Origin: a virus | Taxonomy: Duplodnaviria; Heunggongvirae; Uroviricota; Caudoviricetes | Length of the DNA: 64,000 bases | Direction: 5' to 3' (one strand) | Virus record (IMG/VR): IMGVR_UViG_3300045988_150638 | Shown: positions 1 through 64,000 of the stretch, in pieces | Numbering within the stretch: the first letter of the stretch is position 1 | Layout of the letters: each line of letters opens with the position of its first letter | Made by a program: the position numbers and the translations under genes | The notes under the pieces: generated by a model | What the model saw: only the letters and a program-made list of their open reading frames with translations | Databases searched by the model: none | What the model was told of the DNA's origin: nothing

Positions 1-17
1 ATCGAGGAGTTTGCATA

Positions 18-428
18 ATGAATGCGTCATATGCAGTTATTGAAAATGGGATGGTTGTGAATGTCATTGTCTGGGATGGCGAGGCTGAATTCACAGTGCC
101 GGATAATCAGCAGCTCATTAATATTTCTGATATCAGTGAGCAGCCCGGAATCGGCTGGGTGTATTCAGACGGGGGATTTACTGCACCACCCACTCCGGAA
201 CGTTCTCATGATGAACTGGTAGCTGACGCTGAACAGAAAAAACAGTCGCTGATTGATACCGCAATGGCTTCCATTAGTCTTATTCAACTGAAATTACAGG
301 CCGGGCGGAATCTTACGCAGGCTGAAACCACCCGTCTTAACGCTGTGCTGGATTATATCGATGCGGTGACCGCAACGGATACGAGCACTGCACCAGATGT
401 CAATTGGCCAGCGTTCCCGGAGGCGTAG
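18..428 (+). CDS. tail fibre assembly chaperone (Tfa/U-like)
   Basis: 136 aa; C-terminal region has the Tfa-type pattern (LNAVLDYIDAV...APDVNWPAFP); GAGGAG SD upstream of ATG at 18. Confidence 0.5.
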   Translation: MNASYAVIENGMVVNVIVWDGEAEFTVPDNQQLINISDISEQPGIGWVYSDGGFTAPPTPERSHDELVADAEQKKQSLIDTAMASISLIQLKLQAGRNLTQAETTRLNAVLDYIDAVTATDTSTAPDVNWPAFPEA

Positions 429-863
429 TCCATTTAATGAAATATCTGGATCGCTGGAAGCATCGACTGGTTCCAGTGCGTCCGGATAATCGAGCTACAA
501 GTTATCAGATGATTACCGTTCATGCCTCAAGAGTGAGCGCATGCTGCACCCACGCAAATTTAACTTTCATACGACCAGAGTTTACCTATCAAAAGCCTTT
601 TTCACTCTGGTCGTTCAGCCTTTTTTCCACTCGCCTTGTCCTCAAAAATTAGCTCACATCCTGCGCTTTCAAGAGCGTTTCGTTGTAAAGCAGTGTTTTG
701 TTCATTTGTTGATACGCGTACATAGCCTATTAGCATATTTTCTGCTCACTATCGTTATTTATAGCAAGCTGCGGATTTTAATTAACAAAAACCAGTATGT
801 GTGGAAATCACAAAGTACATACCGTTTCCCAATGATATTTAATTCACTATTAAGGAAATAGTT

Positions 864-1145
864 ATGTGTGATTTCACAATAATGCTCCTCTCCATCCTTG
901 GCGGGGTGCATTCGTTTCTGAATGGGGTTCGTGAAAAACGTTACGAAGCGTCATGCAGGCAATTGATGGCCGAGTGTATTGCTGCCGTACTTGCAGGCTT
1001 TATAGGCATGTATTTCGCGGAATATAAGGGTATGGATGAAAGTCTTCAGAATTGCGTGACTATTATTTGCAGCATCAATAACAGGCTCATTCTTGAAAAG
1101 TTACAAAGGATTATCGATTCGTACCTCAATAGAAATGCCTCTTAA
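864..1145 (+). CDS. holin-like small membrane protein, paralog of LydA
   Basis: 93 aa; shares a pattern with the next ORF (LLS.IGG..FL..VR...TI.S.N..ID..LN); AAGGAAA SD before ATG. Confidence 0.45.
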   Translation: MCDFTIMLLSILGGVHSFLNGVREKRYEASCRQLMAECIAAVLAGFIGMYFAEYKGMDESLQNCVTIICSINNRLILEKLQRIIDSYLNRNAS

Positions 1146-1212
1146 GCAACAAATGACCGGTTGAGAAGTTACTTTGCATACCATTACCTCCTGACAACGT
1201 AGGAGGGAACTT

Positions 1213-1542
1213 GTGCTTGACACACAGGAATTAGCTCCAGTTGCTATTGCGCTCCTGCTTTCAGTAATTGGTGGGATAGGCACGTTCCTGATGGATGTCC
1301 GAGACGGTCGCCAGTCTGGCAATTTGTTGGGATTGGTTACGGAGATCTTTGTTGCAGTGACAGCTGGCGCGGTGGCGTACCTATTGGGGCAACACGAGGG
1401 CTGGGAGTTATCAATTACGTACTTAATGGTAACGATAGCCAGCAATAACGGTCATGAGGTGATTTCAGGGATGAAACGAGTGAATATCGATAGCATTCTG
1501 AATGTTCTTACAAGTTTGGTGAAAAAGGGAGGCGGGAAATGA
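1213..1542 (+). CDS. lydA: holin LydA
   Basis: 109 aa hydrophobic protein with GTG start 5 nt after AGGAGGG; first gene of a dar/lysis-type operon; size matches recalled P1 LydA. Confidence 0.55.
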   Translation: MLDTQELAPVAIALLLSVIGGIGTFLMDVRDGRQSGNLLGLVTEIFVAVTAGAVAYLLGQHEGWELSITYLMVTIASNNGHEVISGMKRVNIDSILNVLTSLVKKGGGK

Positions 1543-1982
1543 TTGGCTGGGGTGTATGCGTTCTTGCGTTAGCCTTAGCCGATCGCTATTTGCTAAAACG
1601 CAAGGACATCACGCATTTAGAACTTGGTGATGTGGAAATAAAACCGGGTTTCATCCGGGTGCCGTTCAAATACCGGTCTAAATTCCCGTTTTTGCGCGGC
1701 GCAACGGTCAGATATTGGATCCGCGATGTTCAGAAGCCGACGACAGTGATTGAAGGCGAACAACGTTGTCTGACGTCGACTGAACAGGGCGAAAACAGTG
1801 AATGGTTGTACATACCCACTGAATATATGGGTAAAGGAGAGCGACTGTGGCATTTCAACGTCATGGTTACGCATGGCGACTCGTTCATTAACCCGTTGTA
1901 TCGGATTTTCCCTGTTACTCAGCAAATCCGCAGAAGTTACGTAATAAATCTCGCACAGGATGTGTCAGATGACGAAAAATAA
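1539..1982 (+). CDS. lydB: antiholin LydB
   Basis: 147 aa; start overlaps lydA stop (translational coupling); position after lydA as in P1. Confidence 0.5.
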   Translation: MIGWGVCVLALALADRYLLKRKDITHLELGDVEIKPGFIRVPFKYRSKFPFLRGATVRYWIRDVQKPTTVIEGEQRCLTSTEQGENSEWLYIPTEYMGKGERLWHFNVMVTHGDSFINPLYRIFPVTQQIRRSYVINLAQDVSDDEK

Positions 1983-2571
1983 GTATGCAACGGTCGATTT
2001 TGACCAGGTTAATGAAAAGGGGCTGAAATCCCTTATCGCGGCGATCAATAAAACCGGTGTTACGGTAATTGAGGTTGACTCCAGCAACCGCGCAACAACG
2101 AAAGATGGCGTTAAAGTTAAAACCGCAAAGCTGGTTCTTAACGACGGACAAATTCTTGGCATACAGGTAAACGATACTGGCGATATATCGTCTGTGAAAC
2201 TGAATGGAAAAGCTATTCCTAACGCACAGTTGCCGGATATCAAGACGCTTGGTACCGTCATGGGGCAAGCGGCCCGCAAAAACTCCGCAAAATTCCAAAA
2301 ATCACTGATCGCCAAAGCGAAGCGTGTTGCCAATCCGGTAGACAAGAAACCAGCAGTTAAATCCAACTTTCAGCGCCTGCAAGAGGCAAAACAGCGGAAT
2401 GCTCAGGTGGTTGCCGCTTATAAGTCCGCGCAGAATTCGGTGTCTTTCAATCAACAGCAGATCACTGATTTGCGGGCGAAGCTGGATAAGGAGACGGGCC
2501 GACTCAATAACGAAAAGGCACGGAATGGCGAACTCAAACGTCGTCTTAAGCAACTGAAAGCAGGAAATTAA
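1969..2571 (+). CDS. hdf: Hdf (DarA-associated head protein)
   Basis: ORF 1960-2571; ATG at 1969 preferred (AGGA 9 nt upstream); position immediately upstream of darA. Confidence 0.4.
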   Translation: MTKNKYATVDFDQVNEKGLKSLIAAINKTGVTVIEVDSSNRATTKDGVKVKTAKLVLNDGQILGIQVNDTGDISSVKLNGKAIPNAQLPDIKTLGTVMGQAARKNSAKFQKSLIAKAKRVANPVDKKPAVKSNFQRLQEAKQRNAQVVAAYKSAQNSVSFNQQQITDLRAKLDKETGRLNNEKARNGELKRRLKQLKAGN

Positions 2572-2572
2572 C

Positions 2573-4492
2573 ATGGAACAGTTCAATATCAATAAAGGGG
2601 TGACGATCAAGCCCGGGCTTGACGTGCTTCCCCCGCCAGTGACTGATGATGAATATCGCGCATTAATGTCCGGTGAGGACCGCTATCTGATGACGGAATC
2701 CAACACCCTGGAGGAAATCGAGGCTACGTTCTTCTATGACACGCCGATCCACTGGTGTGCTACGGATTTACTGGAGGCGATTAGTTCTACTCGTTTGCAG
2801 TTACACCGGACCATGCAGGCATTTGTCCGGGCATTGAACCAGAAGCTGAATGGCACCGGAATCTCTGCGGGGAGTGATAAAACGGGGGATGTGGCCCAGA
2901 GCGGCGCGCGCGCGATCGGCGGTGCTGAAATTGGCCGGGCACGGAACGTTAACGGGCTGCCGGTCCTGCCAGCCATTATTCCGCTCAGTGATGGTCAGAC
3001 TATCAGCATTCTGTTTCATAGCCCGACAGCGGAAAACCGGATCACCAATAGCGATACGCTGGTTGCTTTCCAGTTCTTACTGAATAAAAAAGACGTTACT
3101 CACACCGTTGCTCCGATGAGTGGACGTGATATGACGCTGGCGCAGGTCACCATGAAACTTGCCAACCTTGCAGAGAAAAACTCGGCAAAATTCCAGCGTG
3201 CGCAGAAGAAGAAAAAAGCCCTGGTTGATGAAATAACCCAACTACAGGCTGACAGTGACCAGAAAGAGGATGCCATGAGCGACCTCGCGGATCAGGAGGC
3301 AGTGGTAGAAGGGCAGAAGGCAGATCTGGAGCAGAAAATTAACGCGGTCGCCTCGGAAGCGGATTCTCTTTATGAAGAGAATGAGCGTTTGCAGGCGGAG
3401 ATTGATCAGCTCAATCGCACAGGTGGGCGCGATACCATTGCTCCAGTGGCAATAACTGGTGGGCACTCTCGCGCGCTGACGGATCGCCTTGCCAGTATCA
3501 AAAATCGTATGCATATGAACGGGGAAGTGACGCTCAGTAATGGTGCATCAATGAAGCAATTCATTGAGGACGGTGAAGGGTATATCCAGTTAACCGATTC
3601 GGATGGCAGCGTGTACATGATCAAGGCTAAATCCATACAGGGTGTGGATATGGCAGATGCGATCGGCAAGCTGTTTAAAGCCTATAAAGCGGGTAATGTA
3701 TCGGAATACCTGGTCCAACCAGAAGAACATAAACCGGAAAACGTCGAACCTGAACCAGCGGAGGATACCGGTAGCTCTTCGCCTGAACCAGAAGTCTCTA
3801 TAGGTGCATATCGATATGCCCTGCAAATGCGTCCGGCGGCCCCTGGCGCAATACCTGAAGGTAACAAAGCAATTCTGCCGCGCCCTTATGAAGGTGACCC
3901 GTATTATGAATATGCACGCTACGGCATTGCTACTTACGATACCCCGCTTTCTGATCAGCAAATGAGTGAGTACGACCTGAAGTTATTGCCTCGCGAGGAT
4001 TCTTTCGACTTCCTGGCGAAGACACTTACTAATGGTCCATTTGGCAAATATGCACAAAAAGCTCTGGAGCTGGCCACCAGCTCACCAGAAGAGTTCCGCG
4101 TAATGCTGAAAACTCAGTTTCAAAAAACTTTCCCCAATATTGCGTTTCCGGGGGGCGCTGGCACCGAGAAAATGGTGCAGAGCATGATCAATGCATTGCA
4201 GGCCGAAGTCGGTGAGATTACTCAGCCAGAACCGGCCCCGGCACAGCCTGATGAAACGGTTAGCGAAGCAGATGCAGAGGCTAATAAAGCCATTGAATAT
4301 CTCAATAACGTGATGGATATGCAAAGCACTGACATGGCGGAGATCCGTAACGCCCGGGGCAATGTCCGGGAAGCGATTGCAGCCCTTCAGGCTGCCGGAC
4401 GTTTTGAGGAAAACGAAGAGCTGGTTAACGGCGCGGCTCGCCACCTGGCTGATCTGCTGGTAGCAATCCAGAAAGCGGGGGTAGCGGCATGA
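2573..4492 (+). CDS. darA: DarA anti-restriction internal head protein precursor
   Basis: 639 aa, matching recalled size of P1 DarA; followed by ddrA/ddrB in the same operon. Confidence 0.65.
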   Translation: MEQFNINKGVTIKPGLDVLPPPVTDDEYRALMSGEDRYLMTESNTLEEIEATFFYDTPIHWCATDLLEAISSTRLQLHRTMQAFVRALNQKLNGTGISAGSDKTGDVAQSGARAIGGAEIGRARNVNGLPVLPAIIPLSDGQTISILFHSPTAENRITNSDTLVAFQFLLNKKDVTHTVAPMSGRDMTLAQVTMKLANLAEKNSAKFQRAQKKKKALVDEITQLQADSDQKEDAMSDLADQEAVVEGQKADLEQKINAVASEADSLYEENERLQAEIDQLNRTGGRDTIAPVAITGGHSRALTDRLASIKNRMHMNGEVTLSNGASMKQFIEDGEGYIQLTDSDGSVYMIKAKSIQGVDMADAIGKLFKAYKAGNVSEYLVQPEEHKPENVEPEPAEDTGSSSPEPEVSIGAYRYALQMRPAAPGAIPEGNKAILPRPYEGDPYYEYARYGIATYDTPLSDQQMSEYDLKLLPREDSFDFLAKTLTNGPFGKYAQKALELATSSPEEFRVMLKTQFQKTFPNIAFPGGAGTEKMVQSMINALQAEVGEITQPEPAPAQPDETVSEADAEANKAIEYLNNVMDMQSTDMAEIRNARGNVREAIAALQAAGRFEENEELVNGAARHLADLLVAIQKAGVAA

Positions 4493-4854
4493 CACTATCA
4501 GCTATTGAGTTAATGGATCTCAGCGATAAGTTGGATGCTCTGATGTCCAAAGCTGCTACCGCGAGTGGCATGGAGTTGCTGGATATCAGCGATGAAATTG
4601 ACCAGATCATGCAACAGATGGGGTACGGCGCGTCCGGCAGCGGTAGTGGCGAGGAAAAACAACCTTCGGTACATGATGGTGTGCCAAAACTGGTTGCTGA
4701 TTTCCTGGCTGATAAATTCGTCGATCAGAGCACTGATGCATTTATCGGTACGTTACAGGACTTGAGTCAATATGTTGGCACATACATCGACCTGGACCAG
4801 GTTAAACAGCACACGGCGGCATGGATAGCCGCCAACATTAAAGAGGCAGAATAA
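4489..4854 (+). CDS. ddrA: DdrA
   Basis: 121 aa; start overlaps darA stop; position in dar operon. Confidence 0.5.
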   Translation: MTLSAIELMDLSDKLDALMSKAATASGMELLDISDEIDQIMQQMGYGASGSGSGEEKQPSVHDGVPKLVADFLADKFVDQSTDAFIGTLQDLSQYVGTYIDLDQVKQHTAAWIAANIKEAE

Positions 4855-4866
4855 GGCGTAACAGGG

Positions 4867-7854
4867 ATGAGCTTAAGCGATCAGGTGGTAATGGCCACCA
4901 GCATAGAAACGCTGATCGAGCTGCTAAAAAACCTGCCCAATTACGGGCGGGTTTCGTATGTGGTGACAGCGAAGGGAGACGAGGTAAAAACAGCGTTTGA
5001 TATCGTCGATGCCTCAGCTCTTTTGGTATCCAATACTCTGGACGGGAAAATTAACCCTGACTATCCCCAGGAACTTCAGCCGCGCGACCGGACCCGCGCA
5101 TCCAGTCTTCTTCAGGTCAACCAGATATCCAAGGATTTGCGTCCTGCCCAGCTTACCGATTCCGGTTTATCCAGCCATGGCGCGCCGATAATTGGTGAGG
5201 ACAATGCCGTTGAGTCAGGTAATGGACGGACCATGGGGATCATCAAAGCCTATCAGGACGGCAATGCGGATCGGTATCGTGAGTACCTGATTGATCATGC
5301 GACCGAATTCGGCATACGACCTGAAAAGGTTGAATCAATGGCGGCTCCGGTACTGGTGCGCCGCCGGTTAACTAAGGTTGACCGCGTTCAGTTTGCCAAA
5401 GACTCAAATATTTCTGATCTTCAGGAAATGGCAGCCAGTGAAAAGGCTTTTGTTGATGCCGACAGCATAACACCGGCGATGATGGCGCTGTTTAATCCGT
5501 CAGAAAGCGGAGATCTGCTTAGCCGCAGTAATGACGCGTTTATTCGCGGATTCATGACGCAAGTTGGTGCCACACAGGCTGCTGGCCTTGTAACGGAAGA
5601 TGGGCGACCAACACGGCAACTTGTAGACCGTATACAAAACGCGATCTTTGCCAAGGCATATAAGGATGCGCGCCTGGTAAGGATGGTTGCAGAAGAACCT
5701 GATCCGGATATGCGTAATGTTCTGACGGCGCTTAATGCGGCAGCCAATGATTTTGTCCAGATGCAGGCTTTGTCAGGAGAAGCGCACAAGCAGGCTGTGA
5801 CAACTATTGTTGATGGCATTGAGACAGCGGATAGCCTCGATAAAAAGGCGCTGGCGGCATTGAAAGATGCGGTAGACCTGGTAAGGCAATCGAAGGAGTC
5901 AGGCCAGCATATTACCGATGTTATTGCTCAGGGGGATATGTTCAGCGAAACGGCCCCGGAAGTGAAAGCACTCGCGTTGTTTATCGTCGCGAATAACCGT
6001 AGCGCGAAGCGTATGGCCACCGCCTTTAAGTTGATGGCGCAACGTATCAATGATGAGTTACAGCACCAGGGCCAGGCGCTCGGGGATATGTTTGGCGGCG
6101 GCGATGTGTCGTTACAGGATATCCTTCGCCAGGTGTCTCAGGAACTGGAAAACGAAGGCATGCAAGGGATATCCGGCGGTCTTTTCGAGTCCGTTTCCGG
6201 CGGTAGTTACAACGGTGTTGCTCCGTATACCAGTTTGCTATTACATCGGGCATCCGGCATCAAAGACATTATTCATCTGATCAGGCTGCTTTCCCGCACA
6301 GATCCCCAGGATGAACAGCTTGTACAAGTGCTTGCGCATTTTGTTCGAATGCCTGTTGCCGACGTGAAAAAATGGTGCCGATTATTCGGTATCAGCAATT
6401 CGTTACTTCGCGGCTTGTTAAATCACGCATCCTCCCTTGGGCGCGATGGCTTTGATGAGATAGCGCAGGCGATAAAAAACGGAGATATGCCACCAGCTAT
6501 TGACTGGTTTTCCATTCGCCCAACTAGGGTGAAAGCATTCCTTAGCGCGGCGCATACGGCATCACCATTGGCAGAAATGGTTCAGAGGTTGTCGCTCATA
6601 TTCACAGATCATACCGCGTTGGGTGATCTGACTCTTGACGAGATGAAAGAAGCCTCCATTCAGTGGGCCGATCAACAAAATGAGGTTAACTCTGACTTCT
6701 TGCCAGCATTCAGGAAGGCCGTTAGTAAAGCGGATGATGCCCGTGGAATTCTGAAGGCATTTAAGGCATTGCAAAGTCGGGTTAATAAACATGTCGGTGA
6801 TATCGATGGGGTAACGGCGGAAGGCAGGGATATCCTTAAAGAGCACGGCATAACGCCAGAGTTTATTGATGAGATCAGGACTGATATGCAGCGTGAGGTC
6901 GTATCGTCCCTGCAAATCGTAGCCAGAGCGTTGGCGGATGCTAATCCGAAGAGTGCGGCCATTGTTAACCAGGTTATTGGTGATATTGAAGCATCGGAGG
7001 GCATGGGGGCGCTGAAACTCTTCCTTTCGCGAGCGTTTAATCCTAACGGCAATATTCTCCCTGGCATTATTGGTGAGGCTAAAAAGTATGTCAGCGAAGA
7101 AGAACTTGAGCATCTTGACCAACTACTTAAGCGATTCTCATATAACCCGCAGACACGCTGGCAAATGAATCAGCGAAGTATGGGTTCGGTCCACGAGAAA
7201 GTGTTATCTGCCATGAACAGTGCGATCGCCAACTCATCCGTATCTGAAGAAAAAGCTCTTGAGTGGGCCGACTCTTTTATCACGGAAGAAGTGGAAGAAG
7301 CCCGCGCTGGACAGAATGGTGGGATAAACCTGCGCAAGGAACTTGCTGATATTTATCGCCTGACTGGCGGGAAAATATCGACCTTATCAAAGGTGGTTCA
7401 CCACCAGGGAAGGGCATATGCAAATCTAAATGGTGTTGTTGCTGTCAATTTGAACGATGAAAATGCAAGAGCACTGTGGCACGAGCTGGGTCATCATCTT
7501 GAGTACAGTAACCCCGGTTTGTTAGAGAAAGCCCGGTCATTCCTGAAGGCCAATGTTGAAGGGGGTAAGCCATCTTTCGTCAATATCGGTGGGCGTGGCA
7601 AGCCTGAATGGTGCTTCAGATCTCGATTGAGTAATATTTATATGGCGAAGGTATACCCGCCAGTCTCAGTGAGTAACTCCGGGAAAATTCGGCAGAAATC
7701 ACCGACTATTTCCAAAACGTCAGCAACGGAAGTATTCTCTATGGCTCTTCAGTTGTATCATGACAAAGAGGCCGCTGCCGCATCACTGATGAATGGTGAC
7801 GGATTGCTGGAACTGTTATTAGGTGTGGCAAAGGAGCTAAATAATGCAGATTAA
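4867..7854 (+). CDS. ddrB: DdrB
   Basis: 995 aa ORF following ddrA; position and size consistent with P1 DdrB. Confidence 0.55.
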   Translation: MSLSDQVVMATSIETLIELLKNLPNYGRVSYVVTAKGDEVKTAFDIVDASALLVSNTLDGKINPDYPQELQPRDRTRASSLLQVNQISKDLRPAQLTDSGLSSHGAPIIGEDNAVESGNGRTMGIIKAYQDGNADRYREYLIDHATEFGIRPEKVESMAAPVLVRRRLTKVDRVQFAKDSNISDLQEMAASEKAFVDADSITPAMMALFNPSESGDLLSRSNDAFIRGFMTQVGATQAAGLVTEDGRPTRQLVDRIQNAIFAKAYKDARLVRMVAEEPDPDMRNVLTALNAAANDFVQMQALSGEAHKQAVTTIVDGIETADSLDKKALAALKDAVDLVRQSKESGQHITDVIAQGDMFSETAPEVKALALFIVANNRSAKRMATAFKLMAQRINDELQHQGQALGDMFGGGDVSLQDILRQVSQELENEGMQGISGGLFESVSGGSYNGVAPYTSLLLHRASGIKDIIHLIRLLSRTDPQDEQLVQVLAHFVRMPVADVKKWCRLFGISNSLLRGLLNHASSLGRDGFDEIAQAIKNGDMPPAIDWFSIRPTRVKAFLSAAHTASPLAEMVQRLSLIFTDHTALGDLTLDEMKEASIQWADQQNEVNSDFLPAFRKAVSKADDARGILKAFKALQSRVNKHVGDIDGVTAEGRDILKEHGITPEFIDEIRTDMQREVVSSLQIVARALADANPKSAAIVNQVIGDIEASEGMGALKLFLSRAFNPNGNILPGIIGEAKKYVSEEELEHLDQLLKRFSYNPQTRWQMNQRSMGSVHEKVLSAMNSAIANSSVSEEKALEWADSFITEEVEEARAGQNGGINLRKELADIYRLTGGKISTLSKVVHHQGRAYANLNGVVAVNLNDENARALWHELGHHLEYSNPGLLEKARSFLKANVEGGKPSFVNIGGRGKPEWCFRSRLSNIYMAKVYPPVSVSNSGKIRQKSPTISKTSATEVFSMALQLYHDKEAAAASLMNGDGLLELLLGVAKELNNAD

Positions 7855-8152
7855 AATCGCAGCGCCATTAGGCGGAGATGCCATTATCGAATTTGATGAT
7901 AATGAAGAAGTTTCCGGGCGTTTAAGCATTATCTCCGGTGACATTACCGAGGACATGATCGCTGAAGCCATAGCTGGGGCAAATCCCAATAGCTATATGG
8001 GATTCGTTAACACCCTTGATGCTCCCGCAAGTGATGTTCTCCGAACGCTGCATCTTTACGCTGGCTGGTTTGTTGATTGGCCAGCAGTAGATGGTGGCGA
8101 TGAGGACGACGACGATGATTTTGGTGATCATGCAGACCAGATCGTATATTGA
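7844..8152 (+). CDS. hypothetical protein with acidic C-terminus
   Basis: 102 aa; start overlaps ddrB stop; ends just before a strong bidirectional terminator. Confidence 0.4.
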   Translation: MQIKIAAPLGGDAIIEFDDNEEVSGRLSIISGDITEDMIAEAIAGANPNSYMGFVNTLDAPASDVLRTLHLYAGWFVDWPAVDGGDEDDDDDFGDHADQIVY

Positions 8153-8154
8153 AG

Positions 8155-8185
8155 AAATCCCGCCAATCGGCGGGATTTGTTGTTT
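8155..8185. terminator. bidirectional rho-independent terminator
   Basis: stem AAATCCCGCC / GGCGGGATTT with 4-nt loop followed by GTTGTTT; lies between convergent genes ending at 8152 and 8184. Confidence 0.6.
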
Positions 8186-9488
8186 ATGCCAGGCGGGCTA
8201 TGCGTATCTTACAATCATCTAGGTGGATGCGTAGCGCTTCTAAACATGGAGTAAAGTTAGCTGAGAATTTGTCGGACTCACAGGCCAATGCATAAAATTT
8301 TTCAGCCAATTCAAGAGATTCATCCCATATTTTTCGACTTACAAAGTCTGGTAGTGCTGTTTTTCTAAGCTCATTAGATATTGCTCCCCCAGAGCGTGGA
8401 GCAAAACCCATAGGTAACATGTCATAGGCTGGAGCAATATGATATGGGCGTCCGTGGCTACTAATAAACGATAGGTTACCATTATGCATATCGGTATTGC
8501 CTATTAGCAAACCAAAAGACCATAGCCTTGTTGCTATAATAATCGCATCAGGATGGACGCACTTATTTTTTACCAACTCTTTAACCAGCAAGGGCCATGT
8601 TGCTCTTGCATTCCCAACAAATTCTGCATCAAGTGCACGAAGTGAGAATACACCTACCCGACCTAGTTGACCAACACGATCAAATCGGGGAATTTCCAAG
8701 AATCTCTGACCGTTATAATCAAAAACTTCTGTTTCTACCCCCAGAACTTTTAATGCGAGATGTTCAGCAAACAAGAGATCTCTCCAACGCTCACTTATAG
8801 GGGTGTCGTTAGGCGCAGAGAATTTCACTAATACATGTCCACGCTCTGTGAAAGTACAAAATTTGGGTTGTTCACCTCCAGCAGATGAACCGGGCACATC
8901 ACCTTCACCAGCAGCTAAAGCTAATACAGGATATTCACTTTCACGATTAACAGGAACAGGAGGCTGCATCTCTAAAAAATGCGTGCGTGCTTGCTCTCCA
9001 ATTAACAAATTACCAACAACATCATGCCCATGCTTAAGTAAGGCTTTGATCACGTCAGTATCTGACCATTGCTCTGGATTTGAGGGAAGGTTAAGTTCAA
9101 GAGCATATGCTGATGCATATGCTCTTCCAAGGAAGCCTTGTGGACGCATATCAAATAACCACCAAGGTAACCCATCGCTATGCCTGTTATTTTTCCCTTC
9201 CTCAACCATAACATAGCCTTCTGGCCTCACCGGAATGAGAGTACCAAGAACGCAAATACACCCCTCTTCAGTTATACGATAAATGGGGACTGATTCGAAT
9301 CCTCTAAAAGAGTCTCGTAAAGCATATTGAATAGATCTTCCATTTCCGATCCTAACGATTTCATCACCAAGATCTCTTAATGCTCTAGATATCGTTGGTT
9401 GGCTAACACCTAGTCTTTCAACCAATTGTCTTGGTGTCATAGGACCTTGATTGAGCAAATTACGGATTGTTGTTGCATGTATAGCCAT
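8184..9488 (-). CDS. HTH-HipA-like Ser/Thr kinase (YjjJ-like)
   Basis: N-terminal HTH (PRQLVERLGVSQPTISRALRDLG) fused to a HipA-type kinase core (GEQPKF, DMHNGNLSF); ORF extends to 9548 but ATG at 9488 (MAIHATT) preferred; AT-richer than flanks. Confidence 0.55.
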   Translation of the reverse strand: MAIHATTIRNLLNQGPMTPRQLVERLGVSQPTISRALRDLGDEIVRIGNGRSIQYALRDSFRGFESVPIYRITEEGCICVLGTLIPVRPEGYVMVEEGKNNRHSDGLPWWLFDMRPQGFLGRAYASAYALELNLPSNPEQWSDTDVIKALLKHGHDVVGNLLIGEQARTHFLEMQPPVPVNRESEYPVLALAAGEGDVPGSSAGGEQPKFCTFTERGHVLVKFSAPNDTPISERWRDLLFAEHLALKVLGVETEVFDYNGQRFLEIPRFDRVGQLGRVGVFSLRALDAEFVGNARATWPLLVKELVKNKCVHPDAIIIATRLWSFGLLIGNTDMHNGNLSFISSHGRPYHIAPAYDMLPMGFAPRSGGAISNELRKTALPDFVSRKIWDESLELAEKFYALACESDKFSANFTPCLEALRIHLDDCKIRIARLA

Positions 9489-9661
9489 AGTTTTAATTAC
9501 TATTGTGAATAGATTAATGAATAGATTCATGAATGCGTACAATAGCAAGCAAAACGGGAGGTGTCACTAATTTAGGTAAGTTAAAAAGACTTCTTTAAAA
9601 GATGATGACTAGGCGCTTTAACTGCTAGCTGACATAACAATTGGCCATTTGACGTGGAGTT

Positions 9662-9687
9662 CCCCGCCAACTGACGGGGTTTTTATT
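9662..9687 (+). terminator. unidirectional rho-independent terminator (plus strand)
   Basis: CCCCG-8 nt loop-CGGGG followed by TTTTTATT on the plus strand only. Confidence 0.4.
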
Positions 9688-10480
9688 AGTCACTTTCTGT
9701 TTCTTCTGGAATGTTTTCTTGCGGTTCTGTTAATGCAGCACGACACAGGTTCCGGGCATTGGCTATAGCCACACTTTTGACTTCATCCGTCATCGTGCAG
9801 GTAATGTACTGATCGAGTTCTTCAGCACGGATGATGCTTTTGCCAATCAGAAACTGTATTTGCCAGAGCAGATCAGCATCCATAATCAGAATTTCTGCCG
9901 GGCCTTCAGGACCAGCCGGGAAGGAAACATAAGACTGTTTGCCCAGGCCGATAACTCGACAACTTGCTTCAAGAATTGCGCGATTGAGGTCTGACTTTAT
10001 AACGGAAACAGGTTGATTTTCACCTGCGATTACGCCGTTGACATGGATGTGGAATGGCATGTAGCTTGAAATTCGCTCTACTTTCCATACGCCAGCAAGC
10101 GATCCTTCATGCAGCACAATGGGGGTAACCGCGAGTTTCATCTCACCATATAACTGCTGGCAGATAGCTGGATTGCTGAATACATCCAAAGGTTCACACT
10201 CAAACAGCGGCGCAATCTGTATGAGGTCCATCATGGTCATACCAGGGGTACGAGCAGTAATGAATCTGCGCATGCCAGTATCCATTGTGCGCCAGATAGC
10301 TACACCATGCTTTTTGCTCACTTCTTCAGTAAAGCCAAGGTGGCACATGATGGTTTTTTCGATAGCCAGATCAGAGATCGAAACCTTTTCGCCAGGTACA
10401 CCATCATTATTGATGGTCACTTCTACACTCTGGCCATTACGCAGGCGGTATTGAATTGTTTTAGTATTTTGTGCTGTCAT
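9686..10480 (-). CDS. hypothetical protein
   Basis: 264 aa ORF between ssb and the HipA-like gene; no motif recognised by eye. Confidence 0.4.
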   Translation of the reverse strand: MTAQNTKTIQYRLRNGQSVEVTINNDGVPGEKVSISDLAIEKTIMCHLGFTEEVSKKHGVAIWRTMDTGMRRFITARTPGMTMMDLIQIAPLFECEPLDVFSNPAICQQLYGEMKLAVTPIVLHEGSLAGVWKVERISSYMPFHIHVNGVIAGENQPVSVIKSDLNRAILEASCRVIGLGKQSYVSFPAGPEGPAEILIMDADLLWQIQFLIGKSIIRAEELDQYITCTMTDEVKSVAIANARNLCRAALTEPQENIPEETESD

Positions 10481-10577
10481 AGTCTTTTCTCTGCTTAAAA
10501 ACTGATGTATTGCGCCTTCAGGTTGGTTAGGAATGTTTTCCCACCAGCGAAAGCAATATCTCGGGGTGTTCTATTCG

Positions 10578-11066
10578 TTAAAACGGAATATCGTCGTCAA
10601 AGTCCATTGGAGGTTCGTTATTGGCGTTGCCCTGAGGTTTACCGCCACCACTGTATTGCTGGTGGTTTTGAGGTTGGTTTGATTGCCCCCAGCCATTTGA
10701 GGACTGTGAATCGTCACGGCGAGCGCCTATCATTTGCATGGTGCCGCCCTGGCTGACGATAATTTCCGTCGTGTAACGTTCTACACCGGCGTCATCTGTC
10801 CACTTACGGGTTTTAAGTTTCCCTTCGATGTAGACCTGAGAACCTTTTCGTAAATATTCACTCGCAATTTCAGCAAGTTTTCCGAACAAAACGACTTTAT
10901 GCCATTCTGTTTGCTCTTTCTGTTGGCCCGTTTGCTTGTCGCGCCATGATTCATTCGTTGCGATGCTGAGTATTCCGACCGCTCCGCCATTTGGTATATA
11001 CCTGATCTCCGGGTCTTGCCCCAGGGTACCAATCAGGATGACTTTGTTTACACCGCGTTGTGCCAC
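10578..11066 (-). CDS. ssb: single-stranded DNA-binding protein
   Basis: 162 aa; strong similarity to E. coli SSB including the C-terminal [11 protein letters not shown] tail; GTG start; C1 operator immediately upstream. Confidence 0.9.
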
Positions 11067-11085
11067 TTATCTTACCTAATAAAAT

Positions 11086-11102
11086 AAATTAATTAGAGCA
11101 AT
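11086..11102 (-). promoter_or_regulatory. C1 repressor operator (ssb)
   Basis: minus strand reads ATTGCTCTAATTAATTT, 16/17 to the C1 operator consensus. Confidence 0.7.
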
Positions 11103-11126
11103 AATGTATATCTTTGAAACGTAGCT

Positions 11127-11146
11127 AACAAGTGATTTGCATTATC
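11127..11146 (+). promoter_or_regulatory. putative Lpa-dependent late promoter (lyz)
   Basis: AACAAGTGA followed by a -10-like CATTAT; the same 9-mer recurs upstream of prt and of the 49179 block. Confidence 0.3.
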
Positions 11147-11235
11147 CTGTGCCTTCTAAAGGGATCGAGTCAGTCGGTATTGGCTGTGAATGGGTGTTTG
11201 TCCTGGAGCGTAAAAAATTCGCTTATGAGGTCTTT

Positions 11236-11793
11236 ATGAAGGGAAAAACAGCCGCAGGAGGCGGTGCAATTTGCGCTATCGCGGTGATGATTACCATCGT
11301 AATGGGTAATGGCAATGTGCGAACCAACCAGGCGGGGCTTGAGCTGATTGGTAACGCTGAAGGTTGCCGACGTGATCCATACATGTGCCCGGCGGGGGTA
11401 TGGACTGACGGGATCGGTAATACACACGGGGTAACGCCGGGTGTGCGAAAAACCGACCAGCAAATCGCCGCTGATTGGGAAAAGAATATCCTGATCGCTG
11501 AACGCTGTATTAATCAGCACTTCCGGGGCAAAGACATGCCCGATAATGCCTTTAGTGCAATGACAAGCGCGGCATTCAATATGGGATGCAATAGCTTACG
11601 GACCTACTACAGCAAAGCGCGAGGCATGCGAGTCGAAACGTCCATCCACAAGTGGGCGCAGAAAGGGGAATGGGTGAATATGTGTAACCATCTCCCTGAT
11701 TTTGTGAACAGTAACGGCGTGCCCCTGCGAGGTTTAAAGATTCGCCGTGAAAAAGAACGCCAGCTTTGCCTGACGGGACTGGTCAATGAATAA
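11236..11793 (+). CDS. lyz: SAR endolysin Lyz (T4-lysozyme-like)
   Basis: 185 aa from the ATG at 11236 (ORF begins 11137); N-terminal Gly/Ala-rich SAR segment then an E...C...T catalytic triad pattern. Confidence 0.8.
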   Translation: MKGKTAAGGGAICAIAVMITIVMGNGNVRTNQAGLELIGNAEGCRRDPYMCPAGVWTDGIGNTHGVTPGVRKTDQQIAADWEKNILIAERCINQHFRGKDMPDNAFSAMTSAAFNMGCNSLRTYYSKARGMRVETSIHKWAQKGEWVNMCNHLPDFVNSNGVPLRGLKIRREKERQLCLTGLVNE

Positions 11794-12040
11794 ACTCCGG
11801 CAGCTCCGCAGACTTTCGACAATGAAGTTATCGCTGGCAGCGATAGTTTTCGACTCGATTTTCATGGCGGTATATGTGCTTAATGAAACGTGGCCACTGG
11901 AACCGCTATTGTATGCCGGGCTTCGGCTGTGCCTGACATTTTTGAGCATGGCCGCGAGATTGATGCAGCAGAAAGAAACCGCTTCAGATTGTCCACGCCG
12001 CGCGGTGCGCAAATATATGGCACGCAGGCGAAGTCGATAA
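11786..12040 (+). CDS. small membrane protein downstream of lyz
   Basis: 84 aa; start overlaps lyz stop; hydrophobic segment; followed by a terminator. Confidence 0.3.
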   Translation: MNKLRQLRRLSTMKLSLAAIVFDSIFMAVYVLNETWPLEPLLYAGLRLCLTFLSMAARLMQQKETASDCPRRAVRKYMARRRSR

Positions 12041-12051
12041 TAGTTAACGAG

Positions 12052-12079
12052 AACCCCGGCACTCGCCGGGGTTATTTTT
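12052..12079 (+). terminator. rho-independent terminator
   Basis: AACCCCGGC-actc-GCCGGGGTT followed by ATTTTTGG. Confidence 0.6.
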
Positions 12080-12084
12080 GGTGG

Positions 12085-14815
<2,731 letters not shown>

Positions 14816-14849
14816 TTAATTAGAATAATTCGCATCGTGTTTGAACGGA

Positions 14850-14870
14850 ATTTAACACTAGTCACTTGTT
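14850..14870 (-). promoter_or_regulatory. putative late promoter (prt-pro)
   Basis: minus strand reads AACAAGTGACTAGTG TTAAAT: the shared 9-mer plus a -10-like hexamer, about 45 nt upstream of the prt start. Confidence 0.3.
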
Positions 14871-14881
14871 AAGGATTACCA

Positions 14882-17800
14882 ATGAACAAGCTATCTATGG
14901 GGGTGTTTCGCTGTTCAAGTGTCAGCGAAATATTGAAATACATTAGGGCAATAACATCTCACCGAGCGCCGATTAAATACGGCGTGGAAAAGGTGGAAGG
15001 CAAAAGCTATGACCGACTGCGCCGGGAGGCGAATCAGAAGGCGATAGATTTGCTTAATTCGCTGGTGGACGGCGCGACACTGACAGATGAACAGCGCCAG
15101 ATCCTGGCTGGGTACACCGGTGAAGGCGGCATTGGCGGGTCCGTCTCCGAATATTACACACCAAAGCCGATCGCTGAAGGTGTCTGGGAGATCATGAAGC
15201 TCTACGGCGCGGACGTAGGTAACACTCTGGAACCATCGGCGGGAACCGGCGTTTTTAATGAGACAAAACCGGTTGGTACGGTGATGACCGCGACTGAGAT
15301 CAGCAGTGTTTCCGGTCGTATAAACCAGTTGTTACACCCGGAAGACAGCGTACAGATTTCCCCGTTCGAACAGCTGGCTATAAGCACGCCTAACGATTCA
15401 TTCGACCATGTTGTGGGTAACGTTCCGTTCGGCGGTCGTGATAACACACGCAACATCGATAAGCCTTACGCAGAAGAAACGGACATGGGTTCTTACTTCA
15501 TGCTCCGCATGCTGGACAAGATAAAGCCAGGCGGATTCATGTGCGTGATTGTGCCGCCGTCCATTGTTTCAGGTTCAAACATGAAGCGGTTACGCCTGCG
15601 CTTATCCCGTAAAGCTGAATTTCTTGGCGCTCACCGCTTGCCTACCGGTACTTTTGACGCAAACGGGACCAGTACAGTCGTTGATGTGGTGCTGATGCGC
15701 AAACATCCGGCGGAGATGGCTGAGAAAATCCCCCTGGTGGATGAAGGTACTCTTGAATCGGCAAATGTGCTTTGGCCAACGTTTATTTCTGGCAAGTGGT
15801 TTGAAAAGGACGGCCGCCGGTTTGTTCATGGCACTCAGGAGAAGGGATTCCAGGGGCGTATTGAGGTTCGTGCCGACGGGCAGATTGATAACCAGGCTCT
15901 TAAAGCGAAGCTGATTCATCGTTTCGAAAGTCGTATCGACTGGTCTTTGCTCGATATGGCTGAACCGTCACCGACCGCAGATGTTGTTGATGAAGGGGAA
16001 ATGCGCCTGATTAATGGCGTATGGCAAAAATATGCTGGTGGTCGCTGGATTGAAGCTGATGCCGGGAAGGAGCTGAAGATTGATGTTGCCAGTTATGGCG
16101 CGGATAGCTGGGAGGCTCTTCAGCGTAACCTGACTACCACAGAAGGTCGTCTCGGCATGACATTTACCCAGATGGCAAATGTCCGCGATAAGTACACCAC
16201 ATCAATCAGCGACGATATGGTGCAGTTGGTGGACTGGATTAACAGCCAACCTGAAAAATACCGTGAACGCTTGTATCGCGGAGCGATGATTGGCCGGATG
16301 TTAATTGAATATCAGGACATGAAGGCCGCCGGGCATAGTGCTGAACAAATCGAACAGCAGCGCCTTTCTCTGGTATCCCGTTTGCAGGCAGAGATTGACC
16401 GTTTTGGTAACCCCGGTCGCGGTCCGATAGCGAAATTATCGGGGAGCGGTGCGCGCGCCTGGTTTGCTTTCCGTGGTGCAATTAAGCTGGATGGCACTAT
16501 TTCTGACGAGCTGACAGGAAAGCTGGTTACGCATGATTCCAGCGCCAGTTATGACTCCACCAGCTATCAGGACACCCTGCGTTATCTCTATAGCGATCTT
16601 ACCCGCGATCCAATCCAGCTCGATGATTTCCGCCTTGCGTTTACCGGCGAACTGCCAGCCAGTGATGAAGAGTTGCTTAATTTATTGGCCAGCACCCCTG
16701 GTATTGCGGTTTCACCGTATGGCGGGATTGTTCCGTTCGCCCGCGCCACCAGCGGCGACATTAACGAGATAGTGGCTCCAAAACAGGAATTTCTTGCCAC
16801 ACTCCCCGACGGTCCAGTAAAAAACAACGTCCTTAATCAGCTGGCAGCGATCGAAGAGAAGCGCATCAAGACGCCAGCAGAGAATATCCGCTTTAAGCTC
16901 AATAGCCGTTGGTTCGACCGCTCCGTCATTCTGGAGTTTTTGCAGGAAAACGGCTATCCGGATCTGCGCTATGTGCAGTCAGTGCAGCTGGAAGGCGACG
17001 AAATGGTTTCTGACACCTATCACGGTGGTGATGGTCTGTTCGTCGGGCACCGATACGGTGTCGTCCAGCGCAAGGATAAAGAAACAGGCGAGATCCGCTA
17101 CGAGTGGGACCGTAAATCAGGTGAAAACGCGACCGGGTTCCCGGCACAGCTGGAAAAGTATCTCAATGGTGCGCGTATCGGTGGCAAAGATAGCGCGACG
17201 GCGAACGGCTACCGCGAGCAGATGGCACTGCTTGAGGACCAGTTCAATAAGTGGATCAAGACGCACGATCGCTACGATGAGCTGGTTGCCAAATACAACG
17301 ATGTGTTCAATAGCAATATCCCGTATGAACACTCTGGCGATCCGCTTGGGTTGAAGGGATTAAGCGGTAAGCGCCAGCCATTTGATTACCAGAATAGCGA
17401 GGTGCGCCGACTGTCCGAAGATGGGCGCGGCATCCTGGGCTTTGGCACCGGGCTGGGTAAAACCACGACCGCGCTGGCGCTTGAGGCGTTCAACTATGAG
17501 AACGGTCGCTCTACCCGTACTGCGTATGTAGTGCCTAAATCAGTGCTGGAAAATTGGTATTACGAAGCAAAAGAATTCCTGAGTGAAGAGGCATTCAGTA
17601 ACTACCTGTTCGTCGGTCTTGATGTGCTGATGGATGGCGATCAGATTCGCCAGGTGCCGGTGCTCGATGAGAACGGTAAACCTGTTCTTGGTACTGATGG
17701 CACTCCAGTTATGCGCGATGCTCTTAAGCTGGCAGATGAAGCCACTATCACGGCGCGGATGAACGCGATCCCGCACTCAAATTACCGTGCAGTCGTGTTT

Positions 17801-20800
17801 ACCAAAGAACAATACGCCCGCATTCCGCTACGTGATGACACCGTAGATGAGCATGCACAGGATATGCTTTATGACTTCGTTGCCGCCGGGCGCGTAGCCA
17901 GCGCAATGGATTCCGACTCCCACCGCAAAGAGGCCGCGCGTCGCCGGGTATTGTCGGAGTATTCAGATACCGGTACCGAAAAAGCAGAGAAGTATCCGTA
18001 CTTTGAGGATATGGGCTTCGACAGCGTGATTGCTGACGAAGGCCACAACTACCGCAATTGCTATAAAAATGGTCGCGAAGCGTCACAACTGGCCTATCTG
18101 CCCACCAGCGCGGTGGCGCAATCGGCGCGAGATATGGCAATTAAAAACGCGTACCTGATGAAAAAGAATGGCGGGCGCGGGCCGGTTCTCCTGACTGCAA
18201 CGCCAGTCGTTAACACCCCGATCGATGCATACAACATGCTTTCTCATGTTCTGCCGAAGGAATACTGGCAGAACATGGGGATCTACGGTCCTGATGACTT
18301 CGTTAAATTCTTCGGCAAGACCAGGCTGGAAACGGTACAGAAAATCAGCGGTGAAGTTGAAGAAAAAATGGCGCTGGTGGGCTTTGAAAACCTTGATGCG
18401 CTGCGCGGTATATTCCATCGCTGGGTAACGCTTAAAACGGCGGAAGACGTTAAGGATACCGTGGAGATCCCGGAGCTGGACGAACACCAGCAGGATGCAC
18501 CACTTACTGAAGAACAACTGGCGGCGTATGAAGAATTGCGTCAGCAGGCGGAAGCGGCGGCAAAAGCCAACAATGGCGTAACGACCTCGGTCAATGAAGA
18601 CGGCGTGATTGAGCACGAGAAAGCCCGTCCGATCTTCTCAATAATCAGGGATATGGACCGCGTATGTACTGACATGGACCTGTACTATCGCCGGATCACC
18701 TATCGTTTCCTGCCGGAGTATGCCGATGCGGTGCAGCAGCTGGCGGACAGTTTGCCTAAACAAGCCACCAGCGAAGACGACGACAGTGATGATTCAATCA
18801 CGCAGCAATCGCAATACTCCCTGATAGATAAGGGCGAGTTTATTCAGTTGCAGGTTCCGGAAGCGTTCGAGCAGGAAGTGAATAAGCGCCTGGCCAGGTT
18901 TGGCATTGACGAACTGACCGTAACTCACCCCGTTACGCCGAAATACGCGAAGCTGATCGCCACGCTGAAGGAGTTTTTCCCGGAAGGTAAGCAAATCATC
19001 TTCACCGATGAAAAAACGCAGCACCAGAAGCTCAAGCGCATTATCTGCAATGCTCTAAACCTTGAACCTTCAAAGGTGGGGATCCTGAATGCTCAGACGG
19101 TTGCCGAGGCAGGTAAAACCGGTAAGAAACTGAAAGCGGTTAAACCGCCGAAAGAGCTACCGGATGAACCAACAGATGCACAGATAGCGAAATACAACGA
19201 GCAAATGGCTCTGTATGACGCCTATATCGCGCAGCAAAATGAAATGTCGCTGGGCGGGCTGGAAAAGATTGCTGCCGACTTCCAGGAGGGACGGACTCCG
19301 ATCATCATCTGCAACAAAAAGGCAGAGGTGGGTATCAACCTGCATCGAGGAACGACTGACATCCATCATCTGACGTTGCCATGGACACCAGCCAGTATCG
19401 CACAGCGTAACGGTCGCGGTGCCCGAGTTGGTTCCAACCGTGCAAGCGTTCGCGTTCACTACTACTGCGGCAAGGGGTCTTTCGATGAATACCGACTGAA
19501 GACGCTGAAGCGTAAAGCAGGCTGGATCTCCGATATCCTCCGTTCAGATAAGTCAGAAATGGAGAACGCAGACGCCAATGACATGATCGAAATGCAGATG
19601 TATACCGCGAAGGATGACGGCGAACGTCTGGCAATGATGCAGGTTCAAATGGATAAGGCGAAAGCTGCGAAACGCGCTCGCCAGAAAGAACAGGCTACTA
19701 TCGACCTTCAGAACTACATCAAGGCGCAGCACGCAGCTGGCGAGGATGTTGAGGTACTTACCGCTGAATTAGAACGAAGCAAAGCGGAACTTGAAAAGAC
19801 CACCGCCGAGGTAGCTAAATTCAAACAGGCGGCAATGGCCAAGGCAGCGGATAACGCAGACTGGAAGGCCCGCTGGGGGAGTGTCCATCACACAGACCGT
19901 ATGTTGTTAGCACAGTATCGCGCGTCGTTGAAAAGTGCCATTCAGCGCAAGGCTAATATCTCTCAGGCCATCTCCCGCTATGAGAAATTATTGAACCGTA
20001 CTCATAAGGCCGCGACGGATATCAAACGCCTGCGCCCGCTGGTGGAGGATGCAATAAATAAAGGCATTCTGGATGTTGATCCTGATCTGGTTAACCATGC
20101 GAATGAGTTCCTCGTTATCGGCGATCGCTCATGGCGTGTAGGCCAATACTACGATTGTGCCGGTGATATCGTTCGCATTAAGTCGCTGGACTTCGACAGC
20201 CAGCGCGCAGACGTGGAGATCATCTTTACCTTCAAAGGCACCAAATCGGGTAACTGGGATGTGAAGACGCTGGATAAACAGGTTGATGTAACTCCCGATG
20301 AAGATGCTGTTATGCAGAAAATCAGTGGTGGCGTCTCCATCGCCGGGATTAACGACATCATTTCCTGTGACGATTTCTACCGTTTCCAGCAGCGCGGCAT
20401 GATCAAAATCACTGACTCATACGGCGTTCAGACTACAGAGTCAGGCTATAGCATTGATTTTGTTGGTTCCTATACGGCCCCACTGAAGCATGCGGTTTAC
20501 CCGGATCGCCGTGACGGCGCGCTGAAGTCGTCAATTGCAAAATGGGTGCTTGGTATGATGTCGGAAGGGAATAACCGCCAGATCCGTTCGGCAGAAACAT
20601 TCCTGGTTGAATTGTTTGGCTCCAATTATGGCGATGTAATCGCGTCATACGGAGATACGCTATCCCCTGAAGCAATTCAGGAGAAAATAGCGGATGCGAT
20701 CGCAAAAATGCCGGAGAAAACAAGCCAGGGGGCTACTCGTAACGGGGATTCTGAACTTGAAGTCACCAATGCCATTTTCGGAACCCATGAGTTCCGGGCG

Positions 20801-21649
20801 TCAGATTATGAGATCACCACAGCACAGTTTGGCACCATTGGCATTTACAGCAATAAAGCCGAGATCAAGCAGGCAATGGACTCAGCAAGCGCGCGCATCG
20901 CAGCAGAACGGGAAGCCAATCTGAATCATGCAGTCGCCGCACTGACTCAATCGTGGGTAACAGCAATCAGGGAGGCCGCTACCACAGGGAAAATCACACC
21001 TGCAATTGCGGATGTCGTAAACGACGGCTCTAAATTTATGGATGCCTATCAAATGGATGCGGTGCAGTTGCCATCAGCCTATGGCCAACTCAGCTATCGC
21101 ATGACCTACAACCTGGTATCAATGTTTTCCGACCTTGCCATCCTTGGGCTGGTGGACCTTAACGAGGTTACGCCGGAATTGCTCAGCATGCGCAAGAATC
21201 ATGTGGAGATATTGCAGAGAATTAACACGGTTCTTGCCGGGCGCACCGATGAAGAGAAACAGGCCGACGCTGATCGGATAAACCTGGCCCTTGGCAACAT
21301 CACGGAGGAAGAAATTGCCGCCAGAAACGAGAAACAAGAAGAGTTATCATCAATACAGGGTGATGCCACCAGCATAGCTCAGTCTCTTGGTCTGAATTAT
21401 CGCGTATCCACCGCCGACCTGAAGATGATGTACGCACCAAAATTCGCCGCTGGCGAGGTATTTGGGCTTCAGGAAGCCTCAGGCATGAAAGGCGTTCTTT
21501 TCCGTGCGAAAGACGCAATCAAGGCGAAATTCGGCGCTCGCTGGCTGCCAGCGAAGGCGAAGAACAGCGATTTCCCGGGTAACTGGTGGATTATCGAGAC
21601 AAAACACAACGTGGCGGACGTTCTGGCCGTCATCCAACAATACGCATAA
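14882..21649 (+). CDS. darB: DarB anti-restriction protein (N6-adenine methyltransferase-helicase fusion)
   Basis: 2255 aa, matching recalled size of P1 DarB; methyltransferase-like VGNVPFGG, Walker A GTGLGKTT and DEGHN helicase motifs. Confidence 0.85.
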   Translation: MNKLSMGVFRCSSVSEILKYIRAITSHRAPIKYGVEKVEGKSYDRLRREANQKAIDLLNSLVDGATLTDEQRQILAGYTGEGGIGGSVSEYYTPKPIAEGVWEIMKLYGADVGNTLEPSAGTGVFNETKPVGTVMTATEISSVSGRINQLLHPEDSVQISPFEQLAISTPNDSFDHVVGNVPFGGRDNTRNIDKPYAEETDMGSYFMLRMLDKIKPGGFMCVIVPPSIVSGSNMKRLRLRLSRKAEFLGAHRLPTGTFDANGTSTVVDVVLMRKHPAEMAEKIPLVDEGTLESANVLWPTFISGKWFEKDGRRFVHGTQEKGFQGRIEVRADGQIDNQALKAKLIHRFESRIDWSLLDMAEPSPTADVVDEGEMRLINGVWQKYAGGRWIEADAGKELKIDVASYGADSWEALQRNLTTTEGRLGMTFTQMANVRDKYTTSISDDMVQLVDWINSQPEKYRERLYRGAMIGRMLIEYQDMKAAGHSAEQIEQQRLSLVSRLQAEIDRFGNPGRGPIAKLSGSGARAWFAFRGAIKLDGTISDELTGKLVTHDSSASYDSTSYQDTLRYLYSDLTRDPIQLDDFRLAFTGELPASDEELLNLLASTPGIAVSPYGGIVPFARATSGDINEIVAPKQEFLATLPDGPVKNNVLNQLAAIEEKRIKTPAENIRFKLNSRWFDRSVILEFLQENGYPDLRYVQSVQLEGDEMVSDTYHGGDGLFVGHRYGVVQRKDKETGEIRYEWDRKSGENATGFPAQLEKYLNGARIGGKDSATANGYREQMALLEDQFNKWIKTHDRYDELVAKYNDVFNSNIPYEHSGDPLGLKGLSGKRQPFDYQNSEVRRLSEDGRGILGFGTGLGKTTTALALEAFNYENGRSTRTAYVVPKSVLENWYYEAKEFLSEEAFSNYLFVGLDVLMDGDQIRQVPVLDENGKPVLGTDGTPVMRDALKLADEATITARMNAIPHSNYRAVVFTKEQYARIPLRDDTVDEHAQDMLYDFVAAGRVASAMDSDSHRKEAARRRVLSEYSDTGTEKAEKYPYFEDMGFDSVIADEGHNYRNCYKNGREASQLAYLPTSAVAQSARDMAIKNAYLMKKNGGRGPVLLTATPVVNTPIDAYNMLSHVLPKEYWQNMGIYGPDDFVKFFGKTRLETVQKISGEVEEKMALVGFENLDALRGIFHRWVTLKTAEDVKDTVEIPELDEHQQDAPLTEEQLAAYEELRQQAEAAAKANNGVTTSVNEDGVIEHEKARPIFSIIRDMDRVCTDMDLYYRRITYRFLPEYADAVQQLADSLPKQATSEDDDSDDSITQQSQYSLIDKGEFIQLQVPEAFEQEVNKRLARFGIDELTVTHPVTPKYAKLIATLKEFFPEGKQIIFTDEKTQHQKLKRIICNALNLEPSKVGILNAQTVAEAGKTGKKLKAVKPPKELPDEPTDAQIAKYNEQMALYDAYIAQQNEMSLGGLEKIAADFQEGRTPIIICNKKAEVGINLHRGTTDIHHLTLPWTPASIAQRNGRGARVGSNRASVRVHYYCGKGSFDEYRLKTLKRKAGWISDILRSDKSEMENADANDMIEMQMYTAKDDGERLAMMQVQMDKAKAAKRARQKEQATIDLQNYIKAQHAAGEDVEVLTAELERSKAELEKTTAEVAKFKQAAMAKAADNADWKARWGSVHHTDRMLLAQYRASLKSAIQRKANISQAISRYEKLLNRTHKAATDIKRLRPLVEDAINKGILDVDPDLVNHANEFLVIGDRSWRVGQYYDCAGDIVRIKSLDFDSQRADVEIIFTFKGTKSGNWDVKTLDKQVDVTPDEDAVMQKISGGVSIAGINDIISCDDFYRFQQRGMIKITDSYGVQTTESGYSIDFVGSYTAPLKHAVYPDRRDGALKSSIAKWVLGMMSEGNNRQIRSAETFLVELFGSNYGDVIASYGDTLSPEAIQEKIADAIAKMPEKTSQGATRNGDSELEVTNAIFGTHEFRASDYEITTAQFGTIGIYSNKAEIKQAMDSASARIAAEREANLNHAVAALTQSWVTAIREAATTGKITPAIADVVNDGSKFMDAYQMDAVQLPSAYGQLSYRMTYNLVSMFSDLAILGLVDLNEVTPELLSMRKNHVEILQRINTVLAGRTDEEKQADADRINLALGNITEEEIAARNEKQEELSSIQGDATSIAQSLGLNYRVSTADLKMMYAPKFAAGEVFGLQEASGMKGVLFRAKDAIKAKFGARWLPAKAKNSDFPGNWWIIETKHNVADVLAVIQQYA

Positions 21650-21655
21650 CAGGAG

Positions 21656-21673
21656 CGCCCGGTTCGCCGGGCG
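21656..21673 (+). terminator. stem-loop downstream of darB
   Basis: CGCCCGG-ttcg-CCGGGCG hairpin; no clear U-tract, so it may be an attenuator or stability element. Confidence 0.3.
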
Positions 21674-21682
21674 TCGCATAAT

Positions 21683-22123
21683 ATGGCCACACTATCTGAT
21701 ACAATAAAACCGAATAAAACATATCTTGAGGCGGTACTCCGTACAGCGTTGTTAGGAAAGACAGAAGACGAATACGTTGATTTCTTCCTGTCAGGGCTAC
21801 GCGGGCGATTACTGAAAAATCCCCGCCTGTACCGCAGCTATGGTCCATACTGGCCGGAAATTAAAAAATTATTACTGGAGCGCGGTTATGGTAATTTCGG
21901 TCGTCTCGTTGACCGTGACGTTCGCAAAATTTACCGTTATGACCGCCCGGCGCTGACGCTCATAGCTGCGACGCTCTACAGCCAGGAGCGTTTTGATAAT
22001 GGTCAGATATACTCAGCCTGGCATTTACTGCCAGTGCCTGAAGAGGTTGACGACCAGGACTATGAGTTTGAGTCTTACGATTTGGAAGTTGAAGCCTTAG
22101 CACAGGCTGGAGAGAAAACTTGA
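21683..22123 (+). CDS. ulx: Ulx (upstream of lxc)
   Basis: 146 aa; position between darB and lxc as recalled for P1. Confidence 0.4.
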   Translation: MATLSDTIKPNKTYLEAVLRTALLGKTEDEYVDFFLSGLRGRLLKNPRLYRSYGPYWPEIKKLLLERGYGNFGRLVDRDVRKIYRYDRPALTLIAATLYSQERFDNGQIYSAWHLLPVPEEVDDQDYEFESYDLEVEALAQAGEKT

Positions 22124-22368
22124 AAAAGCGATACTACACAGTAAAGCATGGGACGCTACGAGCATTACAAGAGTTTGCTGATAAGCATAACGTTGAGGTG
22201 CGCAGGGAAGGGGGAAGTAAAGCTCTGCGCATGTACCGTCCGGACGGGAAATGGCGTACGGTCGTCGATTTCAAAACTAACAGTGTTCCCCAGGGCGTCC
22301 GCGACCGGGCATTCGAAGAATGGGAGCAAATCATCATAGATAATGCATTGCTCCTGAATGCTGATTAA
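22120..22368 (+). CDS. lxc: Lxc/Bof co-repressor (modulator of C1 binding)
   Basis: 82 aa, matching recalled size of P1 Bof/Lxc; start overlaps ulx stop. Confidence 0.45.
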   Translation: MKKRYYTVKHGTLRALQEFADKHNVEVRREGGSKALRMYRPDGKWRTVVDFKTNSVPQGVRDRAFEEWEQIIIDNALLLNAD

Positions 22369-22376
22369 GTTTGTCT

Positions 22377-22396
22377 AGCCCGGTTAATACCGGGCT
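22377..22396. terminator. bidirectional stem-loop terminator
   Basis: perfect hairpin AGCCCGG-ttaata-CCGGGCT between convergent lxc and the hotspot cassette. Confidence 0.5.
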
Positions 22397-22426
22397 GGTT
22401 TAGACATCTTAAGTGGGTGTTAATTT

Positions 22427-22936
22427 TTAATTATGGTTAATCATATCTAACAGTATTTTTAGCTTCCTGCATGTGTTATCAATATCTTTACATAATATGA
22501 CATCAAGGATGTTTGGTAGTCCTAATACCATATGAGAAATGAAACCCTCGCCAACTTGTAGATTATGGGTAGTCTCATCTGGATTCACGTATTCAATGGT
22601 TTTAGTTTTATTTATCCCATAATCTTTATAACAGATGATTACAGGAATGTTCTTCTGTTCAGCAATCTGCAACTCTATTCCTAGCCCTGTTGATGGAAAA
22701 CTACATTCTGCAATTATTACATCAGATTTCTCAACCATATCTCTGTCCCAAATGTAACAAAGTCTAGATTTGTTACTTTCAGGGCGCTTTGATAATTCTG
22801 GGTCACTATTTATCAAAGCATATTTTACGTTGTTATTTTGAGATAGACCTTTTGCAAGGCTGTGAATCCAATTACTGTACTCATGGAAAATTTCCCTTGG
22901 AACATGAGTTAAAGCGCATGCGATATATATATTCAT
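22427..22936 (-). CDS. nucleoside 2-deoxyribosyltransferase-like (NDT/DNPH1-fold) protein, hotspot cassette gene B
   Basis: 169 aa; N-terminal strand IYIACAL and DVIIAECSFPSTGLGIELQIAEQKNIPVI, which mirrors the NDT catalytic-Glu motif (GLGMELGYALSQGKYVL); ATG overlaps the stop of the upstream gene (TAATG); AT-rich. Confidence 0.6.
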   Translation of the reverse strand: MNIYIACALTHVPREIFHEYSNWIHSLAKGLSQNNNVKYALINSDPELSKRPESNKSRLCYIWDRDMVEKSDVIIAECSFPSTGLGIELQIAEQKNIPVIICYKDYGINKTKTIEYVNPDETTHNLQVGEGFISHMVLGLPNILDVILCKDIDNTCRKLKILLDMINHN

Positions 22937-23976
22937 TAAGAAGCAGACCTTACGTTTGGGATAAGAAATTGGTGTCCAGTAATTTCAGATGAAATTGCAT
23001 CTATAAACTGTGACGGAGATTGTTGAATAAATTCAGCAATAATCCAGTTTTCTTTTTCATTTAGTAACTGTCTTAGCTTAAGTGGGTCATACCGACATAG
23101 CTCACTTAATCGATGCATAGCTGCTAGGGTTATAACCAATGGCGATATTGAAACAGAAGTATGCTCAGATTGATTGTTTTTACGTTTGAGATACCAAAGA
23201 GTCTCTGCGCCATTGATATAGTAAAGATTTCTTCTTATTTTTTGATGAAATTCAGTTAATTGCGGCATGTTGGATGATTGATTTTCATTATAATCAAGTA
23301 ATGATTCTACTGATTTTATTTTGTACTTTTCTCTTTCAAACAATTCGAACGCTGGCGGTAGAATGTCGAAAACTGTGTCGAACCGAAAATCCTTGGATAA
23401 AATCGCAGTGAAAAACAGGCTATTGTCTGACTCATTCAAAACGAACTCAGCATCGATCAGTGGAATAAATATATCATCAGTTACATCATAAGTAAGGCAA
23501 TATGTACGATGAATGTATGGCAATCCAGAAAAAAGGTTTTTTATATTGTACACCCCCTCATGAGAGGTGCCGTCAATATATTTTGAAAAAGACGGAAGTA
23601 TACCCTCATTTTTTATTTTTACTTTTATATCAGATAAGTTATCAATTTGGGCTGCATTTTCACCCCTAGCAACACCATGATGCTGTTTGAAGTTTATATT
23701 GCGAGATGAAAGTAACGCCTTTACTGCATTCATGAATGAATAATAGTGCAAAAGTGGGGCTGATTGGTTGGGTAAACCATTGGCCGCCTGATTAAATACT
23801 TTTGCTTGCTCCCAATAAAAAAGAGCCTCATCTTTTTCGTTTCGCTTTAACCAGAGTTCGACAAAATCCCAATGACTGTATGTAAGTACATTCCTTGCGG
23901 TTAGGTCAGGGTTTAATGATGCTTTATGAGGCTTCATGACCTTGTTCCTAATTTTCAGCGGCTTAATATTCATCAT
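22936..23976 (-). CDS. hypothetical protein, hotspot cassette gene A (possibly YaaC-like)
   Basis: 346 aa; GGAGGA SD 8 nt upstream; AT-rich; LLHYYSFMNAVKALL segment resembles the YaaC-family signature from memory; no catalytic motif recognised. Confidence 0.5.
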   Translation of the reverse strand: MMNIKPLKIRNKVMKPHKASLNPDLTARNVLTYSHWDFVELWLKRNEKDEALFYWEQAKVFNQAANGLPNQSAPLLHYYSFMNAVKALLSSRNINFKQHHGVARGENAAQIDNLSDIKVKIKNEGILPSFSKYIDGTSHEGVYNIKNLFSGLPYIHRTYCLTYDVTDDIFIPLIDAEFVLNESDNSLFFTAILSKDFRFDTVFDILPPAFELFEREKYKIKSVESLLDYNENQSSNMPQLTEFHQKIRRNLYYINGAETLWYLKRKNNQSEHTSVSISPLVITLAAMHRLSELCRYDPLKLRQLLNEKENWIIAEFIQQSPSQFIDAISSEITGHQFLIPNVRSAS

Positions 23977-24005
23977 TGTAATAATCCTCCACCCAAAGTT
24001 ACTAG

Positions 24006-24034
24006 ATTGTAAAATATATATTTTTGTTCCACAA
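24006..24034 (-). promoter_or_regulatory. sigma70-like promoter of the hotspot cassette
   Basis: minus strand TTGTGG -35 and TACAAT -10 separated by 17 bp, about 30 nt upstream of the gene A start. Confidence 0.4.
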
Positions 24035-24066
24035 CAAAAATCTCTATTGGCTACTGACGTAATTAA

Positions 24067-24708
24067 TTATAAATAGTTTTCTTTGCCGGTAAGTAAGCCT
24101 TGAGGAACTCGCTTGTCGGCTAGACATTGGGTTCCGCGAATTATGTTAATCAGAGGGCTTAGTAACGATGTTTCCTGGCGGGCCTCAACTTCTCCAGCCA
24201 TTGCCCTGATGTAGTCGGCGCTTGCAACGTTGTTATATTCCGTTGCGAAGCAGCATAACAACGACAGAACGTGCTCTGTCGTTATTTCGCTCCAGTTGAT
24301 GTTGAAAAATTCATCGCCTTTTTTGTCGTGTTCGGAATCGAAGATGCTTTGGTGGAGGATGTATTTGCCGGATTCTTTGCGCGGTAACTTGATCGCTTTC
24401 TGGCGTTCCAGCTCCTTGTAAATCTGCATTGCTTCAATTAGTACCGGCCTGCCGTTCATGAAGGGATCGCGCAACCTTACACGCTGGCCAACTCGACCCG
24501 TAATAAAGCTGTTTTCCTCTTCCACCAGCACGATAAAACCCTTTTCCTCTTTTTCTCGCAATTCGCGCAGCAGCTGGAGTTCCATATCGCGGCGGCGTTC
24601 AGGGTAGCTGGTCCGCTCAGCCATTATCAACTCGTTGTTGATCCATGCAGCAGTCATTGACGCCGGTTTACCGACGCTCATCGAAACAACGCATATTTTC
24701 TTATCCAT
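24067..24708 (-). CDS. mat: Mat
   Basis: ORF to 24855; ATG at 24708 preferred (AGGGGG SD); position between ref and the res-mod slot as in P1. Confidence 0.45.
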   Translation of the reverse strand: MDKKICVVSMSVGKPASMTAAWINNELIMAERTSYPERRRDMELQLLRELREKEEKGFIVLVEEENSFITGRVGQRVRLRDPFMNGRPVLIEAMQIYKELERQKAIKLPRKESGKYILHQSIFDSEHDKKGDEFFNINWSEITTEHVLSLLCCFATEYNNVASADYIRAMAGEVEARQETSLLSPLINIIRGTQCLADKRVPQGLLTGKENYL

Positions 24709-24897
24709 AGCGCCCCCTATAAAAAAGAAAAGCCACCAGCGGCGGCTTAGCAATACAACTGAAGGTAGCGCCCGGTACTCAGACTGTGCCGTCCATGGAA
24801 TATTTGAAAAGGGATCCATCCGTACCGGGCATGTGATGATTCTGACTGAAGTCACTTGTAAGTTGTCAATTATTTCAGATTAAAAATAATATATTTA

Positions 24898-25458
24898 TTA
24901 GTGCATGATGTTTACCATCTCATAGGCGTCAGCCAGCAACTCCATCTCTGACTTGTTCAGCAAGGTGAATTCTTTCTTGCCTCCAACCACACCATCGGCA
25001 TGAACAGGGACCAGCCAGGGGTATTTTTCTCTTACTTCAGCCGGTGCTGCATGCTGGTGGTGCCATCTACAAAGTGGCAATTGCTTTTTGTGACAACCAG
25101 GCGCGGTACGACCGGAGATATGGTGCAGAGACACCTCTTCAGATATTACTCCATGCATATAGCAGGCAATGCAGGGGAGAGTGCCAAGAGCATTGGCGAT
25201 GGTCCGTTCCTCCGCCGTCGGTGTTCGCCCCTTCAAGCCACGAGATTTTATTTTTACCGCACTTTTCCGCGTTTTGCTGGCTGGTGGGCGCTCTTTCTGT
25301 TTAGCGATACGGCGGTCGATAGAATCCCGCATTTTCTGATATTGCGATTCTCGCCAGGCGGGGTCAGCCAACTTTTCCCGTTGCCGAGCGATCGCTCGTT
25401 CTCTGGCTGCCTTCTGCCACTCGCGGCGCTGTTCAAGTTTTTGTTCGATTGTTTTCAT
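24898..25458 (-). CDS. ref: Ref recombination enhancement function (HNH endonuclease)
   Basis: 186 aa from MKTIEQK, matching recalled Ref size; Cys/His-rich HNH-like C-terminal region; C1 operator upstream. Confidence 0.75.
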   Translation of the reverse strand: MKTIEQKLEQRREWQKAARERAIARQREKLADPAWRESQYQKMRDSIDRRIAKQKERPPASKTRKSAVKIKSRGLKGRTPTAEERTIANALGTLPCIACYMHGVISEEVSLHHISGRTAPGCHKKQLPLCRWHHQHAAPAEVREKYPWLVPVHADGVVGGKKEFTLLNKSEMELLADAYEMVNIMH

Positions 25459-25556
25459 ATGGCAAAAAAAAGGCGGCCTAATGGCCGCCAATGATGTCAA
25501 GGAGTGAAGTAATGGCAACGTCTTCGTAGTTGACAAAAACTGCGACTAAATTATAG

Positions 25557-25573
25557 CAACCAATTAGAGCAAT
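25557..25573 (-). promoter_or_regulatory. C1 operator upstream of ref
   Basis: minus strand ATTGCTCTAATTGGTTG (first 11 positions match the consensus). Confidence 0.55.
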
Positions 25574-25704
25574 GGTAGATATTTTGTTTATCGCGAATCA
25601 CATTTTTTCACTTCAGTACCTGTGTGCTATACTCCTTCTTGATTGATTGGATGCGGAATACAAACCCGCTCTTTTGTGCAGCCTGGCTCCTTGCCAGGCT
25701 TTTT

Positions 25705-26016
25705 TTATTTCATCATGGAAGCTGTTAATGCTTTGGACCTTGCTGAACTGATTGAGAGGGCTTTGTCAACGTGCCCCAAAAATTCGCCAAACTCAGACAT
25801 CACTTTAGCAAAACCGCGCCGTGCTTCTTCCTCGGTGGCATTCAACACGAAATGTTCAGCACTACGCATACTTCTGACAGGGAACGCAACGGATATTGAG
25901 TCAATATCAGGCATTCTATCGCTCAGCTTTACAGTGACAATGACGGCTGGCGACTGAATATTAGTGCTCACTGACAGCACTACATATTTTCCGTCGATGT
26001 TGAAATTCTTTCTCAT
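25705..26016 (-). CDS. cra: Cra (cre-associated protein)
   Basis: 103 aa ORF immediately downstream of cre on the same strand. Confidence 0.5.
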   Translation of the reverse strand: MRKNFNIDGKYVVLSVSTNIQSPAVIVTVKLSDRMPDIDSISVAFPVRSMRSAEHFVLNATEEEARRGFAKVMSEFGEFLGHVDKALSISSARSKALTASMMK

Positions 26017-26042
26017 ATGTCGCCATAAATATCAAAGAATTA

Positions 26043-26059
26043 GAGCAATCATTTACGCG
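26043..26059 (-). promoter_or_regulatory. C1 operator between cre and cra
   Basis: minus strand ATTGCTCTAATTCTTTG. Confidence 0.55.
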
Positions 26060-26066
26060 TTAATGG

Positions 26067-27098
26067 CTAATCGCCATCTTCCAGCAGGCGCACCATTGCC
26101 CCTGTTTCACTATCCAGGTTACGGATATAGTTCATGACAATATTTACGTTGGTCCAGCCACCAGCTTGCATGATCTCCGGTATTGAAACTCCGGCGCGGG
26201 CCATATCTCGCGCGGCACCGACACGGGCACTGTGTCCAGACCAGGCCAGGTACCTCTGGCCAGAGTCATCCTTAGCTCCGTAAATCAATCGGTGGGTTGC
26301 TTCAAAAATCCCTTCCAGGGCGCGAGTTGATAGCTGGCTGGTGGATGATGGCGAGGCAACACCATTTTTTCTGACGCGGCAAAACAGGTAGTTATTCGGA
26401 TCATCAGCTACACCAGAGACAGAAATCCATCGCTCGACCAGTTTAGTTACCCCCAGGCTAAGTGCCTTCTCTACACCAGCGGTGCTAACCAGCGTTTTCG
26501 TTCTGCCAATATGGATTAACATTCTCCCACCGTCAGTACGTGAGATATCTTTAACCCTGATCCTGGCAATTTCGGCTATACGTAACAGGGTGTTATAAGC
26601 AATCCCCAGAAATGCCAGATTACGTATATCCTGGCAGCGATCACTATTTTCCATGAGTGAACGAACCAGGTCGAAATCAGTGCGTTCGAACGCCAGCGCC
26701 TGTTTTGCACGCTCACCGGCATCAACGTTTTCTTTTCGGATCCGTCGCATGACCAGTGAAACAGCATTGCAGTCACTAGGTCGTGGCAGCCCGGACCGAC
26801 GATGAAGCATGTTTAGCTGGCCCAAATGTTGCTGGATAGTTTTTACTGCCAGACCGCGCGCCTGAAGATATAGAAGATAATCGCGAACATCTTCAGGTTC
26901 TGCGGGAAACCATTTCCGGTTATTCAACTTGCACCATGCCGCCCATGACCGGCAAACGGACAGAAGCATTTTCCAGGTATGCTCAGAAAACGCCTGGCGA
27001 TCCCTGAACATGTCCATCAGGTTCTTGCGAACCTCATCACTCGTTGCATCGACCGGTAATGCAGGCAAATTTTGGTGTACGGTCAGTAAATTGGACAT
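26067..27098 (-). CDS. cre: Cre site-specific tyrosine recombinase
   Basis: 343 aa; essentially identical to P1 Cre (MSNLLTVHQNLPALPVDATSDEVRKNLMDMFRDRQAF...MVRLLEDGD); loxP lies about 420 bp upstream. Confidence 0.97.
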   Translation of the reverse strand: MSNLLTVHQNLPALPVDATSDEVRKNLMDMFRDRQAFSEHTWKMLLSVCRSWAAWCKLNNRKWFPAEPEDVRDYLLYLQARGLAVKTIQQHLGQLNMLHRRSGLPRPSDCNAVSLVMRRIRKENVDAGERAKQALAFERTDFDLVRSLMENSDRCQDIRNLAFLGIAYNTLLRIAEIARIRVKDISRTDGGRMLIHIGRTKTLVSTAGVEKALSLGVTKLVERWISVSGVADDPNNYLFCRVRKNGVASPSSTSQLSTRALEGIFEATHRLIYGAKDDSGQRYLAWSGHSARVGAARDMARAGVSIPEIMQAGGWTNVNIVMNYIRNLDSETGAMVRLLEDGD

Positions 27099-27105
27099 TT
27101 AACAC

Positions 27106-27327
27106 TCAGATAATGGTTTTAAGTAAAGTGTACAGGATCGGCTCTGCCTTTACCTGTTTATGGTTCTCGTCATAGAAACGCCAGCGACCGCGCGTGCGTT
27201 CTATTTTCTCTTCACCGCGCGATAATGACAGTTGACAACTATCACGATCAAACCCTTTTGCCCGCCAGTAACCACGGTTTTTCTCAAGCTCAATATGAGT
27301 GGACACTTTAGCAGCTGAATATCCCAT
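27106..27327 (-). CDS. hypothetical small protein between loxP and cre
   Basis: 73 aa; GAGGTG SD 5 nt upstream of ATG; not a gene I recall from P1. Confidence 0.3.
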   Translation of the reverse strand: MGYSAAKVSTHIELEKNRGYWRAKGFDRDSCQLSLSRGEEKIERTRGRWRFYDENHKQVKAEPILYTLLKTII

Positions 27328-27515
27328 TTTTCACCTCTGATTGATTGGTGGTGCTAAGTGCGCTACGCGAAATCTGGAGCACTAACACTGCCAACATTTC
27401 GCAGATTTTACGTAGCGCAACCTTGATCAAATGATCAAGTGATCACTATTTGACCTGTAAGGTATTGAACTGTATGGATTTACAGGTAAATTGATCATGT
27501 TCAATAACCCTTAAG

Positions 27516-27549
27516 ATAACTTCGTATAATGTATGCTATACGAAGTTAT
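27516..27549. other. loxP recombination site
   Basis: exact ATAACTTCGTATA-ATGTATGC-TATACGAAGTTAT; GATC sites nearby. Confidence 0.98.
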
Positions 27550-27592
27550 TAGGTCTGAAGAGGAGTTTACGTCCAGCTGCGCATAAAAATCA

Positions 27593-27609
27593 AGAATTAT
27601 TAGAGCAAT
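27593..27609 (-). promoter_or_regulatory. C1 operator (immC Op99 cluster)
   Basis: minus strand ATTGCTCTAATAATTCT. Confidence 0.65.
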
Positions 27610-27669
27610 AAATTTTGAGAGAAAAATCCCACTCCACCAGCCAAAAACTGGATTGTTTTTCATAGTTGT

Positions 27670-27698
27670 TTGACAATTGCTCTAATAAATTATAGTTT
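27670..27698 (+). promoter_or_regulatory. promoter overlapped by a C1 operator (coi-c1 autoregulation)
   Basis: TTGACA followed directly by ATTGCTCTAATAAATTA (operator at 27676-27692) and a TATAGT-like -10. Confidence 0.65.
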
Positions 27699-27930
27699 TG
27701 CCGCCGTTTCGTAATACGACTTTGGATTCACTATTTAATGTGTCTTCAGCGTTGTAGAGCGGCTCAGAAGGAAATGAGCAAACAGGGAAACCTTATACAA
27801 CGGCATTACAGCTATGCATTGCTCATCTTACACACAGCGCAATGTTGTTAGATTACCCCAGCATGGATCATGGGTGAAACAGTAGGTCAGAGCTTCAGGC
27901 TCTGTGTTGTCAATACAGTGAGGCATAATT

Positions 27931-28140
27931 ATGGCTTTCATTCCACCAACCATCGACGACGTTAGACATTGCTCTAACGCTTTATCTGTAGACCCCGCCG
28001 AAACCGACGCTGCCCGCGCCATTGCTGAACACTACTCAAAGATATCCAATCAGGAGTACCGCATCACCCAAGACGACCTGGATGATCTCACTGACACAAT
28101 CGAATATCTCATGGCCACTAACCAGCCAGACTCACAATAA
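27931..28140 (+). CDS. coi: Coi (C1 inactivator)
   Basis: 69 aa, matching recalled Coi size; directly upstream of c1. Confidence 0.7.
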   Translation: MAFIPPTIDDVRHCSNALSVDPAETDAARAIAEHYSKISNQEYRITQDDLDDLTDTIEYLMATNQPDSQ

Positions 28141-28250
28141 ATGCACTAATAAATCTATTATTTTCGTTGGATCCTTCTATAATGGTGGTCAACAACTCCC
28201 AGTGTAATCCGCTGTGAGTTGTTGGCCATGTCAATTCTGGAGGAGGATCA

Positions 28251-29102
28251 ATGATAAATTATGTCTACGGCGAACAACTGTACCAGGAGTTCGTCAGCTT
28301 CAGGGATCTCTTTCTAAAAAAAGCTGTTGCACGCGCCCAACACGTTGATGCCGCCAGCGACGGTCGTCCTGTTCGCCCGGTTGTCGTTCTGCCGTTCAAA
28401 GAAACGGACAGCATTCAGGCTGAAATTGATAAATGGACTTTAATGGCGCGGGAACTGGAACAGTACCCAGACCTCAATATCCCAAAGACTATTTTATATC
28501 CAGTGCCTAACATCCTTCGCGGTGTGCGTAAGGTTACTACTTATCAGACAGAAGCTGTGAACAGCGTCAACATGACCGCTGGCCGCATTATTCATCTGAT
28601 TGATAAGGACATTCGCATCCAGAAAAGCGCGGGGATCAATGAGCACAGTGCGAAATACATAGAGAACCTGGAAGCAACAAAAGAGCTAATGAAGCAGTAC
28701 CCGGAGGATGAAAAATTCCGTATGCGTGTACACGGCTTTAGCGAAACAATGCTGCGCGTCCATTACATTTCCAGTAGCCCTAACTACAATGATGGTAAAT
28801 CAGTTAGTTACCATGTACCGCTGTGTGGTGTGTTTATCTGCGATGAAACTCTCCGTGATGGAATCATCATCAACGGTGAATTCGAGAAAGCAAAATTTAG
28901 CCTTTATGACTCTATAGAACCGATCATCTGCGACCGCTGGCCGCAGGCAAAAATATATCGCCTGGCAGATATTGAAAATGTAAAAAAACAAATTGCCATC
29001 ACTCGCGAAGAGAAAAAGGTCAAATCAGCCGCATCAGTTACGCGCAGCCGTAAAACTAAGAAGGGGCAGCCAGTAAACAGCAACCCCGAAAGCGCGCAAT
29101 AG
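28251..29102 (+). CDS. c1: C1 repressor of lysogeny
   Basis: 283 aa, matching recalled P1 C1 size; its operator sequence recurs throughout the window. Confidence 0.9.
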   Translation: MINYVYGEQLYQEFVSFRDLFLKKAVARAQHVDAASDGRPVRPVVVLPFKETDSIQAEIDKWTLMARELEQYPDLNIPKTILYPVPNILRGVRKVTTYQTEAVNSVNMTAGRIIHLIDKDIRIQKSAGINEHSAKYIENLEATKELMKQYPEDEKFRMRVHGFSETMLRVHYISSSPNYNDGKSVSYHVPLCGVFICDETLRDGIIINGEFEKAKFSLYDSIEPIICDRWPQAKIYRLADIENVKKQIAITREEKKVKSAASVTRSRKTKKGQPVNSNPESAQ

Positions 29103-29126
29103 TTTCCATCCGGCATGGTTAATGAG

Positions 29127-30611
29127 TTATTCATTAAGCCATGCCAGAGCTTCATCAACCTGCGCTTCGTCTTCGACGCTAAGCACTTCATCTTGGGGAA
29201 CATAGTTCGCCAACATAGCGAAACAATATGTATCCCAATGGTCCGGTGAGTGCAGGTTGAGTTTTTTCTTCATATCTTCCTTTGACATCACCTTCCATTG
29301 ACCTGCGGAATTTATCCCTACCGGTATCTTTGATGCTTCCTCTATAGTCGCAGCCCCCTTATCAAGCCTCATACGCCCTGATTTTACAGCTTCTGCCGCC
29401 TGAATATTCGCGAAAGCGCGCATATCGAAATAAAGGCTTTTATCTTCACGGCTGTGCATCTTTTTACCCCAGCGGATACGCTGGACGGTAATGCCATAGC
29501 GTTCGTACATTAGATCAGCCGTCGATTTCCCCAAGCCATCGCCATCAATAGCTATGGTTATGTTCGGGAACCGTTCTGGGTTACATTCTGCGAAAATCTT
29601 GGCGGCTAACTGCGTTTCTGTAACGTCTGTGTATTCCAGCATACGATAGTTGATTACACGGCGTTTATTTCGCTGGCCGGACACCATCATGATATTAATA
29701 ACGGACTTATCTCGTCCTGTGCCACCAGCAACGTCAACACATGCAACCCAGCCCCATCCTTTGGCAATCTTGACCTTTCGCCGCGTCGCCCGCTCAACCT
29801 CATCACGACCAAGAAGAAAGCCATCTTGAGATTTGGGAAATTCACCACGTACTTTGATCATGTACATGGGGTTATCACGACCGCCATACTCTGCAAGTTT
29901 TGCTCGTATAAATTTTGCATCTACAAGCGGAGATTCTTCACTATTCAGTATTATCGCAGTAAACAATCCATCAGGATTTCCCGGGCGAATAGCTAGTCTG
30001 TGGTGTGAATCGTAGAAATAGCCTGAAGGTCGCGTAGGCTGGGAAAGAAGCAGAATACGGTTATCCTTACCGGTCAGCGCACCTGTTATCACACTGAATG
30101 CTTTATCACTCACACCCGACGCTTCGTCGATGATATACAAGAGATGATCGGCGTGTTCACCAGCCAACGCCTCCTCATTTCCGGGGCGACAGGACTTTAT
30201 CAATATTGTCCAAACACCCTTGCCAGTCACCTCAAAAAAAGACGTTTCTGTAAGAATGAAATACTTCGACAACCACGGGAATCTGCTAACAGCAGTAGCC
30301 CAATTGCTCTTTATGTATTTGAAAATACCATCAAGGACTTGCTGTCTTTTGTTAGCGACCAGAATGACGCGAGCGCCGGGGAAAAACATGATGAAGAGTA
30401 TTGCAATGATACTCGTCATATCCGATTTACCAGTACCATGGCCGGAGGTCACACTTGTCCAACTGCCGTCCTGCTGCGTGGACTCAATGATCTCATCCTG
30501 CTGCCAGGTTGGTGTCTTCCCAAACAACACATCAGCGGCCGCAATCCAGTCATAACGATATAGCGCCACCAGCTCGCGCCAACGTGGGTCCGTTACGCAA
30601 CTTCTGGCCAT
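29127..30611 (-). CDS. pacB: PacB terminase large subunit
   Basis: 494 aa; Walker A-like TSGHGTGKS; follows pacA with overlapping start/stop. Confidence 0.85.
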
Positions 30612-31804
30612 TAATCATCATCCCCGTACAGTTTGCGGGTAACTTCTTCGTCTTCCTCCTCGTCTTCGTCCAGATCCTGTTCAAGCCATGCTTCGTTTGA
30701 TATGCCTTCCGCATCGACATCACCATAACCACCCGTATCGACGATATCGGCAATTTCTTCTCTACGATGCTCAATCCACAATGCCGCATCAGCGCGGCGG
30801 CTGGCGGCCCGTTCTCGCGCGATTTTATCCAGATCTTCAAGTGATGGAGCGCCAGATGCTGTTTGGTTTTCCTCATCATCGGTATTGGTCTTAGGAGCAC
30901 GCAGATCGGCTTTGATTTGCTCCAGCATCAGGGGCGGCACTTTTCCTCCATGCGCCTCGATGAATTCAGCCGCTTCCAGCACTGACCAGTTATTTTCACG
31001 CTTTCGTTCGTATGCCAGCTTAACAATGCCAGCTTGCCCCATAGATAAAGCGTGCTTTTCCGCCTCCCGGCTTTCTTTTCGATAGTTATTCCGGATGCTG
31101 TAAATGGTGTTGATCAGGCTGCTTATCTGCGCGGAACAGCTGTTTAGCATGCTCGCGATACGGTATTCAGGCGGAGTACCTTCATCATCGTCTTTTTGCT
31201 GATCGCGCATTTCCTGCACCAGGCGAATACACGTATCCCTGGCGTTCTCCAGCATAAGGAGATGAGAAAGAGACTTTTCCAGAAGAGTGGTTTCCAGAAC
31301 ATCGGCCCCGGACCGACGCAACATAGCGCGCGCGGCCTTCCGCGCTTCAACGTTATCTATCAGGTAATCGCCAGCTTCGAATTCAAAGCGTTCACCATCA
31401 TCATCCAGGGTGTCGCGTTCCAGGCGATCACGTAAGGTCCGGTGGGCGCGGGTGATCACGTCATGATCATCTGAACGATCATTTATGCGCTTATTTTGGC
31501 GCTTCGCATTCTCGACTGCGGCACTGACAACGGCATTAACTCTTTGTTTTTCCGCTGTTTCAGCCGCAATGTGATCACCTGCATGTTGATCATTAGAGTG
31601 ATCAATGATCATGCTTTTTAGAGGCTTCCTGACTGGCTTATTTGGCTTGCGGCTGTCCGCTGTCCTGGTGTCTTCTTTGAAGGCACGGAGATAACGACGT
31701 GCGGTATTAGGGTTAAGATTAAACTCGGCGGCATACTGTGCGATGGTGTAACCACCATCTCGCGCCAGGCGAGCAAAATTCTTCTTGTGATCGTCCCAGG
31801 TCAC
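30611..31804 (-). CDS. pacA: PacA terminase small subunit (contains pac)
   Basis: 397 aa; the pac hexamer cluster lies inside its 5' part. Confidence 0.85.
31453..31611. other. pac packaging site
   Basis: seven hexamers of the TGATCA/CGATCA (Dam GATC) type in two groups (31453-31481 and 31572-31611), as described for P1 pac. Confidence 0.8.
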
Positions 31805-31889
31805 TTATGCTTCCTTTCGTAAAAACTCTTTTTGACGCGAGGGTAACGAAAGTCACATGTCAAAAGGCCCGGAACGGGCAAGCAATCAA

Positions 31890-32342
31890 TCAGATACGTG
31901 CGGATGTGGCATTACCGTAATGACGGTGCTGACGGGCTACCTTATTGAAAAGTTGACGCGCCATTACCCAAGGCTGGTGTTCCCGGCGTTCCTTTTCGTC
32001 CTGCGTCATATAGAGTTCGTTCTGGAGTTTTTCATCAAACCGGCGCGGCGCGCGGCTGCGGCGAAAGAATTCAGGATTCAGAGAGTGGATCTGAAATCTA
32101 CGTGGGCGTGTACTGTCATCAATCAAAACAGACGAATACTTAGACACAGCGATAGCCTTTAAGCGCAGATAAACATCGCGCTTATCGACATCCAGATGCG
32201 GGTATTCCTTTTCAAGAATTGCTGCGAGTTCTTTCGCTGATAGAAGAGATTTAGTGCGGATCATGTAATCCGCAATCTCGTACGATGTTATTCGTGAGTG
32301 ATTTATTTCCATGAAGTGGCGTCCCTGCCAGTTAAGTAACAT
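31890..32342 (-). CDS. lpa: Lpa late promoter activator
   Basis: 150 aa ORF downstream of a C1 operator and upstream of pacA, as in P1; start may be the internal MEINHS. Confidence 0.55.
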   Translation of the reverse strand: MLLNWQGRHFMEINHSRITSYEIADYMIRTKSLLSAKELAAILEKEYPHLDVDKRDVYLRLKAIAVSKYSSVLIDDSTRPRRFQIHSLNPEFFRRSRAPRRFDEKLQNELYMTQDEKERREHQPWVMARQLFNKVARQHRHYGNATSARI

Positions 32343-32412
32343 CCTGTCACCTACTGATTAGCCCATGTCAACTAATCAACGTGGAATATAATACCCTCGA
32401 TTAAATAAATAG

Positions 32413-32429
32413 CAATACATTAGAGCAAT
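32413..32429 (-). promoter_or_regulatory. C1 operator upstream of lpa
   Basis: minus strand ATTGCTCTAATGTATTG. Confidence 0.6.
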
Positions 32430-32430
32430 T

Positions 32431-33474
32431 TTATCTAACACTCGACGAATGACTTGTGATAACGCCCACTCCAAGCGCGTAATCAAAGAACAATCGTTGA
32501 TGCATCGCCAACCTACCGTGCGTCTTCTCCCAATTATCGCGGTCACGCTCAATATCACGCTGGCATGACTGGCACAGAGGAATTGCGTAAATGTCATGCG
32601 CGCATAATCGACTATGACGAACGATATAAGGCGTAATGTGAGCGCCAGCTCCCGCAGCTCCACACCCACAGCACGGACGGGAAGCAACAAAGTCCATGTA
32701 CTCAGGTAATTTTAGCGATCGCAGTTTTGGTATTTTGAAATGCGCCATGCCAGGGTCGGAGTCAACATCCACAGGGCATACTTTTGCACGCATCGGCGCG
32801 GCGCGTTCTTCCATCATCTGAACATATGCTGTAGCGCGATCGTCATACGGGCGAATATCCGCCTCTTTCAGAGGTCCGCTATCCTGCGGAGTAGCCTTCA
32901 TCTTATTTATTGATATGCGGCAGACTTCTTCCGGCATCAGGTGCATCATGTTGCGCATGAAAGCCCACCAGCACAGCTCCTGAATACTTAAATCATGGCT
33001 ATTTGAAAGGCCCATTTCCTGACGGGCGACATCCAGTATCCAGTTAACGCGATTATTGTGCAGCGTTTCTTTCAGCTCATTAAAACCACGCATCCGGTAA
33101 TGGTTATCGTGATGCCAGCACAACAACACCGCGCTATTGTCTCGTTCTGCGTGGACAATATGGTTGTCACACCAGCTACGATCTGTGGCCTGGCATTGCC
33201 CCTCTTTCCTGCGCAACCACGCCACCAGCGAGTCAATTCCACCAATACGGCGAAACAGTTCATCGCTGTTAAAAAACGGCTGCAACGCCTCATTTGTTGC
33301 CATGGTTTGCTCGGTAACAACGAGGCCGTCTTCCATGTGCTCGATTAACTCACGCGGCACCGGCTCCATAATAAATTTACGGCCAGCCTCCACCAGCTTT
33401 CTGACCTCCTGATCCACTTTGAACGTGGCGAGGCCAAGCTCTTTCTGTACAAAGGGAGTAATTACGGCTTTCAC
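32431..33474 (-). CDS. pdcB: PdcB (post-doc protein)
   Basis: 347 aa; Cys-rich segment; position downstream of doc/pdcA. Confidence 0.45.
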
Positions 33475-33501
33475 ATCACACCTTTCATCACTGATTGGGC
33501 T

Positions 33502-33681
33502 TTATCTGCTGCCCGGCATTCTCTGTTTAAGCGCAACCATTTCCTGACGGCATAACACAGCAATAGCGGTCCTGACTCCAATTTGCTTACCAACCAGGTA
33601 TTGCTTTACCTTGCGGCGACTCACGCCATCAAGAAGCATCTTTAACGCTTCACGGGACAATTTGTTGTATTTGCGTGCCAT
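33502..33681 (-). CDS. pdcA: PdcA
   Basis: 59 aa from the ATG at 33681 (GGAG SD); immediately downstream of doc. Confidence 0.35.
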   Translation of the reverse strand: MARKYNKLSREALKMLLDGVSRRKVKQYLVGKQIGVRTAIAVLCRQEMVALKQRMPGSR

Positions 33682-33685
33682 TAAT

Positions 33686-34066
33686 CTACTCCGCAGAACC
33701 ATACAATCTACGTAACGTGTCGGCGACAGAAGATACAGATATCTCGCCAGTCGCAGCGCCTACAGTAAGGTCTGCCAGTTCAGGTGAATCAAATACCTGC
33801 ACCCCGTTACGGCGTAGAAATAACAGCGCACTGTTTAGCGCGGTACGCTTATTGGCATCATTGAATATATGCCCTCTCGCTGTAGCCACCAGGTAGGTGG
33901 CGGAGACTTCGAAAAGGTCGGTGATCTCTTCGTAGGCAACTCTGGCCTGAACTCTCCCGATAATAGCCTCTGCCCTACCCGGATCTGACATTCCCGGCAG
34001 GCCGCCGTAGCGGTTTATATTCGCATCATGAAGCGCAATAAGTTCTTCCGGTGATATATGCCTCAT
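33686..34066 (-). CDS. doc: Doc toxin (death on curing)
   Basis: 126 aa, Fic-fold Doc as in P1; follows phd. Confidence 0.9.
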
Positions 34067-34287
34067 TATCGGTTAACCAGTTCCTTGTTGGTGGAGTCCA
34101 GGGTGTCAAACAGGGATGCAAATTCAGCATCCAGCGCCGCTTTTTTGTAGGCTTCGAAAGTAGCCTTGCTGACAATTACTGCTGGCTCACGGCCTCTGCG
34201 GGTGATTTCAACCTCTTCCCCGGCTTCAACATTGTTGAGCACTTCAGAAAGGTTGCCGCGCGCGGTACGGAAGTTAATGGATTGCAT
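34066..34287 (-). CDS. phd: Phd antitoxin
   Basis: 73 aa from [40 protein letters not shown] (ORF extends to 34293). Confidence 0.9.
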
Positions 34288-34359
34288 AAACACCTCGTGT
34301 ACTCGTTATGTGTACACAATTATAAACTTCACAGGCATAAAGCACCAGCACTTTGCAGC

Positions 34360-34749
34360 TTAAATAACCGGACAATCATCAAACTCCCCACTCCGGGCAT
34401 CATTGATGACATGAGTGATCACACCAAAAACAGCATTACTACCCGTGTAACCATCGTCATCTACTGGTAACGCCTCTTTCTTCCCGGTGCTTAAATCCTC
34501 CAGGTGCTGGCGCGGATACTTTCGGTATCTCTTTATGCGATATTCACCCTCCATAGCGCACACAAGCAGAGAACCATCAACCGGAGTAAGCGAGGAATCA
34601 ACCACCAGCAAAGCACCCTGCAATATTCCCTCACGGTGATGGCTATCAGCTGCCCGCATGAAGTAGGTCGCTGAAGGATGTCTAATTATCTGCTGATCAA
34701 GAGAAATTCGGCTTTCAACATAATCCGCCGCAGGAGAAGGGAAGCCCAT
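34360..34749 (-). CDS. humD: HumD (UmuD' homolog)
   Basis: 129 aa with a LexA/UmuD-type peptidase core; LexA box upstream. Confidence 0.85.
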   Translation of the reverse strand: MGFPSPAADYVESRISLDQQIIRHPSATYFMRAADSHHREGILQGALLVVDSSLTPVDGSLLVCAMEGEYRIKRYRKYPRQHLEDLSTGKKEALPVDDDGYTGSNAVFGVITHVINDARSGEFDDCPVI

Positions 34750-34767
34750 AGCGTTTTACCTCAATGA

Positions 34768-34787
34768 TACTGTTTATTCATACAGTA
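34768..34787. promoter_or_regulatory. LexA (SOS) box upstream of humD
   Basis: TACTGTTTATTCATACAGTA (CTGT-N8-ACAG) about 20 bp upstream of the humD start. Confidence 0.75.
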
Positions 34788-34872
34788 TACATTGAAAAGG
34801 CATAGTTTGTGAAAGCGGGGTTTGTAGGCGCGCCACGCTGGGGGCTAATCACATTTCTCCCCCATCTTGCCG

Positions 34873-35145
34873 TTATTTTTTTGGTGCATCCTCGTTCTGA
34901 TACACCGGATCGCTCCCTTTTGGCAACCGGAGGCTTAACTGCCGATAGTGCCGTAACCGTTCCATGAAATAGGTGCGCAGATTCTCTGGTTGCTCGCGGG
35001 CTACCTGTTCAGCTATGACAGGTATGTTCAATCGCTCTTTGTACGCCACACCGCTGGCAGCCAGATCAACGTTAACCTTATCCCGTTCTTCCTGACTTTT
35101 AGCTGCAATATTCCAATCGTGCATATCAAATCCCATCCAGAACAA
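34873..35145 (-). CDS. hot: Hot (homolog of DNA pol III theta)
   Basis: similar to E. coli HolE across [36 protein letters not shown]; true start probably an internal Met. Confidence 0.7.
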
Positions 35146-35573
35146 TTGCGTAACGACTATTATTTAACCAGCAAAGTAACTTTTAATTTTTTTTCTTTTC
35201 CCATTGATTTTTGTGCACAGCTTATCTGCCTTGCCGTGCGCAGAATCAACTTTTTTCTTCCTGATTTATCCACAAAGTTATGCACTTGCAAGAGGGCCAT
35301 TTTCTAAATATTGTGATGTTTCACAAATGAAATGAATTTTGATTAATGAAGATAAGGAGAAAATTTGAGATGCAATCATGACGTTAATAGATAGGGTCTG
35401 CATTACAGACCCCATCCGCATCAAGGAATTAGCCGTTCCCTGATGTTGTTCCGAAAACATGTGCCGTAAGCTCACGTTAACGACTTTCTTTCACCGAATC
35501 CAACTATATAGGGGTTGGGTTTCTACGTCAACGTGAGCAAGTGCTCCTTTACATTTGACAAGGAACCACCTTA

Positions 35574-35711
35574 ATGACTGCTTTTTTTCAGTTCCTGAGT
35601 GCATTTTTAGATGCGCCTGTTATTAGCCAGATTCTGGCGATCATCCTCATCATCGTTTTGATTTTGCTTTTAAGGTCAGTAAAAAATGGAATTATGCACT
35701 GGCTTACTTAA
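35574..35711 (+). CDS. small hydrophobic peptide (45 aa)
   Basis: MTAFFQFLSAFLDAPVISQILAIILIIVLILLLRSVKNGIMHWLT; single TM segment; weak SD. Confidence 0.25.
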   Translation: MTAFFQFLSAFLDAPVISQILAIILIIVLILLLRSVKNGIMHWLT

Positions 35712-35785
35712 TGTTCAGTGAAACATTAAAATCTCCTTGATGTGGAAACAATCATTTTCTGTATGTGCTGGTGGGTACCTGTAGT

Positions 35786-36148
35786 TCAGCTTTCGTTGGC
35801 ATTTAACTTCGTCTTTGCTTTCTCCACCAGCAACTTCCAGATGCCTATTTCATTAGCAGCCGCCTTGATGGCGGCATAAAAAGCATCTTGCTGATCGTAA
35901 CGCTGAATCTGTTTTTTCAGTTTTGCCTCCACCAATTTAATTTCATTACGTGCTTTCTGAAGCCGCAGCGCCGCCCGGTTACGTCTGTTCTTGTATAGCG
36001 CGTTAATCTCTGATAATTGCTTTAATTTACCAGCCTGACTGCGGATTATCGCCTCTCTGACTTCTGCCGTGCGTCTCATCTGATCTCTTAAGAGTTCACC
36101 GTTTTCGATAATTCTTTCAAGGTGTTTGATGTGATCTGCAACTCTCAT
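35786..36148 (-). CDS. hypothetical coiled-coil protein
   Basis: 120 aa; last gene of a long minus-strand early operon. Confidence 0.4.
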   Translation of the reverse strand: MRVADHIKHLERIIENGELLRDQMRRTAEVREAIIRSQAGKLKQLSEINALYKNRRNRAALRLQKARNEIKLVEAKLKKQIQRYDQQDAFYAAIKAAANEIGIWKLLVEKAKTKLNANES

Positions 36149-37077
36149 ACTTCACCCTCGCTTGTATCGCCAGCATCCACCAGCGGCAATAAAGCCCTGG
36201 CCATCTTATGAACCAATAGTGCATCAATAATGCCAAGCGTATGCCCCGGCTTAATGTTTAATGCCGCCTCAAGGTGACACCTTTCCAGGCCACTTTTCTC
36301 GGCTTGTTTATGATGATCTGGTGTAATAACGTCGCCCAAAACACGGCTAATTCTTTCTCGTAATTGCTGGGTGCCAGCACACTTGATCGCTGTATCGTGG
36401 AGACGGTTAACCAGTTCGCGATAAACATGCGGCTTAATTCGGATACGTTCACCGGTGACGCCCTTTCCTGGTGCTGGCACCGAACTATCCGGAATGTCCG
36501 GATAGTTGCCAGCCTCGTAAGCTACCCGCAGCCAGTGCATGAATGTTTCAGTGGACACACAACCACAGTCCACATCGATTTTCCCGCGTTGCTGTTCCAG
36601 CCATTGCCCAAAATCCAACCTGTAAGTCTTACTTTCAAGTTCATCACCATTGAACTCGACTTTCTGCGACGCTATGAGAGCTGATTCGTATTGTTCGCGA
36701 GTGACAACTGACTGGTATTCATCGCTATCAAGGTCACCAATTGGAAGCTCAATCTCACAACAAAAATTGCGCCCAAAGAAAGTGTCTTTTTTGTGGTCTG
36801 AGCCAAAAGCAAAAGTCGCGCATGGTGCCATTAAATTGACACTGGGTAGGTAACAATAACTCATTCCATCAGGCCACCCGCCGCACTTAGGCAGCTCCTT
36901 CACTAACAAGTCGATAAGCTTCATTTTTTTATCATCTTTGCAAGCCGCCAAAGCCATTTGGGCAAGTGCCAATACTTCATCTGCCGTATATCCAGCACCG
37001 TGACCATACATTTCGATACGGGAAATAATCTCTGATATACGCTCTTCAGTGATTCTGGTCATTTCTTTTTGCGCCAT
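36145..37077 (-). CDS. hypothetical protein
   Basis: 310 aa; overlapping start/stop with neighbours. Confidence 0.4.
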   Translation of the reverse strand: MAQKEMTRITEERISEIISRIEMYGHGAGYTADEVLALAQMALAACKDDKKMKLIDLLVKELPKCGGWPDGMSYCYLPSVNLMAPCATFAFGSDHKKDTFFGRNFCCEIELPIGDLDSDEYQSVVTREQYESALIASQKVEFNGDELESKTYRLDFGQWLEQQRGKIDVDCGCVSTETFMHWLRVAYEAGNYPDIPDSSVPAPGKGVTGERIRIKPHVYRELVNRLHDTAIKCAGTQQLRERISRVLGDVITPDHHKQAEKSGLERCHLEAALNIKPGHTLGIIDALLVHKMARALLPLVDAGDTSEGEV

Positions 37078-37433
37078 TTCTTTTCACATTCCTTAGTCCA
37101 TTTTTCAATGTTCATTTTGGCAATATCAGTCATTCCATCACCTAAGAAATACTTTCTCCGGTACGTCTTGCACTTAAACCACACTACAACAGCCACCAGC
37201 CAGAAAATAAAAGGCCATACAGCAATACCAACTCCAGCCGCGATAAAGCCCAATAGCCATAAATGAAGCTCTCCAACTTCTGTTTGCGGCAATATTCTTA
37301 AAGAATTAAGCAGCAGACTGAAGGAATAGTCGTATGCATTGGCGGTATAAGACATGCAATCCATATAATTAAAGTCATAGCCTGCGGCTGCCGCCCATAA
37401 TGGGCGGTCAAGAAAATGTTTTAGTGTCATCAT
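37059..37433 (-). CDS. hypothetical membrane protein
   Basis: 124 aa with hydrophobic segments. Confidence 0.35.
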   Translation of the reverse strand: MMTLKHFLDRPLWAAAAGYDFNYMDCMSYTANAYDYSFSLLLNSLRILPQTEVGELHLWLLGFIAAGVGIAVWPFIFWLVAVVVWFKCKTYRRKYFLGDGMTDIAKMNIEKWTKECEKKWRKKK

Positions 37434-37439
37434 ATAAAT

Positions 37440-37829
37440 TTAAGGTTCAGACCAGTTATCTTCAATAGCAATGCTTAATCTTTGTAGCCATTCTGCTAAT
37501 TTCAGCATTGCTTCTCTTTCGCTTAAACCACGCGGGAAATCATCAAGCGCAATTGTTGGCTTGAAGTTCCCAAAATTATCCATTTCAACGGTCAGATTTT
37601 GCTCCAGCACGGTATTCCTTACGCGGCTATTGTGCCGAAGCAAATATACTGAACGTGATTTATTGGTTTTGTGGTCGAGCTGATATTCGGTAAGTATCAT
37701 CTGGCTTTTGCCATGACTATTACCTCTCCACATACCTACCTCACTTAATAAAACAACTCCATGCGTAGTTGATGATTTTTCCCCACGTAATATAAATCTG
37801 CACTCCGGCAGTAAAACCAAAGCCAACAA
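37440..37829 (-). CDS. hypothetical protein
   Basis: 129 aa ORF in operon context. Confidence 0.35.
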   Translation of the reverse strand: MLALVLLPECRFILRGEKSSTTHGVVLLSEVGMWRGNSHGKSQMILTEYQLDHKTNKSRSVYLLRHNSRVRNTVLEQNLTVEMDNFGNFKPTIALDDFPRGLSEREAMLKLAEWLQRLSIAIEDNWSEP

Positions 37830-37911
37830 TTGCTGAAAAAATCAAAGCATTTACTTTTGACATTATAAATTTTCTCTCGGCGTCGTAGGTGATAGCACCA
37901 TAATTGATAAT

Positions 37912-38163
37912 TTAGTGAGTTAGCAGTTCCATTTTTTGGATGATTTCCGCATGAGCATCATCGTTATCAACACTTAAATCGTTTAATGCCTTTCGCACTA
38001 CATCAACTTCTTCTGGTTGGAAGAAGTCATCTCGGTAGTCACCAAATAGAACCGAAACAAGCCTGCCACCAGCAACATCAAGATTGGCGCTAACAGGTGG
38101 CTCTTTGCCATCCTCAAATTCGACTACAAAAGTTATTTTTCCCATCGTTACCACCAGCGACAA
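37912..38163 (-). CDS. hypothetical protein
   Basis: 83 aa ORF in operon context. Confidence 0.3.
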   Translation of the reverse strand: MSLVVTMGKITFVVEFEDGKEPPVSANLDVAGGRLVSVLFGDYRDDFFQPEEVDVVRKALNDLSVDNDDAHAEIIQKMELLTH

Positions 38164-38227
38164 ATTGAATACAAACCCAGTGCTGCCGCCATCACAATTC
38201 CTACCGTTGCGAATGCTTCAGGCCAGC

Positions 38228-38806
38228 TCATTGACCTGCCTCCTGGGAAGGTTCTGGTAGCAGCATCCAGAACAAGGCGTTCCCTAACCAGGATAAAGTG
38301 CCGTCGCTCAACTCCACGTATTCCCCTTGCACCTGTCCTGCCATATACTCACCGTGCTTTGAATAAATTAAAATCCAATCATCTTGAGCGGGCATTCGCT
38401 CACTACAGCTTATCCAACCATCCGGAGTTACCGGAGAGTTGCCATTCACAAGGTCAGCTCGAACATATAGCGTGTCATCATGGTGCTGATTGTGGCTGCA
38501 CCACGTTAATTCGCTTAACTCGCCATTTTCTGGCCATACTCCAGCCGTTTGCAGCCAGATATGGGCTGGCGCATCCTGGCAAGGTGTATTAACTGGAAAC
38601 TTGTAAGTTTGGCTTACAGGTTCTGCACTATCAGCTTCGCGCCGCTTCTGTAGCTCTGCTGCCATCGCTCTCACGACTTCAACTGGTGCCCTTGCAGCAA
38701 ACTCTATGTTGGTGATCAGCTCATTAAGATATTGCTCGCCTGGATACTGTTTCTTATCGGTTATAGTGGTCATATCACTCTCCTTTTCCCTGAAGCATAG
38801 CGGCAC
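38228..38806 (-). CDS. hypothetical protein
   Basis: 192 aa ORF. Confidence 0.4.
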   Translation of the reverse strand: MPLCFREKESDMTTITDKKQYPGEQYLNELITNIEFAARAPVEVVRAMAAELQKRREADSAEPVSQTYKFPVNTPCQDAPAHIWLQTAGVWPENGELSELTWCSHNQHHDDTLYVRADLVNGNSPVTPDGWISCSERMPAQDDWILIYSKHGEYMAGQVQGEYVELSDGTLSWLGNALFWMLLPEPSQEAGQ

Positions 38807-39371
38807 GGCAGGCGTTCCAGCCTCTCACCTCTGCAATAGCGGCAACAGCATCGACCGCGTACATGCTAAGAGGATTAGGCATTGGTTTTTCTTCCGGTAC
38901 TACTGGAACGAGGGGAGCGGCGTAGACCTCAATAATTCCATTATCAATAGGCCATTCTCCATCCTTGAGGTAGTCACTTGTGCCGTCAACTTGCTGTTCT
39001 GCAATGTGGAATGCACCTATTGGTTTTGCTTCCAGCGATGCCAGAGCAATTCGTGCCAGTTCTTCCGCTTCTTCTGCTGGCAGTACAACGTTGCTACCAG
39101 GTCCGTATGTTTCGCGCCACTGCTTGATTGTCAGCAGTCGCTCTTTGGTTATAGTGGTCATGGGTTTTCCATCCGCCATCTCTTCATCGGTTTCCCATAA
39201 AACTCGCGCCTGCCCCTCACAGACTTGAATGACTCCGCCACGACCGCAGGAGTTGCACTTAACGGCATCGTCATCCCACAAGGCGGTTTCATTTCCGCGA
39301 GCTGTTTTGACCGTGTGTGATTTATTCCCGCAGCGGCATTTGTTGAGCCAGTCAATAGTGAAAGTTTTCAT
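38775..39371 (-). CDS. hypothetical Cys-rich protein
   Basis: 198 aa; CxxC pairs near the N-terminus. Confidence 0.4.
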   Translation of the reverse strand: MKTFTIDWLNKCRCGNKSHTVKTARGNETALWDDDAVKCNSCGRGGVIQVCEGQARVLWETDEEMADGKPMTTITKERLLTIKQWRETYGPGSNVVLPAEEAEELARIALASLEAKPIGAFHIAEQQVDGTSDYLKDGEWPIDNGIIEVYAAPLVPVVPEEKPMPNPLSMYAVDAVAAIAEVRGWNACRAAMLQGKGE

Positions 39372-39667
39372 GATGCCTCTCCTTTACCCGCTGCTTTCGC
39401 CTGCTCTTTAGCAAGTCGCTCCGCTTCTCTGAAATCCCAATCCACTCGATGTGCTATATCAATTGCAGAGCGCACGGTTCGCTCAATTAGCGTATCCAGA
39501 TTGTCAATTGTCATTGCCATATCTGGATTGCGAGATAAAATCTCCGCCCTCTGAATCTGCCAGTTGTTGCAGGTTTCAAGTAATGAGTTAGCCATATCAC
39601 TCTCCTTTAGTGCGCAAGTGGTTTTTCCAGCGGTTTTGCGCCGCGCTGGGCTTTTTGCAAAAACCAC
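39368..39667 (-). CDS. hypothetical protein
   Basis: 99 aa ORF. Confidence 0.35.
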   Translation of the reverse strand: MVFAKSPARRKTAGKTTCALKESDMANSLLETCNNWQIQRAEILSRNPDMAMTIDNLDTLIERTVRSAIDIAHRVDWDFREAERLAKEQAKAAGKGEAS

Positions 39668-39792
39668 AATCCATCATCCCGTAATATTTCATCAACCCCA
39701 TCCGTCGGTTGCTGAGTCTCACCCACTGCCAGACGCCAGGAGCGTTTCTACGAACTAACAGAATCTTTGCTTTACGGTTGTTGGTTGCCATA

Positions 39793-40413
39793 TCACTCTC
39801 CTTTGATGCGAATGCCAGCTGCGCTTGCTGATTCTTCATATGCGCGTTTAGCAGCGTTAAGGATTGCTGCCAGTGGCGTATAGCCGCCATCCATTCGGAT
39901 TGTGTTGTGGATGCCAGCCATTGTGTTGCGCAATTTTCTGTGGCTAGCAGACAGTTCTGCAATGCGCTTCTCTGCGGCTTCCAGCTTCTCGCGCATATCG
40001 TCAACGTACTCGACCAGAGAACGGCCAGCAGGAATTTCGCACTCCTCGACCAGTTGGAAGTAGATATCAGCTGCGGCCCGTGTGTTGCTATGCCTAGCGT
40101 CGCCCATCTCACCTTCACGAAGAGCATCGCGTTCGGCGGTAAGATTGGCTATTTTGCTGTCTTTGCCTTCCAGCTCAACGCGAAGCCTCCCTACCGTTAG
40201 CGCAATTTCCTCGTTCTCCTGGTCACGGCGTTTGATGTATTGCTGGTTTCTTTCCAGTTCATCCAACAATGCCAGCGCGATATCTGGCGAAAAGTGCTTC
40301 ATAAAATCGTTAAGCGCATTAATTCGCTGATCGAAAGGCATTACAGGTGCTTCACCAGCAATTTTTGTTTTTTCAGCGATTTCACGAAGCTTTTGATAAT
40401 CAATCTTGCTCAT
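39793..40413 (-). CDS. Ea22/Ead-like modular protein
   Basis: 206 aa; N-terminus MSKIDYQKLREIAEKT shared with two paralogs downstream. Confidence 0.45.
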   Translation of the reverse strand: MSKIDYQKLREIAEKTKIAGEAPVMPFDQRINALNDFMKHFSPDIALALLDELERNQQYIKRRDQENEEIALTVGRLRVELEGKDSKIANLTAERDALREGEMGDARHSNTRAAADIYFQLVEECEIPAGRSLVEYVDDMREKLEAAEKRIAELSASHRKLRNTMAGIHNTIRMDGGYTPLAAILNAAKRAYEESASAAGIRIKGE

Positions 40414-41111
40414 TGGATGACTCCTTTACGAAGCTGTTCGGCGATATCTTCGAGAACGCCATCAGAGAATGAACGGTCAAAATCGCCTTCCGGCGCATTG
40501 GCCATAAACTCAGTAGAGGTAAGAATCATCCGGGCAATATCCGCAGCGTTCTTCGCAGTATCATCAATAAAACCAGCTTTCCAGGCTGCCAACATTCTGT
40601 TCGCCACAAAATAAGCGCCTTCCTTGCGTGCTTCAGTCTTCACTTCAGCTAGAAAAGCATCGGTAGCTGGAGTTTCGCTGTGGTGCAGGGCATCGTTGAT
40701 AATCATTGCAGCAACTCCGGCCTGCCCTGCATCCGTGACCGACACATGCTCAAGAGTTACGGCCATTGCGTGTTTCAGCCCGGCGTTCTCTGCCACCAGC
40801 GCCGCGAGATTAGTCTCAAGCTCTGCAATTCGACACATAGCATCAATATTTGTGTCCTCCAGGCACTTAATTTCACCAAGCAGCTCCAGTGCAACCTTTG
40901 GGTTGAACGCGGCAACATGACGAGCGTTGTTCTCTGCATTTTTCTGTCCATCAAAGCCGGTCCATTTGATAACGTCTTCACATCGTTCATCACCGGGCGT
41001 GTGCACCGCATAAGTACCAGTCTCCGTCGAAATAAATGCGACCCATTCGTCTGGTGTTGCCTTTTCTGCCGCCTCACGCAGTACCTGATAGTCAATTGTC
41101 ATTCTCGCCAT
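40410..41111 (-). CDS. Ea22/Ead-like modular protein
   Basis: 233 aa; shares the N-terminal module and the ETPATDAFLAEV / AEQLRKG segments with the 41740-42513 ORF. Confidence 0.45.
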   Translation of the reverse strand: MARMTIDYQVLREAAEKATPDEWVAFISTETGTYAVHTPGDERCEDVIKWTGFDGQKNAENNARHVAAFNPKVALELLGEIKCLEDTNIDAMCRIAELETNLAALVAENAGLKHAMAVTLEHVSVTDAGQAGVAAMIINDALHHSETPATDAFLAEVKTEARKEGAYFVANRMLAAWKAGFIDDTAKNAADIARMILTSTEFMANAPEGDFDRSFSDGVLEDIAEQLRKGVIQ

Positions 41112-41743
41112 CCTTCACAGTTGTAATCACTACAGCCTTCAAAATCATATGGGCTGTACTGCCAGGTTATTTTTCCGCAATGCGGACAATTCCAACGCAC
41201 CTTCCCGCTTCGCGACTTCTTTCTTCTGTTCTGCTCTTCCAACCAGTCAGGCATGACCAAACCTGCGCCCTGAACCATTGTTCTGCGGTTAAAGTTATTG
41301 ATATTGAACGTCCGGCGCTTTGCTGAATCAGCAATGGAAAATGGCAACCAAACTATTCCTGGTTCGTTTTTGTTGGCGACGCTAAAGATGGTCGCTTTAC
41401 TGAAGTCATCTGTTGGCAATCCACCGTGTTGAAGCCAGTAAACATCGTTGCCGTTCCAGCTACCTTTTTTGTAGGCCACATACGCAGTGCAATCTGGCTC
41501 AATCAGGTTTTCTGTAGGGATGTACTGGCAATCAACGTGCCACACAGCCATTGCATCCACGCTATCAGCGCAAACAGGCTGATCGATATCTCGACCACAA
41601 TTCCAGGCTTTTTGGGCTTCTTCCAGCGTGTAAACATGAGCGCGATCGATATTAGAACTGTAACCATTGCCGTTATGGCAATGGAATGAAGCGTTATTAC
41701 CCACAGTTTCACGCAAGCACATCATGTAAAAGCGGTTATTCAC
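41099..41743 (-). CDS. hypothetical Cys-rich protein
   Basis: 214 aa; C-terminal CPHCG...C...C zinc-ribbon-like pattern. Confidence 0.4.
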   Translation of the reverse strand: MNNRFYMMCLRETVGNNASFHCHNGNGYSSNIDRAHVYTLEEAQKAWNCGRDIDQPVCADSVDAMAVWHVDCQYIPTENLIEPDCTAYVAYKKGSWNGNDVYWLQHGGLPTDDFSKATIFSVANKNEPGIVWLPFSIADSAKRRTFNINNFNRRTMVQGAGLVMPDWLEEQNRRKKSRSGKVRWNCPHCGKITWQYSPYDFEGCSDYNCEGWRE

Positions 41744-42513
41744 TGGCTGCCTCCTTTGCGAAGCTGGGCAGCAAAGTCAACTAACCACTCAGTCATTTCA
41801 ACCTTCCCTACCAGGTCTGAACCAGGGTGCATACAGCAATCACTCTGCGCCGCTTTGAAATCCTTACACTCATATTCTTGGGCCACCAGATTTTTTGCAG
41901 CTTCTATAGCAGCATCCACCCCCTGCGCCCGGACTTCAGCCAGGAAAGCGTCGGTGGCTGGGGTTTCGATATTAGGCAGAAGCGCATAATCGCAAATCGT
42001 ATCGATCGCAGGATCACAACAGTCATCCTCGTTGCGTGGTCGTTCGCCAACCTTCGTTGACGATTGCATGATGATTCCCCAGCAAATACTATCGACCTCT
42101 TCGCTCCATCCATCGCAAGCATCACCGCGATAGTCGTCGATTGCAGCCTCAGCCGATTCGATAGCTTCCTCAGCAGTTTTGTGCCATTCGAAATTATGCT
42201 CAGAGCCATATGAGAAATATGAATGTCCCGCCTTCAGCCCCGCATTCTCAGCAGCCAGCGCCGCGCACTTGGCCTCAAGAGCGGCAACCACTTCCTGATG
42301 GTCTTTGTACTTAACGTATGAGCCGGAGATGTCATCACCTTCGGTGTTTAGCCATGCGTCATTGCAATTCACTGCGTAGGTTCTGATGCTCATGCTGATG
42401 CTCTCCCGCCTCTGACAGACGCCAGGCCAGTCAATAAAGTATCCGCAATGCCTACCCTCAGACGTGCGCGCAGGATAAATGCCGTTATGACCGGCAAAAT
42501 ATATGCTACCCAT
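41740..42513 (-). CDS. Ea22/Ead-like protein with a displaced N-terminal module
   Basis: 257 aa; the conserved N-terminal module is in another frame (42390-42572), separated by about 100 bp of extra sequence. Confidence 0.4.
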   Translation of the reverse strand: MGSIYFAGHNGIYPARTSEGRHCGYFIDWPGVCQRRESISMSIRTYAVNCNDAWLNTEGDDISGSYVKYKDHQEVVAALEAKCAALAAENAGLKAGHSYFSYGSEHNFEWHKTAEEAIESAEAAIDDYRGDACDGWSEEVDSICWGIIMQSSTKVGERPRNEDDCCDPAIDTICDYALLPNIETPATDAFLAEVRAQGVDAAIEAAKNLVAQEYECKDFKAAQSDCCMHPGSDLVGKVEMTEWLVDFAAQLRKGGSQ

Positions 42514-42558
42514 TCATCTTGCGTTGCCTGTTCCGCCGCCTCGCGCAGTTCTTGATAG

Positions 42559-56701: not shown

Positions 56702-56704
56702 GGC

Positions 56705-56812
56705 TTACTGTTTCCTGAGTGCTTCTATGACGCCAGCAATACCGCCTACAACTATGCCAGCAATGACAACGAGAACAATTGGATGCTTGTCAGCAAAATC
56801 CCAGAAGCCCAT
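56705..56812 (-). CDS. small membrane peptide (35 aa)
   Basis: MGFWDFADKHPIVLVVIAGIVVGGIAGVIEALRKQ; AAGGA SD; ATG overlaps the stop of the upstream 54-aa ORF. Confidence 0.35.
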   Translation of the reverse strand: MGFWDFADKHPIVLVVIAGIVVGGIAGVIEALRKQ

Positions 56813-56976
56813 CACTGATCCTTAGAAGCTGTTTTTAATATCGGCCATACCAATGTTACAGCTACTGCTACCAACGCCCCGTCGGATAAAACCGACAGGA
56901 TTGTGCTGGTGAAATCCACCAGCACAGATAGCACGAGAAAAACCAAAGCCAGAATTAGACGTGCTTTTATAACCAT
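56812..56976 (-). CDS. small membrane protein (54 aa)
   Basis: hydrophobic; ATGA overlap with the TerB-like gene stop (translational coupling). Confidence 0.35.
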   Translation of the reverse strand: MVIKARLILALVFLVLSVLVDFTSTILSVLSDGALVAVAVTLVWPILKTASKDQ

Positions 56977-57400
56977 CAGATATACTGTTCCAGTGGCAAT
57001 TGAAGAGCCTGGGCAATTTTCTTCAATTGCTCCTGCTCTTCTGCCCCAATGCCATCCTGGTCAGCAATATCAATGCATAGGCACAGAACATCTACCGCAT
57101 CATTAGTTCCAGACACGTCAGCCAGTTCACGTAAAGCCTGGGCATTCGCTCGGCGCGGCGAGGCTTCATATTGAGCGCGAATATTGGCGCTCATCTGGGC
57201 AATTTCACCGGAGAACGGCGCAAAGGCAGGAAGTGCTGCAATGGTTTTTTCCAATACTGCAATTTCTTTCGCATCGCAGGTGCCGTCAGAGTATGCAATG
57301 GAATATGCGCCCAGACAGTCGCTTCCACCGCATCACGGTTTTCCATCTTCTTGACTCCGCCAGCCGCTTTGCGGAATTTCTTTTTGAGAATGCCGAGCAT
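56976..57400 (-). pseudogene. TerB-like (tciA-like) gene with apparent -1 frameshift
   Basis: N-terminal part in the frame starting at ATG 57400; the TerB-like body (IAYSDGTCDAKEIAV...IDIADQDGIGAEEQEQLKKIA) is in another frame with no in-frame ATG; frames meet near 57310-57320. Confidence 0.4.
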
Positions 57401-58131
57401 TTATTAACCTCATTACTGGTTGGGAAATAAGGTTGCGGTGCCGGGTGCCTCCCGGTGTCCTTTAGCTGGTTATCCACCGTGGACGGGGAAATAAGGAGAA
57501 ATAATGGACAGATATAACCATTTCCCCGCGTGCGCTTAGCCGCATTCACCGCAACGGAAAGAGCATTCCTGGTGGACCTGTAGATTGGGATATGAACCCG
57601 TTACAGGAGAATGCTCTTACCTGTTACGTGCTCCGTTTCGTGGAGCTAACGGCGGGTGATCGGGCCGCACCAGACTGGACTTATTTCAGCGTTATGCTCA
57701 TGCCAGAGAATCAAACTGTGATGGTCGGTGCTGAACTCCGACACAGGGTTGTAGCAAGCCACGCAAAGCGCGCACTACTGTAGTTGCGGCACATCAGCCT
57801 GTGCATTCACCACAATGTTGAGAACACTGGTTGTCACGCTGCAACGCAACATTTATTCGTAGATTGGGATATGACCCCGTTACGCCAGTGTTCTCAACGT
57901 TGTAGTGCCGGTTACGGTTCCGGCCAGGCCTCTTCCTCAACGGGGTGTTCTCCATACGGACTACCGTTTATTGGTCGTTCCTGCGGTTTATGTTGTGAAG
58001 CCAGATGCTTATCTTCTGGTTGCTTCAAAGAGCTGCACTTCATCACAACGGTAAGGGTACTTCGTAGGGATTCGAACCCTCTGCCAAGCTCGGCGATCTC
58101 CGACGTCGCAAAATACCCTTACCTGTTGTGC

Positions 58132-58207
58132 TGGTGCCGATTAACGGACTCGAACCGCTGACATCCTGCTTACAAGGCAGGCGCTCTACCAACTGAGCTA
58201 AACCGGC
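58132..58207 (-). tRNA. tRNA-Thr (anticodon UGU)
   Basis: 76 nt cloverleaf with 7-bp acceptor stem, anticodon loop CUUGUAA, T-loop TTCGAGT, 3' CCA. Confidence 0.85.
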
Positions 58208-58209
58208 AT

Positions 58210-58285
58210 TGGCGATGGTGGATGGATTTGAACCATCGACCCGTTGATTAACAGTCAACCGCTCTAACCGCTGAGCTACACCATC
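58210..58285 (-). tRNA. tRNA-Asn (anticodon GUU)
   Basis: 76 nt cloverleaf; anticodon loop CUGUUAA; T-loop TTCAAAT; 3' CCA. Confidence 0.85.
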
Positions 58286-58940
58286 ACTTGCCGGGTACGT
58301 CTCCGGCGAGGGCTTCCACCTCCGTATGCTTTTCGGCGCACCGCGCCCTGGCTGCAATTCGGTAACAGGGGATGCACAACCCTGGCTTCCAGCGTGATTA
58401 GCGCCTTCAGCATGACGGGATATACCCGTAAATTCGTGGAACTGTACCCAAAGTGCTGTTAAGCACCGCTGTTACGCTGAAAAGAAAACGCAACAGGAAA
58501 GGACGCTGACCAACAGATGGCCCCTTCTCGTTCATCTGGTTAATCACACCAGCGCCCTTACCTGTTGTGCCTCCCCGTTCCCTAATACACAGACGGGGAC
58601 ACTCTGCGGTCGATTTTTTTGACGGGGGACGACTCATACCCCGTGGCATCTGGTTTCTTAGGCCGCTACCATCATCAGATCATCGTTTGCATTTACTTTA
58701 ATGGTCAGTTTCTAAACCGCCGCAAAGTCGCTAACCATGACGAAAACCCTGAAAAAAACGCCCACCCGAAGATGGGCAAACTGGAAGCTCGTAACGCACT
58801 TCGGCGTTGCCACTTAGGCGCATGGTCAACCTGGCAACTCGGTGGTTTGTCTGGGAGGACTAGGCCCAGCCATGCTTACCGCCGCGCCTGTCGCGGCTAA
58901 CAGCTAAATCGCTCTATAAATCACGATTCATTGAGGCGAT

Positions 58941-58968
58941 ATTACACTAATAAATTTATTAGAGCAAT
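58941..58968. promoter_or_regulatory. bipartite overlapping C1 operator (Op72-like) controlling the tRNA-ban operon
   Basis: plus strand ATTACACTAATAAATTT (15/17) overlaps by 6 bp a perfect minus-strand ATTGCTCTAATAAATTT (17/17), forming a near-palindrome. Confidence 0.7.
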
Positions 58969-60977
58969 ATACCCAAAACGTCATGAGCTACACCTCGAGT
59001 GTCCCCCTTACAAGACACAGAACGTCTGGCAAAAAGATGTTCCACTCTGAAGCCACTGTCATGATAAAGCTCTCTGATGTTTGGCGCGCCACTGTTAGTA
59101 ATGAGAACCTTTGCACCTCGACGATGAGCTTCCGTCAACAGAGATACCAGGCGTTTTTGCTCTTCAAACTTAAAGTCATGACCGGAATAGTTCGTGAATC
59201 CCTCTGTATTTGGAAGCGGTTCATACGGCGGATCGCAAAAGATGACATCTCCTTCTCCGGCAGCTTCAATCACCGCTGCAAAATCACCGCATACAAACTC
59301 AGACCGCCCTTCCGCACCGAGGAAGGCTTCCATCTCCTGTAATGGGAAATACGGAGTTTTATACTTCCCATAACCGACATTGAACTCACCGGCCTGGTTG
59401 TAACGCGTCAATCCGTTAAAACAATGTCGGTTCAGGAACAAAAACGCCGCTGCGCGATGTAAATCATCATAGACTTGTTTGTTAAACGCATTCCGTACTG
59501 CCAGGTATCCTTCCTGTGTGTTGTAGTCCTGGAAGAAACGATGTGCCAGAGTGATAAGTGAATGCGCCTCGCGTTGCAGAGTCTTGTAAAAGTTAATCAG
59601 GTCAGCATTCACATCATTTAGCAGATTTTCCTGGTATCCGGCATTCATGAAGACAGCTCCGCCACCAACGAAAGGTTCAATCAGGCGCTTCCCTTCTGGC
59701 AAATAGCGAAAGATTTGTTCCAGAACACCAAATTTTCCACCAGCCCATTTGAATATGGACCGTTCGAATTCTGCCGCTGGTTTAACTTTTCGCTCTTTTG
59801 TTTCACGCCCTTCATTCTGCCGACATGCAGCCTTGGTTATCCGCTCGCCAATCCAGCGCATTACTGGTATCGCCATACTATTGCCGATCGCTTTGTAACG
59901 CGGTCCGTCAGCTGCAAGCATTGCGGCCTCTTCTTCGTTCAAATCAGGAGAGTTTTTGCGAAGGTATGCCAGTTCATCTGAAGAAACTTTTTTACGCTTT
60001 TCCGTAGGGATCAATGTATGTCCATCAGGAAAACCTTGCAGCCTTTCACATTCGACAGGGGTAAGACGGCGCATTCTACCGTCGCCGAGCAATACAATTG
60101 GTGCTTCATGGTTACATGTCAAAGTTGGTGCCGAATTATCGGTTTTTATCTCAGCCCCTCCTTGCCCATGTGCCATGGCAACTATGTTTGTATCATCGCA
60201 AGATCTGATAGCGATGTCTGAAGTATATCTGGTAGTTTCCTTCCCCTCGCCTCTGCTCGGCGCAATATTCCGGCGCACGCCTTCGAACTCAAAAAGTACC
60301 GTTGCGGGATCGAGGTCTGTTCGAGCACTTGCGACAACAAACACGCGTCGGCGTCGTTGTGCCACTCCGAAGTATTGGGCATCAAGGATTCTCCAGGCCA
60401 CCTTTCGCTGCGGTCCATAAATACAACCACACTGCGGCCACTTTGGAACATGGCAACCGGTTTTGCCATCCCACCGCCAGAACGCGTTGCTTTTTCCTGA
60501 TTCAGGTCGATCACCTGGTTCAAATGGCACATCTTCTCCAGCCAATCCAGCAAGGAAACATCCGAAGGCGTTATCTGCCGATGACAAGACTCCTGGGACA
60601 TTTTCCCAGACGATAACGGCTGGTTTGAGAAATGACTCAGCCCGTTTGTCGTCAATTGCATTTGCAAGCTCCACATACTTTAAAGTTAGCGCGCCACGCT
60701 CATCATCAAGCCCACCACGTAATCCCGCGATACTGAATGCCTGACAAGGTGTTCCCCCGACGAGCACATCAGGGGATTCGATTTCCCCAGCCAGGACTTT
60801 TTTGGCAAGTTTTGTCATGTCGCCAAGGTTGGCGACATGGGGCCAGCGGTGCGCAAGAACGGCAGATGGAAAAGACTCGATTTCAGCAAACCACACCGGA
60901 CGCATACCCAACGGTTCCCAGGCAATACTCGCGGCTTCAATTCCACTGCAAACAGATCCATAGCACAGCTCTTTCAC
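58959..60977 (-). CDS. dmt: Dmt bifunctional DNA methyltransferase (C5-cytosine plus N6-adenine)
   Basis: 672 aa; N-terminal C5-MTase motifs ([19 protein letters not shown]) and C-terminal Dam-like motifs (FKWAGGK, DPPY). Confidence 0.85.
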
Positions 60978-61879
60978 TGCTTAGCCTCTCCACCAAGGGC
61001 ATTTACCAGAGCATCAACCAGGCACGAAATTTCACTGGTCAACAGGAAGAAATCTGCGTCCAGTCGCTGCGCAACATCTTCACTATCAATATCAGAGTTC
61101 TGCTCAAGCAATTCATCCGCAAATTTGACGCTGGTAAGGCTGAAGTTATGGTCCAGTGTAAATTTAATGCGGTTCTGCCAGTCGAGTGCCAACTTAGTGA
61201 CGCGCTTGCCAGCTTCCAGGTGTGTGGATATTTCATCACTTCCCAAGTCCTGCTTTTTCACTCGGGCAATACCGCCATCCTCAAGCACTGCCTTAAGTTC
61301 TGCCGCATCCCCCATTTGAAATCCCTGTGGAGCACTACCATCACGTACCCAGTCGGTCAGCGTTAATTCAATGGGATTTTCAACACTTAGGGGAACAACA
61401 GGAAGAGAACCCAGAGATTTACGCATAAGCGCGAGCATATCCTCTGCCTGCCGCGCGCTGGCATTGATATAGATACGTTTAGTTGAACCGTCGTAGATCG
61501 CCTGGATAACAGAAAACTTTGAAAAAGCCCGTGGCAGAAGAGAATGCAGAACTTCGTCTTTCAGGGAGTCCTTCTCTGTTTTCTTCAGTTTACGCGCTTG
61601 TTCTTGCTCGAGTTTTTCAATTTTTTCTTGAATAGCTCGCTGGATAACCGGCGGGGGAAGAATTTTTGTTTCGCGCTTTGCTTCAACAAGGATAAAACCA
61701 TTTCCATGCATAGCGATAACTTCGGAATTATCACCAAATGGAGATACAAAACCGAACTTGGCCATATCCTGACTACCGCATGGCGTGAAAAGGATCATTT
61801 TCTTTTTATCTTCTAAGTCGGTCAGATCCGCCTCACGAGAAAGTTTATAAATAGTAATGTTTTTCCAGTGCTTAAACAT
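60974..61879 (-). CDS. hrdC: HrdC (RdgC homolog)
   Basis: 301 aa from the ATG at 61879 (ORF extends to 61993); collinear with my recollection of E. coli RdgC ([13 protein letters not shown]..., [30 protein letters not shown]). Confidence 0.85.
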
Positions 61880-62228
61880 GTTGTAACCCTTGAATATCAA
61901 CCACAGAAAGCTCGTTTTTGTAGAAAAAGGCCAGGTTGAGGCACCCCCTAGTTTGAGCGTATGAGCTGGGACCAATTTCGTTCTTCCAGACAAATGGCTT
62001 CAAATCCGTACGGCGAAGCATAAAAACGCGATTTGTTCCGCTCTGATTCCCAATGAGGCAAAAGCCTTCTTTCACCTTGATAGCCTGCAAGTTGTCGAGT
62101 TCACCGCTGGTTACACGGCTATCGAACTCTTTGCGGCTTATTAGCTCCATCTGCATCTGACGACTCCAAACAAATACCCATTGAAGGGCGATGGCTGAAT
62201 GGTACCGAAAACACGACATAAAAAACAA
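61872..62228 (-). CDS. uhr: Uhr (upstream of hrdC)
   Basis: ORF upstream of hrdC; a C1 operator overlaps the ORF 5' end, so the true start is probably an internal Met. Confidence 0.35.
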
Positions 62229-62244
62229 TATTTATTAGAGCAAT
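62228..62244 (-). promoter_or_regulatory. C1 operator upstream of the uhr-hrdC-dmt operon
   Basis: minus strand ATTGCTCTAATAAATAT (16/17). Confidence 0.65.
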
Positions 62245-62324
62245 AATGCAATAGTTAACACCATGTAGACCACAAGTAACCTAAGTTAAAATAACGAAAA
62301 CCAGAGCAAATAATTGGTGATGAC

Positions 62325-62609
62325 GTGGCAAGTATTGCAACAAAAGACAGCATTTGTTCGGGGCACGGAGGATTCCCATCCAGGCCTCCTGTAGAGAGTG
62401 AACCACTACTTAAAGTCAACGGAGTCGAAGTGTTAGTTGATGGTAAGCAATATGCACAGCATACCGATGGAAACAGTACGCACGGTGGGCAAGCTATATC
62501 AACCAGGGCATGGTTTACCGTCAATGGTAAAGGGATCGTATGCGTTGGTGACCCTGTTTCATGCGGATCTACCGTAGCGTCCGGAGACGGCCTGGTTCAG
62601 GTAAGTTAG
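62325..62609 (+). CDS. PAAR-like small protein
   Basis: 94 aa with GTG start; Gly/Cys pattern (CSGHGG...GDPVSCGSTV) reminiscent of PAAR spike-tip proteins. Confidence 0.35.
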   Translation: MASIATKDSICSGHGGFPSRPPVESEPLLKVNGVEVLVDGKQYAQHTDGNSTHGGQAISTRAWFTVNGKGIVCVGDPVSCGSTVASGDGLVQVS

Positions 62610-62617
62610 GAGATATC

Positions 62618-63406
62618 ATGCTGGAAAAAGACTACCAGTTATCCGCATATAAAAAATTGGCCGCCGCCGGTGGGATGAAAACACCTGGTGCCATAACATC
62701 GGCACGAAACAGTGCTAACACAGCAAAACTGCTTGCAGAAGAATTGACCGGATTAATTCTGGATACAATTGTCTATCCCGACACTATTACCAGCTATGTT
62801 TCAACGATCAGAACAACCACAACCGGCTTAACGAACATTGGAGAACTGACAACTAAGCACGCGGACCTGTTGGCTGGTTATGCAGATCTGTCAATGCTGC
62901 TTCAACTCGATATTGGTTGGGAGGTTTACTGCCGTGCTAATGAGCGAGAAGTTTCAGAACTGCCGATCTCTATTGCCATTGGTGATGTGAATATTACTAA
63001 ATCGCTTGAGGACGCTGTTAACGCGCTTAATACATCAAGTTTAGTCGCTGCTATGGGGGAGATTAACCAGACCCTTAACACTGGCTCAGGAAGCTCGTCA
63101 AGCTCTGGTTCAGGCGGCGGCACTGCCACTCCCCCACCAGCACTAACAGAAGAGCAAATTGAATCTCTGAAAGTAGCAACTGAACAGTTTGGGGTTGTTT
63201 TCAACCAGACAACAGCGCCCACAACTGCGTTACAACAGCAGTATGAACGAGCGAATGAAAGCGCCAACGTAGCCATAACTGCTTATAACCATGCTATCGG
63301 TACCGCGCTTGCGGAAGCATCAGCAAATAAGGTCAGCACAGCCAGCGCAGTTGCCGCTTTGGTTCCTGATTCTGTTCTTGATGAATTAAACAAAGCGGCA
63401 CAGTAA
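62618..63406 (+). CDS. hypothetical protein
   Basis: 262 aa from the ATG at 62618 (GGAG SD); Ser/Gly-rich linker. Confidence 0.4.
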   Translation: MLEKDYQLSAYKKLAAAGGMKTPGAITSARNSANTAKLLAEELTGLILDTIVYPDTITSYVSTIRTTTTGLTNIGELTTKHADLLAGYADLSMLLQLDIGWEVYCRANEREVSELPISIAIGDVNITKSLEDAVNALNTSSLVAAMGEINQTLNTGSGSSSSSGSGGGTATPPPALTEEQIESLKVATEQFGVVFNQTTAPTTALQQQYERANESANVAITAYNHAIGTALAEASANKVSTASAVAALVPDSVLDELNKAAQ

Positions 63407-63445
63407 CAAAGGACTTCATTGATAATTTTTCTTCAGGAGGAAGAC

Positions 63446-63868
63446 ATGTCATTCTTTTCTACGTTAAAAACAGCTTTGTCTTTGAAGGAGAAACTTGCTG
63501 CTACTGGTGTTCTTGTTCTGATTTGCGCACTTGTTGGTGCTGGGTTTGCATGGGAACGTCATCAGCTAAAGCAAGCCATGGAGAAAATTGGCAGTCTTGA
63601 TCAGGCTGTTAAGGAACGTGATAAGTCAATAATGGATCTTAACCAGACCATTGAGACGATGAACAAAGCAGAGCAACATTTCCACAGCCAGGAAGTGAAA
63701 AATGAATCAGAACAAGCCAAATATGCTGACAGGCAAATGGAACGAAAAGCTGAAGTTCAGAAACAACTGGTTGCGGCGGGTAATGTTCGCCAGCGCATTC
63801 CTGCTGACACTCAGCGGTTGCTCCGGGAGTCGATCAGCGAATTTAACGCCGACGCCGACAAAGGTTAA
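63446..63868 (+). CDS. Rz-like inner-membrane spanin
   Basis: ATG after AGGAGGAAG; N-terminal TM helix, coiled-coil, and C-terminal VAAGNVRQRI resembling lambda Rz VAAGRRRLHI. Confidence 0.45.
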   Translation: MSFFSTLKTALSLKEKLAATGVLVLICALVGAGFAWERHQLKQAMEKIGSLDQAVKERDKSIMDLNQTIETMNKAEQHFHSQEVKNESEQAKYADRQMERKAEVQKQLVAAGNVRQRIPADTQRLLRESISEFNADADKG

Positions 63869-64000
63869 CCACCCTGCCCCCAAAAGTGCATTTATGTGCA
63901 GGATGCCAGAGTTTAGCAGTGAATATTTTGATGATCTGCCAGCCTATATCCTTGATACAGAAACGATGCTGATGGGGATTAACAGGAAGAATCGCAACGT
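63783..64000 (+). CDS. Rz1-like outer-membrane lipoprotein spanin (partial, runs off window)
   Basis: embedded in the +1 frame of the Rz-like gene: MFASAFLLTLSGCSGS lipobox signal followed by a Pro-rich segment (TPTPTKVNHPAPKS); no stop before the window end. Confidence 0.4.
   Translation, partial: MFASAFLLTLSGCSGSRSANLTPTPTKVNHPAPKSAFMCRMPEFSSEYFDDLPAYILDTETMLMGINRKNRN

Follow-up and report, generated by a model that had tools for sequence, protein, structure and literature searches.

The HipA-family kinases are familiar chiefly as persistence toxins encoded on chromosomes. This raises the question of what a gene for such a kinase is doing on a P1-like phage-plasmid of E. coli, whether it is intact, and how its product would be held in check. 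The gene considered here lies on the minus strand at positions 8184-9488 of a 64,000-nucleotide stretch of viral DNA (IMG/VR record IMGVR_UViG_3300045988_150638), referred to below, at its full length, as the window. A sequence-only reading of this DNA had described the product as a HipA-like kinase of the YjjJ type with a fused helix-turn-helix (HTH), and had left open whether P1 itself carries a homolog.

Family assignment

The reading frame is intact and encodes 434 amino acids from an ATG start to a TAA stop at 8184-8186. The same 1305-bp CDS is called by PGAP in identical plasmids, and the RefSeq label for the P1-borne gene is already yjjJ. Two upstream starts are possible, an ATG at 9530 giving 448 amino acids and a TTG at 9548 giving 454 amino acids; all homologs agree with the 434-residue start.

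The protein matches the NCBIfam equivalog NF007297, "HipA family toxin YjjJ", over its full length with a score of 533.6 bits, where the cut-off is 401, spanning model positions 3-446 of 446. The comparison with E. coli YjjJ that had been proposed as a check gives 35% identity to K-12 HipH, full length and colinear (E 6e-90), while alignment with HipA gives 24% identity. The HipH (YjjJ) kinase family corresponds to clade X of Gerdes et al. 2021, and four of its features are found here, namely a kinase core, an N-terminal HTH extension of about 100 amino acids, a monocistronic gene and a score above the NF007297 threshold; the higher identity to HipH than to HipA would indirectly favor a place for the protein in this clade. 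The CDS at 8184..9488 on the minus strand is assigned to the HipH/YjjJ family on the reading frame, NF007297 and the K-12 HipH alignment. Together with the Pfam matches to an HTH and to HipA_C, these bear out the earlier description, and as judged by sequence the protein is an HTH fused to a HipA-family kinase of the YjjJ/HipH type, a further member of a known family. Solitary homologs elsewhere in the Enterobacterales are about 70% identical to it and those in the Betaproteobacteria 48-65% identical. Among 5.8 billion proteins searched the nearest non-P1 protein is 72% identical, and no donor of the gene was identified.

Domains and catalytic residues

A winged HTH occupies residues 4-47 (9348..9479, minus strand) and is of the ArsR/MarR type by Pfam (HTH_5, 6.7e-7; MarR_2, 1.5e-6). 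The region aligns with the HTH of K-12 HipH, and the residues S29 Q30 x T32 x S34 R35 do not vary among 30 homologs and are also present in K-12 HipH. The HipA_C kinase core covers residues 201-363 (8400..8888, minus strand; Pfam PF07804, 2.9e-15) and aligns to the PDB chains of HipT(Lp) and HipA. The Gly-rich (ATP) loop is PGSSAGGEQPKF (8859..8894, minus strand), in which S201 is by alignment the equivalent of the HipA autophosphorylation site S150, and in which S201, A203 and G204 are invariant columns, HipA included. The ATP-binding lysine K222 aligns with K181 of HipA. The catalytic motif GNTDMHNGNLS (8469..8501, minus strand) can be read directly and falls in invariant columns, with D333, H335 and N338 corresponding to D309, H311 and N314 of HipA. 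In the Mg-binding motif PAYDML (8415..8432, minus strand) Y355 and D356 are invariant, the latter corresponding to D332 of HipA. Every HipA catalytic residue thus has a counterpart, and S201, K222, D333, H335, N338 and D356 are all invariant in the alignment.

Of the kinase motifs quoted in the sequence-only reading, residues 204-210 form the first, GGEQPKF, and residues 333-341 the second, DMHNGNLSF. Degeneracy of the motifs had been named there as grounds for doubt; on alignment they are non-degenerate. No nuclease domain is detectable by Pfam in the P1-borne protein. The PDB holds no structure of a HipH, and matches there are weak and confined to HipT and HipA. The best match to a solved structure is Legionella HipT (PDB 8EZR) over residues 251-367, a segment that includes the catalytic and Mg-binding motifs. 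An AlphaFold2 model built from a 30-sequence alignment (homologs 67-72% identical) had a mean pLDDT of 58.6, too poor for a fold search or domain docking, so support for the fold comes from sequence comparison.

A cassette at a variable site

The location between the dar operon and ssb is as first read, with ddrB (4867-7854) and hxr, both of the dar operon, on one side and isaA and ssb on the other. Junction alignment against SJ46, in which the site is empty, delimits a single-gene cassette of about 1.5 kb (8179..9679, minus strand): window positions 7600-8181 align to SJ46 L003 2301-2885 and positions 9663-10470 to L003 2863-3664. The left flank is hxr (7844..8152, plus strand), which matches the annotated P1 hxr and encodes the 102-residue Hxr. 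The right flank is an isaA-like gene of 264 codons (9686..10480, minus strand; phrog_2326), 94.5% identical to P1 isaA and oriented in the same direction as the kinase gene. Upstream of the cassette is ssb (10578..11066, minus strand; Pfam SSB, 1.9e-39), by P1 annotation the first gene of a C1-controlled ssb-isaA unit. The C1 repressor operator Ossb (11086..11102, minus strand) has one mismatch to the C1 consensus, and its region is 100% identical to P1 21015-21031. Direct control of the kinase gene by C1 was considered and rejected, as there is no C1 operator within the cassette.

The gene had been called AT-richer than its surroundings, and the figures agree: the cassette has a GC content of 42.0% against 48.3% for the window, a value so low that only 3.4% of 1.5-kb segments reach it, and GC3 is 28.7% in the kinase gene against 50.7% in ddrB. 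The cassette is of foreign base composition and was probably acquired horizontally.

A hairpin at 8155..8178, which has a stem of 10 bp and, on the plus strand, a T-run after it, forms a bidirectional intrinsic terminator common to hxr (plus strand) and the kinase gene (minus strand). As minus-strand RNA it has a folding energy of -20.3 kcal/mol (z -2.8), and it belongs to the P1 backbone, being identical in 813R1 and nearly identical in SJ46. The other, promoter-distal end of the cassette carries a second GC hairpin (9662..9679, plus strand), which is 80% identical to the left one (repeat D2) and is followed on the minus strand by AACUCCACG. Its T-run is on the plus strand only, so it would be a poor stop for isaA transcripts. 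The gene had been said to be bracketed by a strong bidirectional terminator; the terminator is real and acts on both strands, but it flanks the gene on its 3' side only, and "bracketed" holds true only if both hairpins are counted.

Distribution and selection

The cassette is present in about 29 of 327 P1-like plasmids (approximately 9%), and the kinase gene is absent from P1, P7, SJ46, RCS47 and 813R1. This settles the question left open about P1, which has no homolog at this site or anywhere else, its site being occupied by isaB and IS1. The gene is therefore accessory cargo, and the objection that it might be a conserved P1 core gene with an established role does not apply. No account of it turned up in literature searches that combined P1-like elements or phage-plasmids with HipA or YjjJ.

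The exact protein is seen only in a P1-like context, and 1264 blocks of the assembly collection list it. P1-like phage-plasmids are a widespread family in E. coli, and some of them also carry resistance genes. The two P1-borne alleles differ with a dN/dS of 0.17-0.20 and without any substitution in a catalytic motif, showing that the P1-borne kinase is under purifying selection. No deposited phage genome matched the protein by tblastn (E <= 1e-5), making P1-like E. coli phage-plasmids an unusual carrier of a selected, intact HipH.

The hxr-isaA interval is a hotspot whose other occupants are isaB with IS1 in P1 and a 356-residue phrog_5902 reading frame in 813R1-type elements. All occupants, the kinase cassette included, use the same insertion point adjoining the hxr terminator and are mutually exclusive alternatives. 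The others have no recognizable domains, and only the kinase cassette encodes a recognizable toxin-family enzyme.

A repeat array in the leader

A sequence scan predicts a sigma-70-like promoter for the kinase gene (9539..9567, minus strand), consisting of GTGACA, a 17-nt spacer, and TG preceding TATTGT. The leader that follows has no Shine-Dalgarno sequence and is filled by an array of four repeats spaced at 12 nt, GCATTCA, CTATTCA, CTATTCA and GTAATTA (9494..9536, minus strand), which is a candidate operator. A -35 element (G/A)TGAC and a -10 element directly 5' of the first repeat recur in homologs, where the array lies at fixed distances from the ATG, directly after the -10 box. A pair of repeats at the 12-nt spacing is present in 73 of 84 upstream regions of homologs, compared with 61 of 4100 random segments (1.5%). 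Between the two P1-borne alleles the repeat cores and the promoter are conserved, and the 64-kb window holds no second CTATTCA array, apart from one match with two mismatches that is consistent with chance. The CTATTCA leader array is a shared cis-element of the HipH family, first noted in the present analysis and not among the published criteria for the family.

The leader of K-12 hipH also has a CTATTCA array, and its copies coincide with a Reg-Seq repressor site at +30..+45 to which no factor is assigned; a neighboring site (-24..+18) was assigned to MarA by Reg-Seq. The presence of the array across the family and this coincidence in K-12 suggest self-repression through the HTH. Against reading the array as an operator, ArsR/MarR-type HTH proteins are usually dimeric on palindromes and not on direct repeats.

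A gene without a partner

The kinase gene is solitary and encodes one polypeptide without a partner antitoxin. No neighboring gene is conserved among homologs, the most recurrent family being found at 7 of 77 loci, and no Pfam family recurs more than three times among 136 nearest neighbors. tblastn with HipB found nothing in the 64-kb window at E <= 1, and a search of the cassette with Rfam gave only a sub-threshold sRNA match (E 0.087). Hxr was considered as a HipB-like partner and rejected, as it has no BLASTP similarity to HipB and no Pfam HTH match. A hidden antitoxin was likewise rejected, the 173-nt upstream region containing only reading frames of 21-39 amino acids, none of them credible.

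Interpretation

We consider it reasonably likely, with a probability of about 0.6, that the locus is a horizontally acquired single-gene HipH cassette that is self-repressed through its repeats and yields a growth-slowing kinase when its level is raised. The CTATTCA repeats would be the operator for the protein's own HTH, and self-repression would keep a potentially toxic kinase low and steady in the lysogen. A raised level or activity would lead to phosphorylation of host proteins and to slowed or arrested growth, as with overproduced K-12 HipH, and one route to a higher level may be transcription that, after induction, runs on from the C1-controlled ssb-isaA unit into the kinase gene. Overproduction of K-12 HipH is toxic, and its kinase substrates are RpmE, CsrA and HipH itself (PMC9948734); by analogy the P1-borne protein may be toxic too. 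This sole studied relative is only 35% identical, so that its substrates and toxicity are not simply transferable. The P1-borne locus agrees with chromosomal hipH both in its repeat sequence and in the recognition residues of the HTH, so that the copies in prophage and host may regulate each other. A more far-reaching version pictures a self-contained toxin module in one polypeptide, comprising an operator-binding HTH, a regulatory N-subdomain and a kinase, that serves as a growth-arrest switch triggered by infection or induction for exclusion, abortive infection or host takeover, and whose mutual repression with chromosomal hipH, through the shared operator sequence and HTH recognition residues, would wire the prophage into the host dormancy circuit. 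We regard this version as improbable.

Other functions can be weighed against this reading, among them the addiction, abortive-infection and superinfection-exclusion roles suggested in the sequence-only reading. An anti-phage role, by abortive infection or superinfection exclusion, in which an invading phage activates or derepresses the kinase so that the lysogen is arrested before the invader completes its cycle, is possible though doubtful. HipA-family kinases have lately been validated in defense (HipAD, or DS-6; PMC13092281), the gene belongs to a temperate element and occupies a hotspot where the cargo varies, its closest non-P1 homolog (72%) lies within an integrase/AlpA/Fic/BrxR island, another homolog adjoins a type I restriction-modification system, and scattered defense matches occur among the nearest neighbors of homologs. 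Those neighbors are, however, mostly housekeeping genes, and each defense family appears once among the 136, a raw count that leans negative. PADLOC-DB 2.0 gives only weak matches (E no better than 2e-4), to HTH models and the candidate PDC-M03A, no sensor domain is evident, and the validated HipAD comprises two genes where the P1-borne gene is solitary. We think it unlikely that the gene acts in early lytic takeover, with inactivation of C1 allowing read-through from Pssb via isaA and the kinase then turning the translation and metabolism of the host toward P1 development. Such a role would fit the co-orientation with ssb-isaA, an Ossb and Pssb region 100% identical to that of P1, the hairpin after isaA that lacks a U-tract on the minus strand, and the K-12 HipH targets ribosomal protein L31 and CsrA (PMC9948734). 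It sits poorly with a gene that has its own conserved promoter and candidate operator, as chromosomal homologs do, and some 90% of P1-like elements develop without the gene; the read-through itself is a prediction from the DNA.

The literature on K-12 HipH is in conflict, one study describing kinase-dependent toxicity (PMC9948734) and another a kinase-independent, HTH-dependent DNase inhibited by c-di-GMP (PMC11452175). If the latter held for the P1-borne protein, its toxicity would be directed at DNA as a genotoxic nuclease checked by c-di-GMP, which we consider quite unlikely. For K-12 HipH that study reports that the HTH is needed for toxicity and nucleoid localization, that toxicity is lost on HTH deletion and kept on deletion of the catalytic motif, and that c-di-GMP inhibits DNA cleavage (PMC11452175); the P1-borne protein retains the recognition residues of the HTH. 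On the other side, mutating the Mg- and ATP-binding motifs lowered K-12 HipH toxicity in an independent study (PMC9948734), Pfam shows no nuclease domain, and the kinase catalytic residues are all invariant across homologs 35 to 72% identical, which argues for selection on kinase activity. Still less probable is plasmid addiction by post-segregational killing, with the N-terminal HTH as a cis antitoxin or with a collapse of autoregulation after plasmid loss. In its favor, the prophage is maintained as a low-copy plasmid, the HTH extension has been put forward by Gerdes et al. as a possible cis-acting antitoxin (PMC8262856), and in Klebsiella michiganensis hipBA is reported to make plasmids stable (PMC11487325). 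Searches of the cassette reading frames, of Rfam and of the window with HipB nevertheless found no separate labile antidote, plasmid loss would merely dilute a self-repressed gene product, and the homologs are mostly chromosomal. P1-type elements, moreover, already rely on phd-doc. That the gene is a hitch-hiking passenger with no role for the phage-plasmid is very improbable; it occurs in a minority of P1-like elements, yet the reading frame is intact in both allele lineages at a dN/dS of about 0.2, conservation extends to the promoter and the repeat cores, and the exact protein is listed in those 1264 assembly blocks.

If the kinase gene alters the growth, antibiotic tolerance or phage susceptibility of the lysogen, P1-like elements would be spreading a trait of lysogenic conversion. 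The candidate CTATTCA operator, being family-wide, offers a possible answer to how a toxin kinase without an antitoxin is restrained. If the HTH does act at the repeats, a factor could also be assigned to the orphan Reg-Seq repressor site in E. coli K-12.

Comparison with known Hip systems

The P1-borne protein shares with HipA of the E. coli K-12 HipBA system a homologous kinase core with equivalents of S150, K181, D309 and D332, and HipBA too has an HTH-mediated operator, in its case bound via HipB. The HipBA-type operon is recognized by a co-transcribed gene for the Xre-type HTH protein HipB, whereas here neither cassette nor window contains a hipB, the HTH is fused to a kinase 24% identical to HipA, and the candidate operator consists of direct repeats and not of HipB-type palindromes. 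HipH is colinear with HipT in the alignment of Gerdes et al. (PMC8262856), and HipBST differs in being a three-gene system with separate HipB and HipS, in place of a single polypeptide. HipAD (DS-6) also depends on a HipA-family kinase, a catalytic residue of which is required for phage defense (PMC13092281). There the kinase works with a second protein, a DUF3037/DUF1829 partner that is absent here, and the comparison covers the HipA fold.

The closest comparison is with E. coli K-12 HipH (YjjJ, b4385), a gene of the chromosomal deoD-lplA locus that in its K-12 type is carried by no more than 1348 of the 5426 complete genomes of E. coli. Unlike it, the P1-borne gene is located on a phage-plasmid, and its product belongs to another, much more widespread subgroup with a PWWLFDM signature that extends over Enterobacterales and Betaproteobacteria. 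The two proteins are alike in having an N-terminal HTH, an N-subdomain and a HipA-type core that contains the full set of four kinase motifs, and both are encoded by monocistronic genes with a CTATTCA leader array and pass the NF007297 equivalog.

Insertion site and distribution of the kinase gene

The window is a P1-like (IncY) phage-plasmid, in which fourteen matches to the C1 operator consensus of P1 (up to 3 mismatches; 11086–62244), against a chance expectation of 0.33, confirm an intact P1-type immunity network. The kinase gene (8184–9488, − strand) lies between hxr (7844–8152, +), preceded by ddrB (4867–7854, +), and an isaA-like gene (9686–10480, −), which is followed by ssb (10578–11066, −) and lyz (+). 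The sequence-only reading could not say whether P1 carries a homologue here; comparison with P1 revealed none, the order there being hxr, isaB, IS1, isaA and ssb. A tblastn search of 50,697 phage records likewise gave no match to the kinase protein. In Salmonella phage SJ46 the site is empty, consisting of hxr, a single bidirectional terminator and isaA, and as both sides of this terminator align with the window an insert of approximately 1.5 kb (8179–9679) can be defined. It is flanked by hairpins at 8159–8178 and 9663–9682 that are 80% identical to each other. The hairpin at 8155–8178 makes a good terminator in either direction, and the GC content of the cassette is 42.0% compared to 48.3% for the window, with a GC3 of 28.7% in the kinase gene and 50.7% in ddrB, in agreement with the bidirectional terminator and AT-richness noticed earlier. 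SJ46 also encodes, between isaA and ssb (L003:3675–4520), a 281-residue “hypothetical” protein with a C-terminal Tad2-like (Thoeris anti-defence 2) domain (PF11195, 2.6e-22), which is absent from the window, where the isaA–ssb gap is approximately 100 bp.

Among approximately 327 P1-like plasmids in PLSDB the hxr–isaA site is a cargo hotspot, occupied by the kinase cassette in 29, by a complete isaB region in 25 and by a 356-residue ORF in 119. This commonest occupant (L004:2908–3978 in phage vB_EcoM-813R1) matches phrog_5902, has weak similarity to the terminase large subunit (phrog_2, 3.3e-9) and overlaps isaA at its end. With this occupancy, and its absence from P1, the kinase gene is not a conserved core gene of P1-like phages, an alternative raised by the sequence-only reading. 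The cassette was found in 25 of the 304 complete Escherichia coli genomes that match any part of a 1.65-kb query, and in the assembly collection 1264 blocks list the identical protein; all eight places displayed, from 24 contigs, had the context darA–ddrB–hxr, kinase gene, isaA–ssb–lyz. The “chromosome” record of E. coli PK-F-10122 (NZ_CM148631.1, 4425417–4451067) contains a P1-like segment with the cassette inside, the result of either integration of a P1-like element or a join made in assembly.

Domain structure, relatives and neighbourhoods

The ORF is intact, beginning with the ATG at 9488 and encoding 434 residues. Pfam searches place a winged HTH of ArsR/MarR type at residues 4–47 and a HipA_C kinase core at residues 201–363 (2.9e-15), and the NCBI curated equivalog “HipA family toxin YjjJ” is matched over its full length at 533.6 bits (cut-off 401), supporting the initial description of an HTH-fused, YjjJ-type HipA-like kinase. 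The roles of the catalytic residues are established in HipA. On alignment with K-12 HipA, K-12 HipH (YjjJ) and five closer homologues the catalytic positions are all invariant, with S201 equivalent to HipA S150, K222 to K181, D333, H335 and N338 to D309, H311 and N314, and D356 to D332; the kinase motifs quoted earlier are thus present and non-degenerate. An AlphaFold model from a shallow alignment had a pLDDT of only 58.6 and was set aside. The start codon is called inconsistently, giving 434 residues in most RefSeq records and 448 in WP_306790999.1 (window 9489–9548; L094:12085–13431 in the PK-F-10122 record), where it is the ATG at 9530, inside the repeat array described below; the PHROG profile phrog_30447 also has 448 positions.

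The proposed comparison with E. coli YjjJ, the experimentally studied HipH of K-12, gave only 35% identity, colinear over the full length (E 6e-90). The nearest proteins outside the kinase's own cluster share at most 72% identity and are 434-residue “YjjJ” proteins of Pantoea, Serratia, Gibbsiella, Enterobacter and others; relatives at 48–65% identity are common in Betaproteobacteria, and at least 593 matching stretches occur among GTDB species-representative genomes. The K-12-type chromosomal hipH (L002:5770–7101) was found by megablast in 1348 of 5426 complete E. coli genomes, and is therefore itself accessory in the species. Two P1-borne allele lineages, 97.3% identical over the full 1.65-kb query region, differ at 25 CDS nucleotides (approximately 2%), of which 15 are synonymous and 10 non-synonymous, with none in the catalytic motifs. 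The resulting dN/dS of 0.17–0.20 and the unchanged motifs show that selection maintains the gene.

Like HipH, which has been described as a solitary gene (PMC8262856), the kinase gene is solitary. Within the cassette there is neither a credible second ORF nor an Rfam family, and the window lacks any homologue of HipB or further Hip kinase. Among 701 ORFs within 6 kb of the gene at 77 homologue loci the top recurrent neighbour family reached only 7 loci, and each Pfam family is represented at most three times in the 136 nearest neighbours. The closest non-P1 homologue (72%; L010:1–11161, a metagenome contig) lies in an integrative island beside a tyrosine integrase, AlpA, a Fic protein, a BrxR-type WYL regulator and a YagK/YfjJ-family protein, while Enterobacter homologues (L008 and L009:1–11305) have cusCFBA copper/silver efflux genes on one side and pcoE with three HBL-like genes (Bacillus haemolytic enterotoxin family) on the other, in what looks like a metal-resistance island. 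Hxr was considered as a HipB relative and ruled out, the two proteins being unrelated.

Promoter and leader repeats

A sequence scan identified a sigma-70-like promoter at 9567–9539 (−; GTGACA, 17-nt spacer, extended −10). The leader from there to the ATG is filled by four repeat units at 12-nt spacing (9494–9536, −; GCATTCA, CTATTCA, CTATTCA, GTAATTA), an array that occurs in the 64-kb window only at this promoter, with cores conserved and spacers variable between the P1-borne alleles. The same array precedes the start codon of K-12 hipH and of homologues whose genomic surroundings differ considerably, the 12-nt-spaced pair being present in 73 of 84 homologue upstream regions compared to 61 of 4100 segments of 200 nt drawn at random from these loci. 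Across the family (leaders of L006–L091) the array comprises two to four units between the start codon and a TAnAAT-like −10 box directly 5′ of the first unit. The most frequent start position of the last unit is 12 nt upstream of the ATG, which explains why most HipH leaders have no Shine-Dalgarno sequence. In K-12 the repeats (L002:5736–5766) lie at +19 to +25, +31 to +37 and +43 to +49 from the Reg-Seq transcription start, and coincide with an orphan repressor site, TCTATTCACGAATCTA, reported by Reg-Seq at +30 to +45 (PMC7567609).

Among trans-acting factors, the protein's own HTH alone consistently accompanies the repeats, and its residues S-Q-x-T-x-S-R are invariant among homologues. We therefore infer that the kinase gene would be negatively autoregulated through this HTH, possibly with cross-regulation between prophage and chromosomal copies. 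No description of the CTATTCA leader repeats was found in the literature searched, and of the new leads the most useful is this candidate family-wide operator, which matches an orphan Reg-Seq site. Transcription could also arrive from outside the cassette, which contains no C1 operator. The ssb promoter region shares 100% identity with P1, its C1 operator Ossb included, and on the − strand no U-tract follows the hairpin past isaA, so read-through from the C1-controlled ssb–isaA unit into the kinase gene may be possible after induction.

Function and comparison with known systems

Overproduction of K-12 HipH is toxic, with phosphorylation of RpmE, CsrA and HipH itself, and the toxicity is reduced by mutations in the Mg- or ATP-binding motifs and rescued by HipB (PMC9948734). 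A later paper attributes it to an HTH-dependent DNase activity inhibited by c-di-GMP (PMC11452175). The catalytic residues are strictly conserved among homologues at 35% to 72% identity, and on this basis we favour an active kinase in the P1-borne protein, which would repress its own gene and arrest growth once its level rises. A classical addiction module is unlikely, since there is no labile antidote. Defence as a possible benefit to the phage-plasmid has precedent in HipAD (PMC13092281), and some homologues do occur in island or restriction-modification contexts, which point the same way; against this role, most homologue neighbourhoods are housekeeping and PADLOC does not recognise the protein.

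The P1-borne gene differs from the HipBA operon in lacking its defining features, there being no HipB homologue in the window, and it likewise does not qualify as a known defence system in PADLOC. All testable defining features of the HipH family are present, and the protein is a phage-plasmid-borne addition to that family, already annotated automatically as yjjJ in RefSeq.

Follow-up and report, generated by a model that had tools for sequence, protein, structure and literature searches.

Probable P1-type late promoters upstream of lyz, prt-pro and the gene 26 operon in a P1-like phage-plasmid

Three recurring elements in a 64,000-nucleotide stretch of Caudoviricetes DNA (hereafter, the window) are very probably late promoters of a P1-type phage-plasmid, namely LPlyz, LPpro and LP26, a reading to which we assign a probability of about 95%. 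Direct support for this assignment comes from the identity of the sites to promoters of phage P1, the presence in the window of the activator gene lpa, the excess of the motif over expectation, the placement of the sites upstream of and co-directional with late genes, the missing -35 and a box that persists in a diverged relative. Binding by Lpa, dependence on SspA and late timing are properties that we infer from the literature on P1.

The motif corresponds to the already published and GenBank-annotated P1 late promoter, so that an earlier note on this DNA, which had proposed Lpa-activated late promoters, correctly rediscovered it. Lpa/gp10-dependent late promoters of P1 were reportedly described by Lehnherr et al. 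in 1991/1992 and by Lobocka et al. in 2004. Because the feature is already described and annotated in P1, there is nothing new in the main finding; its value is that a genuine regulatory motif was recovered and correctly assigned from sequence alone. Biology beyond the P1 annotation is limited to three minor leads, namely an AC flank of the box, a match inside gene 7 and a different box in phage D6, each of which could refine the picture of DNA recognition by Lpa.

Late promoters in the window and their P1 counterparts

Two 6-kb samples of the window align with Escherichia phage P1 (AF234172, AF234173, NC_005856) at identities of 98.4% and 98.8% and are similar also to P7, SJ46 and RCS47. For the first of these samples, 507 plasmid records, the majority from E. 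coli, match at 95–99.5% identity. On this likeness to P1 and these matches to plasmid records, the window is a P1-type plasmid prophage (P1-like phage-plasmid) and shares about 98% identity with P1. Its orientation is reversed with respect to the P1 record, and it runs across the origin of that record. As reference annotation we used GenBank AF234172, which was prepared by the authors of the P1 genome paper, and promoter positions were transferred from P1 to the window by pairwise alignment.

The features 'late promoter', '-22 region' and '-10 signal' of the P1 record fall exactly on the three sites. In the annotated promoter, a '-22 region' of 9 bp with the consensus AAGTGACTT is followed after 4 nt by a TANNNT hexamer, without a -35, and the 4-nt spacing is fixed in 10 of the 11 P1 late promoters. 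More specifically, LPlyz occupies 11130-11148 on the plus strand (P1 20969-20987), with the box AAGTGATTT at 11130-11138, the spacer GCAT and the -10 TATCCT at 11143-11148, preceded by AC at 11128-11129. According to the P1 annotation and the open reading frame, it serves the endolysin gene lyz (11236..11793, plus strand), whose start codon lies 87 nt past the -10. LPpro, which drives prt-pro, is found on the minus strand at 14867-14849 (P1 17251-17269) and comprises AC at 14869-14868, the box AAGTGACTA at 14867-14859, the spacer GTGT and the -10 TAAATT at 14854-14849; the operon spans 12085..14806 on the same strand, with prt (portal) at 14806-13097 and pro (head processing) at about 13104-12085, again from the P1 annotation and the reading frames. 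LP26 is located on the plus strand at 49131-49149 (P1 78485-78503), with AC at 49129-49130, the box AAATGACTA at 49131-49139, the spacer GCGG and the -10 TAGAAT at 49144-49149. The baseplate/tail operon that it serves (49179..52287, plus strand) is assigned on the same two grounds and begins with genes 26 (49179-49556), 25 (49566-50783) and 7 (50787-51515), followed by 24 onward.

Each site aligns with its counterpart in AF234172 (LPlyz, LPpro or LP26) at every base, and the comparison with P1 that had been proposed showed the 19-bp cores of all three to be identical to the annotated ones. This agreement, together with lpa in the window, supports the proposed assignment to Lpa-activated late promoters. 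The placement before late genes was likewise right, as lyz, prt-pro and 26-25-7-24-6-5 all lie downstream in the same direction. For LPlyz and LP26, the P1 record notes identity to late promoters that had been identified earlier for genes 17 and 26; its LPpro, LPpmgL and LP23 are predicted promoters that were not mapped individually.

The 9-mer by which the sites had been recognized is present at all three, AACAAGTGA being exact at 11127-11135 (plus strand) and 14870-14862 (minus strand) and AACAAATGA standing at 49128-49136 (plus strand). This 9-mer overlaps the annotated P1 box, but its register is shifted 3 nt to the 5' side of the 9-bp '-22 region' (AAGTGATTT, AAGTGACTA and AAATGACTA). A hexamer does follow at each of the three sites, at a gap of exactly 7 nt rather than the 'about 6' given by the earlier note; the end given there for the lyz element, 11146, therefore cuts its -10 TATCCT (11143-11148) by 2 nt. 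The ACTAGT palindrome reported at prt exists, but it covers the end of the box and the spacer and is absent from the other two sites, and it was dropped as a feature of the motif. A -35 was sought at LPlyz, LPpro and LP26 at a spacing of 16–19 nt, and the best match to TTGACA did not exceed three of six positions, in agreement with the claim that none of the sites has one. The testable consensus that had been put forward is thus real but already exists as AAGTGACTT-N4-TANNNT, from which the proposed register and spacing deviate slightly.

Eight of the 11 P1 late promoters lie within the window, seven of them with unchanged cores (LPdar, LPlyz, LPpro, LPmat, LPpac, LPhot and LP26), while the eighth, LPpmgL, differs from P1 by one base pair; LPs, LPsit and LP23 lie outside. 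Five of those in the window, LPdar, LPmat, LPpac, LPhot and LPpmgL, had been missed by the earlier note. LPdar, the promoter of the lydA-lydB-dar operon, is found at 1166..1184 on the plus strand (AAGTTACTT tgca TACCAT) and matches P1 31212-31230 exactly. A second, degenerate box-like sequence, AACAAATGACCG, is seen at 1148-1159 on the plus strand, 18 nt upstream of the LPdar box. LPmat (24839..24857, minus strand; AAGTGACTT cagt CAGAAT) has a core that matches P1 2678-2696 exactly, and the TTGACA located 19 nt upstream of its hexamer belongs to an annotated sigma-70 promoter, Pmat. At position -3 of LPmat (window 24858-24860 region), T is found here and G in P1. LPpac, which serves the pacA-pacB terminase genes, is located directly downstream of lpa (31840..31858, minus strand; ATGTGACTT tcgt TACCCT) and is an exact match to P1 90475-90493. 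LPhot (35159..35182, minus strand) combines AAGTTACTT with an unusual 9-nt spacer and AATAAT and matches P1 86521-86544 exactly. The predicted LPpmgL (49121..49139, minus strand) is divergent and consists of the LP26 box read on the minus strand (TAGTCATTT) and a -10 at 49121-49126 that reads ATTATT here versus AATATT in P1; it is the weakest match to the consensus among the listed promoters. Separately, a perfect extended box (cac AAGTGACTA) occurs at 38982-38961 on the minus strand within the coding region equivalent to pmgS, followed by a poor hexamer, AAGGAT.

Motif statistics and alternative readings

Taken alone, the 9-mer is weakly enriched in the window, with 3 exact matches compared to 0.54 expected and 3 of 100 shuffles reaching 3. 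When one mismatch is allowed, 20 matches are found in the window compared to 15 expected, which is not a significant enrichment, and the signal is therefore carried by the composite motif only. The composite AACAARTGA-N7-TANNNT yields 4 matches compared to 0.03 expected, a count that none of 100 shuffles reached. Similarly, the degenerate published-type pattern AARTKAYTW-N4-TANNNT yields 4 matches compared to 0.14 expected, all four being annotated promoters. We also built an independent weight matrix from LPs, LPsit and LP23 alone, all three located outside the window. Among about 128,000 positions, its top five are LP26, LPpro, LPdar, LPmat and LPpac, with LPlyz at rank 11. Four positions score 16 bits or more, compared to 0.17 expected, and no more than 2 were obtained in any of 200 dinucleotide-preserving shuffles.

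Conservation was assessed in Cronobacter phage JK004. Strong matches to the P1 matrix precede its orthologues of mat, 23, R, 26, pacA, prt, lyz and pmgC, and in alignments of the regions upstream of lyz, prt and 26 the box and the hexamer form conserved islands amid diverged flanks.

These data bear on whether an A-rich 9-mer has merely recurred beside A/T-rich hexamers in intergenic DNA. Such a coincidence would fit the one-mismatch count of the 9-mer, which is not enriched (20 versus 15), yet it would leave unaccounted for the composite (4 versus 0.03), the recovery of the sites by a matrix built outside the window, their identity to annotated P1 promoters and their retention in JK004 while the flanks diverge. 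We consider chance repetition extremely improbable and, on the shuffling controls and the orthologous conservation, ruled out. The sites could also be ordinary activator-independent sigma-70 promoters, for example of the extended -10 kind, to which the upstream 9-mer is incidental. LPpro indeed has TGt immediately 5' of TAAATT, resembling an extended -10, LPmat carries a perfect TTGACA at 19-nt spacing, and several late operons also have predicted sigma-70 promoters in the P1 record. LPlyz and LP26, however, have neither a TG extension nor a -35, the box stands at a constant 4 nt from the hexamer in JK004 and in all but one of the 11 P1 sites, and the literature describes late transcription as Lpa-dependent. 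For these reasons the plain sigma-70 reading was rejected as very unlikely.

The element could also be an operator of C1 or of another repressor rather than an activator site. C1 operators are indeed nearby, Ossb at about 11086-11102 and O26 at about 49090-49106. As annotated, these are nevertheless separate 17-bp sequences, 25–45 nt upstream of the LPlyz and LP26 boxes, and they serve divergent early promoters; furthermore, no C1 operator is annotated beside LPpro. The three boxes do not fit the asymmetric 17-bp operator, and an operator function was rejected, with a likelihood that we place as low as that of chance. Because Ossb and O26 serve divergent early promoters, the intergenic regions of LPlyz and LP26 would combine early, C1-repressed control with late, Lpa-activated control. 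Nothing was found in this analysis that contradicts the assignment of the three sites to late promoters.

Shape of the Lpa element and a match inside gene 7

Among the ten P1 sites whose spacer is 4 nt long, nine have A at position -2 and nine have C at position -1, directly 5' of the annotated box, and the AC dinucleotide is present in 8 of all 11 P1 late promoters. LPdar is one of the few sites without this flank, carrying gAG instead. A 19-nt matrix that omits the upstream positions recovered the six best JK004 sites, and AC stands 5' of the box in all six. A mirror-image GT was sought 3' of the box and none was found; without symmetry on that side, the element looks like an asymmetric 11-mer. 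The conserved element appears to be AC-AAGTGACTT, which the 9-mer register of the earlier note had partly captured.

The four composite matches in the window include one that the earlier note had missed, on the plus strand at 50833..50854 (aac AAGTGACTG gtga TAACCT). This unannotated match covers codons 16-23 of gene 7, starting 46 nt past the start, and is identical in P1 at 76780-76801 (minus strand), where it is not annotated as a late promoter. The ninth base of its box is G, which is absent from all ten 4-nt-spacer P1 sites, and in the orthologous codons of JK004 the invariant T8 of the box is lost through a synonymous change. Given its location in coding sequence, the G at box base 9 and the loss of T8 in JK004, the site was not accepted as a twelfth promoter and is kept as a lead; its standing as a promoter is uncertain, and it is probably non-functional. 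In a CRISPRi study, roadblocks in genes 26 and 25 were unexpectedly non-polar on 7, 24, 6 and 5 (PMC10695390). An internal promoter at 50833-50854 could account for the sparing of 24-6-5 only, since gene 7 itself would still be affected, and the gene 7 site therefore does not explain this non-polarity in full.

We tentatively consider a broader proposal, rather doubtful as a whole: the Lpa element would be the asymmetric 11-bp AC-AAGTGACTT and not the symmetric 9-bp inverted repeat of the annotation, a twelfth, operon-internal P1 late promoter would lie inside gene 7 (50833-50854), and activator and box would co-vary within the Lpa family (in D6, AAATCACAnACT). If true, an asymmetric 11-bp element would imply an oriented, non-symmetric binding of Lpa.

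Lpa and comparison with related systems

The late promoter activator gene lpa (gene 10) is located at 31890..32342 on the minus strand, where it adjoins LPpac and pacA on their upstream side. It encodes a protein of 150 aa that is 100% identical to P1 Lpa and matches Pfam PF25716 (BPP1_LPA, 'Late promoter-activating protein') with E=3e-57. In one report (PMC1891329, citing Hansen et al. 2003), Lpa is described as a sequence-specific DNA-binding activator thought to contact E. coli SspA, and SspA as bound to RNA polymerase and not itself binding late promoter DNA. Expression of lyz comes after that of lpa (PMC8198154, PMC8201110).

By the literature on P1, the mechanism would be as follows. The early gene lpa, under control of the C1 repressor, would produce a sequence-specific DNA-binding protein. 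Each of the three late promoters consists of an activator box, annotated as a 9-bp imperfect palindrome centred near -22, separated by a 4-nt spacer from a sigma-70 -10 (TANNNT), without a -35. Lpa would occupy the box and, together with the host RNA polymerase-associated SspA as co-activator, would recruit or activate the sigma-70 holoenzyme at a promoter that is unusable without Lpa. Late in infection, the operons for lysis, head, tail and packaging would be turned on in this way.

The closest known system is P1 itself, in which LPlyz, LPpro and LP26 have the same 19-bp cores, downstream genes, spacing, missing -35 and activator (Lpa, 100%). There is no difference of substance, the element being about 98% identical to P1 and the departures comprising one base pair in the -10 of LPpmgL and T for G at position -3 of LPmat.

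JK004, whose Lpa is 67% identical to that of the window, has the same AC-AAGTGACTT box, 4-nt spacer and TANNNT before orthologous late operons, where they are unannotated. Unlike P1, it also shows matches ahead of its ppfA, pmgN and ssb orthologues (record positions 23671-23653, 69145-69127 and 83285-83303), genes to which the P1 record gives only predicted sigma-70 promoters.

Phage D6 (MF356679), with an Lpa homologue of 31% identity, follows a similar logic, with a conserved box just upstream of an xAxxxT hexamer. Its shared element, AAATCACA(A/T)ACT, is found before prt, lydA, R, 23, 7, pmgB, orf16, 26 and lysin genes. In contrast to P1, the box has another sequence and the spacing is 2 nt longer, the hexamer starting 6 nt after the 9-mer; a scan of D6 with the P1 matrix returned almost no P1-type boxes. 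The divergence of D6 Lpa together with the different box suggests co-variation of activator and box. The D6 element may already be included in the D6 genome paper. A profile search of genome contigs with the Lpa alignment returned near-identical relatives only and no further divergent footprints.

Beyond the Lpa family, the middle promoters of phage T4 offer a likeness of design. These promoters combine a MotA box near -30 with a sigma-70 -10, and the co-activator AsiA remodels sigma-70. As in the P1 late promoters, the -10 of host sigma-70 is retained, with the box of a phage activator in place of the -35; the two differ in that the T4 box lies near -30 and works with AsiA, and the P1 box near -22 with the host protein SspA. 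The Francisella PigR system, acting with MglA-SspA, governs a cellular virulence regulon through proteins and DNA sites unrelated to those of P1, but it shares the principle of a DNA-binding activator that works via an RNA polymerase-bound protein of the SspA family, and the Lpa/SspA pair of P1 has been cited as its precedent (PMC1891329).

Follow-up and report, generated by a model that had tools for sequence, protein, structure and literature searches.

The window, i.e. the whole stretch of 64,000 nucleotides of viral DNA that was analysed, carries a cassette of two overlapping minus-strand genes in the gap between the lxc and mat stop codons of a P1-like element. The gene order is darB (14882-21649), ulx (21683-22123), lxc (22120-22368, plus strand), the cassette, mat (24067-24855, minus strand), ref, and cre, with the names of the flanking genes taken from P1 records; a preliminary description of this DNA had likewise placed the cassette by darB. 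The left conserved flank, lxc, is an ORF annotated under this name in SJ46, JL22, RCS47, and P1. The right conserved flank, mat, is annotated in related records with a length of 642-753 nt; here, the ORF was taken from its GTG start. The whole cargo cassette, i.e. the stretch swapped in other P1-like elements, reaches from the lxc stop to the mat stop (22369-24066, minus strand).

According to the ORF list, the upstream gene encodes a YaaC-family protein of 346 amino acids (22936-23976, minus strand). The downstream gene encodes a DNPH1/NDT-like putative N-glycosidase of 169 amino acids (22427-22936, minus strand) and is translationally coupled to the YaaC gene by a TAATG stop/start overlap, which can be seen directly in the sequence. 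Coordinates and overlap are exactly as first described. Since 757 homologues were found for the 346-aa protein and 238 for the 169-aa protein, and since the AF2 models reached a pLDDT of 91.7 and 95.9, respectively, both ORFs are real genes and not chance reading frames. In the cassette, they are the only ORFs of at least 60 codons with homologues. Direct reading of the sequence revealed a Shine-Dalgarno-like GGAGG (23986-23990, minus strand) located 9 nt upstream of the YaaC ATG.

Upstream of this site, a promoter-like sequence with TTGTGG (24034-24029), a spacer of 17 nt, and TACAAT (24011-24006) is present on the minus strand (24006-24034). This had been taken as the cassette's own sigma70-like promoter, and the sequence is indeed there; however, it is a weak match with 8 of 12 consensus positions, it was below threshold and not reported in a consensus promoter scan, and the region contains fewer promoter-like matches than expected (4 vs 8.0 ± 2.7 in shuffles). 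The site is plausible as a promoter but has no value as evidence. The downstream hairpin fared better. Between the convergent lxc and NDT genes, a GC-rich hairpin (22373-22405) folds with a minimum free energy of −19 kcal/mol (z = −5.3), and none of 200 shuffles folded equally well. A U-tract is lacking on the strand of the cassette, and a different hairpin is found at the same place in SJ46 and in RCS47. The hairpin is part of the cargo and may serve as a bidirectional terminator. Also, the cassette is more AT-rich than the backbone, as noted before: its GC content is 0.33-0.37 over 22400-23800 (about 34% for the cassette) vs 0.48-0.52 (about 50%) in the flanks, and by this low GC content it looks foreign.

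With positions 21600-24900 of the window as query, homology to P1-like phages and plasmids ends at query positions 773 and 2468. At the junctions, the sequence departs from RCS47 and SJ46 right after the lxc TAA and rejoins them at the mat stop. A check for a variable hotspot had been suggested, and the interval turned out to be one: the cassette is found in 77 of 707 P1-like plasmids (11%), the rest carrying other cargo or none, and in 109 of 5426 complete E. coli genomes (~2%). The other cargo comprises type III restriction-modification (R-M) genes, a RelA/SpoT gene (CapRel, in phage SJ46), and genes for SIR2, PIN, DUF2971, GNAT, and EAL proteins; in some elements the slot is empty. The SIR2, PIN, and DUF2971 proteins match PADLOC families, and CapRel-SJ46 is a validated defence system (PMC9712102). 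The GNAT and EAL cargo is also without an assigned role. In the P1 reference record, the slot contains res and mod of EcoP1I, as had been stated, but the insertion is an IS5 element within mod, and there is no IS1 in the interval. The res and mod genes are co-oriented with lxc, and the cassette is co-oriented with mat. Given the same flanks, the known defence systems as alternatives, and its presence in a fraction of the elements, the cassette belongs to the defence-hotspot cargo of P1-like phage-plasmids.

The location near the Dar anti-restriction genes (darB, ulx) and the presence of several anti-defence genes on P1-like elements (10.1101/2025.09.12.675607) could also point in the opposite direction, namely to anti-defence cargo by which a glycosidase of the phage-plasmid destroys immune signalling nucleotides of the host. 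We regard this as highly improbable. All other identified cargo of the slot is of the defence type, the cassette was absent from the searched collection of 50,697 phage records, and the pair occurs mostly in chromosomal, non-phage contexts of many phyla, where it lies beside or inside defence systems and not in phage genomes.

The suggested PADLOC check gave no match for either protein: in PADLOC-DB v2.0.0, which comprises known systems and PDC candidates, 0 families were found at E ≤ 1 for both. A DefenseFinder survey of P1-like elements did not report the cassette, and a literature search covering the main texts of freely accessible papers found nothing linking YaaC, or a pair of HEPN and NDT proteins, to defence. 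The pairing is thus absent from the searched defence catalogues.

The 346-aa protein matches PF14175 (YaaC) over its full length (156.5 bits vs a cut-off of 27; profile positions 18-307 of 307), and the identical gene is listed in RefSeq as 'YaaC family protein'. Searches of NCBIfam and PHROGs yielded nothing meaningful, and nor did YaaC sequence and profile searches against the PDB. The AF2 model predicts a HEPN-like four-helix up-down bundle (approximately residues 35-91 and 279-333) which is split by a beta-rich insert (approximately residues 100-265). For this insert of ~165 residues, no solved structure was matched by Foldseek against the PDB. The best Foldseek match of YaaC in the PDB, Usb1, was not significant (E 0.2) and was discounted. 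In an alignment of 40 YaaC sequences, no Rx4-6H motif, which catalytic HEPN RNases carry where their last core helix begins, had both residues conserved; therefore, YaaC has no obvious catalytic role. The conserved basic residues of the alignment are H100, H156-R157, R248, H288-R289, and R295. Averaged over alignment columns, identity amounts to 59% in YaaC and to 55% in the NDT-like protein.

The conserved His/Arg pairs H156-R157 and H288-R289 together with R295 would nevertheless fit reversed roles, in which YaaC would be the toxin, of HEPN type (RNase or other), with the NDT-like protein as its regulator or antitoxin. Such an abortive-infection pair based on HEPN would be comparable to HEPN-MNT modules or to HEPN proteins in R-M operons; HEPN proteins are common effectors in Abi systems and linked to R-M (PMC3710099), and solo relatives of YaaC exist without any NDT gene, some of them inside type I R-M operons (hsdM-YaaC-hsdS in locus L043). 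We consider this arrangement unlikely, since the canonical Rx4-6H is not conserved in YaaC, the partner is not a nucleotidyltransferase, and the NDT-like protein has kept a full catalytic set (Y4, D64, E88), a feature that would be superfluous in an inert antitoxin.

The NDT-like character of the 169-aa protein, proposed before, was recovered at the level of the fold. The Pfam match is weak (PF05014, E 1.8e-4, 22.1 bits vs a gathering score of 28.8), while a precomputed PF05014 match is present in some homologues. A profile search against the PDB gave Rcl/DNPH1 at E 4.6e-5, and Foldseek matched the model with DNPH1, NDTs, and BcmB at E 1.6e-5 to 6e-4 with a probability of 1.00, i.e. with the flavodoxin-like NDT fold. 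In the alignment of NDT-like proteins, Y4, D64, and E88 are invariant. E88, which is the Glu of GIELQ singled out in the preliminary description, aligns with the catalytic Glu of GVGYEL in DNPH1 and D64 with the Asp of EQD, so that G-x-G-x-E-L with its Glu nucleophile and the Asp binding the 3'-OH of the sugar are both present; also, the Ser of PST is conserved relative to DNPH1. Fold and residues together suggest that the protein is a putative N-glycosidase of the DNPH1/NDT type.

In 33 of 80 YaaC loci from different species, an NDT gene directly follows the YaaC gene. The two genes are separated by −4 to +16 nt in 32 of these 33 loci and overlap in nine. The phyla with paired loci include Proteobacteria, Bacteroidota, Planctomycetota, Spirochaetota, and Armatimonadota. 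The other 47 YaaC loci, among them one from a Bacillus genome (L095), have no NDT partner, and a recurrent partner of the solo genes was not found, as their downstream ORFs were dissimilar to each other and to the NDT profile.

The neighbourhoods of the pair include defence genes. On an E. coli chromosome, it is flanked on one side by a BrxR-linked cluster with an integrase and on the other by a Dpd cluster; in Kangiella it adjoins an AbiTii protein and in Nitrospina HicAB. Within 7 kb of the 33 paired loci we found Wadjet JetACD, a Pycsar cyclase, Gabija (twice), CBASS cyclases (twice), Hachiman HamB (E = 0), type I R-M, MADS, and several PDC candidates, and also mobility genes, namely resolvases, integrases, and transposases. 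In a Planctomycetota genome, the pair lies within a type I R-M operon, with hsdM-hsdS-YaaC-NDT-hsdR all on the same strand and 3-13 nt apart. The association with defence islands was scored from pooled PADLOC counts only, without a clean background control. Solo-YaaC loci were tried as such a control and rejected, because type I R-M was present in 4 of 10 sampled loci and the sample is therefore not neutral; by our own HMM count, R-M occurred in 4 of 45 solo loci and in 4-5 of 33 paired loci. Across phyla, YaaC and NDT recur in defence islands as a conserved two-gene module, which is mobile and has a distribution that looks patchy and horizontally transferred. Because the same pair is found among phage-defence systems in many bacteria, the cassette is a strong antiviral candidate.

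Being compact, coupled, and located on a plasmid prophage of low copy number, the two-gene operon could alternatively be an addiction or toxin-antitoxin (TA) module, which chiefly stabilizes the P1-like plasmid prophage rather than stopping phages, and toxin-type cargo such as CapRel (a fused TA), PIN, and GNAT is found in the same slot. This appears quite unlikely to us, somewhat more so than reversed roles: the homologous pairs are mostly chromosomal, several of them belong to defence islands or to an R-M operon, and neither protein resembles a typical small DNA-binding antitoxin. Moreover, TA and defence roles are compatible with each other.

The enzyme family is small: among 1.84 billion representatives, no more than 34 clusters belonged to it at E ≤ 1e-30. 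Its nearest sister clade is found in DPANN archaea by genes for carbamoyl-phosphate synthase or GMP-synthase-like proteins, which hints at ordinary nucleotide metabolism for this clade. Longer relatives of the enzyme were considered as retron effectors or YaaC fusions and dismissed, as they showed no PADLOC match and no extra Pfam domain; these proteins, from DPANN archaea with housekeeping neighbours, do not support a defence reading. The nearest enzymes that have been characterised, DNPH1/Rcl and BcmB, act as N-glycosidases in metabolism, and together with the archaeal sister clade this would be in line with a nucleotide-salvage or sanitising module, in which a DNPH1-like enzyme clears aberrant dNMPs as a metabolic accessory and not for immunity. 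Such a function is improbable in view of the few clusters and the patchy, horizontal-looking distribution, the integrases and transposases among the flanking genes, the low-GC, foreign-looking cassette, and the occurrence of the pair both in a slot for phage defence and in defence islands.

Thus, the explanation to which we give somewhat better than even chances is that the cassette is a self-contained two-gene anti-phage module in the exchangeable mat-lxc slot, where it replaces EcoP1I, with an NDT-like effector under control of YaaC. Every computational check that had been proposed and was run favoured the candidate-defence reading of the preliminary description, and it is the genomic context from which we infer defence itself. 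In the proposed mechanism, the 169-aa protein would be the effector, an N-glycosidase cutting the base-sugar bond of a phosphorylated (deoxy)nucleotide. Its substrate could be dNMPs, an adenine nucleotide or NAD-type cofactor, or else a modified nucleotide specific to the phage, and the cleavage would either starve DNA synthesis of the phage or lead to arrest of the infected cell. The YaaC protein of 346 amino acids would provide a split HEPN-like scaffold with a beta-rich insert, possibly in a complex with the enzyme and at a ratio fixed through translational coupling, and could act as sensor or regulator holding the enzyme off until infection; the sensor role is a guess. In a more specific version, which we think unlikely on present grounds, the DNPH1-type enzyme, under control of YaaC as sensor, would selectively destroy dNMPs derived from host DNA that lytic phages reuse, or modified ones such as hydroxymethyl-dCMP and hydroxymethyl-dUMP. 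Thereby, nucleotide salvage of the phage would be sabotaged and de novo synthesis of the host spared.

The cassette is carried by ~2% of the complete E. coli genomes and 11% of the P1-like plasmids, in which the catalogues score the slot as empty. If validated, it would extend the defence repertoire to a system based on DNPH1-like N-glycosidases, an enzyme family known in immunity so far only from a retron effector. For the YaaC family, uncharacterised ever since Bacillus genomes were first studied, it would offer an initial lead to a function. In addition, the interval between mat and lxc in P1-like phage-plasmids would prove to be a rich hotspot that is easily mined. Should the selective destruction of dNMPs be true, YaaC would be an HEPN-derived infection sensor, the first function for the family, and human DNPH1 would be tied to an ancestral antiviral enzyme family. 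Since P1-like elements spread resistance genes in clinical Enterobacteriaceae, their cargo for superinfection exclusion affects the host range in phage therapy.

Compared with known enzymes, the 169-aa protein shares WD...PSTGLGIEL with QD...PSLGVGYEL of DNPH1/Rcl, including the catalytic Asp and the Glu nucleophile, but has only 14-18% identity to DNPH1, NDT, and BcmB; MilB is grouped with BcmB and NDT as related glycosidases of the NDT superfamily. The N-terminal phosphate loop of DNPH1 is GSIRGG, whereas the cassette enzyme has LTHVPR instead, and therefore its substrate cannot be read from the sequence. In further contrast to the DNPH1 family, it has an extra conserved beta-hairpin with Y116, NPD, and H124-x-LQ-x-G-x-G, an obligate YaaC partner, and a defence-island context.

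In retrons of type II-A (Retron-Eco1/Ec86), an NDT-fold enzyme forms the killing or depleting arm, to which the cassette enzyme can be likened; the NDT-like effector of Ec86 is reported to defend by depleting adenine and derivatives (10.1101/2023.08.16.553469). These retrons need a reverse transcriptase (RT) and an msr/msd ncRNA, and the cassette has neither an RT ORF nor a retron ncRNA. PADLOC retron-effector models did not match its proteins, and an Rfam scan of the cassette gave a chance-level match only, so it contains no retron or antitoxin RNA. The retron effector is bilobed and has RT-msDNA as partner, while the cassette enzyme is a single domain of 169 amino acids with a YaaC protein as partner.

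The HEPN-like four-helix core of YaaC is shared with HEPN proteins of Abi systems and R-M operons (PrrC/RloC-like; AbiD/F/J/U2/V). Similar to PrrC, which is embedded in a type I R-M operon, YaaC can be located in such operons with or without NDT (loci L031 and L043). However, YaaC has no conserved Rx4-6H and no ATPase domain, its bundle is split by the insert, and it is not among the HEPN families reviewed (PMC3710099). In HEPN-MNT modules (type II/VII TA), the partner is a minimal nucleotidyltransferase, whereas the YaaC partner has an NDT fold, and YaaC is three times larger than the minimal HEPN toxin.

Nucleotide-depleting defences include dGTPase, dCTP deaminase, the ATP nucleosidases of CBASS and Detocs, and the SIR2/TIR NADases. 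The proposed logic of the cassette, destruction of a nucleotide pool needed by the phage, would be the same, but the enzyme family differs and the substrate here is only a candidate. The proteins of EcoP1I type III R-M and CapRel(SJ46) are unrelated to those of the cassette, yet both systems occupy the same position between the lxc and mat stop codons, and the prophage presumably expresses all three so that other phages are excluded.

The window, from a P1-like phage-plasmid, carries the P1 map in reverse orientation, and the genes around the mat-lxc slot were named after the records of P1, SJ46, JL22 and RCS47: darB (14882-21649, plus strand), ulx (21683-22123, plus), lxc (22120-22368, plus) and mat (24067-24855, minus), followed by ref and, beyond it, cre (26067-27098). 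Between lxc and mat, the two minus-strand genes of the preliminary description were recovered exactly, namely a YaaC-family gene (22936-23976, 346 aa) and an NDT-like gene (22427-22936, 169 aa), together with their TAATG overlap and an AT-rich composition (GC 0.33–0.37 vs. about 0.50 in both flanks). A GGAGG motif lies 9 nt 5′ of the first ATG, that of the YaaC gene. The NDT-like gene is followed by a stable hairpin (22373-22405; −19 kcal/mol, z −5.3) that has no U-tract on the cassette strand. Of the promoter proposed earlier (TTGTGG, 17 nt, TACAAT; 24034-24006), the sequence is present; it matches 8 of 12 consensus positions and was not called by the promoter scan, which found fewer promoter-like sites in the cassette region than in shuffled sequences. 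Since the cassette is co-oriented with mat, transcriptional read-through from mat is equally possible. The mechanically called mat ORF starts with GTG and encodes 262 aa, related records giving Mat as 213–250 aa (642–753 nt); mat is split in two in the JL22 record and its C-terminal end differs in RCS47. A second dip in GC (0.36–0.40), with small ORFs only, lies at 27200-27800 just past cre.

Slot junctions were compared base by base with RCS47, in which the slot is empty, and SJ46. Homology to other P1-like genomes breaks off precisely at the stop codon of lxc and returns at that of mat, and each cargo comes with its own hairpin. In the P1 reference the slot holds res and mod, as had been stated; the insertion sequence is IS5 inside mod and not IS1. 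Among 707 PLSDB plasmids with matching flanks, 77 (11%) contain the cassette, so it is not universal in P1-like elements and the slot is indeed a variable hotspot. Other plasmids carry RelA/SpoT, SIR2, PIN, DUF2971, GNAT or EAL genes, and the remaining slots are empty or have an insert too long for joining the flanks, as in P1 itself. The SIR2, PIN, DUF2971 and RelA/SpoT proteins match the PADLOC families PDC-S25/ThsA-like, PDC-S34, PDC-S31 and PDC-S33. The slot of SJ46 holds a RelA/SpoT gene that is presumably CapRel-SJ46, judging from annotation and its size of 373 aa; CapRel-SJ46, from phage SJ46, is an anti-phage system (Zhang et al., PMC9712102). A 202-aa GNAT acetyltransferase (L101:855-1460, minus) and a 229-aa EAL-domain protein (L102:1764-2450, plus), on plasmids NZ_CP059910.1 and NZ_CP080128.1, are alternative cargo of this slot; they gave no PADLOC family match and are further, unassigned candidates. 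Two hypothetical ORFs lie in the slot of OP279344, a P1 'del res del mod' isolate. At ≥95% identity, 85 plasmids have the cassette, as do 109 of 5426 complete E. coli genomes, which makes it frequent enough in this species to matter; it is absent from all 50,697 phage records searched. One of three chromosomal copies was inspected and belongs to an integrated P1-like element. That the cassette mainly serves plasmid addiction is quite unlikely.

The proposed NDT-like identity of the 169-aa protein and the conserved Glu of its GIELQ motif held up. The Pfam NDT match is weak, while the family profile finds Rcl/DNPH1 (E 4.6e-5), and the predicted AF2 structure (pLDDT 95.9) superposes on DNPH1, bacterial NDTs and the CMP N-glycosidase BcmB (E ~1e-5). 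Y4, D64 and E88 are invariant in the family and P81-S82 almost so; the segment WD...PSTGLGIEL aligns with QD...PSLGVGYEL of DNPH1, including the catalytic Asp and the Glu nucleophile. Judged from the alignment, the DNPH1-type catalytic set is intact and the protein is a putative enzyme. The conserved PST serine, taken with established DNPH1 chemistry, suggests that its substrate would carry a 5′-phosphate. The family is small and tight: a search of 1.84 billion representatives gave 34 clusters with an E-value cut-off of 1e-30 and 106 with one of 1e-10. A sister clade (P0293-P0340, P0391-P0399; e.g. loci L104:6001-7029 and L105:6001-6831) occurs in DPANN archaea (Mars-, Micr- and Altiarchaeota). 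Its motifs are similar (GGITxVP, CYxxDQ, PSTGTGQELERA), it has a helical C-terminal extension of 100–350 aa, and it yielded no PADLOC match or extra Pfam domain. Its genes adjoin CPSase or GMP-synthase-like genes, and these housekeeping neighbours are the best argument for the pair being a metabolic sanitising module, which we regard as very unlikely.

The 346-aa protein belongs to the YaaC family over its full length (PF14175, E 1.4e-45), some homologues being labelled UPF0332 by JGI. Its AF2 model (pLDDT 91.7) predicts a helical core formed by residues ~35–91 and 279–333 and split by a beta-rich insert; comparison with the PDB gave no structure resembling the whole protein. Across 40 aligned homologues, 47 columns are invariant and no Rx4-6H is conserved, so RNase activity of YaaC is unsupported. 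Reversed roles, with YaaC as the toxin, are unlikely. Two solo YaaC genes lie inside type I R-M operons in a PrrC-like arrangement: in Aureitalea sp. (L043:8367-12330) the reading frames of hsdM, YaaC and hsdS overlap, in that order, and at L054:7251-11029 YaaC directly follows hsdS.

Many homologues of both proteins share contigs. Scanning one genome per species yielded 80 YaaC loci. The 33 top-scoring YaaC genes are each directly followed by the NDT gene, with a gap of −4 to +16 nt in 32 loci and an overlap in nine. Neither an NDT gene nor a recurrent partner accompanies the other 47, more distant YaaC genes. Paired loci occur in alpha-, beta-, gamma-, delta- and epsilon-proteobacteria, Bacteroidota, Planctomycetota, Spirochaetota and Armatimonadota. 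The two genes are strongly co-conserved and have spread horizontally into defence loci. E. coli chromosomes hold a pair of 59% identity, flanked on one side by an integrase with a BrxR-linked cluster and on the other by a Dpd (7-deazaguanine) cluster. One such island (L006:1-21053, GCA_016660575.1) encodes ScoMcrA-like HNH and JetD_C-like proteins, BrxR, integrase, PTPS and, in the Dpd cluster, DpdD, PLD and a 1512-aa DEAD helicase. The NDT gene may be decaying, since its ORF is called at 103 or 158 aa in some of the copies. A Planctomycetota MAG (L031:7476-14773) has the complete pair inside a type I R-M operon, hsdM-hsdS-YaaC-NDT-hsdR, whose five genes share a strand and are separated by 3–13 nt, the subunits being confirmed against solved HsdR and profiles seeded on PDB-verified HsdM and HsdS. 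The pair adjoins an AbiTii protein in Kangiella, HicAB in Nitrospina, integrase fragments in Myxococcus and ordinary genes in Aeromonas. A PADLOC scan of the genes up to 7 kb from the 33 paired loci, with counts pooled, not per locus, and without a clean background, detected Wadjet JetA/C/D, Gabija GajA and GajB (×2), Hachiman HamB (E = 0), a Pycsar cyclase, CBASS-type cyclases (×2), MADS, several type I R-M systems, type II/III methylases, PDC-M19 (×2), PDC-M45 and PDC-S46. Pfam added resolvases, integrases and transposases. The solo-YaaC loci, intended as control, contained R-M systems themselves. A role as anti-defence cargo is highly improbable.

The proposal of a candidate new defence system in the P1 hotspot is supported by every available computational test, and the cassette probably has an anti-phage function. 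From co-translation, the intact DNPH1-type set, a non-canonical split HEPN scaffold, co-conservation and spread into defence loci we infer a sensor–effector pair. YaaC would be the sensor that holds or activates the glycosidase, whose target on infection would be a phosphorylated nucleotide, hydrolysed at its N-glycosidic bond. This complete reading, an anti-phage module with the NDT-like protein as effector, is modestly favoured.

The 5027 models of PADLOC-DB v2 include none that matches either protein. In a DefenseFinder survey from 2025, the only systems listed for P1-like elements are type III R-M, dGTPase, PrrC and CapRel, and just 28% of those elements in E. coli had a complete one (10.1101/2025.09.12.675607). 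YaaC is not mentioned in a review of the HEPN superfamily (PMC3710099), and in the searchable literature, subscription journals and supplements aside, no paper connects phage defence with YaaC or with a HEPN–NDT combination. In these sources the pairing is not a described system, as first suspected; it is less exceptional than then held, because new two-gene defence candidates are often found and its function is a proposed one. A precedent for the proposed NDT-type role comes from retron Ec86, whose NDT-like effector reportedly depletes adenine derivatives (10.1101/2023.08.16.553469). In architecture the pair is new; in kind it belongs with the compact abortive or nucleotide-targeting defence modules already known from hotspots of mobile elements.

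Follow-up and report, generated by a model that had tools for sequence, protein, structure and literature searches.

A YaaC-family gene coupled to a predicted DNPH1-type nucleotide N-glycosidase in the lxc-mat cargo site of a P1-type phage-plasmid

The window analyzed here, a single stretch of 64,000 nt, is a P1-type phage-plasmid. Plasmid and phage annotations place Ulx and then Lxc after darB, and Ref is also encoded in the window. A 343-residue protein encoded on the minus strand at 26067–27098 is presumably Cre; its annotation in related records is Cre or tyrosine recombinase. The features needed to describe the locus are the following.

14882–21649, plus strand: DarB, 2255 residues.
22120–22368, plus strand: Lxc, with its stop codon ending at 22368.
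22388–24053, no strand: low-GC cargo segment, lying as an insertion between the stop codons of lxc and mat.
22427–22936, minus strand: gene B, a 169-residue protein of the NDT/DNPH1 fold and predicted nucleotide N-glycosidase (ORF, profiles, AlphaFold2, and Foldseek).
22936–23976, minus strand: gene A, a 346-residue YaaC-family protein matching PF14175, a helical bundle of the HEPN fold into which a further domain is inserted.
24067–24708, minus strand: Mat, with the coordinates annotated in related plasmids and its stop at 24067.
56626–58285: three tRNA genes (CAT-anticodon "Met," Thr-TGT, and Asn-GTT), as expected for P1-type phages.

A mechanically assigned open reading frame for mat runs from 24067 to 24855 and uses a GTG start 147 nt upstream of the annotated one.

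The segment between lxc and mat is ~1.7 kb long and has a GC content of ~34–36%, compared with ~50% in the flanks. Homology to the backbone of P1 and Salmonella phage SJ46 stops at 22368–22387 and picks up again at 24054–24067. Because the backbone breaks off and resumes around it in this way, 22388–24053 represents foreign cargo, with two genes, A and B, both on the minus strand. Gene A is preceded by GGAGG, and its TAA stop shares one base with the ATG start of gene B (TAATG), an overlap that implies translational coupling of the two genes; the end coordinate of the gene B reading frame takes in its stop codon. No direct or inverted repeats flank the cargo boundaries, and a promoter and terminator scan returned fewer promoter-like sites than shuffled sequence did. 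The mat stop and the start of YaaC are 90 nt apart, and an AT-rich inverted repeat within this gap at 24013–24048 (16-nt arms, 88% complementary, 4-nt loop) may act as a terminator or operator. Directly 3′ of the lxc stop, at 22378–22398, is a GC-rich hairpin, AGCCCGG ttaata CCGGGCT, which spans the end of the SJ46 backbone homology; it was not among the hits of the terminator scan.

The same interval is occupied by other genes in relatives. In P1 we take it, from the established gene order, to contain the EcoP1I res and mod genes, and one P1 record is described as "del res del mod." In SJ46 the site carries a single gene of the RelA/SpoT family (9107–10228 in locus L061), which is evidently CapRelSJ46. 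The EcoP1I genes, CapRel, and the cassette described here share exactly the same site, but the proteins and mechanisms are unrelated, so that the likeness is positional only. The single RelA/SpoT-family gene at the SJ46 site indicates that lxc-mat behaves as an exchangeable slot for defense cargo in P1-type genomes. CapRelSJ46 is a toxin-antitoxin fusion with experimentally established anti-phage activity (PMC9712102).

By sequence, gene B matches Pfam PF05014 (Nuc_deoxyrib_tr) over residues 4–106 and profile positions 2–100 of 117, with an E-value of 1.8e-4 and a score of 22.1 bits that lies below the gathering score of 28.8. Precomputed PF05014 matches are present for about 45 of 120 listed homologues. 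A profile of 43 homologues compared with PDB sequences gave its best matches to Rcl/DNPH1 (E 7e-5), and hhalign aligned gene B to human DNPH1 with 94.9% probability (E 4.8e-8). The numbering of the human DNPH1 sequence used for this alignment matches the mutant names Y24F, D80A, and D80N in PDB titles. The AlphaFold2 model (pLDDT 96.1, pTM 0.89) is a single domain of 169 residues with a flavodoxin-like α/β fold of NDT topology. When this model was compared with the PDB by Foldseek, the matches were DNPH1 (many entries), the NDT-like Enterococcus faecalis structure 7m5h, the CMP N-glycosidase BcmB, and a cyanobacterial NDT, with a best E-value of 4.5e-6, probability 1.0, and target-normalized TM values of 0.7–0.79; these four groups make up almost all of the top 25. 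DNPH1/Rcl, a 2′-deoxynucleoside 5′-phosphate N-hydrolase also described as a 5-hydroxymethyl-dUMP N-hydrolase, is the best match of gene B in both profile and fold.

Because sequence profiles, profile-profile comparison, and structure search agree, gene B is a real relative of NDT and DNPH1, and its place in this superfamily, with a similarity beyond chance, is confirmed at the level of sequence and predicted structure. The initial annotation had read the segment around the putative nucleophile as an NDT/DNPH1-type active site, and had assigned the N-terminal IYIACAL strand (residues 3–9) to the same flavodoxin/Rossmann-like fold. The profiles and the fold prediction bear out both assignments, and with DNPH1, BcmB, and NDT at the top of the Foldseek results an unrelated family is not indicated. 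The LOG and SLOG folds, which it had also brought into consideration, do not fit. The motif of gene B is PSTGLGIE and not PGGxGTxxE, its Pro-to-Glu spacing is that of DNPH1, and the Foldseek top 50 contains no LOG or SLOG structure.

The residues and segments of the putative active site map to the minus strand as follows.

22550–22615: family-specific 22-residue insertion (residues 108–129), a gap relative to DNPH1 in the global hhalign alignment.
22637–22723: catalytic segment DVIIAECSFPSTGLGIELQIAEQKNIPVI (residues 72–100), comprising a strand, the PSTG loop with Ser-82, and the helix with Glu-88.
22673–22675: Glu-88 codon, read directly from the sequence.
22745–22747: Asp-64 codon, the counterpart of DNPH1 Asp-80 and NDT Asp-72.
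22925–22927: Tyr-4 codon in strand β1, the counterpart of DNPH1 Tyr-24 and NDT Tyr-7, at lower alignment confidence.

The catalytic segment DVIIAECSFPSTGLGIELQIAEQKNIPVI was aligned to ADVVVAEVTQPSLGVGYELGRA of DNPH1, both with the 43-homologue profile against the PDB and by hhalign, and in the model it forms a strand at residues 73–77 and a helix at residues 83–94. Glu-88 aligns to the nucleophile (DNPH1 Glu-104, NDT Glu-98), and Ser-82 aligns to DNPH1 Ser-98 and NDT Asp-92. Tyr-4 and Ser-134 pair with DNPH1 Tyr-24 and Ser-128 in the global hhalign alignment at low local confidence, the latter within ISHMVLG compared with LSAMIRG. Asp-64, Glu-88, and Ser/Thr-134 are conserved in 43/43 homologues, and Tyr-4 and Ser-82 in 42/43 each. 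From the alignments these five residues probably line one pocket. They correspond to the Tyr, Asp, Ser, Glu, Ser set of DNPH1, with the same PSxGxGxE spacing, although the overall identity is only 14–18%.

Enzymes of the superfamily break the N-glycosidic bond by way of a covalent glycosyl-enzyme intermediate, and those of the DNPH1 type are homodimers whose active site is composite. In DNPH1, two serines bind the 5′-phosphate. In NDT, Asp-92 contacts the free 5′-OH, and a serine in place of this aspartate separates the nucleotide hydrolases from the nucleoside transferases. The conserved aspartate (NDT Asp-72, DNPH1 Asp-80) binds the 3′-OH of the sugar, and a tyrosine rather than a phenylalanine in strand β1 accompanies 2′-deoxy substrates. 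With Ser-82 at the position of NDT Asp-92, gene B is nearer to DNPH1, a nucleotide N-glycosidase, than to a classical NDT. Together, Ser-82 and Ser/Thr-134 suggest that the substrate is a nucleotide, not a nucleoside, and that the reaction is hydrolysis and not base exchange, and Tyr-4 suggests a preference for deoxy substrates. The DNPH1-type set of a tyrosine, an aspartate, a glutamate nucleophile, and two Ser/Thr residues thus makes gene B most likely an N-glycosidase acting on (deoxy)nucleoside 5′-monophosphates or a closely related phosphorylated nucleotide.

Gene B is clearly closer to DNPH1/Rcl and the CMP N-glycosidases than to the classical Lactobacillus NDT. The resemblance to the latter proposed in the initial annotation holds in part. 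The two proteins belong to one superfamily, and Glu-98 and Asp-72 of NDT align to Glu-88 and Asp-64 as proposed, but DNPH1 is the closer relative and Ser-82 stands where NDT has Asp-92. The hhalign comparison with Lactobacillus leichmannii NDT gave an E-value of 0.0017 and a probability of only 15%, and a classical NDT catalyzing base exchange is unlikely. MilB and BcmB, the N-glycosidases of CMP and hydroxymethyl-CMP, share the fold of gene B (BcmB 4jen, Foldseek E 2.2e-5). They also act on nucleotide monophosphates, but unlike gene B they are found in biosynthesis clusters for nucleoside antibiotics. MilB and BcmB reportedly have a phenylalanine where DNPH1 has the tyrosine, and this residue is said to set the preference for ribo or deoxy substrates.

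Gene B also departs from DNPH1 in several respects. The GSIRGG phosphate loop that follows strand β1 in DNPH1 is not kept, and in its place is a conserved ALTHVPR, in which Thr-10, His-11, Pro-13, and Arg-14 each recur in 41 or more of the 43 sequences. The 22-residue insertion, situated before the second serine and adjoining the active site, contains two strands in the model (residues 115–117 and 123–125). Within it, Tyr-116, Leu-126, Gln-127, and Gly-129 are invariant, as is Gly-131 just past it, and the Ser/Thr-134-x-Met-136 motif follows. Unlike DNPH1, gene B comes from bacteria, is mobile, and is coupled to YaaC in an operon, and its activity is a predicted one.

The gene A product matches PF14175 above threshold and over nearly the whole profile (positions 18–307 of 307, E 1.4e-45, 156.5 bits). 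Its model (pLDDT 91) contains the four-helix bundle of HEPN proteins, split by an inserted α/β domain at about residues 100–275. Neither Foldseek nor a sequence profile gave a significant PDB match, and the HEPN fold of YaaC is nearest to AF0298/UPF0332 and the MNT-HEPN toxin group. The canonical HEPN motif Rx4–6H has no counterpart in YaaC. The corresponding position reads His-288–Arg-289–x5–Arg-295–Tyr-296, with no histidine after the arginine. His-288, Ser-291, Arg-295, and Tyr-296 are invariant, and at least 90% of sequences have Arg-289. This cluster lies at the helix end that bears Rx4–6H in HEPN proteins. A survey of HEPN proteins describes similar motif variants in AbiV and AF0298 (PMC3710099). 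More divergent YaaC genes (34–37% identity) occur in the IMG/VR phage contigs L071–L076, which lack a gene B homologue. In one of these (L071), the gene that follows YaaC may be AbiTii-like.

Homologues of gene B are found in Alpha-, Beta-, and Gammaproteobacteria, Bacteroidota, Planctomycetota, Cyanobacteria, Nitrospirota, Acidobacteriota, Armatimonadota, Campylobacterota, and Myxococcota. The subfamily is small, with 34 representatives at E ≤ 1e-30 among 1.84 billion proteins. A YaaC gene lies directly upstream of gene B in 122 of the 132 sampled loci, namely 48/52 genome loci from more than eight phyla and 74/80 metagenome loci. In five further loci (three genome, two metagenome), the place of YaaC is taken by a dCTP deaminase-like (Dcd-like) protein, and the same arrangement was found separately in a Vibrio cholerae superintegron cassette. 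Wherever the upstream sequence was long enough, gene B was never seen without an upstream partner, and its pairing with a partner is obligate. Locus L055 contains only a truncated gene B match, from residue 35, and no YaaC match.

The Dcd-like partner is about 330 residues long and matches PF22769 (E about 1e-26). As read from its sequence, it has the Dcd-like motif PGW.G..PLE and a hydrophobic C-terminal tail, and it has no PADLOC match. The gene that follows it is clearly a member of the gene B family (hhalign E 4e-53 for the Vibrio copy). The loci with this arrangement, all with PF22769 and one of them the Vibrio cassette, are the following.

L014: 5009–6004.
L027: 4946–6004.
L057: 5046–5996.
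L091.
L121.
L165: 4001–5002.

Some relatives of the Dcd-like partner stand alone. One, in L167 (4001–6425), is followed by overlapping genes for GTP cyclohydrolase II and a HAD hydrolase and is adjoined by a type IIG restriction-modification (R-M) gene; this set is a candidate multi-enzyme nucleotide-depletion module. In L168 (2117–7886), a Dcd-like gene separates hsdM from hsdS in a type I R-M operon, and after it come a gene of the PLD family and one for a UvrD-like helicase.

The exact cassette is carried by 77 PLSDB plasmids and by 106 of 5,426 complete Escherichia coli genomes, nearly always on P1-like plasmids of 60–105 kb, and by four P1-like contigs in IMG/VR. INPHARED contains the flanks only and no copy of the cassette. 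In other genomes, the neighbors observed, as raw occurrences, are type I R-M genes (at least four loci), Gabija GajA/GajB, Hachiman HamB, AriA-like ATPases, PbeA, MADS proteins, Abi_2, PycTM, and prophage repressor regions.

The analysis establishes the fold, the conservation of the catalytic positions, the obligate pairing, the hotspot position, and the defense-gene neighborhoods, and from these we infer an enzymatic activity, its substrate, the assignment of sensor and killer, and an anti-phage phenotype. The reading that we favor, and hold to be fairly probable, is that gene B is an N-glycosidase and the nucleotide-degrading effector of a mobile two-gene anti-phage module with the HEPN-fold YaaC. 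The suggestion in the initial annotation that the effector acts by nucleotide depletion or through a nucleotide signal is a plausible one that agrees with the genomic context. In the proposed mechanism, the partner protein would transmit an infection signal and license gene B, which would hydrolyze the N-glycosidic bond of (deoxy)nucleoside monophosphates. Loss of nucleotide precursors would starve phage DNA synthesis, and the lysogen would be protected against other phages. Where the partner is Dcd-like, the two proteins could constitute a two-step sink for deoxycytidine nucleotides. Several findings count against this reading: the sub-threshold PF05014 score, the loss of the GSIRGG loop, the family-specific insertion next to the active site, the low-confidence global alignment behind the Tyr-4 and Ser-134 equivalences, and the lack of a match to PADLOC, PHROGs, or NCBIfam models, which applies to gene A as well in the sense that neither protein gave a meaningful match.

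Enzymes of the NDT fold have precedents as defense effectors. [quoted passage not shown] The effector of Ec86 (Eco1) and RcaT of retron Sen2 are, as gene B may be, toxic NDT-fold components of anti-phage systems, but the retron effector depends on msDNA and a reverse transcriptase, and a second lobe of it binds DNA. Gene B does not fit a type II-A retron, as its neighbors are YaaC, lxc, and mat, with no reverse transcriptase nearby and no PADLOC match. The PADLOC models cover retron effectors, and the Rfam matches in the window are to tRNAs only, with no msr/msd RNA. ThsI has a domain of the same enzyme family as gene B together with a TPR region and is activated by cADPR from a TIR protein, whereas the partner of gene B is YaaC and the locus has no TIR gene. 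A type VIII Thoeris system is likewise rejected, as there is no TIR-domain ThsB and gene B is a single domain of 169 residues without a TPR region.

The pair also recalls the HEPN-MNT toxin-antitoxin systems, in which a HEPN-fold protein similarly stands beside a nucleotide-handling enzyme with overlapping genes, and in which MNT AMPylates the HEPN toxin. YaaC differs from the HEPN proteins of these systems in being three times larger, in its inserted domain, and in lacking the Rx4–6H histidine, and its partner is of an N-glycosidase fold where theirs is a nucleotidyltransferase. The strongest of the rival explanations is one that we regard as possible but unlikely. YaaC would be the real effector, for instance a HEPN RNase or an Abi protein, and gene B an accessory that tunes YaaC by synthesizing or removing a nucleotide ligand, or else covalently modifies the HEPN site as MNT does. 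The nearness of the YaaC fold to AF0298/UPF0332 and the MNT-HEPN toxins and the invariant cluster at the Rx4–6H helix end are in its favor, and the divergent YaaC genes in phages that lack gene B indicate that YaaC rather than gene B could be the primary effector. Against it stand the missing canonical histidine and the partner exchange. Because the gene B family works with two unrelated partners, of which the non-HEPN, Dcd-like one is a nucleotide enzyme, its target is most probably free nucleotides and not YaaC.

A second rival, which we consider quite unlikely, is that the pair is not a defense system but a metabolic or counter-defense moron, serving, for example, the phage-plasmid in nucleotide salvage or sanitation or degrading a signaling nucleotide of host immunity. 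DNPH1, MilB, and BcmB function in metabolism or biosynthesis, and phage hotspots also carry anti-defense genes. However, the pair is found mostly in the chromosomes of unrelated bacteria beside R-M, Gabija, Hachiman, and Abi genes and not within operons of nucleotide metabolism, it sits at the EcoP1I and CapRel site, and its sporadic spread across phyla fits a horizontally moving defense cargo. It is very improbable that gene B is a non-catalytic nucleotide-binding sensor on the NDT fold, comparable with the SLOG domain of ThsA. Related Rossmann-like folds do act as ligand sensors in Thoeris (PMC11204291), but the near-complete conservation of the catalytic set, including the glutamate nucleophile and the aspartate, is that of active enzymes, and gene B has no attached output domain. 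A chance motif match on an unrelated fold, to which only the sub-threshold single-sequence Pfam score would speak, is effectively refuted by the convergence of profile, profile-profile, and structure searches on DNPH1/NDT.

Within the favored two-gene module, a narrower version is conceivable by analogy, although we regard it as doubtful. Gene B may selectively hydrolyze those deoxypyrimidine monophosphates whose levels rise sharply when a phage with modified DNA infects the cell, and YaaC would sense the infection. Candidate substrates are dCMP and hm-dCMP in the case of T-even phages, or hm-dUMP; human DNPH1 hydrolyzes 5-hydroxymethyl-dUMP. Such a defense would be specific for precursors and possibly non-abortive, and the Dcd-like partner would feed the sink from dCTP to dUTP/dUMP and on to uracil and deoxyribose 5-phosphate. 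If this were true, bacteria would use against phages a DNPH1-type hydrolase activity that is known from animals.

In UniRef this exact protein is already named "Nucleoside 2-deoxyribosyltransferase" (PGAP: hypothetical), so the family assignment of gene B is not new. What appears to be undescribed is a DNPH1-type subfamily with the insertion, obligately paired with YaaC or a Dcd-like protein and located at a proven defense slot. PADLOC-DB 2.0.0 has no models for the gene B subfamily. In the library that was searched there was no paper on the pair of YaaC and gene B, and nothing specific on hotspots of P1-like phage-plasmids or on integron dCTP deaminase cassettes. The DNPH1-like active site provides a direct biochemical hypothesis for gene B. 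If the pair defends, a compact two-gene system of 1.55 kb joins the nucleotide-pool defenses, the widespread and uncharacterized YaaC family gains a first functional handle, and P1-type phage-plasmids have a general slot for defense cargo at the EcoP1I/CapRel site. Its presence in 106 of 5,426 complete E. coli genomes means that the cassette could affect phage susceptibility in clinical and livestock strains.

Two further observations were made. A set of proteins of 250–565 residues (P0319–P0341) has an N-terminal gene B-like domain with THVPK, PSTGTGQELERA, and GGxSxMxxGNP, and no Pfam domain was found in their long C-terminal extensions. Elsewhere in the window, patches of low GC content at 27400–27700 (34%) and 35000–38000 (39–41%) may be further cargo of the phage-plasmid.

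Follow-up and report, generated by a model that had tools for sequence, protein, structure and literature searches.

Has a small mobile element or a recombination event interrupted one member of this family of phage accessory genes, or is the break in its reading frame of a simpler kind? The question arises in a stretch of 64,000 nucleotides of Caudoviricetes DNA (IMG/VR record IMGVR_UViG_3300045988_150638; hereafter the window, to which all coordinates refer unless stated), where the N-terminal module of the third of three related genes lies in one reading frame and the remainder of the gene in another. An earlier note on this DNA, made from the letters alone, proposed that roughly 100 bp had been inserted between the two parts, or that a recombination scar separated them. 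The window is that of a P1-like phage-plasmid: positions 30000-50000 match many non-mobilizable E. coli plasmids of about 90-100 kb, the best of them with 98.4% identity over 90% of the query.

A tandem array of Ead/Ea22-like genes

Directly downstream of pmgS and pap lies an array of three Ead/Ea22-like paralogs (Pfam PF13935), all on the minus strand (Table 1). The earlier note had recognized three adjacent ORFs (39793-40413, 40410-41111 and 42390-42572) by the strings with which their products begin, and this observation holds; a six-frame motif scan finds exactly three such N-terminal modules in the window. At the PF13935 gathering cut-off of 27 bits, both intact paralogs, the short N-terminal ORF of the split gene (N-ORF) and the third gene after repair of its frame all score above threshold, and the family is indeed a tandem and modular one in which one member is truly broken by a change of frame. 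When the paralogs are aligned, they share a conserved N-terminus and a common AALxAENAxLK stretch and diverge in their C-terminal modules, and paralog 1, which ends in IKGE, has no beta-strand part in its N-terminal domain. The motifs said to be shared by two of the members are so in part: ETPATDAFLAEV is common to 40410-41111 and 41740-42513, but the C-termini AEQLRKGVIQ and AAQLRKGGSQ are similar and not identical. Neighbouring genes of the array share 4 nt (ATGA at 40410-40413, GTGA at 41740-41743), a gene layout that points to a translationally coupled operon.

Two further minus-strand ORFs accompany the family. One of 214 aa (41099-41743) sits between Ea22-like paralogs, matches phrog_2457 end to end and no Pfam family, and has a cysteine-rich C-terminus (NCPHCGKITW...CSDYNCEGW) that suggests a putative zinc-binding motif. 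Another of 195 aa (42559-43146) lies upstream of the split gene, overlaps the N-ORF by 14 nt, and matches phrog_874, likewise with no Pfam match. At the C-terminal end of paralog 1, the window (39780-39955, about 176 nt) and the related contig L039 (5000-5540 of that contig, about 540 nt) differ in length, which appears from the two sequences to be a module swap or an indel.

Table 1. Coordinates of the Ea22-like genes and of the features around the split in the third gene
Feature	Position	Strand	Description
Paralog 1, intact Ea22-like	39793-40413	-	206 aa, starts MSKIDYQKLREIAEKT; PF13935 68.5 bits
Paralog 2, intact Ea22-like	40410-41111	-	233 aa, starts MARMTIDYQVLREAAEKAT; PF13935 85.5 bits; phrog_368 end to end
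Third Ead/Ea22-like gene, whole	41740-42572	-	carries 1-nt deletion; from repaired translation, Pfam, phrog_368 and comparison with P0025
N-ORF	42390-42572	-	60 aa, GTG start, reads SKINYQELREAAEQATQDEWVAYI
Body ORF, longest form	41740-42513	-	257 aa, other frame; carries ETPATDAFLAEV; C-terminal AAQLRKGGSQ
Body ORF from ATG at junction	41740-42393	-	217 aa, MSIRTYAVNCNDAW...AAQLRKGGSQ
Lesion	42491-42492	-	GG run where in-frame relatives have GGG (DNA alignment); GCCGGGTCAT -> GCCGGTCAT
Segment formerly taken for an insert	42394-42497	-	normal coding, residues about 26-60 of Ea22 N-terminal domain (LPGHNGIYPARTSEGRHCGYFIDWPGVCQRRESIS)
Shine-Dalgarno-like GGGAGAG	42401-42407	-	GGAG core 9 nt upstream of body ATG; putative function
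ATGA stop/start overlap	42390-42393	-	N-ORF TGA 42390-42392, body ATG 42391-42393
Tandem hexamers AGCATC/AGCATG/AGCATC	42385-42402	-	direct repeat; middle unit gives junction ATG

One G missing from a GGG run

The N-ORF and the body ORF lie in different frames, as had been noticed from the sequence alone. Codons 1-27 of the N-ORF encode the genuine Ea22 N-terminus (MSKINYQELREAAEQATQDEWVAYILP), and the other 33 are read in the wrong frame until they end at a TGA; the product matches PF13935 with 35.7 bits at profile positions 1-28 only, and over its whole length it matches phrog_14804 (60 positions; E 1e-41). The body ORF alone gives no match to PF13935. In a DNA alignment, relatives with a continuous frame read TTTTGCCGGGTCATAAC where the window reads TTTTGCCGGTCATAAC, a difference of a single G, so that GCCGGGTC has become GCCGGTC. 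When one G is restored in silico, the result is a gene of 834 nt, in frame from end to end, whose 277-aa product matches PF13935 continuously (63.3 bits, profile positions 1-99), aligns with phrog_368 from end to end, and shares 96% identity along its whole length with an intact public protein of 273 aa (P0025, HFT0960319.1). These comparisons show that, through the loss of one nucleotide from the GGG run, the Ea22 N-terminal domain is cut short behind its first helix motif and is no longer joined to the C-terminal body with its putative coiled coil.

The supposed insert is normal coding sequence of this family. It is present in all 81 homologous viral contigs and encodes LPGHNGIYPARTSEGRHCGYFIDWPG, in frame, in most of them; the N-terminal part that includes the whole segment is 95-97% identical in Punavirus genomes (megablast against phage records). 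The earlier note had named a continuous frame in homologs as one of two observations that would count against an insertion, and such a frame is what the homologs have: the region is one continuous ORF in ON470617 (L001; an annotated CDS of 241 aa), in MH422554 (L002; 197 aa), in 54 other viral contigs, and in the gene for P0025. The peptide that relatives encode here is LPGHNGIYPARTSEGRHCGYFIDWPGVCQGRESI, and the body frame of the window gives the same peptide from GHNG on. Against paralog 2, the repaired protein is collinear (BLASTP, E 4e-14, one gap of 1 residue), with ILPGHNGIYPARTSEGRHCGYFIDWPG paired with I-STETGTYAVHTPGDERCEDVIKWTG or, in the longer form, DEWVAYILPGHNGIYPARTSEGRHCGYFIDWPG with DEWVAFI-STETGTYAVHTPGDERCEDVIKWTG. 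The claim that about 100 bp lie between DEWVAYI and SIRTYAV where the paralog has 5 codons comes from a mis-alignment, in which SIRTYAV of the split gene was set against TGTYAV of paralog 2; the TYAV of the paralog pairs with IYPA, and not with the SIRTYAV downstream. In other family members ...GYFIDWPG is followed by IDGQRNAGANARYIAAIPPKVALALLGEIKRLEDTNIDA, just as paralog 2 goes on with FDGQKNAENNARHVAAFNPKVALELLGEIKCLEDTNIDA, which confirms the collinear alignment. Within the Ea22 N-terminal domain, the segment corresponds to the beta-strand part.

The segment also has none of the marks of a mobile element that were looked for. Its ends had been described as imperfectly inverted, and the best terminal inverted match scores 4 of 30, which 96% of random segments from the window equal or exceed; a repeat search found no inverted repeat pair at the ends. 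No direct repeat brackets 42394-42497 as a target-site duplication would, the only repeats there being internal hexamers and a 14-mer of 79% identity away from the segment ends. A blastn-short search found no second copy in the 64-kb window, and in E. coli genomes the segment occurs at a median of one place per genome and at 2 places at most. An empty site, with DEWVAYI no more than 30 nt from SIRTYAV, was found in none of 2.9 million viral contigs, against 81 contigs with the segment. Without terminal inverted repeats, target duplication, multiple copies or empty sites, a MITE or other small mobile insertion was rejected. The predicted RNA fold of the segment (MFE -32.3, against a mean of -32.75 for shuffled sequences, z 0.13) is not an unusually stable stem-loop, and the segment lies inside a coding region; a REP or BIME element was rejected on both counts. 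An Rfam scan of 41000-44000, at E values up to 10, gave no match over the segment. Two weak matches in that scan lie elsewhere, at 43215-43661, and are at chance level: adapt33_3 (E 1.8) and GcvB (43215-43298, plus strand; 17.2 bits against a gathering cut-off of 42, E 0.98). What had been read as an insertion or a recombination scar is thus the effect of the single G missing at 42491-42492.

In RefSeq, PGAP gives each half its own 'ead/Ea22-like family protein' CDS, with no pseudogene flag. In two RefSeq records with the same lesion (L084, 2565-3113; L085, 2565-3071), the PGAP body CDS begins 46 nt inside the N-ORF, at an ATT codon (window 42433-42435) and not at the junction ATG; this start is probably a homology-driven call.

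Two split alleles, their spread and their origin

The GG allele is not peculiar to the window. A pattern scan of viral contigs that accepted either GG or GGG returned 81 loci, to which L001 and L002 were added; 76 of these 83 carry GGG and 7 carry GG (the window is not counted), and the GG copies follow several slightly different N-termini. In a search of 5426 complete E. coli genomes with allele-specific 34-36-mers, the GG allele was found in 20 (7 on chromosomes, 13 on plasmids) and GGG in 204, the latter at 214 places. A pattern scan of genome contigs, with one genome per species, gave no matches and is uninformative. L039, an independent contig with 99-99.9% identity to window 34781-45057, shares both the GG allele and the 217-aa body; the exact 60-aa product of the N-ORF is found on 304 public contigs, and the exact 217-aa body is called on 24, for example as WP_225394389.1. 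The split allele is thus common among phages and plasmids of E. coli, and hundreds of public records already contain and annotate it. Moreover, GG is linked to a rare AGCATG in place of AACATG, which accompanies 9 of 10 split copies and 1 of 20 in-frame copies (Fisher p 7e-6); such linkage is expected of an inherited haplotype and not of random sequencing error. The GG allele is a heritable one and not a sequencing error peculiar to the window. A phase-variable contingency locus was considered and rejected, since the run is found only as GGG or GG and GG is tied to one haplotype, which indicates one origin and not frequent switching. The N-terminal module is also found in the early regions of chromosomal prophages beside recombination-type genes; in L085, its neighbours are a Rad52/Rad22-family repair protein, ssb and an anti-RecBCD gene.

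A second split allele exists in the same gene. In it a TG dinucleotide is duplicated 45 nt downstream of the GGG run (GCATTGCGG -> GCATTGTGCGG, at the equivalent of window 42443-42450), and it is found in 19 viral contigs (L009, L010, L018, L086 and others) and in 34 complete E. coli genomes at 35 places, its 61-aa product being present on at least 999 contigs. Together the two split alleles occupy 20 + 35 of about 234 places in complete E. coli genomes, or about 23% of the copies, and about 77% are fused. The -1 change of the GG allele and the +2 change of the TG duplication shift translation into the same frame, which in the intact gene has a TAG just upstream of the GGG run and is then open for about 110 nt up to the TGA.

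Other length changes are found close by. The hexamer at the junction is present in one copy in P0025, two in L002, and three in the window and L001, and this variation among homologs (1, 2 or 3 units) is always in frame (ESI-RTY, ESISIRTY, ESI[S/N]MSIRTY). One contig, L026 (IMGVR_UViG_2526164691_000033), has as a singleton a -1 change in another GGG run (GCGGGAG -> GCGGAG, equivalent to window ~42404-42407), on a background without the ATG hexamer, and its ORF ends after 65 aa.

In both split alleles, the first ORF ends on the ATGA overlap: this holds for 10 of 10 GG loci and for 19 of 20 TG-duplication loci, the exception (L040) being a contig that ends before the junction. Since the stop codon of the N-ORF overlaps the ATG of the body, downstream of GGGAGAG, coupled translation of the body is possible, and an N-terminally truncated body of 217 aa may still be made in this way, at least as the arrangement of these signals suggests. 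Every complete body that follows a split allele is open (27 of 27, in at least eight length classes). However, bodies behind the TG-duplication allele are identical in DNA to bodies behind in-frame alleles, from which it follows that the split is recent relative to the divergence of the bodies and that their intactness is uninformative about selection. A comparison of synonymous and nonsynonymous changes found split and in-frame bodies to be identical or 1-3 nt apart, which is too little variation for a test of selection.

How did the split alleles arise and persist? The explanation that we favor begins with a replication slip in a short run of identical bases, by which one G would have been lost at 42491-42492; a slippage origin is suggested by the TG duplication, the L026 loss of a G and the changing copy number of the AGCATC hexamer, all within the same 120 nt. 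From codon 28 onward, about 100 nt of normal coding sequence would then be read out of frame until the TGA, and the resulting 60-aa product would keep only the first helix motif of the N-terminal domain. Once inherited, the allele presumably circulates by module-wise recombination among P1-like plasmids and lambdoid prophages. The third gene of the window shows mosaic structure of its own: the N-terminus shares 95-98% identity with P1-like and lambdoid copies, the middle 79-90% with other phages, and the C-terminus about 98% with lambdoid phages, CUS-3 among them. The loss would be tolerated because the gene appears to be dispensable, lying as it does in an accessory region; a CRISPRi screen found lambda ea22 to be nonessential, along with each P1 gene that it covered between pap and hot (PMC10695390), and for upfM, which lay outside that screen, the paper cites an older deletion survey in which the gene is listed as nonessential. 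The body, with its putative coiled coil and C-terminal module, might still be supplied through the ATGA coupling, without the N-terminal domain. We regard this explanation as a whole, that GGG became GG, that the segment is homologous sequence, that the allele is heritable and that the loss of the gene is tolerated, as very likely to be correct.

A different reading is that the split is a selected gene fission, in which the 60-aa (or 61-aa) ORF and the ATGA-coupled body form a functional two-gene pair, the body being an Ea22 without the beta-strand N-terminal domain, as lambda Ea22 naturally is. Two independent mutations have reached the same frame, both inside the sole stretch of about 110 nt where the shifted frame runs open to the TGA of the ATGA; the split alleles are common, their downstream bodies are all open in spite of their many lengths, the 60-aa product has a PHROG family of its own, and lambda Ea22 is functional despite its truncated N-terminal region (PMC7093339). 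The presence of two split alleles at appreciable frequency, both ending on ATGA, hints at more than a tolerated defect. On the other side, the independent events number only two, the intact bodies prove nothing when the split is so recent, the wrong-frame tail has no independent conservation signal, and most copies are fused. We therefore think selected fission unlikely. If it were true, loss of the N-terminal beta-strand domain, or the small peptide itself, could benefit the phage or its host, a possibility suggested by the spread of both variants across P1-like plasmids and lambdoid prophages.

The remaining explanations fare worse. A sequencing or assembly error confined to the window would be of the commonest kind, a 1-nt change in a G run, but the run is just 3 bases long, and the recurrence of GG in 20 independent complete genomes, in 7 viral contigs and in the near-identical L039, together with its linkage to a rare neighbouring variant, makes such an error very improbable. 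Programmed ribosomal frameshifting would rescue the full-length protein from the GG allele if the ribosome slipped by -1 after the CCG codon, which would recreate exactly L-P-G-H-N-G. Against this, an X_XXY_YYZ heptamer is absent throughout the 183-nt frame of the N-ORF, the downstream structure is not unusually stable, the second split allele is a +2 change at another site that would require a different recoding signal, and the two-frame layout is not conserved when some 77% of copies are single in-frame ORFs; we find this reading hard to credit. A mobile insertion of about 100 bp (MITE- or REP-like) or a recombination scar, which had only the apparent length difference from the TGTYAV alignment to recommend it, is practically dismissed by a segment that is in frame in relatives, homologous to residues of paralog 2, and devoid of inverted or flanking repeats, extra copies in the window, empty sites, an unusual fold or an Rfam match.

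Read in this way, the break is a commonplace frameshift in a modular accessory gene of a known family, and there is no insertion of the kind proposed. The locus should be annotated as one Ead/Ea22-like gene with a 1-nt frameshift, and not as a gene with a mobile insert, and beyond this the finding has little import. That a frameshift product now has a PHROG family to itself (phrog_14804) calls for a little care in the use of protein-family databases, and the two split alleles, which account for roughly a quarter of copies and both end on ATGA, are a minor lead for the function of the Ea22 domain.

Comparison with known systems

With MITE- and REP-type small insertions, the segment at 42394-42497 has only its size class (about 100 bp) in common; it differs from them in the lack of inverted ends, a target duplication, multicopy spread and empty sites, and in being coding sequence that is conserved in frame. 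The resemblance to prophage accessory genes split by slippage consists in the 1-nt loss in a short G run, the nearby TG duplication and the change in hexamer copy number, each of a kind that slippage typically produces, and in the calling of the halves as separate CDSs by PGAP. Two features here need not be shown by an ordinary pseudogene, namely the wide spread on plasmids and chromosomes with several C-terminal modules, and the end on ATGA.

The natural comparison is with Ea22 of lambda and the Stx phages, which favours lysogeny in both (PMC7093339, PMC10834534) and is built in three parts: an N-terminal domain, a coiled coil and a variable C-terminal domain (PMC7093339, PMC10834534). Of the N-terminal domain, Ea22 of Stx phages was described as having a beta-strand part that lambda Ea22 lacks (PMC7093339). 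The genes of the window are alike in their Pfam match, in a helix motif at the N-terminus with a beta-strand segment behind it, as in the description of the Stx-phage protein, in an apparent heptad-like central region, in the highly variable C-terminal module and the mosaic exchange of modules, and in their presumed nonessential accessory status (PMC7093339, PMC10834534, PMC10695390). They differ in number and place: lambda and Stx phages have one copy, in the early region between exo and xis, whereas on the P1-like plasmid three copies stand in tandem after pmgS and pap, and one of the three is frameshifted.

Follow-up and report, generated by a model that had tools for sequence, protein, structure and literature searches.

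Two copies of a 25-nt core form the tips of paralogous structured RNA modules in the ban-operon leader of phage P1

Phage P1 is among the classic model phages, and about 10% of the complete E. coli genomes (539 of 5,426 with matches) contain a P1-like phage-plasmid. What, then, are the two nearly identical 25-nt sequences that P1 carries next to its tRNA genes, each of them held in a hairpin? The window, i.e., the whole stretch of 64,000 nucleotides analysed here, is phage P1 at 99.6% identity. From its minus strand the C1-repressed ban operon is transcribed with an untranslated leader of ca. 1.5 kb; Pban/Op72, the tRNAs and ban all lie on this strand, on which the order is Pban, a dicF-like element, trnA, trnT, element A, element B, element C, an STnc100-like element, tciABC, trnI and ban. 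Both core repeats and the elements B and C around them are located inside the untranslated leader. The sole previous annotation of this region consists of two doubtful ORFs, upl and plp, in place of which we find conserved RNA structures with covariation support.

The repeated core and the modules that carry it

The core is present exactly twice in the 64-kb window, at 57580-57604 (copy 1) and 57859-57883 (copy 2), as detected with the pattern GTAGATTGGGATATGAMCCCGTTAC (plus-strand coordinates), and the copies are identical at 24 of 25 positions. No additional match appeared in the window when 3 mismatches were allowed, the pattern had 0 matches in 100 dinucleotide shuffles with none expected by chance, and a repeat search recovered these two copies as well, 96% identical and spaced by 279 nt. 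The initial annotation had thus been right about the two copies and about the position of the first, while the second begins at 57859 and not at 57858. On the minus strand, copy 1 reads GUAACGGGUUCAUAUCCCAAUCUAC and forms the tip of element C, and copy 2 reads GUAACGGGGUCAUAUCCCAAUCUAC and supplies hairpin 1 of element B with its tip and internal loop. Copy 2 is enclosed by the inverted repeat I1 (23-nt arms at 57808-57830 and 57885-57907, 91% complementary) and copy 1 by the inverted repeat I3 (arms at 57556-57568 and 57609-57621, 92% complementary), which bears out the hairpins and stems described earlier for each core. Both elements fold far better than shuffled sequence: For the element around copy 2 the z-score is -6.26 on the minus strand and -4.21 on the plus strand, and for the element around copy 1 it is -4.87 and -2.58, respectively. 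The setting in a tRNA cluster holds as well: The genes trnT (tRNA-Thr, 58132-58207) and trnA (tRNA-Asn, 58210-58285) both lie on the minus strand as neighbours of holder hairpins (see below), and an Rfam tRNA scan of the window scored only the three known tRNAs.

Element B (57810-57905, minus strand) forms a three-way junction with a minimum free energy of -46 kcal/mol. Its 21-bp closing stem, CUACAACGUUGAGAACACUGG / CCAGUGUUCUCAACAUUGUGG, comprises 21 pairs with one mismatch and supports hairpin 1 (57858-57884), which contains the core with its invariant part ACGGGNUCAUAUCCCAAUC, and hairpin 2 (57832-57851), which has the tip UUGCAG. After the stem follows a conserved 3' tail, GUGAAUGC, at 57803-57810. 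A hammerhead-like core was considered and found to be absent when the junction sequences were inspected. Element C (57550-57629, minus strand) is a long holder hairpin with hairpin 1 only as its tip (57577-57607), closed by CCUGUA/UACAGG and bearing the 7-nt bulge UCCACCA, and its stem is of the same type as those of element A and of the lambdoid holders. A covariance model, R1, that was built from 18 P1-like B sequences alone scores 128 bits on B (57802-57906) and 40.9 bits on C (57541-57630). The two 25-nt copies are, in short, the tips of two paralogous structured RNA modules. No terminator or U-tract was found after B or C. Element B is present in every P1-like leader examined; among P1-like phages, C is absent from P7 and D6, and the C tip is absent from Ro157c2.

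B and C are paralogous to two further elements, A and D, with which they have 5' and 3' flank repeats (D1/D2/D5) in common. Element A (58044-58130, minus strand; repeats D1, D2 and D5, inverted repeat I6 and fold) begins 2 nt past the CCA of trnT and has a canonical T-arm-like hairpin, AGGGUUCGAAUCCCU, within its cargo (58066-58080), and the stem of element A bears another short cargo in P7 and Ro157c2. Element D (58489-58569, minus strand; repeats D2 and D5) is a holder hairpin upstream of trnA with the arms CACAACAGGUAAGGGCGCUG... / ...CAGCGUCCUUUCCUGUUGCG. As read from the folds, the stems of A, C and D comprise ca. 17 to 20 bp.

Three smaller features surround these modules. Immediately 5' of B lies a small hairpin, GCCGGAACCGUAACCGGC (57907-57924, minus strand), which is matched at 18 of 18 positions in the Yersinia unit, resembles the 3' end of tRNA-Thr and has a diverged copy just before trnA (58290-58307). 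Its place is taken by an intact tRNA-Thr 3' end in three loci (L009, L014 and L015), and this hairpin is probably a tRNA remnant. Downstream of the junction, a post-B domain (57716-57815, minus strand) starts with UGUGGUGAAUGCACAGGCUGAUGUG and ends with CCAUCACAG; at the 5' end it shares nucleotides with the 3' strand of the B stem base so that an alternative pairing, UGUGGUG/CAUCACA, can be read from the sequence. In lambdoid phages this domain is likewise found after holders, and in the plasmid of locus L157 it stands in front of tRNA-Ser. Finally, an STnc100/PasD-like sRNA-type module (57432-57553, minus strand) is located between C, on its 5' side, and tciA (ATG at 57400), on its 3' side, and directly adjoins both. 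This module is a partial match to RF02076 (57434-57553; 34.8 bits, E = 5e-5, model positions 31-147 of 206) that stays below the gathering score of 47, and its conserved ends are visible in an alignment (A1). Neither B nor C matches RF02076.

Conservation of the structure and its coding strand

The model built on P1-like B sequences also finds the E-type elements of Yersinia prophages at full length, with 42-51 bits, and independent folds of B and of a Yersinia type-E element give the same three-way junction. A core of 19-23 nt is invariant between these homologues and B (the inner 23 nt of copy 1, 57581-57603, are identical to the type-E core at 23 of 23 positions), and 18 of the 37 base pairs have changed on both sides and are still paired. 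Given that MAFFT mis-registers the stems of B and E, we used a model-guided alignment (A7) together with the independent folds. Across 32 distinct B and E sequences, 94.6% of cells are paired compared to 79.2% in shuffles, none of 500 of which reached the observed value, and to 29-51% in slid controls, though this covariation amounts essentially to two clades and hence to few independent events in an alignment fitted to the model. The closing stem of hairpin 1 differs in each class and is always paired, reading CGUA/UACG in B, CCUGUA/UACAGG in C, UGAAUA/UAUUCA in E and CGUG/CACG in the variant L194. Compensatory changes and a stability above that of shuffles, as generally expected of conserved structured RNAs, are thus both seen in this two-clade, model-fitted comparison. 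Selection on RNA structure, which had been proposed from the two P1 copies and their differing but complementary closing pairs, is therefore supported, well beyond what these two copies could show by themselves, by a Yersinia class that keeps the core and the architecture with nearly all stems replaced by compensatory pairs.

The initial annotation had read the plus strand of these elements, whereas three lines of evidence argue for the minus strand as the functional one, i.e., the direction of Pban and the tRNAs, an asymmetry between G.U and A.C oppositions and the co-orientation with Q genes, terminators and tRNAs elsewhere. Pairing reaches 94.6% when read on the sense strand and 84.8% on the antisense strand, with 137 G.U cells spread over 14 pair columns versus 24 A.C cells spread over 7 on the sense strand, and where only one side of a pair has changed within B or within E, the outcome is mostly G.U. 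In most P1-like genomes, stem pair 8/91 of B shows the opposite, with C.A when read as the sense strand and G.U when read as the antisense strand.

Database searches returned no known family. Rfam, whose use had been proposed as a check on the two hairpins, has no family for B, C, the Yersinia units or the HK629 holder among its 4,227 models at either gathering or E-value thresholds; the best match overlapping the elements, mir-142, is spurious (27.6 bits, with the gathering score at 57). When the Yersinia unit was compared with phage genomes by BLAST, only PY54-type Yersinia phages matched, and the sequence is not annotated in them. A scan of representative genomes with ACGGGNTCATATCCCAAT gave 30 matches, about the chance expectation, of which only those in Yersinia alsatica and in one P1-like Escherichia contig are real, and none of the remaining matches lies inside a tRNA gene.

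A family of holder hairpins across phage leaders and tRNA arrays

B and C fall into a larger and so far unannotated group of holder hairpins, a family that is shared with lambdoid and Yersinia prophages. These ca. 20-bp hairpins have a common stem base, CRCAAC.../...GUUGYG, and the 3' tail GUGAAUGC, and their tips are highly variable, with 59 distinct cargos among 94 holders. They are positioned either right after tRNA genes or in the leaders of lambdoid late operons. In the former case, holders begin 1-3 nt after the tRNA CCA, as seen for element A and trnT, for the P7/D6 holder and tRNA-Ser, and for B and tRNA-Thr in three loci (L009, L014 and L156). In the latter case, HK629 and other lambdoid phages carry the same holder and tail between Q/HNH genes and holin. 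The cargo often resembles tRNA, as with the anticodon arm in B and C that is similar to that of initiator tRNA (see below), and sense-oriented T-arm-like hairpins occur in 6 of the 59 cargos, all of these lambdoid, compared to an expectation of 0.02. Matches were found in 629 plasmids of PLSDB and in the 539 E. coli genomes noted above, and nearly all of these records, as far as listed, have no annotated feature beneath the match; the HK629-type holder is present in 340 of 5,426 E. coli chromosomes. The holders represent an unannotated RNA family across P1-like, lambdoid and Yersinia prophages that has no entry in Rfam.

A proposed role in transcript processing and alternative explanations

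The function that we consider most likely, inferred from structure and position, is that of punctuation for the processing or stability of a tRNA-sRNA-mRNA transcript, and we hold it tentatively, at somewhat less than even confidence, that B and C are paralogous leader modules of the holder family acting in cis in this way. The ca. 20-bp stems would serve as RNase III-type substrates or as barriers to exonucleases on the polycistronic transcript, and the conserved single-stranded tail past each stem would be a plausible site of endonuclease entry that creates the 5' end of the next RNA unit. Their geometry agrees with RNase III-type cleavage in that the stems, which are mostly double-stranded over some two helical turns, all lie in the ban leader, a spacer that is transcribed. 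RNase III processing hairpins are well known from polycistronic phage transcripts, i.e., R1-R5 of the T7 early region, the N-leader and sib of lambda, and dicF of the Qin prophage. Like these, the P1 elements are irregular stems of ca. 20 bp between functional units of a long early transcript, and the P1 leader likewise has a dicF-like module. Unlike them, the P1 elements have sequence-conserved tips and a three-way junction, their stem bases and 3' tail are common to many phages, and their processing is a prediction. If it is correct, the tRNAs, sRNA-like modules and the tciABC-ban mRNA would all be excised from a single C1-controlled transcript. Among the three roles that the initial annotation had suggested, processing sites and tRNA-derived RNAs would be the best readings. 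We note that a plain processing hairpin leaves the invariance of the tip unexplained, i.e., that of 19-23 nt between Escherichia and Yersinia phages with stems free to change.

This invariant tip resembles part of a tRNA. The core, ACGGG-UUCAUAU-CCCAA, matches the anticodon arm of E. coli tRNAfMet, UCGGG-CUCAUAA-CCCGA, at 13 of 17 positions including the three loop-adjacent G-C pairs, U33, CAU and A37 (the reference was confirmed as a 100%-identical tRNA-Met gene with a median of 4 copies per genome). The three G-C pairs, the 7-nt loop, U33, CAU and A37 of an anticodon arm are hence all there, as a resemblance of sequence only. Hairpin 1 could accordingly be imagined as a mimic or decoy of the initiator-tRNA anticodon stem-loop that is presented on a stable scaffold, possibly as a small stable RNA, and acts in trans on a tRNA-targeting toxin or defence nuclease (VapC-type), MetRS or the 30S P site with IF3; we consider this unlikely. 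The GGG/CCC pairs and CAUA are indeed constant across the B, C, E and L194 classes, which differ in all of their closing stems and at positions 32, 33 and 38 of the loop, the elements are always found in phage tRNA clusters, and the T-arm-like cargos of other holders would fit a theme of displayed tRNA parts. On the other hand, hairpin 1 has an asymmetric internal loop (AC / AAUC) where a real anticodon stem has its upper two pairs, L194 has a C at position 33, the resemblance was noticed post hoc and spans only 17 nt, and B, C and E are not recognised as tRNA-like by the Rfam tRNA model (up to E = 10) or, when run at a useful stringency, by ARAGORN. In relaxed and mitochondrial modes, ARAGORN reported CAU as an anticodon in the P1 leader and the E unit only amid many spurious calls. 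Reading the core as a T-arm was rejected in favour of the better-fitting anticodon arm, given that loop position 58 is U and not A and that the stem has only 3 bp.

The P1 elements are comparable to tRNA and YrlA mimics in their location within a tRNA array, in the GGG/CCC pairs and UCAUA loop that hairpin 1 has in common with tRNAfMet and in the T-arm-like hairpins of element A and 6 of 59 lambdoid cargos. They differ from tRNAs by having neither D arm nor CCA and a stem of ca. 20 bp instead of 7, and the sole match of the Rfam YrlA model in the window is the real tRNA pair. Non-tRNA substrates of RNase P and small stable RNAs from the tRNA regions of phages include the C4 antisense precursor of P1/P7, the phi80-induced M3 RNA and the stable RNAs C and D encoded in the tRNA cluster of phage T4. 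P1 itself thus encodes in C4 a tRNA-associated or tRNA-like folded RNA with its 5' and 3' ends paired in a long stem. The elements described here are similar to these RNAs in being phage-encoded, tRNA-associated or tRNA-like and paired at their ends in a long stem, but they have no 3' CCA past the B stem and no match to the Rfam C4 model. In its broadest form, which we regard as very doubtful, the holder would be a widespread display scaffold for phage RNA, with a conserved ca. 20-bp stem in early (P1) or late (lambdoid) leaders, interchangeable tips that mimic tRNA parts and, in P1 and Yersinia, an initiator-tRNA anticodon-arm decoy for a host factor or defence nuclease. Any activity of the tRNA-arm-like tips in trans would make them phage RNA mimics of a new kind.

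It is rather improbable that the hairpin-1 loop, a YUNR-type UUCA U-turn, and the adjoining CCCAAUCUA are a conserved base-pairing seed that forms kissing interactions with a target RNA in trans or in cis, similar to the C4 antisense RNA of P1 and the prophage Pas/STnc100 sRNAs from similar leaders. Single-stranded nucleotides are invariant while stems vary, a YUNR-like motif can be read in the loop, and the STnc100/PasD-like module follows directly downstream. Leaders of prophage late operons are known as sRNA islands, and PasA is excised from a longer transcript (10.64898/2026.05.13.724894; PMC8550237). STnc100, PasD and PasA-C occupy the same niche in leaders near Q, holin and TerB (RF02076; Zhu, Shabalina & Storz 2026; Pearl Mizrahi et al. 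2021), and the STnc100-like module abuts C; B and C differ from these sRNAs in matching neither RF02076 nor ending in a terminator or U-tract. Furthermore, the 64-kb window holds no complement to the core of at least 10 nt elsewhere, only 9-mers at chance level, and no joint target of loops 1 and 2, which co-occur solely on the antisense strand of B itself.

Similarly improbable is an explanation at the level of DNA, with the inverted repeats as terminal repeats of a miniature mobile element (as the initial annotation had considered) or as linkers for the shuffling of cassettes and with hairpins that have no function as RNA. It would account for the same ca. 20-bp inverted repeats around at least 59 different cargos in unrelated phages, for cassettes between the holders that differ among P1, P7/D6, Ro157c2, SJ46 and the L157 plasmid, for deletions precisely between repeated cores and between paralogous stems, for an element (L022) that scores on both strands, and for the known variability of the tciABC region among P1-like plasmids (PMC9603915). 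As DNA repeats, however, the arms are inexact, with G.U pairing on one strand only (see the cell counts above), and their sequences diverge with compensation, unlike conserved protein-binding sites. Those copies whose flanks were read sit in phage leaders and tRNA arrays, nearly all of them co-oriented with tRNAs, Q genes and terminators (L022 being the exception); the asymmetric 3' tail GUGAAUGC is conserved outside the repeat; and no transposase gene was noticed in the flanks examined. A mobile element is thus disfavoured by the G.U-paired arms, the co-orientation with transcription and the tail. Enterobacterial palindromic repeats or MITEs such as ERIC/IRU and the YPAL-type elements of Yersinia are likewise imperfect palindromes of ca. 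100 nt in transcribed intergenic regions of Escherichia and Yersinia that fold as RNA hairpins, but the P1-type elements differ in their restriction to phage leaders and tRNA arrays, their single orientation and their hypervariable cargo. We know of no sequence similarity between them and the ERIC consensus.

That the elements are functionless debris of decayed tRNA genes and flanks, kept by linkage and recent common descent, appears very unlikely. Decay is visible to varying degrees across this tRNA array, with a tRNA-Ser-like gene in P7 and D6 at the place of unrecognisable sequence in P1, a small hairpin that resembles the tRNA-Thr 3' end and T-arm fragments among the cargo, and C is absent or truncated in some relatives. 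The region is also non-essential in the laboratory, where CRISPRi knock-down across plp, upl, trnT and tciABC caused no plaque defect (PMC10695390); apart from this non-essentiality, that study and a P1vir transcriptome preprint are silent on the RNAs discussed here. Against mere decay stand a 23-nt core that is identical between E. coli P1-like phages and Yersinia amid stems turned over with 18 compensated pairs, the pairing kept at 94.6%, and the presence of B in every P1-like leader examined.

A protein-coding repeat, with both core copies encoding VDWDM(N/T)PL in frame in the annotated plus-strand ORFs upl (57592-57783, ATG inside the core; intact in 62 loci) and plp (57784-58161, antisense to trnT and element A), is hardly credible and was rejected on Pfam matches (none at gathering score: no match for Plp and only CdiA_helical for Upl at 13.5 bits against a cut-off of 27), on ORF conservation (plp is full-length without internal stop in only 25 of 101 matching loci, upl/plp are broken or replaced in P7/D6, Ro157c2, L009 and L014, the one Yersinia locus checked, L030, has no plus-strand ORF of at least 70 aa across the core, and B and E do not have the same reading frames on the sense strand), on annotation (mostly no gene there among the PLSDB and RefSeq/PGAP records listed) and on a promoter scan that found no sigma-70-like promoter.

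Whatever their role as RNA, the two cores are repeated in direct orientation, so that homologous recombination between them deletes the 279-bp cassette that they enclose. SJ46-type hybrids lack exactly the interval between the core copies, and the position at which the copies differ is G in three of these loci and T in one, indicating different crossover points. Repeated cores and stems would thus lead to recurrent deletions and cassette swaps in this known variable region of P1-like plasmids.

Two copies of a repeat in the ban operon leader

Between 57300 and 58700, the window matches phage P1 (NC_005856) in reverse orientation at 99.6% identity, and this stretch represents the leader of the ban operon. 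In the P1 annotation, the minus strand runs from Pban/Op72 (a C1-controlled promoter and operator) over a dicF-like region, trnA (Asn) and trnT (Thr) into ca. 730 nt without a sense-strand gene, followed by tciA-tciB-tciC, trnI, ban and dbn. The whole region has been found dispensable for laboratory plaque formation by CRISPRi (PMC10695390). The 25-nt core occurs exactly twice in the window, at 57580-57604 (copy 1) and 57859-57883 (copy 2), 279 nt apart and with 24 of 25 nucleotides identical, while none of 100 shuffles contained a match even with three mismatches permitted. As proposed in the initial annotation, the repeat is thus a real feature, and each copy indeed sits in its own hairpin (inverted repeats I1 and I3) with a stability far above that of shuffled sequence. 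The minus-strand folds (z = -6.26 for the copy-2 and -4.87 for the copy-1 hairpin) are better defined than those of the plus strand (z = -4.21 and -2.58).

Copy 2 is held by element B (57810-57905, minus strand), a three-way junction with a closing stem of 21 bp (CUACAACGUUGAGAACACUGG / CCAGUGUUCUCAACAUUGUGG), a hairpin 1 of the layout CGUA-AC-GGG-[GUCAUAU]-CCC-AAUC-UACG, a hairpin 2 with the tip UUGCAG, and the tail GUGAAUGC directly after the stem. Element C (57550-57629, minus strand) consists of a long stem topped only by hairpin 1, which contains copy 1 and is closed by CCUGUA/UACAGG. Elements A (58044-58130, minus strand, beginning 2 nt past the trnT CCA) and D (58489-58569, minus strand) are long hairpins with a common 5' stem base CACAACAGGUAAG..., a 3' strand ending in ...CCGUUGYG and a similar tail (repeat families D1, D2 and D5); the tip of element A includes a canonical T-arm-like hairpin, AGGGUUCGAAUCCCU. 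Because stem base and tail are shared among elements A to D, we view the two core copies as the tips, or cargos, of two paralogous "holder" hairpins from a set of four on a single transcript. A small hairpin immediately 5' of element B (GCCGGAACCGUAACCGGC; 57907-57924, minus strand) resembles the 3' end of tRNA-Thr and is related to another one immediately 5' of trnA (GCCGGAGACGUACCCGGC; 58290-58307, minus strand), and similar hairpins ending in GGCAC precede holders in lambdoid contigs.

The dicF-like region (58742-58843) ends in a strong intrinsic terminator (58759-58778, minus strand; UGCCCAUCUUCGGGUGGGCG then U7) inside the ban leader and upstream of the tRNAs, so either ban-operon transcription has to read through it, or the dicF-like RNA is made separately as a short product. 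Directly upstream of the TerB-family gene tciA lies an STnc100/PasD-like sRNA module (57432-57553, minus strand) that matches Rfam RF02076 partially (34.8 bits vs a gathering score of 47, E = 5e-5). Its closing stem UGCGGUG...CACCGCA and both ends are kept in P1, P7, D6, Ro157c2 and SJ46, and the interior differs. In a 2026 preprint (10.64898/2026.05.13.724894), STnc100/PasD and PasA/C are associated with prophage leaders close to Q, holin and TerB genes.

Conserved, covarying RNA structures on the sense strand

A third class of elements, type E, shares the central 23 nt of the core with copy 1 at full identity within stems that are wholly different from those of B and C (ACAUUCGCCUGAGCAUCAC - UGAAUA[core]UAUUCA - hairpin 2 CAUUG[UUGCAG]CAAUG - GGUGCUCAGCCGAAUGU). 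The hosts of type E are probably Yersinia, given that no named match other than Y. alsatica and phage PY54 was obtained. These elements are always in sense orientation, located after a tRNA or in the interval that separates the Q antiterminator or tR' from the lysis genes, and fold independently into a three-way junction like element B. Covariance model R1, built from 18 P1-like B sequences only (alignment A4), recovers full-length E elements with scores of 42-51 bits and element C with 40.9 bits. Across 32 distinct B and E sequences, standard pairs fill 94.6% of the pair cells vs 79.2% in shuffles (0 of 500 reaching the observed value) and 29-51% in slid controls. Both sides have changed in 18 of the 37 pairs, in a comparison that is essentially two-clade (B vs E) with few independent events and an alignment fitted to the model. 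The selection on RNA structure suggested by the initial annotation therefore has solid comparative support. No Rfam family covers these elements. In a fourth variant (L194), which sits within a lambdoid-type holder, the closing stem is CGUG/CACG and the loop reads CCCAUAA.

The hairpins had originally been read on the plus strand, though transcription context and pairing identify the functional RNA as the ban-sense, minus-strand transcript; the helices are palindromic and thus identical either way. Pban, the tRNAs and ban are all on the minus strand, and at the Yersinia loci whose flanks were read, Q, terminators and tRNA ends point in the same direction as the elements. On the antisense strand, standard pairing drops to 84.8%, and 137 G.U cells in 14 pair columns stand against 24 A.C cells in 7 columns. 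One-sided changes within B and within E are mostly to G.U. An exception to the strand evidence is one stem position of P1-type B, which shows C.A when read in sense.

Yersinia prophages and PY54-type phages carry a structured unit of ca. 250 nt that is highly conserved and lies between Q/tR' and the lysis genes (L031:8939-9197, plus strand, and at least about 20 other loci). Its parts are the three-way junction of type E, a domain of the form GGGGAUACAAG...CCCC and the hairpin GCCGGAACCGUAACCGGC; the P1 leader has this small hairpin and the start of the domain following element B in common with it. The unit is sometimes tandem or trailed by a truncated second copy (L022, L032, L056), and no Rfam match to it was found.

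A wider holder family and its possible roles

Model R1 also matches long hairpins with the same base and tail and other tips, and the 3' strand and tail of element B match lambdoid phages including HK629, mEp460, 1720a-02, an Edwardsiella phage and Klebsiella phages. The HK629 holder (L158:836-918; GCACAACAGGUAAGAGCAUUG ... CAGUGCUCUUAUCGUUGUG, then GUGAAUGCACAGGCUGAUGUG) lies between an HNH gene and the holin, just after a terminator; its type was found in 340 of 5,426 E. coli genomes, with a nearly always chromosomal location and without annotation among the matches listed. Scanning viral contigs with the stem sequence returned at least 120 loci, 117 of which were read (L159 upward). The ca. 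20-bp stem is nearly constant in lambdoid-type contigs (GCACAACAGGUAAGAGCAUUG / CAGUGCUCUUAYCGUUGUG), and the 94 complete holders among the matches listed carry at least 59 distinct cargos, which measure 33-119 nt. A canonical T-arm-like hairpin, always in sense orientation, is present in six of these 59 (0.02 expected from shuffles). Holders often begin 1-3 nt past a tRNA CCA, and tRNA-like 5' sequence directly follows in two of the 94. The repeat elements are thus unannotated members of a larger holder family that also appears to be undescribed in the literature and databases searched, and they are a variant of the structured RNAs of phage tRNA clusters or leaders.

The elements are embedded in a polycistronic transcript that has to yield tRNAs, dicF-like and STnc100-like sRNA modules, and mRNA. 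Their ca. 20-bp stems and conserved single-stranded tails may serve as processing or stability punctuation, with stems as RNase III-type targets or exonuclease blocks and tails as endonuclease entry points that would make the 5' end of the next unit. P1's C4 RNA, a product of RNase P, is a precedent. Judging from sequence, the holder 3' strand (GUUGYG-GUG) could alternatively pair with the downstream CAC-CRCAAC that closes the next domain, which would be consistent with punctuation. In P1, the holder 3' strand UGUGG overlaps the 5' strand of the next domain's closing helix UGUGGUG/CAUCACA (57803-57815 with 57716-57724), and GUUGCG overlaps that of UGCGGUG/CACCGCA (57540-57553 with 57432-57442), so neighboring structures should be mutually exclusive at these junctions. 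The Yersinia partner is CACCACA or CAUCAUA, and pairing is possible for both. A further precedent is PasA, which comes from a comparable prophage leader and matures through cleavage (10.64898/2026.05.13.724894).

Punctuation leaves the invariance of the tip unaccounted for, and two other readings were therefore kept. The invariant part of the core, ACGGG-NUCAUAU-CCCAAUC, forms a 3-bp GGG/CCC stem with a 7-nt loop, bordered by the asymmetric internal loop AC / AAUC; GGG/CCC and CAUA are constant across classes except for one G.U in L058, and variation affects positions 32, 33 and 38 as well as every closing stem. Of 17 positions, 13 agree with the initiator-tRNA anticodon arm of E. coli (UCGGG-CUCAUAA-CCCGA; confirmed by a 100%-identical tRNA-Met gene with a median copy number of four per genome), among them the three G-C pairs, U33, CAU and A37, a resemblance that is short and was spotted post hoc. 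That hairpin 1 imitates this arm seems unlikely, and neither a tRNA covariance model nor ARAGORN recognized the elements as tRNA. The same conservation could mark the tip as a base-pairing seed, which we find even more doubtful.

A coding explanation was rejected. The repeat falls within two predicted plus-strand ORFs of the P1 annotation, upl (57592-57783) and plp ("putative lipoprotein", 57784-58161). Neither product reaches the Pfam gathering score (Upl has one sub-threshold match). In P7/D6, Ro157c2 and further relatives, the ORFs are either disrupted or replaced, and most RefSeq/PGAP and PLSDB rows among the matches listed have no gene annotated at their place. The plp ORF is probably not a gene: its antisense course covers elements B and A and the 3' end region of trnT, and it is full-length without internal stop in only 25 of 101 matching loci. 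At the one Yersinia locus checked (L030), no antisense ORF of at least 70 aa crosses the core, and sense-strand reading frames differ between B and E.

Deletions and cassette exchange between repeats

In the DNA itself, repetition of the core and paralogy of the stems drive deletions and the exchange of cassettes, in line with the variability already known for the tciABC region (PMC9603915). Aligning P1, P7, D6, Ro157c2 and SJ46 showed element B in all five genomes, with SJ46 retaining only its 5' part in a B/C hybrid whose deletion spans exactly copy 2 to copy 1 and leaves a single hybrid core. P7 and D6 have a different cassette instead of element C (a tRNA-Ser(UGA)-like gene, then another holder hairpin), and 13 nt are missing from the element C tip of Ro157c2. 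A pattern scan of IMG/VR found at least 120 loci, with all counts being lower bounds: at least 61 with B plus C (59 with 279-nt and two with 680-nt spacing), at least about 30 with B only, at least about 20 of type E, at least four with C only and at least four B/C hybrids. Four hybrids have two different crossover points, indicating independent deletions. In PLSDB, 629 plasmids match the B-to-C interval, 405 of them over at least 80% of it. Element C with the STnc100-like segment is found in 539 of 5,426 complete E. coli genomes, at 556 places of which 547 are on plasmids, and nearly all records among the matches listed lack an annotated feature there.

The tRNA-Ser(UGA)-like gene of P7/D6 (L004/L003:1638-1724) measures 87 nt and lies between element B and the tciA leader. 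An unrecognizable sequence in P1 (57630-57715, minus strand) shows patchy similarity to it and is possibly a decayed copy. On the plasmid at locus L157, the post-B domain runs directly into tRNA-Ser. The tRNA content of the leader is variable in L002 (Ro157c2YLVW) and L156/L157 (rep_cluster_488 plasmids), with a tRNA-Tyr inserted between the Asn and Thr tRNAs in such variants. Ro157c2 also carries an insert with a small ORF just 5' of element B and a putative serine protease gene in place of tciABC.

Follow-up and report, generated by a model that had tools for sequence, protein, structure and literature searches.

tRNA-like RNAs, phage leader RNAs, and processing stalks are all established kinds of RNA. 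The tRNA-like RNAs that do without a functional anticodon arm, namely mascRNA/MEN-beta, the tRNA-like domain of tmRNA, and the YrlA module, have an acceptor-like stem stacked on a T-arm with a UUCGAAU loop and a GG-containing analogue of the D-loop, whereas the anticodon arm is reduced or replaced, and they take no part in decoding. Processing stalks recognized by RNase III are exemplified by the stems enclosing 16S and 23S rRNA in rRNA operons and by the R-sites between the early genes of phage T7. Among RNAs carried by phages, GOLLD and ROOL are ornate, 400-800-nt, lytic-phase RNAs encoded next to tRNA genes in Gram-positive and rumen phages, and the M3 RNA of phi80 is a classical RNase P substrate other than tRNA. 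In Shiga-toxin phages, the leader between Q and the lysis genes houses the tRNAs and the toxin genes. Finally, prophage sRNAs of the STnc100/PasD type are found in lambdoid late regions, in neighbourhoods with TerB/TciA-like genes and tRNA hits, and the Pas sRNAs are terminator-containing RNAs of the Hfq type (Zhu, Shabalina & Storz 2026, bioRxiv 10.64898/2026.05.13.724894).

The DNA analyzed here (the window, 64 kb in length) is, by sequence comparison, phage P1, with 99.6-99.9% identity over the 1.2 kb around the element of interest, hereafter element B. According to the P1 reference annotation, the minus strand carries, in this order, the C1-controlled promoter Pban/Op72, a 'dicF-like region', trnA (Asn), trnT (Thr), element B, tciA-B-C, trnI, and ban, which places the element inside the leader of the ban operon, next to trnT and with both tRNA genes (58132-58285, minus strand) as co-transcribed neighbours (Table 1). 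The only P1 annotation that covers element B is plp, an ORF on the opposite strand. No promoter-like or terminator-like site was found adjoining the element in a scan of the sequence. The literature on the P1 ban operon and its tRNAs, on RNase III in P1, on P1 transcriptomes, and on the tRNA-like elements of lambdoid late leaders (the P1 genome paper lay outside this search) yielded nothing on element B, and neither RNase III cleavage nor a stable released RNA nor any partner for it was found there.

Table 1. Coordinates of element B, its parts, and the neighbouring RNA features in the window
Feature	Position	Strand	Basis
Non-coding leader block	58571-58735	minus	Homologous to sequence 5' of scaffold hairpins in lambdoid, N4-like, T1-like, and Ackermannviridae phages; read from sequences
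Hairpin A, second scaffold member, upstream of tRNA-Asn	58489-58569	minus	z -5.5; R1 18.4 bits
tRNA-Asn	58285-58210	minus	ARAGORN, Rfam, P1 annotation trnA
tRNA-Thr	58207-58132	minus	ARAGORN, Rfam, P1 annotation trnT
Element B, complete 87-nt hairpin (long closing stem and tRNA-like core)	58044-58130	minus	Sequence; fold z; covariance model R1
Closing stem, 5' strand: CACAAC, bulged A (58124), GGTAAGGGTA	58114-58130	minus	Covarying pairs across 26 variants
Acceptor-like 5' strand UAUUUUG	58109-58115	minus	Pairs with CGAAGUA (58064-58058); inner, cargo-specific section of the long helix
D-arm-like hairpin CGA(C)-GUCGGAG-(A)UCG, GG in loop	58094-58108	minus	Near-invariant sequence
Variable linker or mini-hairpin CC-GAGCUU-GG, 10 nt, at the anticodon-arm position	58084-58093	minus	Loop differs among lineages
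T-arm-like hairpin AGGG-UUCGAAU-CCCU	58066-58080	minus	Predicted in MFE fold; same in all copies
Closing stem, 3' strand: TACCCTTACC and GTTGTG	58044-58059	minus	Sequence; covariation
Hairpin C, third long-stem hairpin, diverged arms	57808-57907	minus	23-nt arms 91% complementary; z -6.1
Hairpin D, fourth member, arms GGTAAGAGCA/TGCTCTTTCC	57551-57627	minus	z -6.0; R1 33.3 bits
STnc100-like closed domain	57434-57553	minus	Sub-threshold match to Rfam RF02076 (34.8 bits, gathering score 47; E = 2.9e-5)

An earlier, sequence-only reading of this DNA had placed a tRNA-like element directly 3' of tRNA-Thr, and a single base indeed separates the CCA end of this tRNA (58132) from the 5' end of element B. 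The 10-bp acceptor-like stem of that reading, GGTAAGGGTA (58123-58114) paired with TACCCTTACC (58059-58050) on the minus strand, is real and is part of a longer helix, which extends outward across the bulged A (58124) through CACAAC/GTTGTG (58130-58125 with 58049-58044) and inward through UUUUG/CGAAG. The whole helix, composed of CACAAC/GTTGTG, the bulged A, GGUAAGGGUA/UACCCUUACC, and UUUUG/CGAAG, comprises 21 bp and closes the 87 nt from 58130 to 58044. In the T-like arm, the 7-nt loop UUCGAAU is canonical and is closed by a G-C pair; with four Watson-Crick pairs and a G.A in the stem, the description of this arm as perfect was slightly generous. The same reading had recognized neither a D-arm nor an anticodon arm; the latter is absent, its place being taken by the 10-nt CC-loop-GG segment, but CGAC-GUCGGAG-AUCG (58108-58094) is predicted to form a D-arm-like hairpin with GG in its loop. 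The acceptor-like 3' strand follows the T-like arm directly, as in tRNA. Connector nucleotides 8-9 and a CCA are both missing from element B; the sequence after the acceptor-like strand CGAAGUA is CCCUUACC, paired within the stalk, and in lambdoid copies it is GCUCUUUCC. The element has a predicted minimum free energy of -42.7 kcal/mol; relative to dinucleotide shuffles, z lies between -5.2 and -5.7, and none of 200 shuffles folded as well. It is possible to draw the core as a four-way junction resembling that of tRNA, in which the acceptor-like stem stacks on the T-arm, the D-like hairpin bears a GG loop, and the 'anticodon' hairpin is vestigial and hypervariable. RNAalifold favours another interior fold, with UCGGA from the D-like loop paired to UUCGA from the T-loop; this predicted pairing could equally be a loop-loop contact resembling an exaggerated tRNA elbow.

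Neither ARAGORN nor Rfam, the latter down to E <= 10, assigns element B to tRNA or to a known RNA family. In the 64-kb window, ARAGORN called only the Asn, Thr, and Met(CAT) tRNAs and no tmRNA, and none of the copies of element B at other loci was called a tRNA. At the Rfam gathering scores, true tRNAs alone passed in the whole window and 13 carrier loci; at E <= 10, in searches of 2.7 kb and of 106 nt, no family other than true tRNAs rose above threshold, and the tRNA model (RF00005) had no match in 58035-58140. The best, non-significant alignments on element B were to mascRNA (14.9 bits) and tRNA-Sec (14.6 bits), the former, from the mascRNA-menRNA model (RF01684), with E = 0.75 in the 106-nt search and against a gathering score of 42.5 bits. 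The YrlA model (RF02553) gave a single match, on the tRNA-Asn and tRNA-Thr genes (25.6 bits against a gathering score of 69), and none on element B; the tmRNA models gave only weak, sub-threshold matches of tmRNA_permuted and beta_tmRNA elsewhere (58620-58788); and the STnc100 model (RF02076) matched the neighbouring domain, below its gathering score (Table 1), and not element B. A free acceptor end with a discriminator base and CCA is absent as well. Element B is thus neither a tRNA gene nor a member of a curated RNA family.

Element B resembles the described tRNA-like RNAs in architecture. Unlike mascRNA, the tmRNA domain, and YrlA, it has no free 5' or 3' acceptor end, its acceptor-like stem running instead into a conserved stalk of 14-16 bp; it scores far under the thresholds of these families, has no Rsr/Ro or SmpB context, and is encoded in a phage leader; the likeness to mascRNA is an architectural analogy only. 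With GOLLD and ROOL, element B shares the property of being a phage-borne, lytic-phase non-coding RNA adjacent to tRNA, but it is 87 nt long and modular and matches no Rfam family. STnc100, in turn, shares its genomic surroundings with the hairpins and is represented by the adjacent closed domain, which lies after hairpin D and upstream of tciA and has its own terminator, whereas element B has neither a terminator nor a match to RF02076; an identity of the hairpin with the Pas sRNAs was rejected because the latter are terminator-containing and of the Hfq type. The M3 RNA of phi80 was also considered and rejected, M3 being an oop homologue (36229-36288) and the late leader of phi80 having no scaffold hairpin of the kind described below.

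In PLSDB, 488 plasmid records contain an identical copy of the element, and on E. coli plasmids it was located at 703 places; all of these plasmids are P1-like. A scan of IMG/VR with the core pattern recovered 109 contigs, including ~19 non-P1 contexts, and an 85%-identical copy is present in Enterobacter phage BUCT554 (Uetakevirus), with no tRNA nearby. A search of the species representatives in GTDB gave no more than a single Escherichia contig and a single chance match, showing that the element is phage-borne and rare. The contexts, read by clustering and annotating the neighbouring proteins, fall into three groups. Besides the P1-like leader, the element is found in lambdoid phages between the Q antiterminator (PF06530/PF03589, preceded by NinG) and the genes for holin, lysozyme, and Rz, where it directly follows a tR'-like terminator and hence lies in the late-operon leader. 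In BUCT554-like phages, it belongs to a small accessory block that separates portal from terminase, with a gene of the gp49/gp66 family downstream of it. In all three contexts, the element is in the sense orientation relative to the flanking transcription unit. No neighbouring protein in the clusters was common to the three contexts, which would favour a partner from the host over a phage-encoded one.

To examine the closing stem, we aligned the 26 distinct variants of element B (alignment A1), from which covariance model R1 was also derived; an apparent divergent copy on pSa1423-90k was left out as an indel-ridden, low-quality sequence. Across these variants, the 21-pair helix is 93% paired, compared with 34-58% in controls with slid partners, and 11 of its pairs show double-sided, compensatory changes, a level of covariation reached by 0 of 500 shuffles. 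For instance, the pair at alignment columns 28-79, in the inner acceptor-like stem, occurs as UG, AU, GC, CG, and GU, and that at columns 27-80 as GC in 17 variants and UA in 9. One locus (L094) has an outer stem of wholly different sequence in which pairing is kept. Within the helix, G.U outnumbers A.C by 54 to 6, which indicates that the helix has been selected as RNA on the minus (sense) strand of the window; likewise, R1 scores element B at 112.3 bits on the minus strand and at 22.8 bits in antisense. As judged from these comparisons, the 21-bp helix has been kept by compensatory evolution on the sense strand. The outcome that would have undone the sequence-only reading, a random palindrome absent from relatives, is contradicted by these compensatory changes and by the presence of the element both in P1-like plasmids, which number in the hundreds, and in phage lineages that are unrelated.

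The 5' strand of the closing stem, together with G58131, corresponds to the 16-mer CCCTTACCTGTTGTGC, which occurs exactly twice in the 64 kb, at 58116-58131 and at 58555-58570 on the plus strand (chance expectation 0.02; 0 of 100 shuffles with two or more copies); the recurrence upstream of tRNA-Asn had been noted earlier, at about 58557. The second copy is the 5' arm of hairpin A, and two further hairpins, C and D, lie downstream of element B, all four having related arms and long closing stems (Table 1). The earlier reading had not noticed that the 16-mer is an arm of a four-hairpin family and that the stem is a widespread scaffold for many cores.

Over all the loci collected, including those from a scan of IMG/VR by the arms alone, the count came to at least 448 scaffold hairpins in at least 273 loci, with at least 50 unrelated core clusters, and no Rfam family or RefSeq annotation lies over these hairpins. 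Virulent phages of the N4-like, T1-like, and Ackermannviridae groups possess the same island, with tRNA genes behind it; the island is built of the conserved leader block, then a scaffold hairpin and a closed GUGGUGAAU...CACCAC domain of STnc100 type. The same type of STnc100-like domain is found 3' of the scaffold hairpins in lambdoid leaders. A T-loop-like hairpin occurs in 8 core clusters, and 42 of the 50 cargo types are without a T-loop, for which reason the tRNA-likeness of element B may not be the point of the scaffold. In the commonest of the T-loop clusters (cargo F), the T-like hairpin covaries, with three of six pairs changed on both sides and 98.5% pairing, which speaks for T-arm hairpins as real units of this family; this helix is the only result taken from the cargo F alignment (A2). 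Taken together, these comparisons show the closing stem to be a generic scaffold, with the same arms placed around at least 50 unrelated cores in the lytic-phase leaders of numerous phages of enterobacteria and interleaved with tRNA genes and STnc100-type domains; element B is its commonest cargo.

The repeated arms also bear on the possibility that the hairpins are DNA-level elements (MITE-like, integron attC-like, or 'boundary sequences' of modules) that shuffle non-coding and tRNA cassettes, the RNA structure being incidental. P7 and Ro157 have the same arms around a different 35-nt core, and RCS47 has both cores in tandem, with 196 extra bases, differences that are explained by recombination between the repeated arms and that fit such recombination exactly when P1 (B only), P7 (P7-type only), and RCS47 (both) are compared; the hybrid stem at one locus (L010) and the very different cores flanked by the same arms in many phage families agree with this. 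The outer stem, ...CAAC/GTTG..., when compared by eye, also loosely recalls the core sites of integron attC, which flank ORF cassettes, whereas the 'cassettes' between the hairpins are tRNAs or non-coding. Against a DNA-level function stand the excess of G.U over A.C, which marks selection of the helix on one strand only, the orientation, always sense to transcription, and the compensatory series UG, AU, GC, CG, GU in the cargo-specific inner stem. Furthermore, the junctions read showed no target-site duplication, none of the three contexts has a transposase or an integron integrase in association with the element, and the interiors are unrelated among copies, whereas a MITE would have a homologous interior. 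We therefore regard a DNA-level element as decidedly improbable; homologous recombination mediated by the arms probably does occur, but as a consequence of the repeats and not as their function. For the same reasons of strand bias and constant sense orientation, the sequence-only suggestion of an attachment-site-like element is disfavoured.

In contrast to the stem, the core of element B hardly varies. The 39 nt of the core blocks are ~97% identical, while the stem is ~50% identical; between P1 and L094, for instance, 21 of 41 stem positions and 38 of 39 core positions are the same. The closing helix encloses a 54-nt core, and two blocks in it, 18 and 21 nt long, hardly differ between phage lineages, with variable columns numbering 2 and 3, respectively, compared with 33 of 42 in the stem. 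The only hypervariable part is the CC-loop-GG segment (mean identity 0.68), with the mini-hairpin loops GAGCUU, GUGCUU, AUUCUU, AUUAUU, AUUGCUG, ACUUGCU, AUGCAG, and GAAGUCA in different lineages. In three scans of IMG/VR and one of metagenomes, which left the core blocks free in turn and returned many chance matches in GC-rich coding DNA, fixing the T block alone in IMG/VR produced a single variant of the D block (L119; GCCGG, one loop change), and leaving the T-stem free produced no T-stem variant in either collection; because the block-free scans gave no variant except this one, the constancy of the core is not just ascertainment bias. A covariance-model search for diverged B cores in 100 loci selected by their arms likewise returned only arm-driven matches of <= 42 bits. 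The inner helices of element B (D-like, mini, and T-like) are predicted pairings that never vary among the copies and so receive no support from covariation. By these comparisons the core is constrained in sequence and not in structure alone, although its near-invariance could partly reflect recent horizontal spread instead of long-term selection.

This pattern is difficult to reconcile with a non-functional, degenerate tRNA pseudogene, a decaying duplicate within the P1 tRNA cluster. The T-loop consensus, the GG-containing D-like loop, and the 7-bp acceptor-like stem, as well as the location in a tRNA cluster of polymorphic content among P1 relatives, would suit such a pseudogene, and an origin from a tRNA is possible. 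However, the core is nearly identical in the P1-like, lambdoid, and Uetakevirus contexts while the flanking stems diverge and compensate, copies exist with no tRNA gene nearby, and neither ARAGORN nor the Rfam tRNA model (E <= 10, 106 nt) recognizes the element, making a decaying pseudogene very improbable. Of the descriptions offered by the sequence-only reading, the degenerate tRNA is accordingly unsupported and the attachment-site-like element disfavoured, and a tRNA mimic and a processing element describe the hairpin best.

Protein coding on the opposite strand could in principle account for the conservation, given that the GenBank records of P1 annotate a 'putative lipoprotein', Plp, across the DNA of the element (57786-58163, plus strand of the window). 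This ORF starts with TTG, shares sequence with hairpin C and element B as well as with the 3' end of trnT, and is not conserved: its start context is absent from P7, D6, SJ46, and pPSS-10_3, and in RCS47 and Ro157 the C-terminus of Plp is entirely different, in step with their cassette content. In other phages, comparable antisense ORFs across the element (cluster C0) are no more than shadows of the conserved RNA. From the sequence comparison, plp is probably spurious, and conservation owing to a protein is scarcely credible.

The tRNA genes near the scaffold hairpins are co-oriented with them in 874 cases and oppositely oriented in 14, and a tRNA is present within 1.5 kb in only ~20% of the non-P1 carriers. 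The co-orientation, the single base between element B and the CCA end of tRNA-Thr, the alternation of hairpins, tRNAs, and closed domains as modules, and the conservation of the arms whatever the cargo would all be expected if the hairpins acted purely in cis, as RNase III/RNase E punctuation or as a 3'-protective structure in tRNA maturation and leader segmentation, with no trans function of the core. For punctuation, however, a simple stem-loop would be enough, yet 39 nt of the core remain almost invariant while the stem drifts; moreover, ~80% of the non-P1 carriers have no tRNA within 1.5 kb, and the element also stands alone between terminator and holin. A purely cis-acting role is therefore unlikely in our estimate.

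That element B is a conserved functional RNA module, neither a tRNA gene nor a product of chance, we consider highly probable. The explanation that we favour as a whole, and hold to be probable on balance, is that of a functional structured RNA module in the leader of the ban operon, made up of a processing stalk and a core with a tRNA elbow. Element B is transcribed within the P1 ban-operon leader, and its long duplex, of about two helical turns, would serve as a stalk cut by a double-strand-specific enzyme of the RNase III type, a cleavage that would separate the neighbouring tRNAs and mRNAs and free the core as a small stable RNA. With 21 pairs and one bulged A, the helix has the near-continuous double-stranded length (about 20 bp or more) of an RNase III substrate. 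Like the rRNA stalks and the T7 R-sites, the scaffold hairpin is a long, near-perfect duplex of flanking sequences around a structured RNA, in a polycistronic transcript with tRNAs and with several related copies per transcript (four in P1). In contrast to these systems, the enclosed cargo is only 35-100 nt long and hypervariable among copies, and cleavage here is predicted only. Conservation of the arm sequences over many families of phages, as seen here, is no feature of rRNA stalks. The processing step is suggested by this anatomy and by analogy with the established cases of rRNA operons and T7 early transcripts, and we see it as evenly poised.

The freed core of this putative processing product would show the tRNA 'elbow' (T-loop/D-loop) without an anticodon or a CCA end, and for this reason it might divert, or compete for, a host factor able to recognize the shape of tRNA, as a decoy with no part in decoding; RNase P, enzymes of the TruB/TrmA type, and a tRNA-targeting defence nuclease are candidate factors. 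Such a trans-acting role, suggested by the predicted structure, is a possibility that we put forward tentatively. Bolder still, and quite unlikely, is a many-family 'RNA cassette' system of enterobacterial phages, in which a universal stalk would serve to express and process hypervariable small RNAs (at least 50 cargo types) beside tRNAs in lytic-phase leaders, element B would be the tRNA-elbow decoy, neutralizing or hijacking such a host factor, and the diversity of cargos would reflect an arms race waged by means of small RNAs.

In Rfam and the literature searched, no match was found to this family, nor in particular to a stalk of conserved sequence combined with hypervariable cargos in many phage families. 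Although P1 ranks among the most thoroughly studied phages, the doubtful plp is the sole annotation on this part of its ban operon, where the DNA instead specifies a tRNA-like RNA under strong constraint. The stalk is present four times in P1 and is found again in lambdoid, N4-like, T1-like, Ackermannviridae, and epsilon15-like phages. The scaffold hairpins add an unannotated non-coding layer to the 'moron' and tRNA regions of phages, including the Q-to-lysis leader. Even the minimal reading yields a covariance model (R1), the coordinates of a new RNA family, and a corrected gene annotation. If the stalk is indeed a processing scaffold and the cargos act in trans, these hairpins would represent a new route for the deployment of phage small RNAs in lytic growth and would offer a natural scaffold, already at hand, on which structured RNAs could be expressed in enterobacteria.

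P1 relatives (L002, L009, L123, L212, L004 and L005) differ in which tRNA genes their P1-type cluster contains: tRNA-Arg(TCT) takes the place of tRNA-Asn in some of them, and an extra tRNA-Tyr(GTA) lies between the Asn and Thr genes in others; P7/D6-type genomes have a tRNA-Ser(TGA) that P1 lacks. The gene annotated as trnI in P1 is called tRNA-Met(CAT) by ARAGORN. According to the P1 annotation, it encodes tRNA-Ile2, in which lysidine modification causes the CAU anticodon to be read as Ile, and it shares 89% identity with E. coli ileX.

Element B, the tRNA-like hairpin that follows tRNA-Thr in P1, occurs in one lambdoid late leader ahead of a closed GUGGU...ACCAC domain, with tRNA-Gly(TCC) coming after that domain. 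This order shows that the slots after the motif ...CACCACAAC are interchangeable between tRNAs and scaffold hairpins, the related long-stem arms that enclose varying cores, or cargos. A domain resembling STnc100, a prophage sRNA family, lies in the window directly 3' of one such hairpin (D) and upstream of the TerB-like gene tciA. Domains of this type also come after scaffold hairpins in lambdoid leaders, ending at the terminator before holin, and their closing pairing, GUGGUGA/UCACCAC-like, covaries.

Coordinates of the features discussed (window unless a locus is named)
Feature	Position	Strand	Remark
P1 ban leader block, dicF-like terminator (58778-58759) to hairpin A	58571-58790	-	homology
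plp ("putative lipoprotein", P1 annotation)	57786-58163	+	start codon TTG
tRNA-Gly(TCC) after element B and the GUGGU...ACCAC domain	L029 4787-4861	-	one lambdoid late leader
STnc100-like domain	57434-57553	-	sub-threshold match, 34.8 bits, E = 2.9e-5, gathering score 47
tRNA-Met(CAT) by ARAGORN, trnI by P1 annotation	56626-56701	-	two calls differ

At locus L192 (minus strand, near position 4248 in the reverse complement), one scaffold hairpin encloses a cargo of 102 nt in which two hairpins, CUGG-UUCAAUU-CCAG and GUCCG-UUCGAUU-CGGAC, resemble T-arms; the pair may be likened to the double T-loop modules docking on tRNA elbows. In the lambdoid contig L017, the Q antiterminator gene (-1364 to -237 relative to the element) encodes a fusion of an N-terminal HNH_3 endonuclease domain to the Q/DUF1133 region, yielding a protein of 375 aa vs ~204 aa in relatives.

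On the opposite strand, plp overlaps scaffold hairpin C, element B and the 3' end of trnT. The plp C-terminus differs in RCS47 and Ro157 according to RNA cassette content, and the start context is absent from P7, D6, SJ46 and pPSS-10_3; the P1 plp is probably a spurious ORF.

The P1 ban leader block shares homology with the part of the lambdoid late leader that lies downstream of tR' and with non-coding islands of N4-like (IME11), T1-like (MK54, ZCEC08) and Ackermannviridae (UPM2146) phages (loci L097, L017, L011 and L348-L351). Homology across these groups points to the leader block being a non-coding module shared horizontally between very different phage families.
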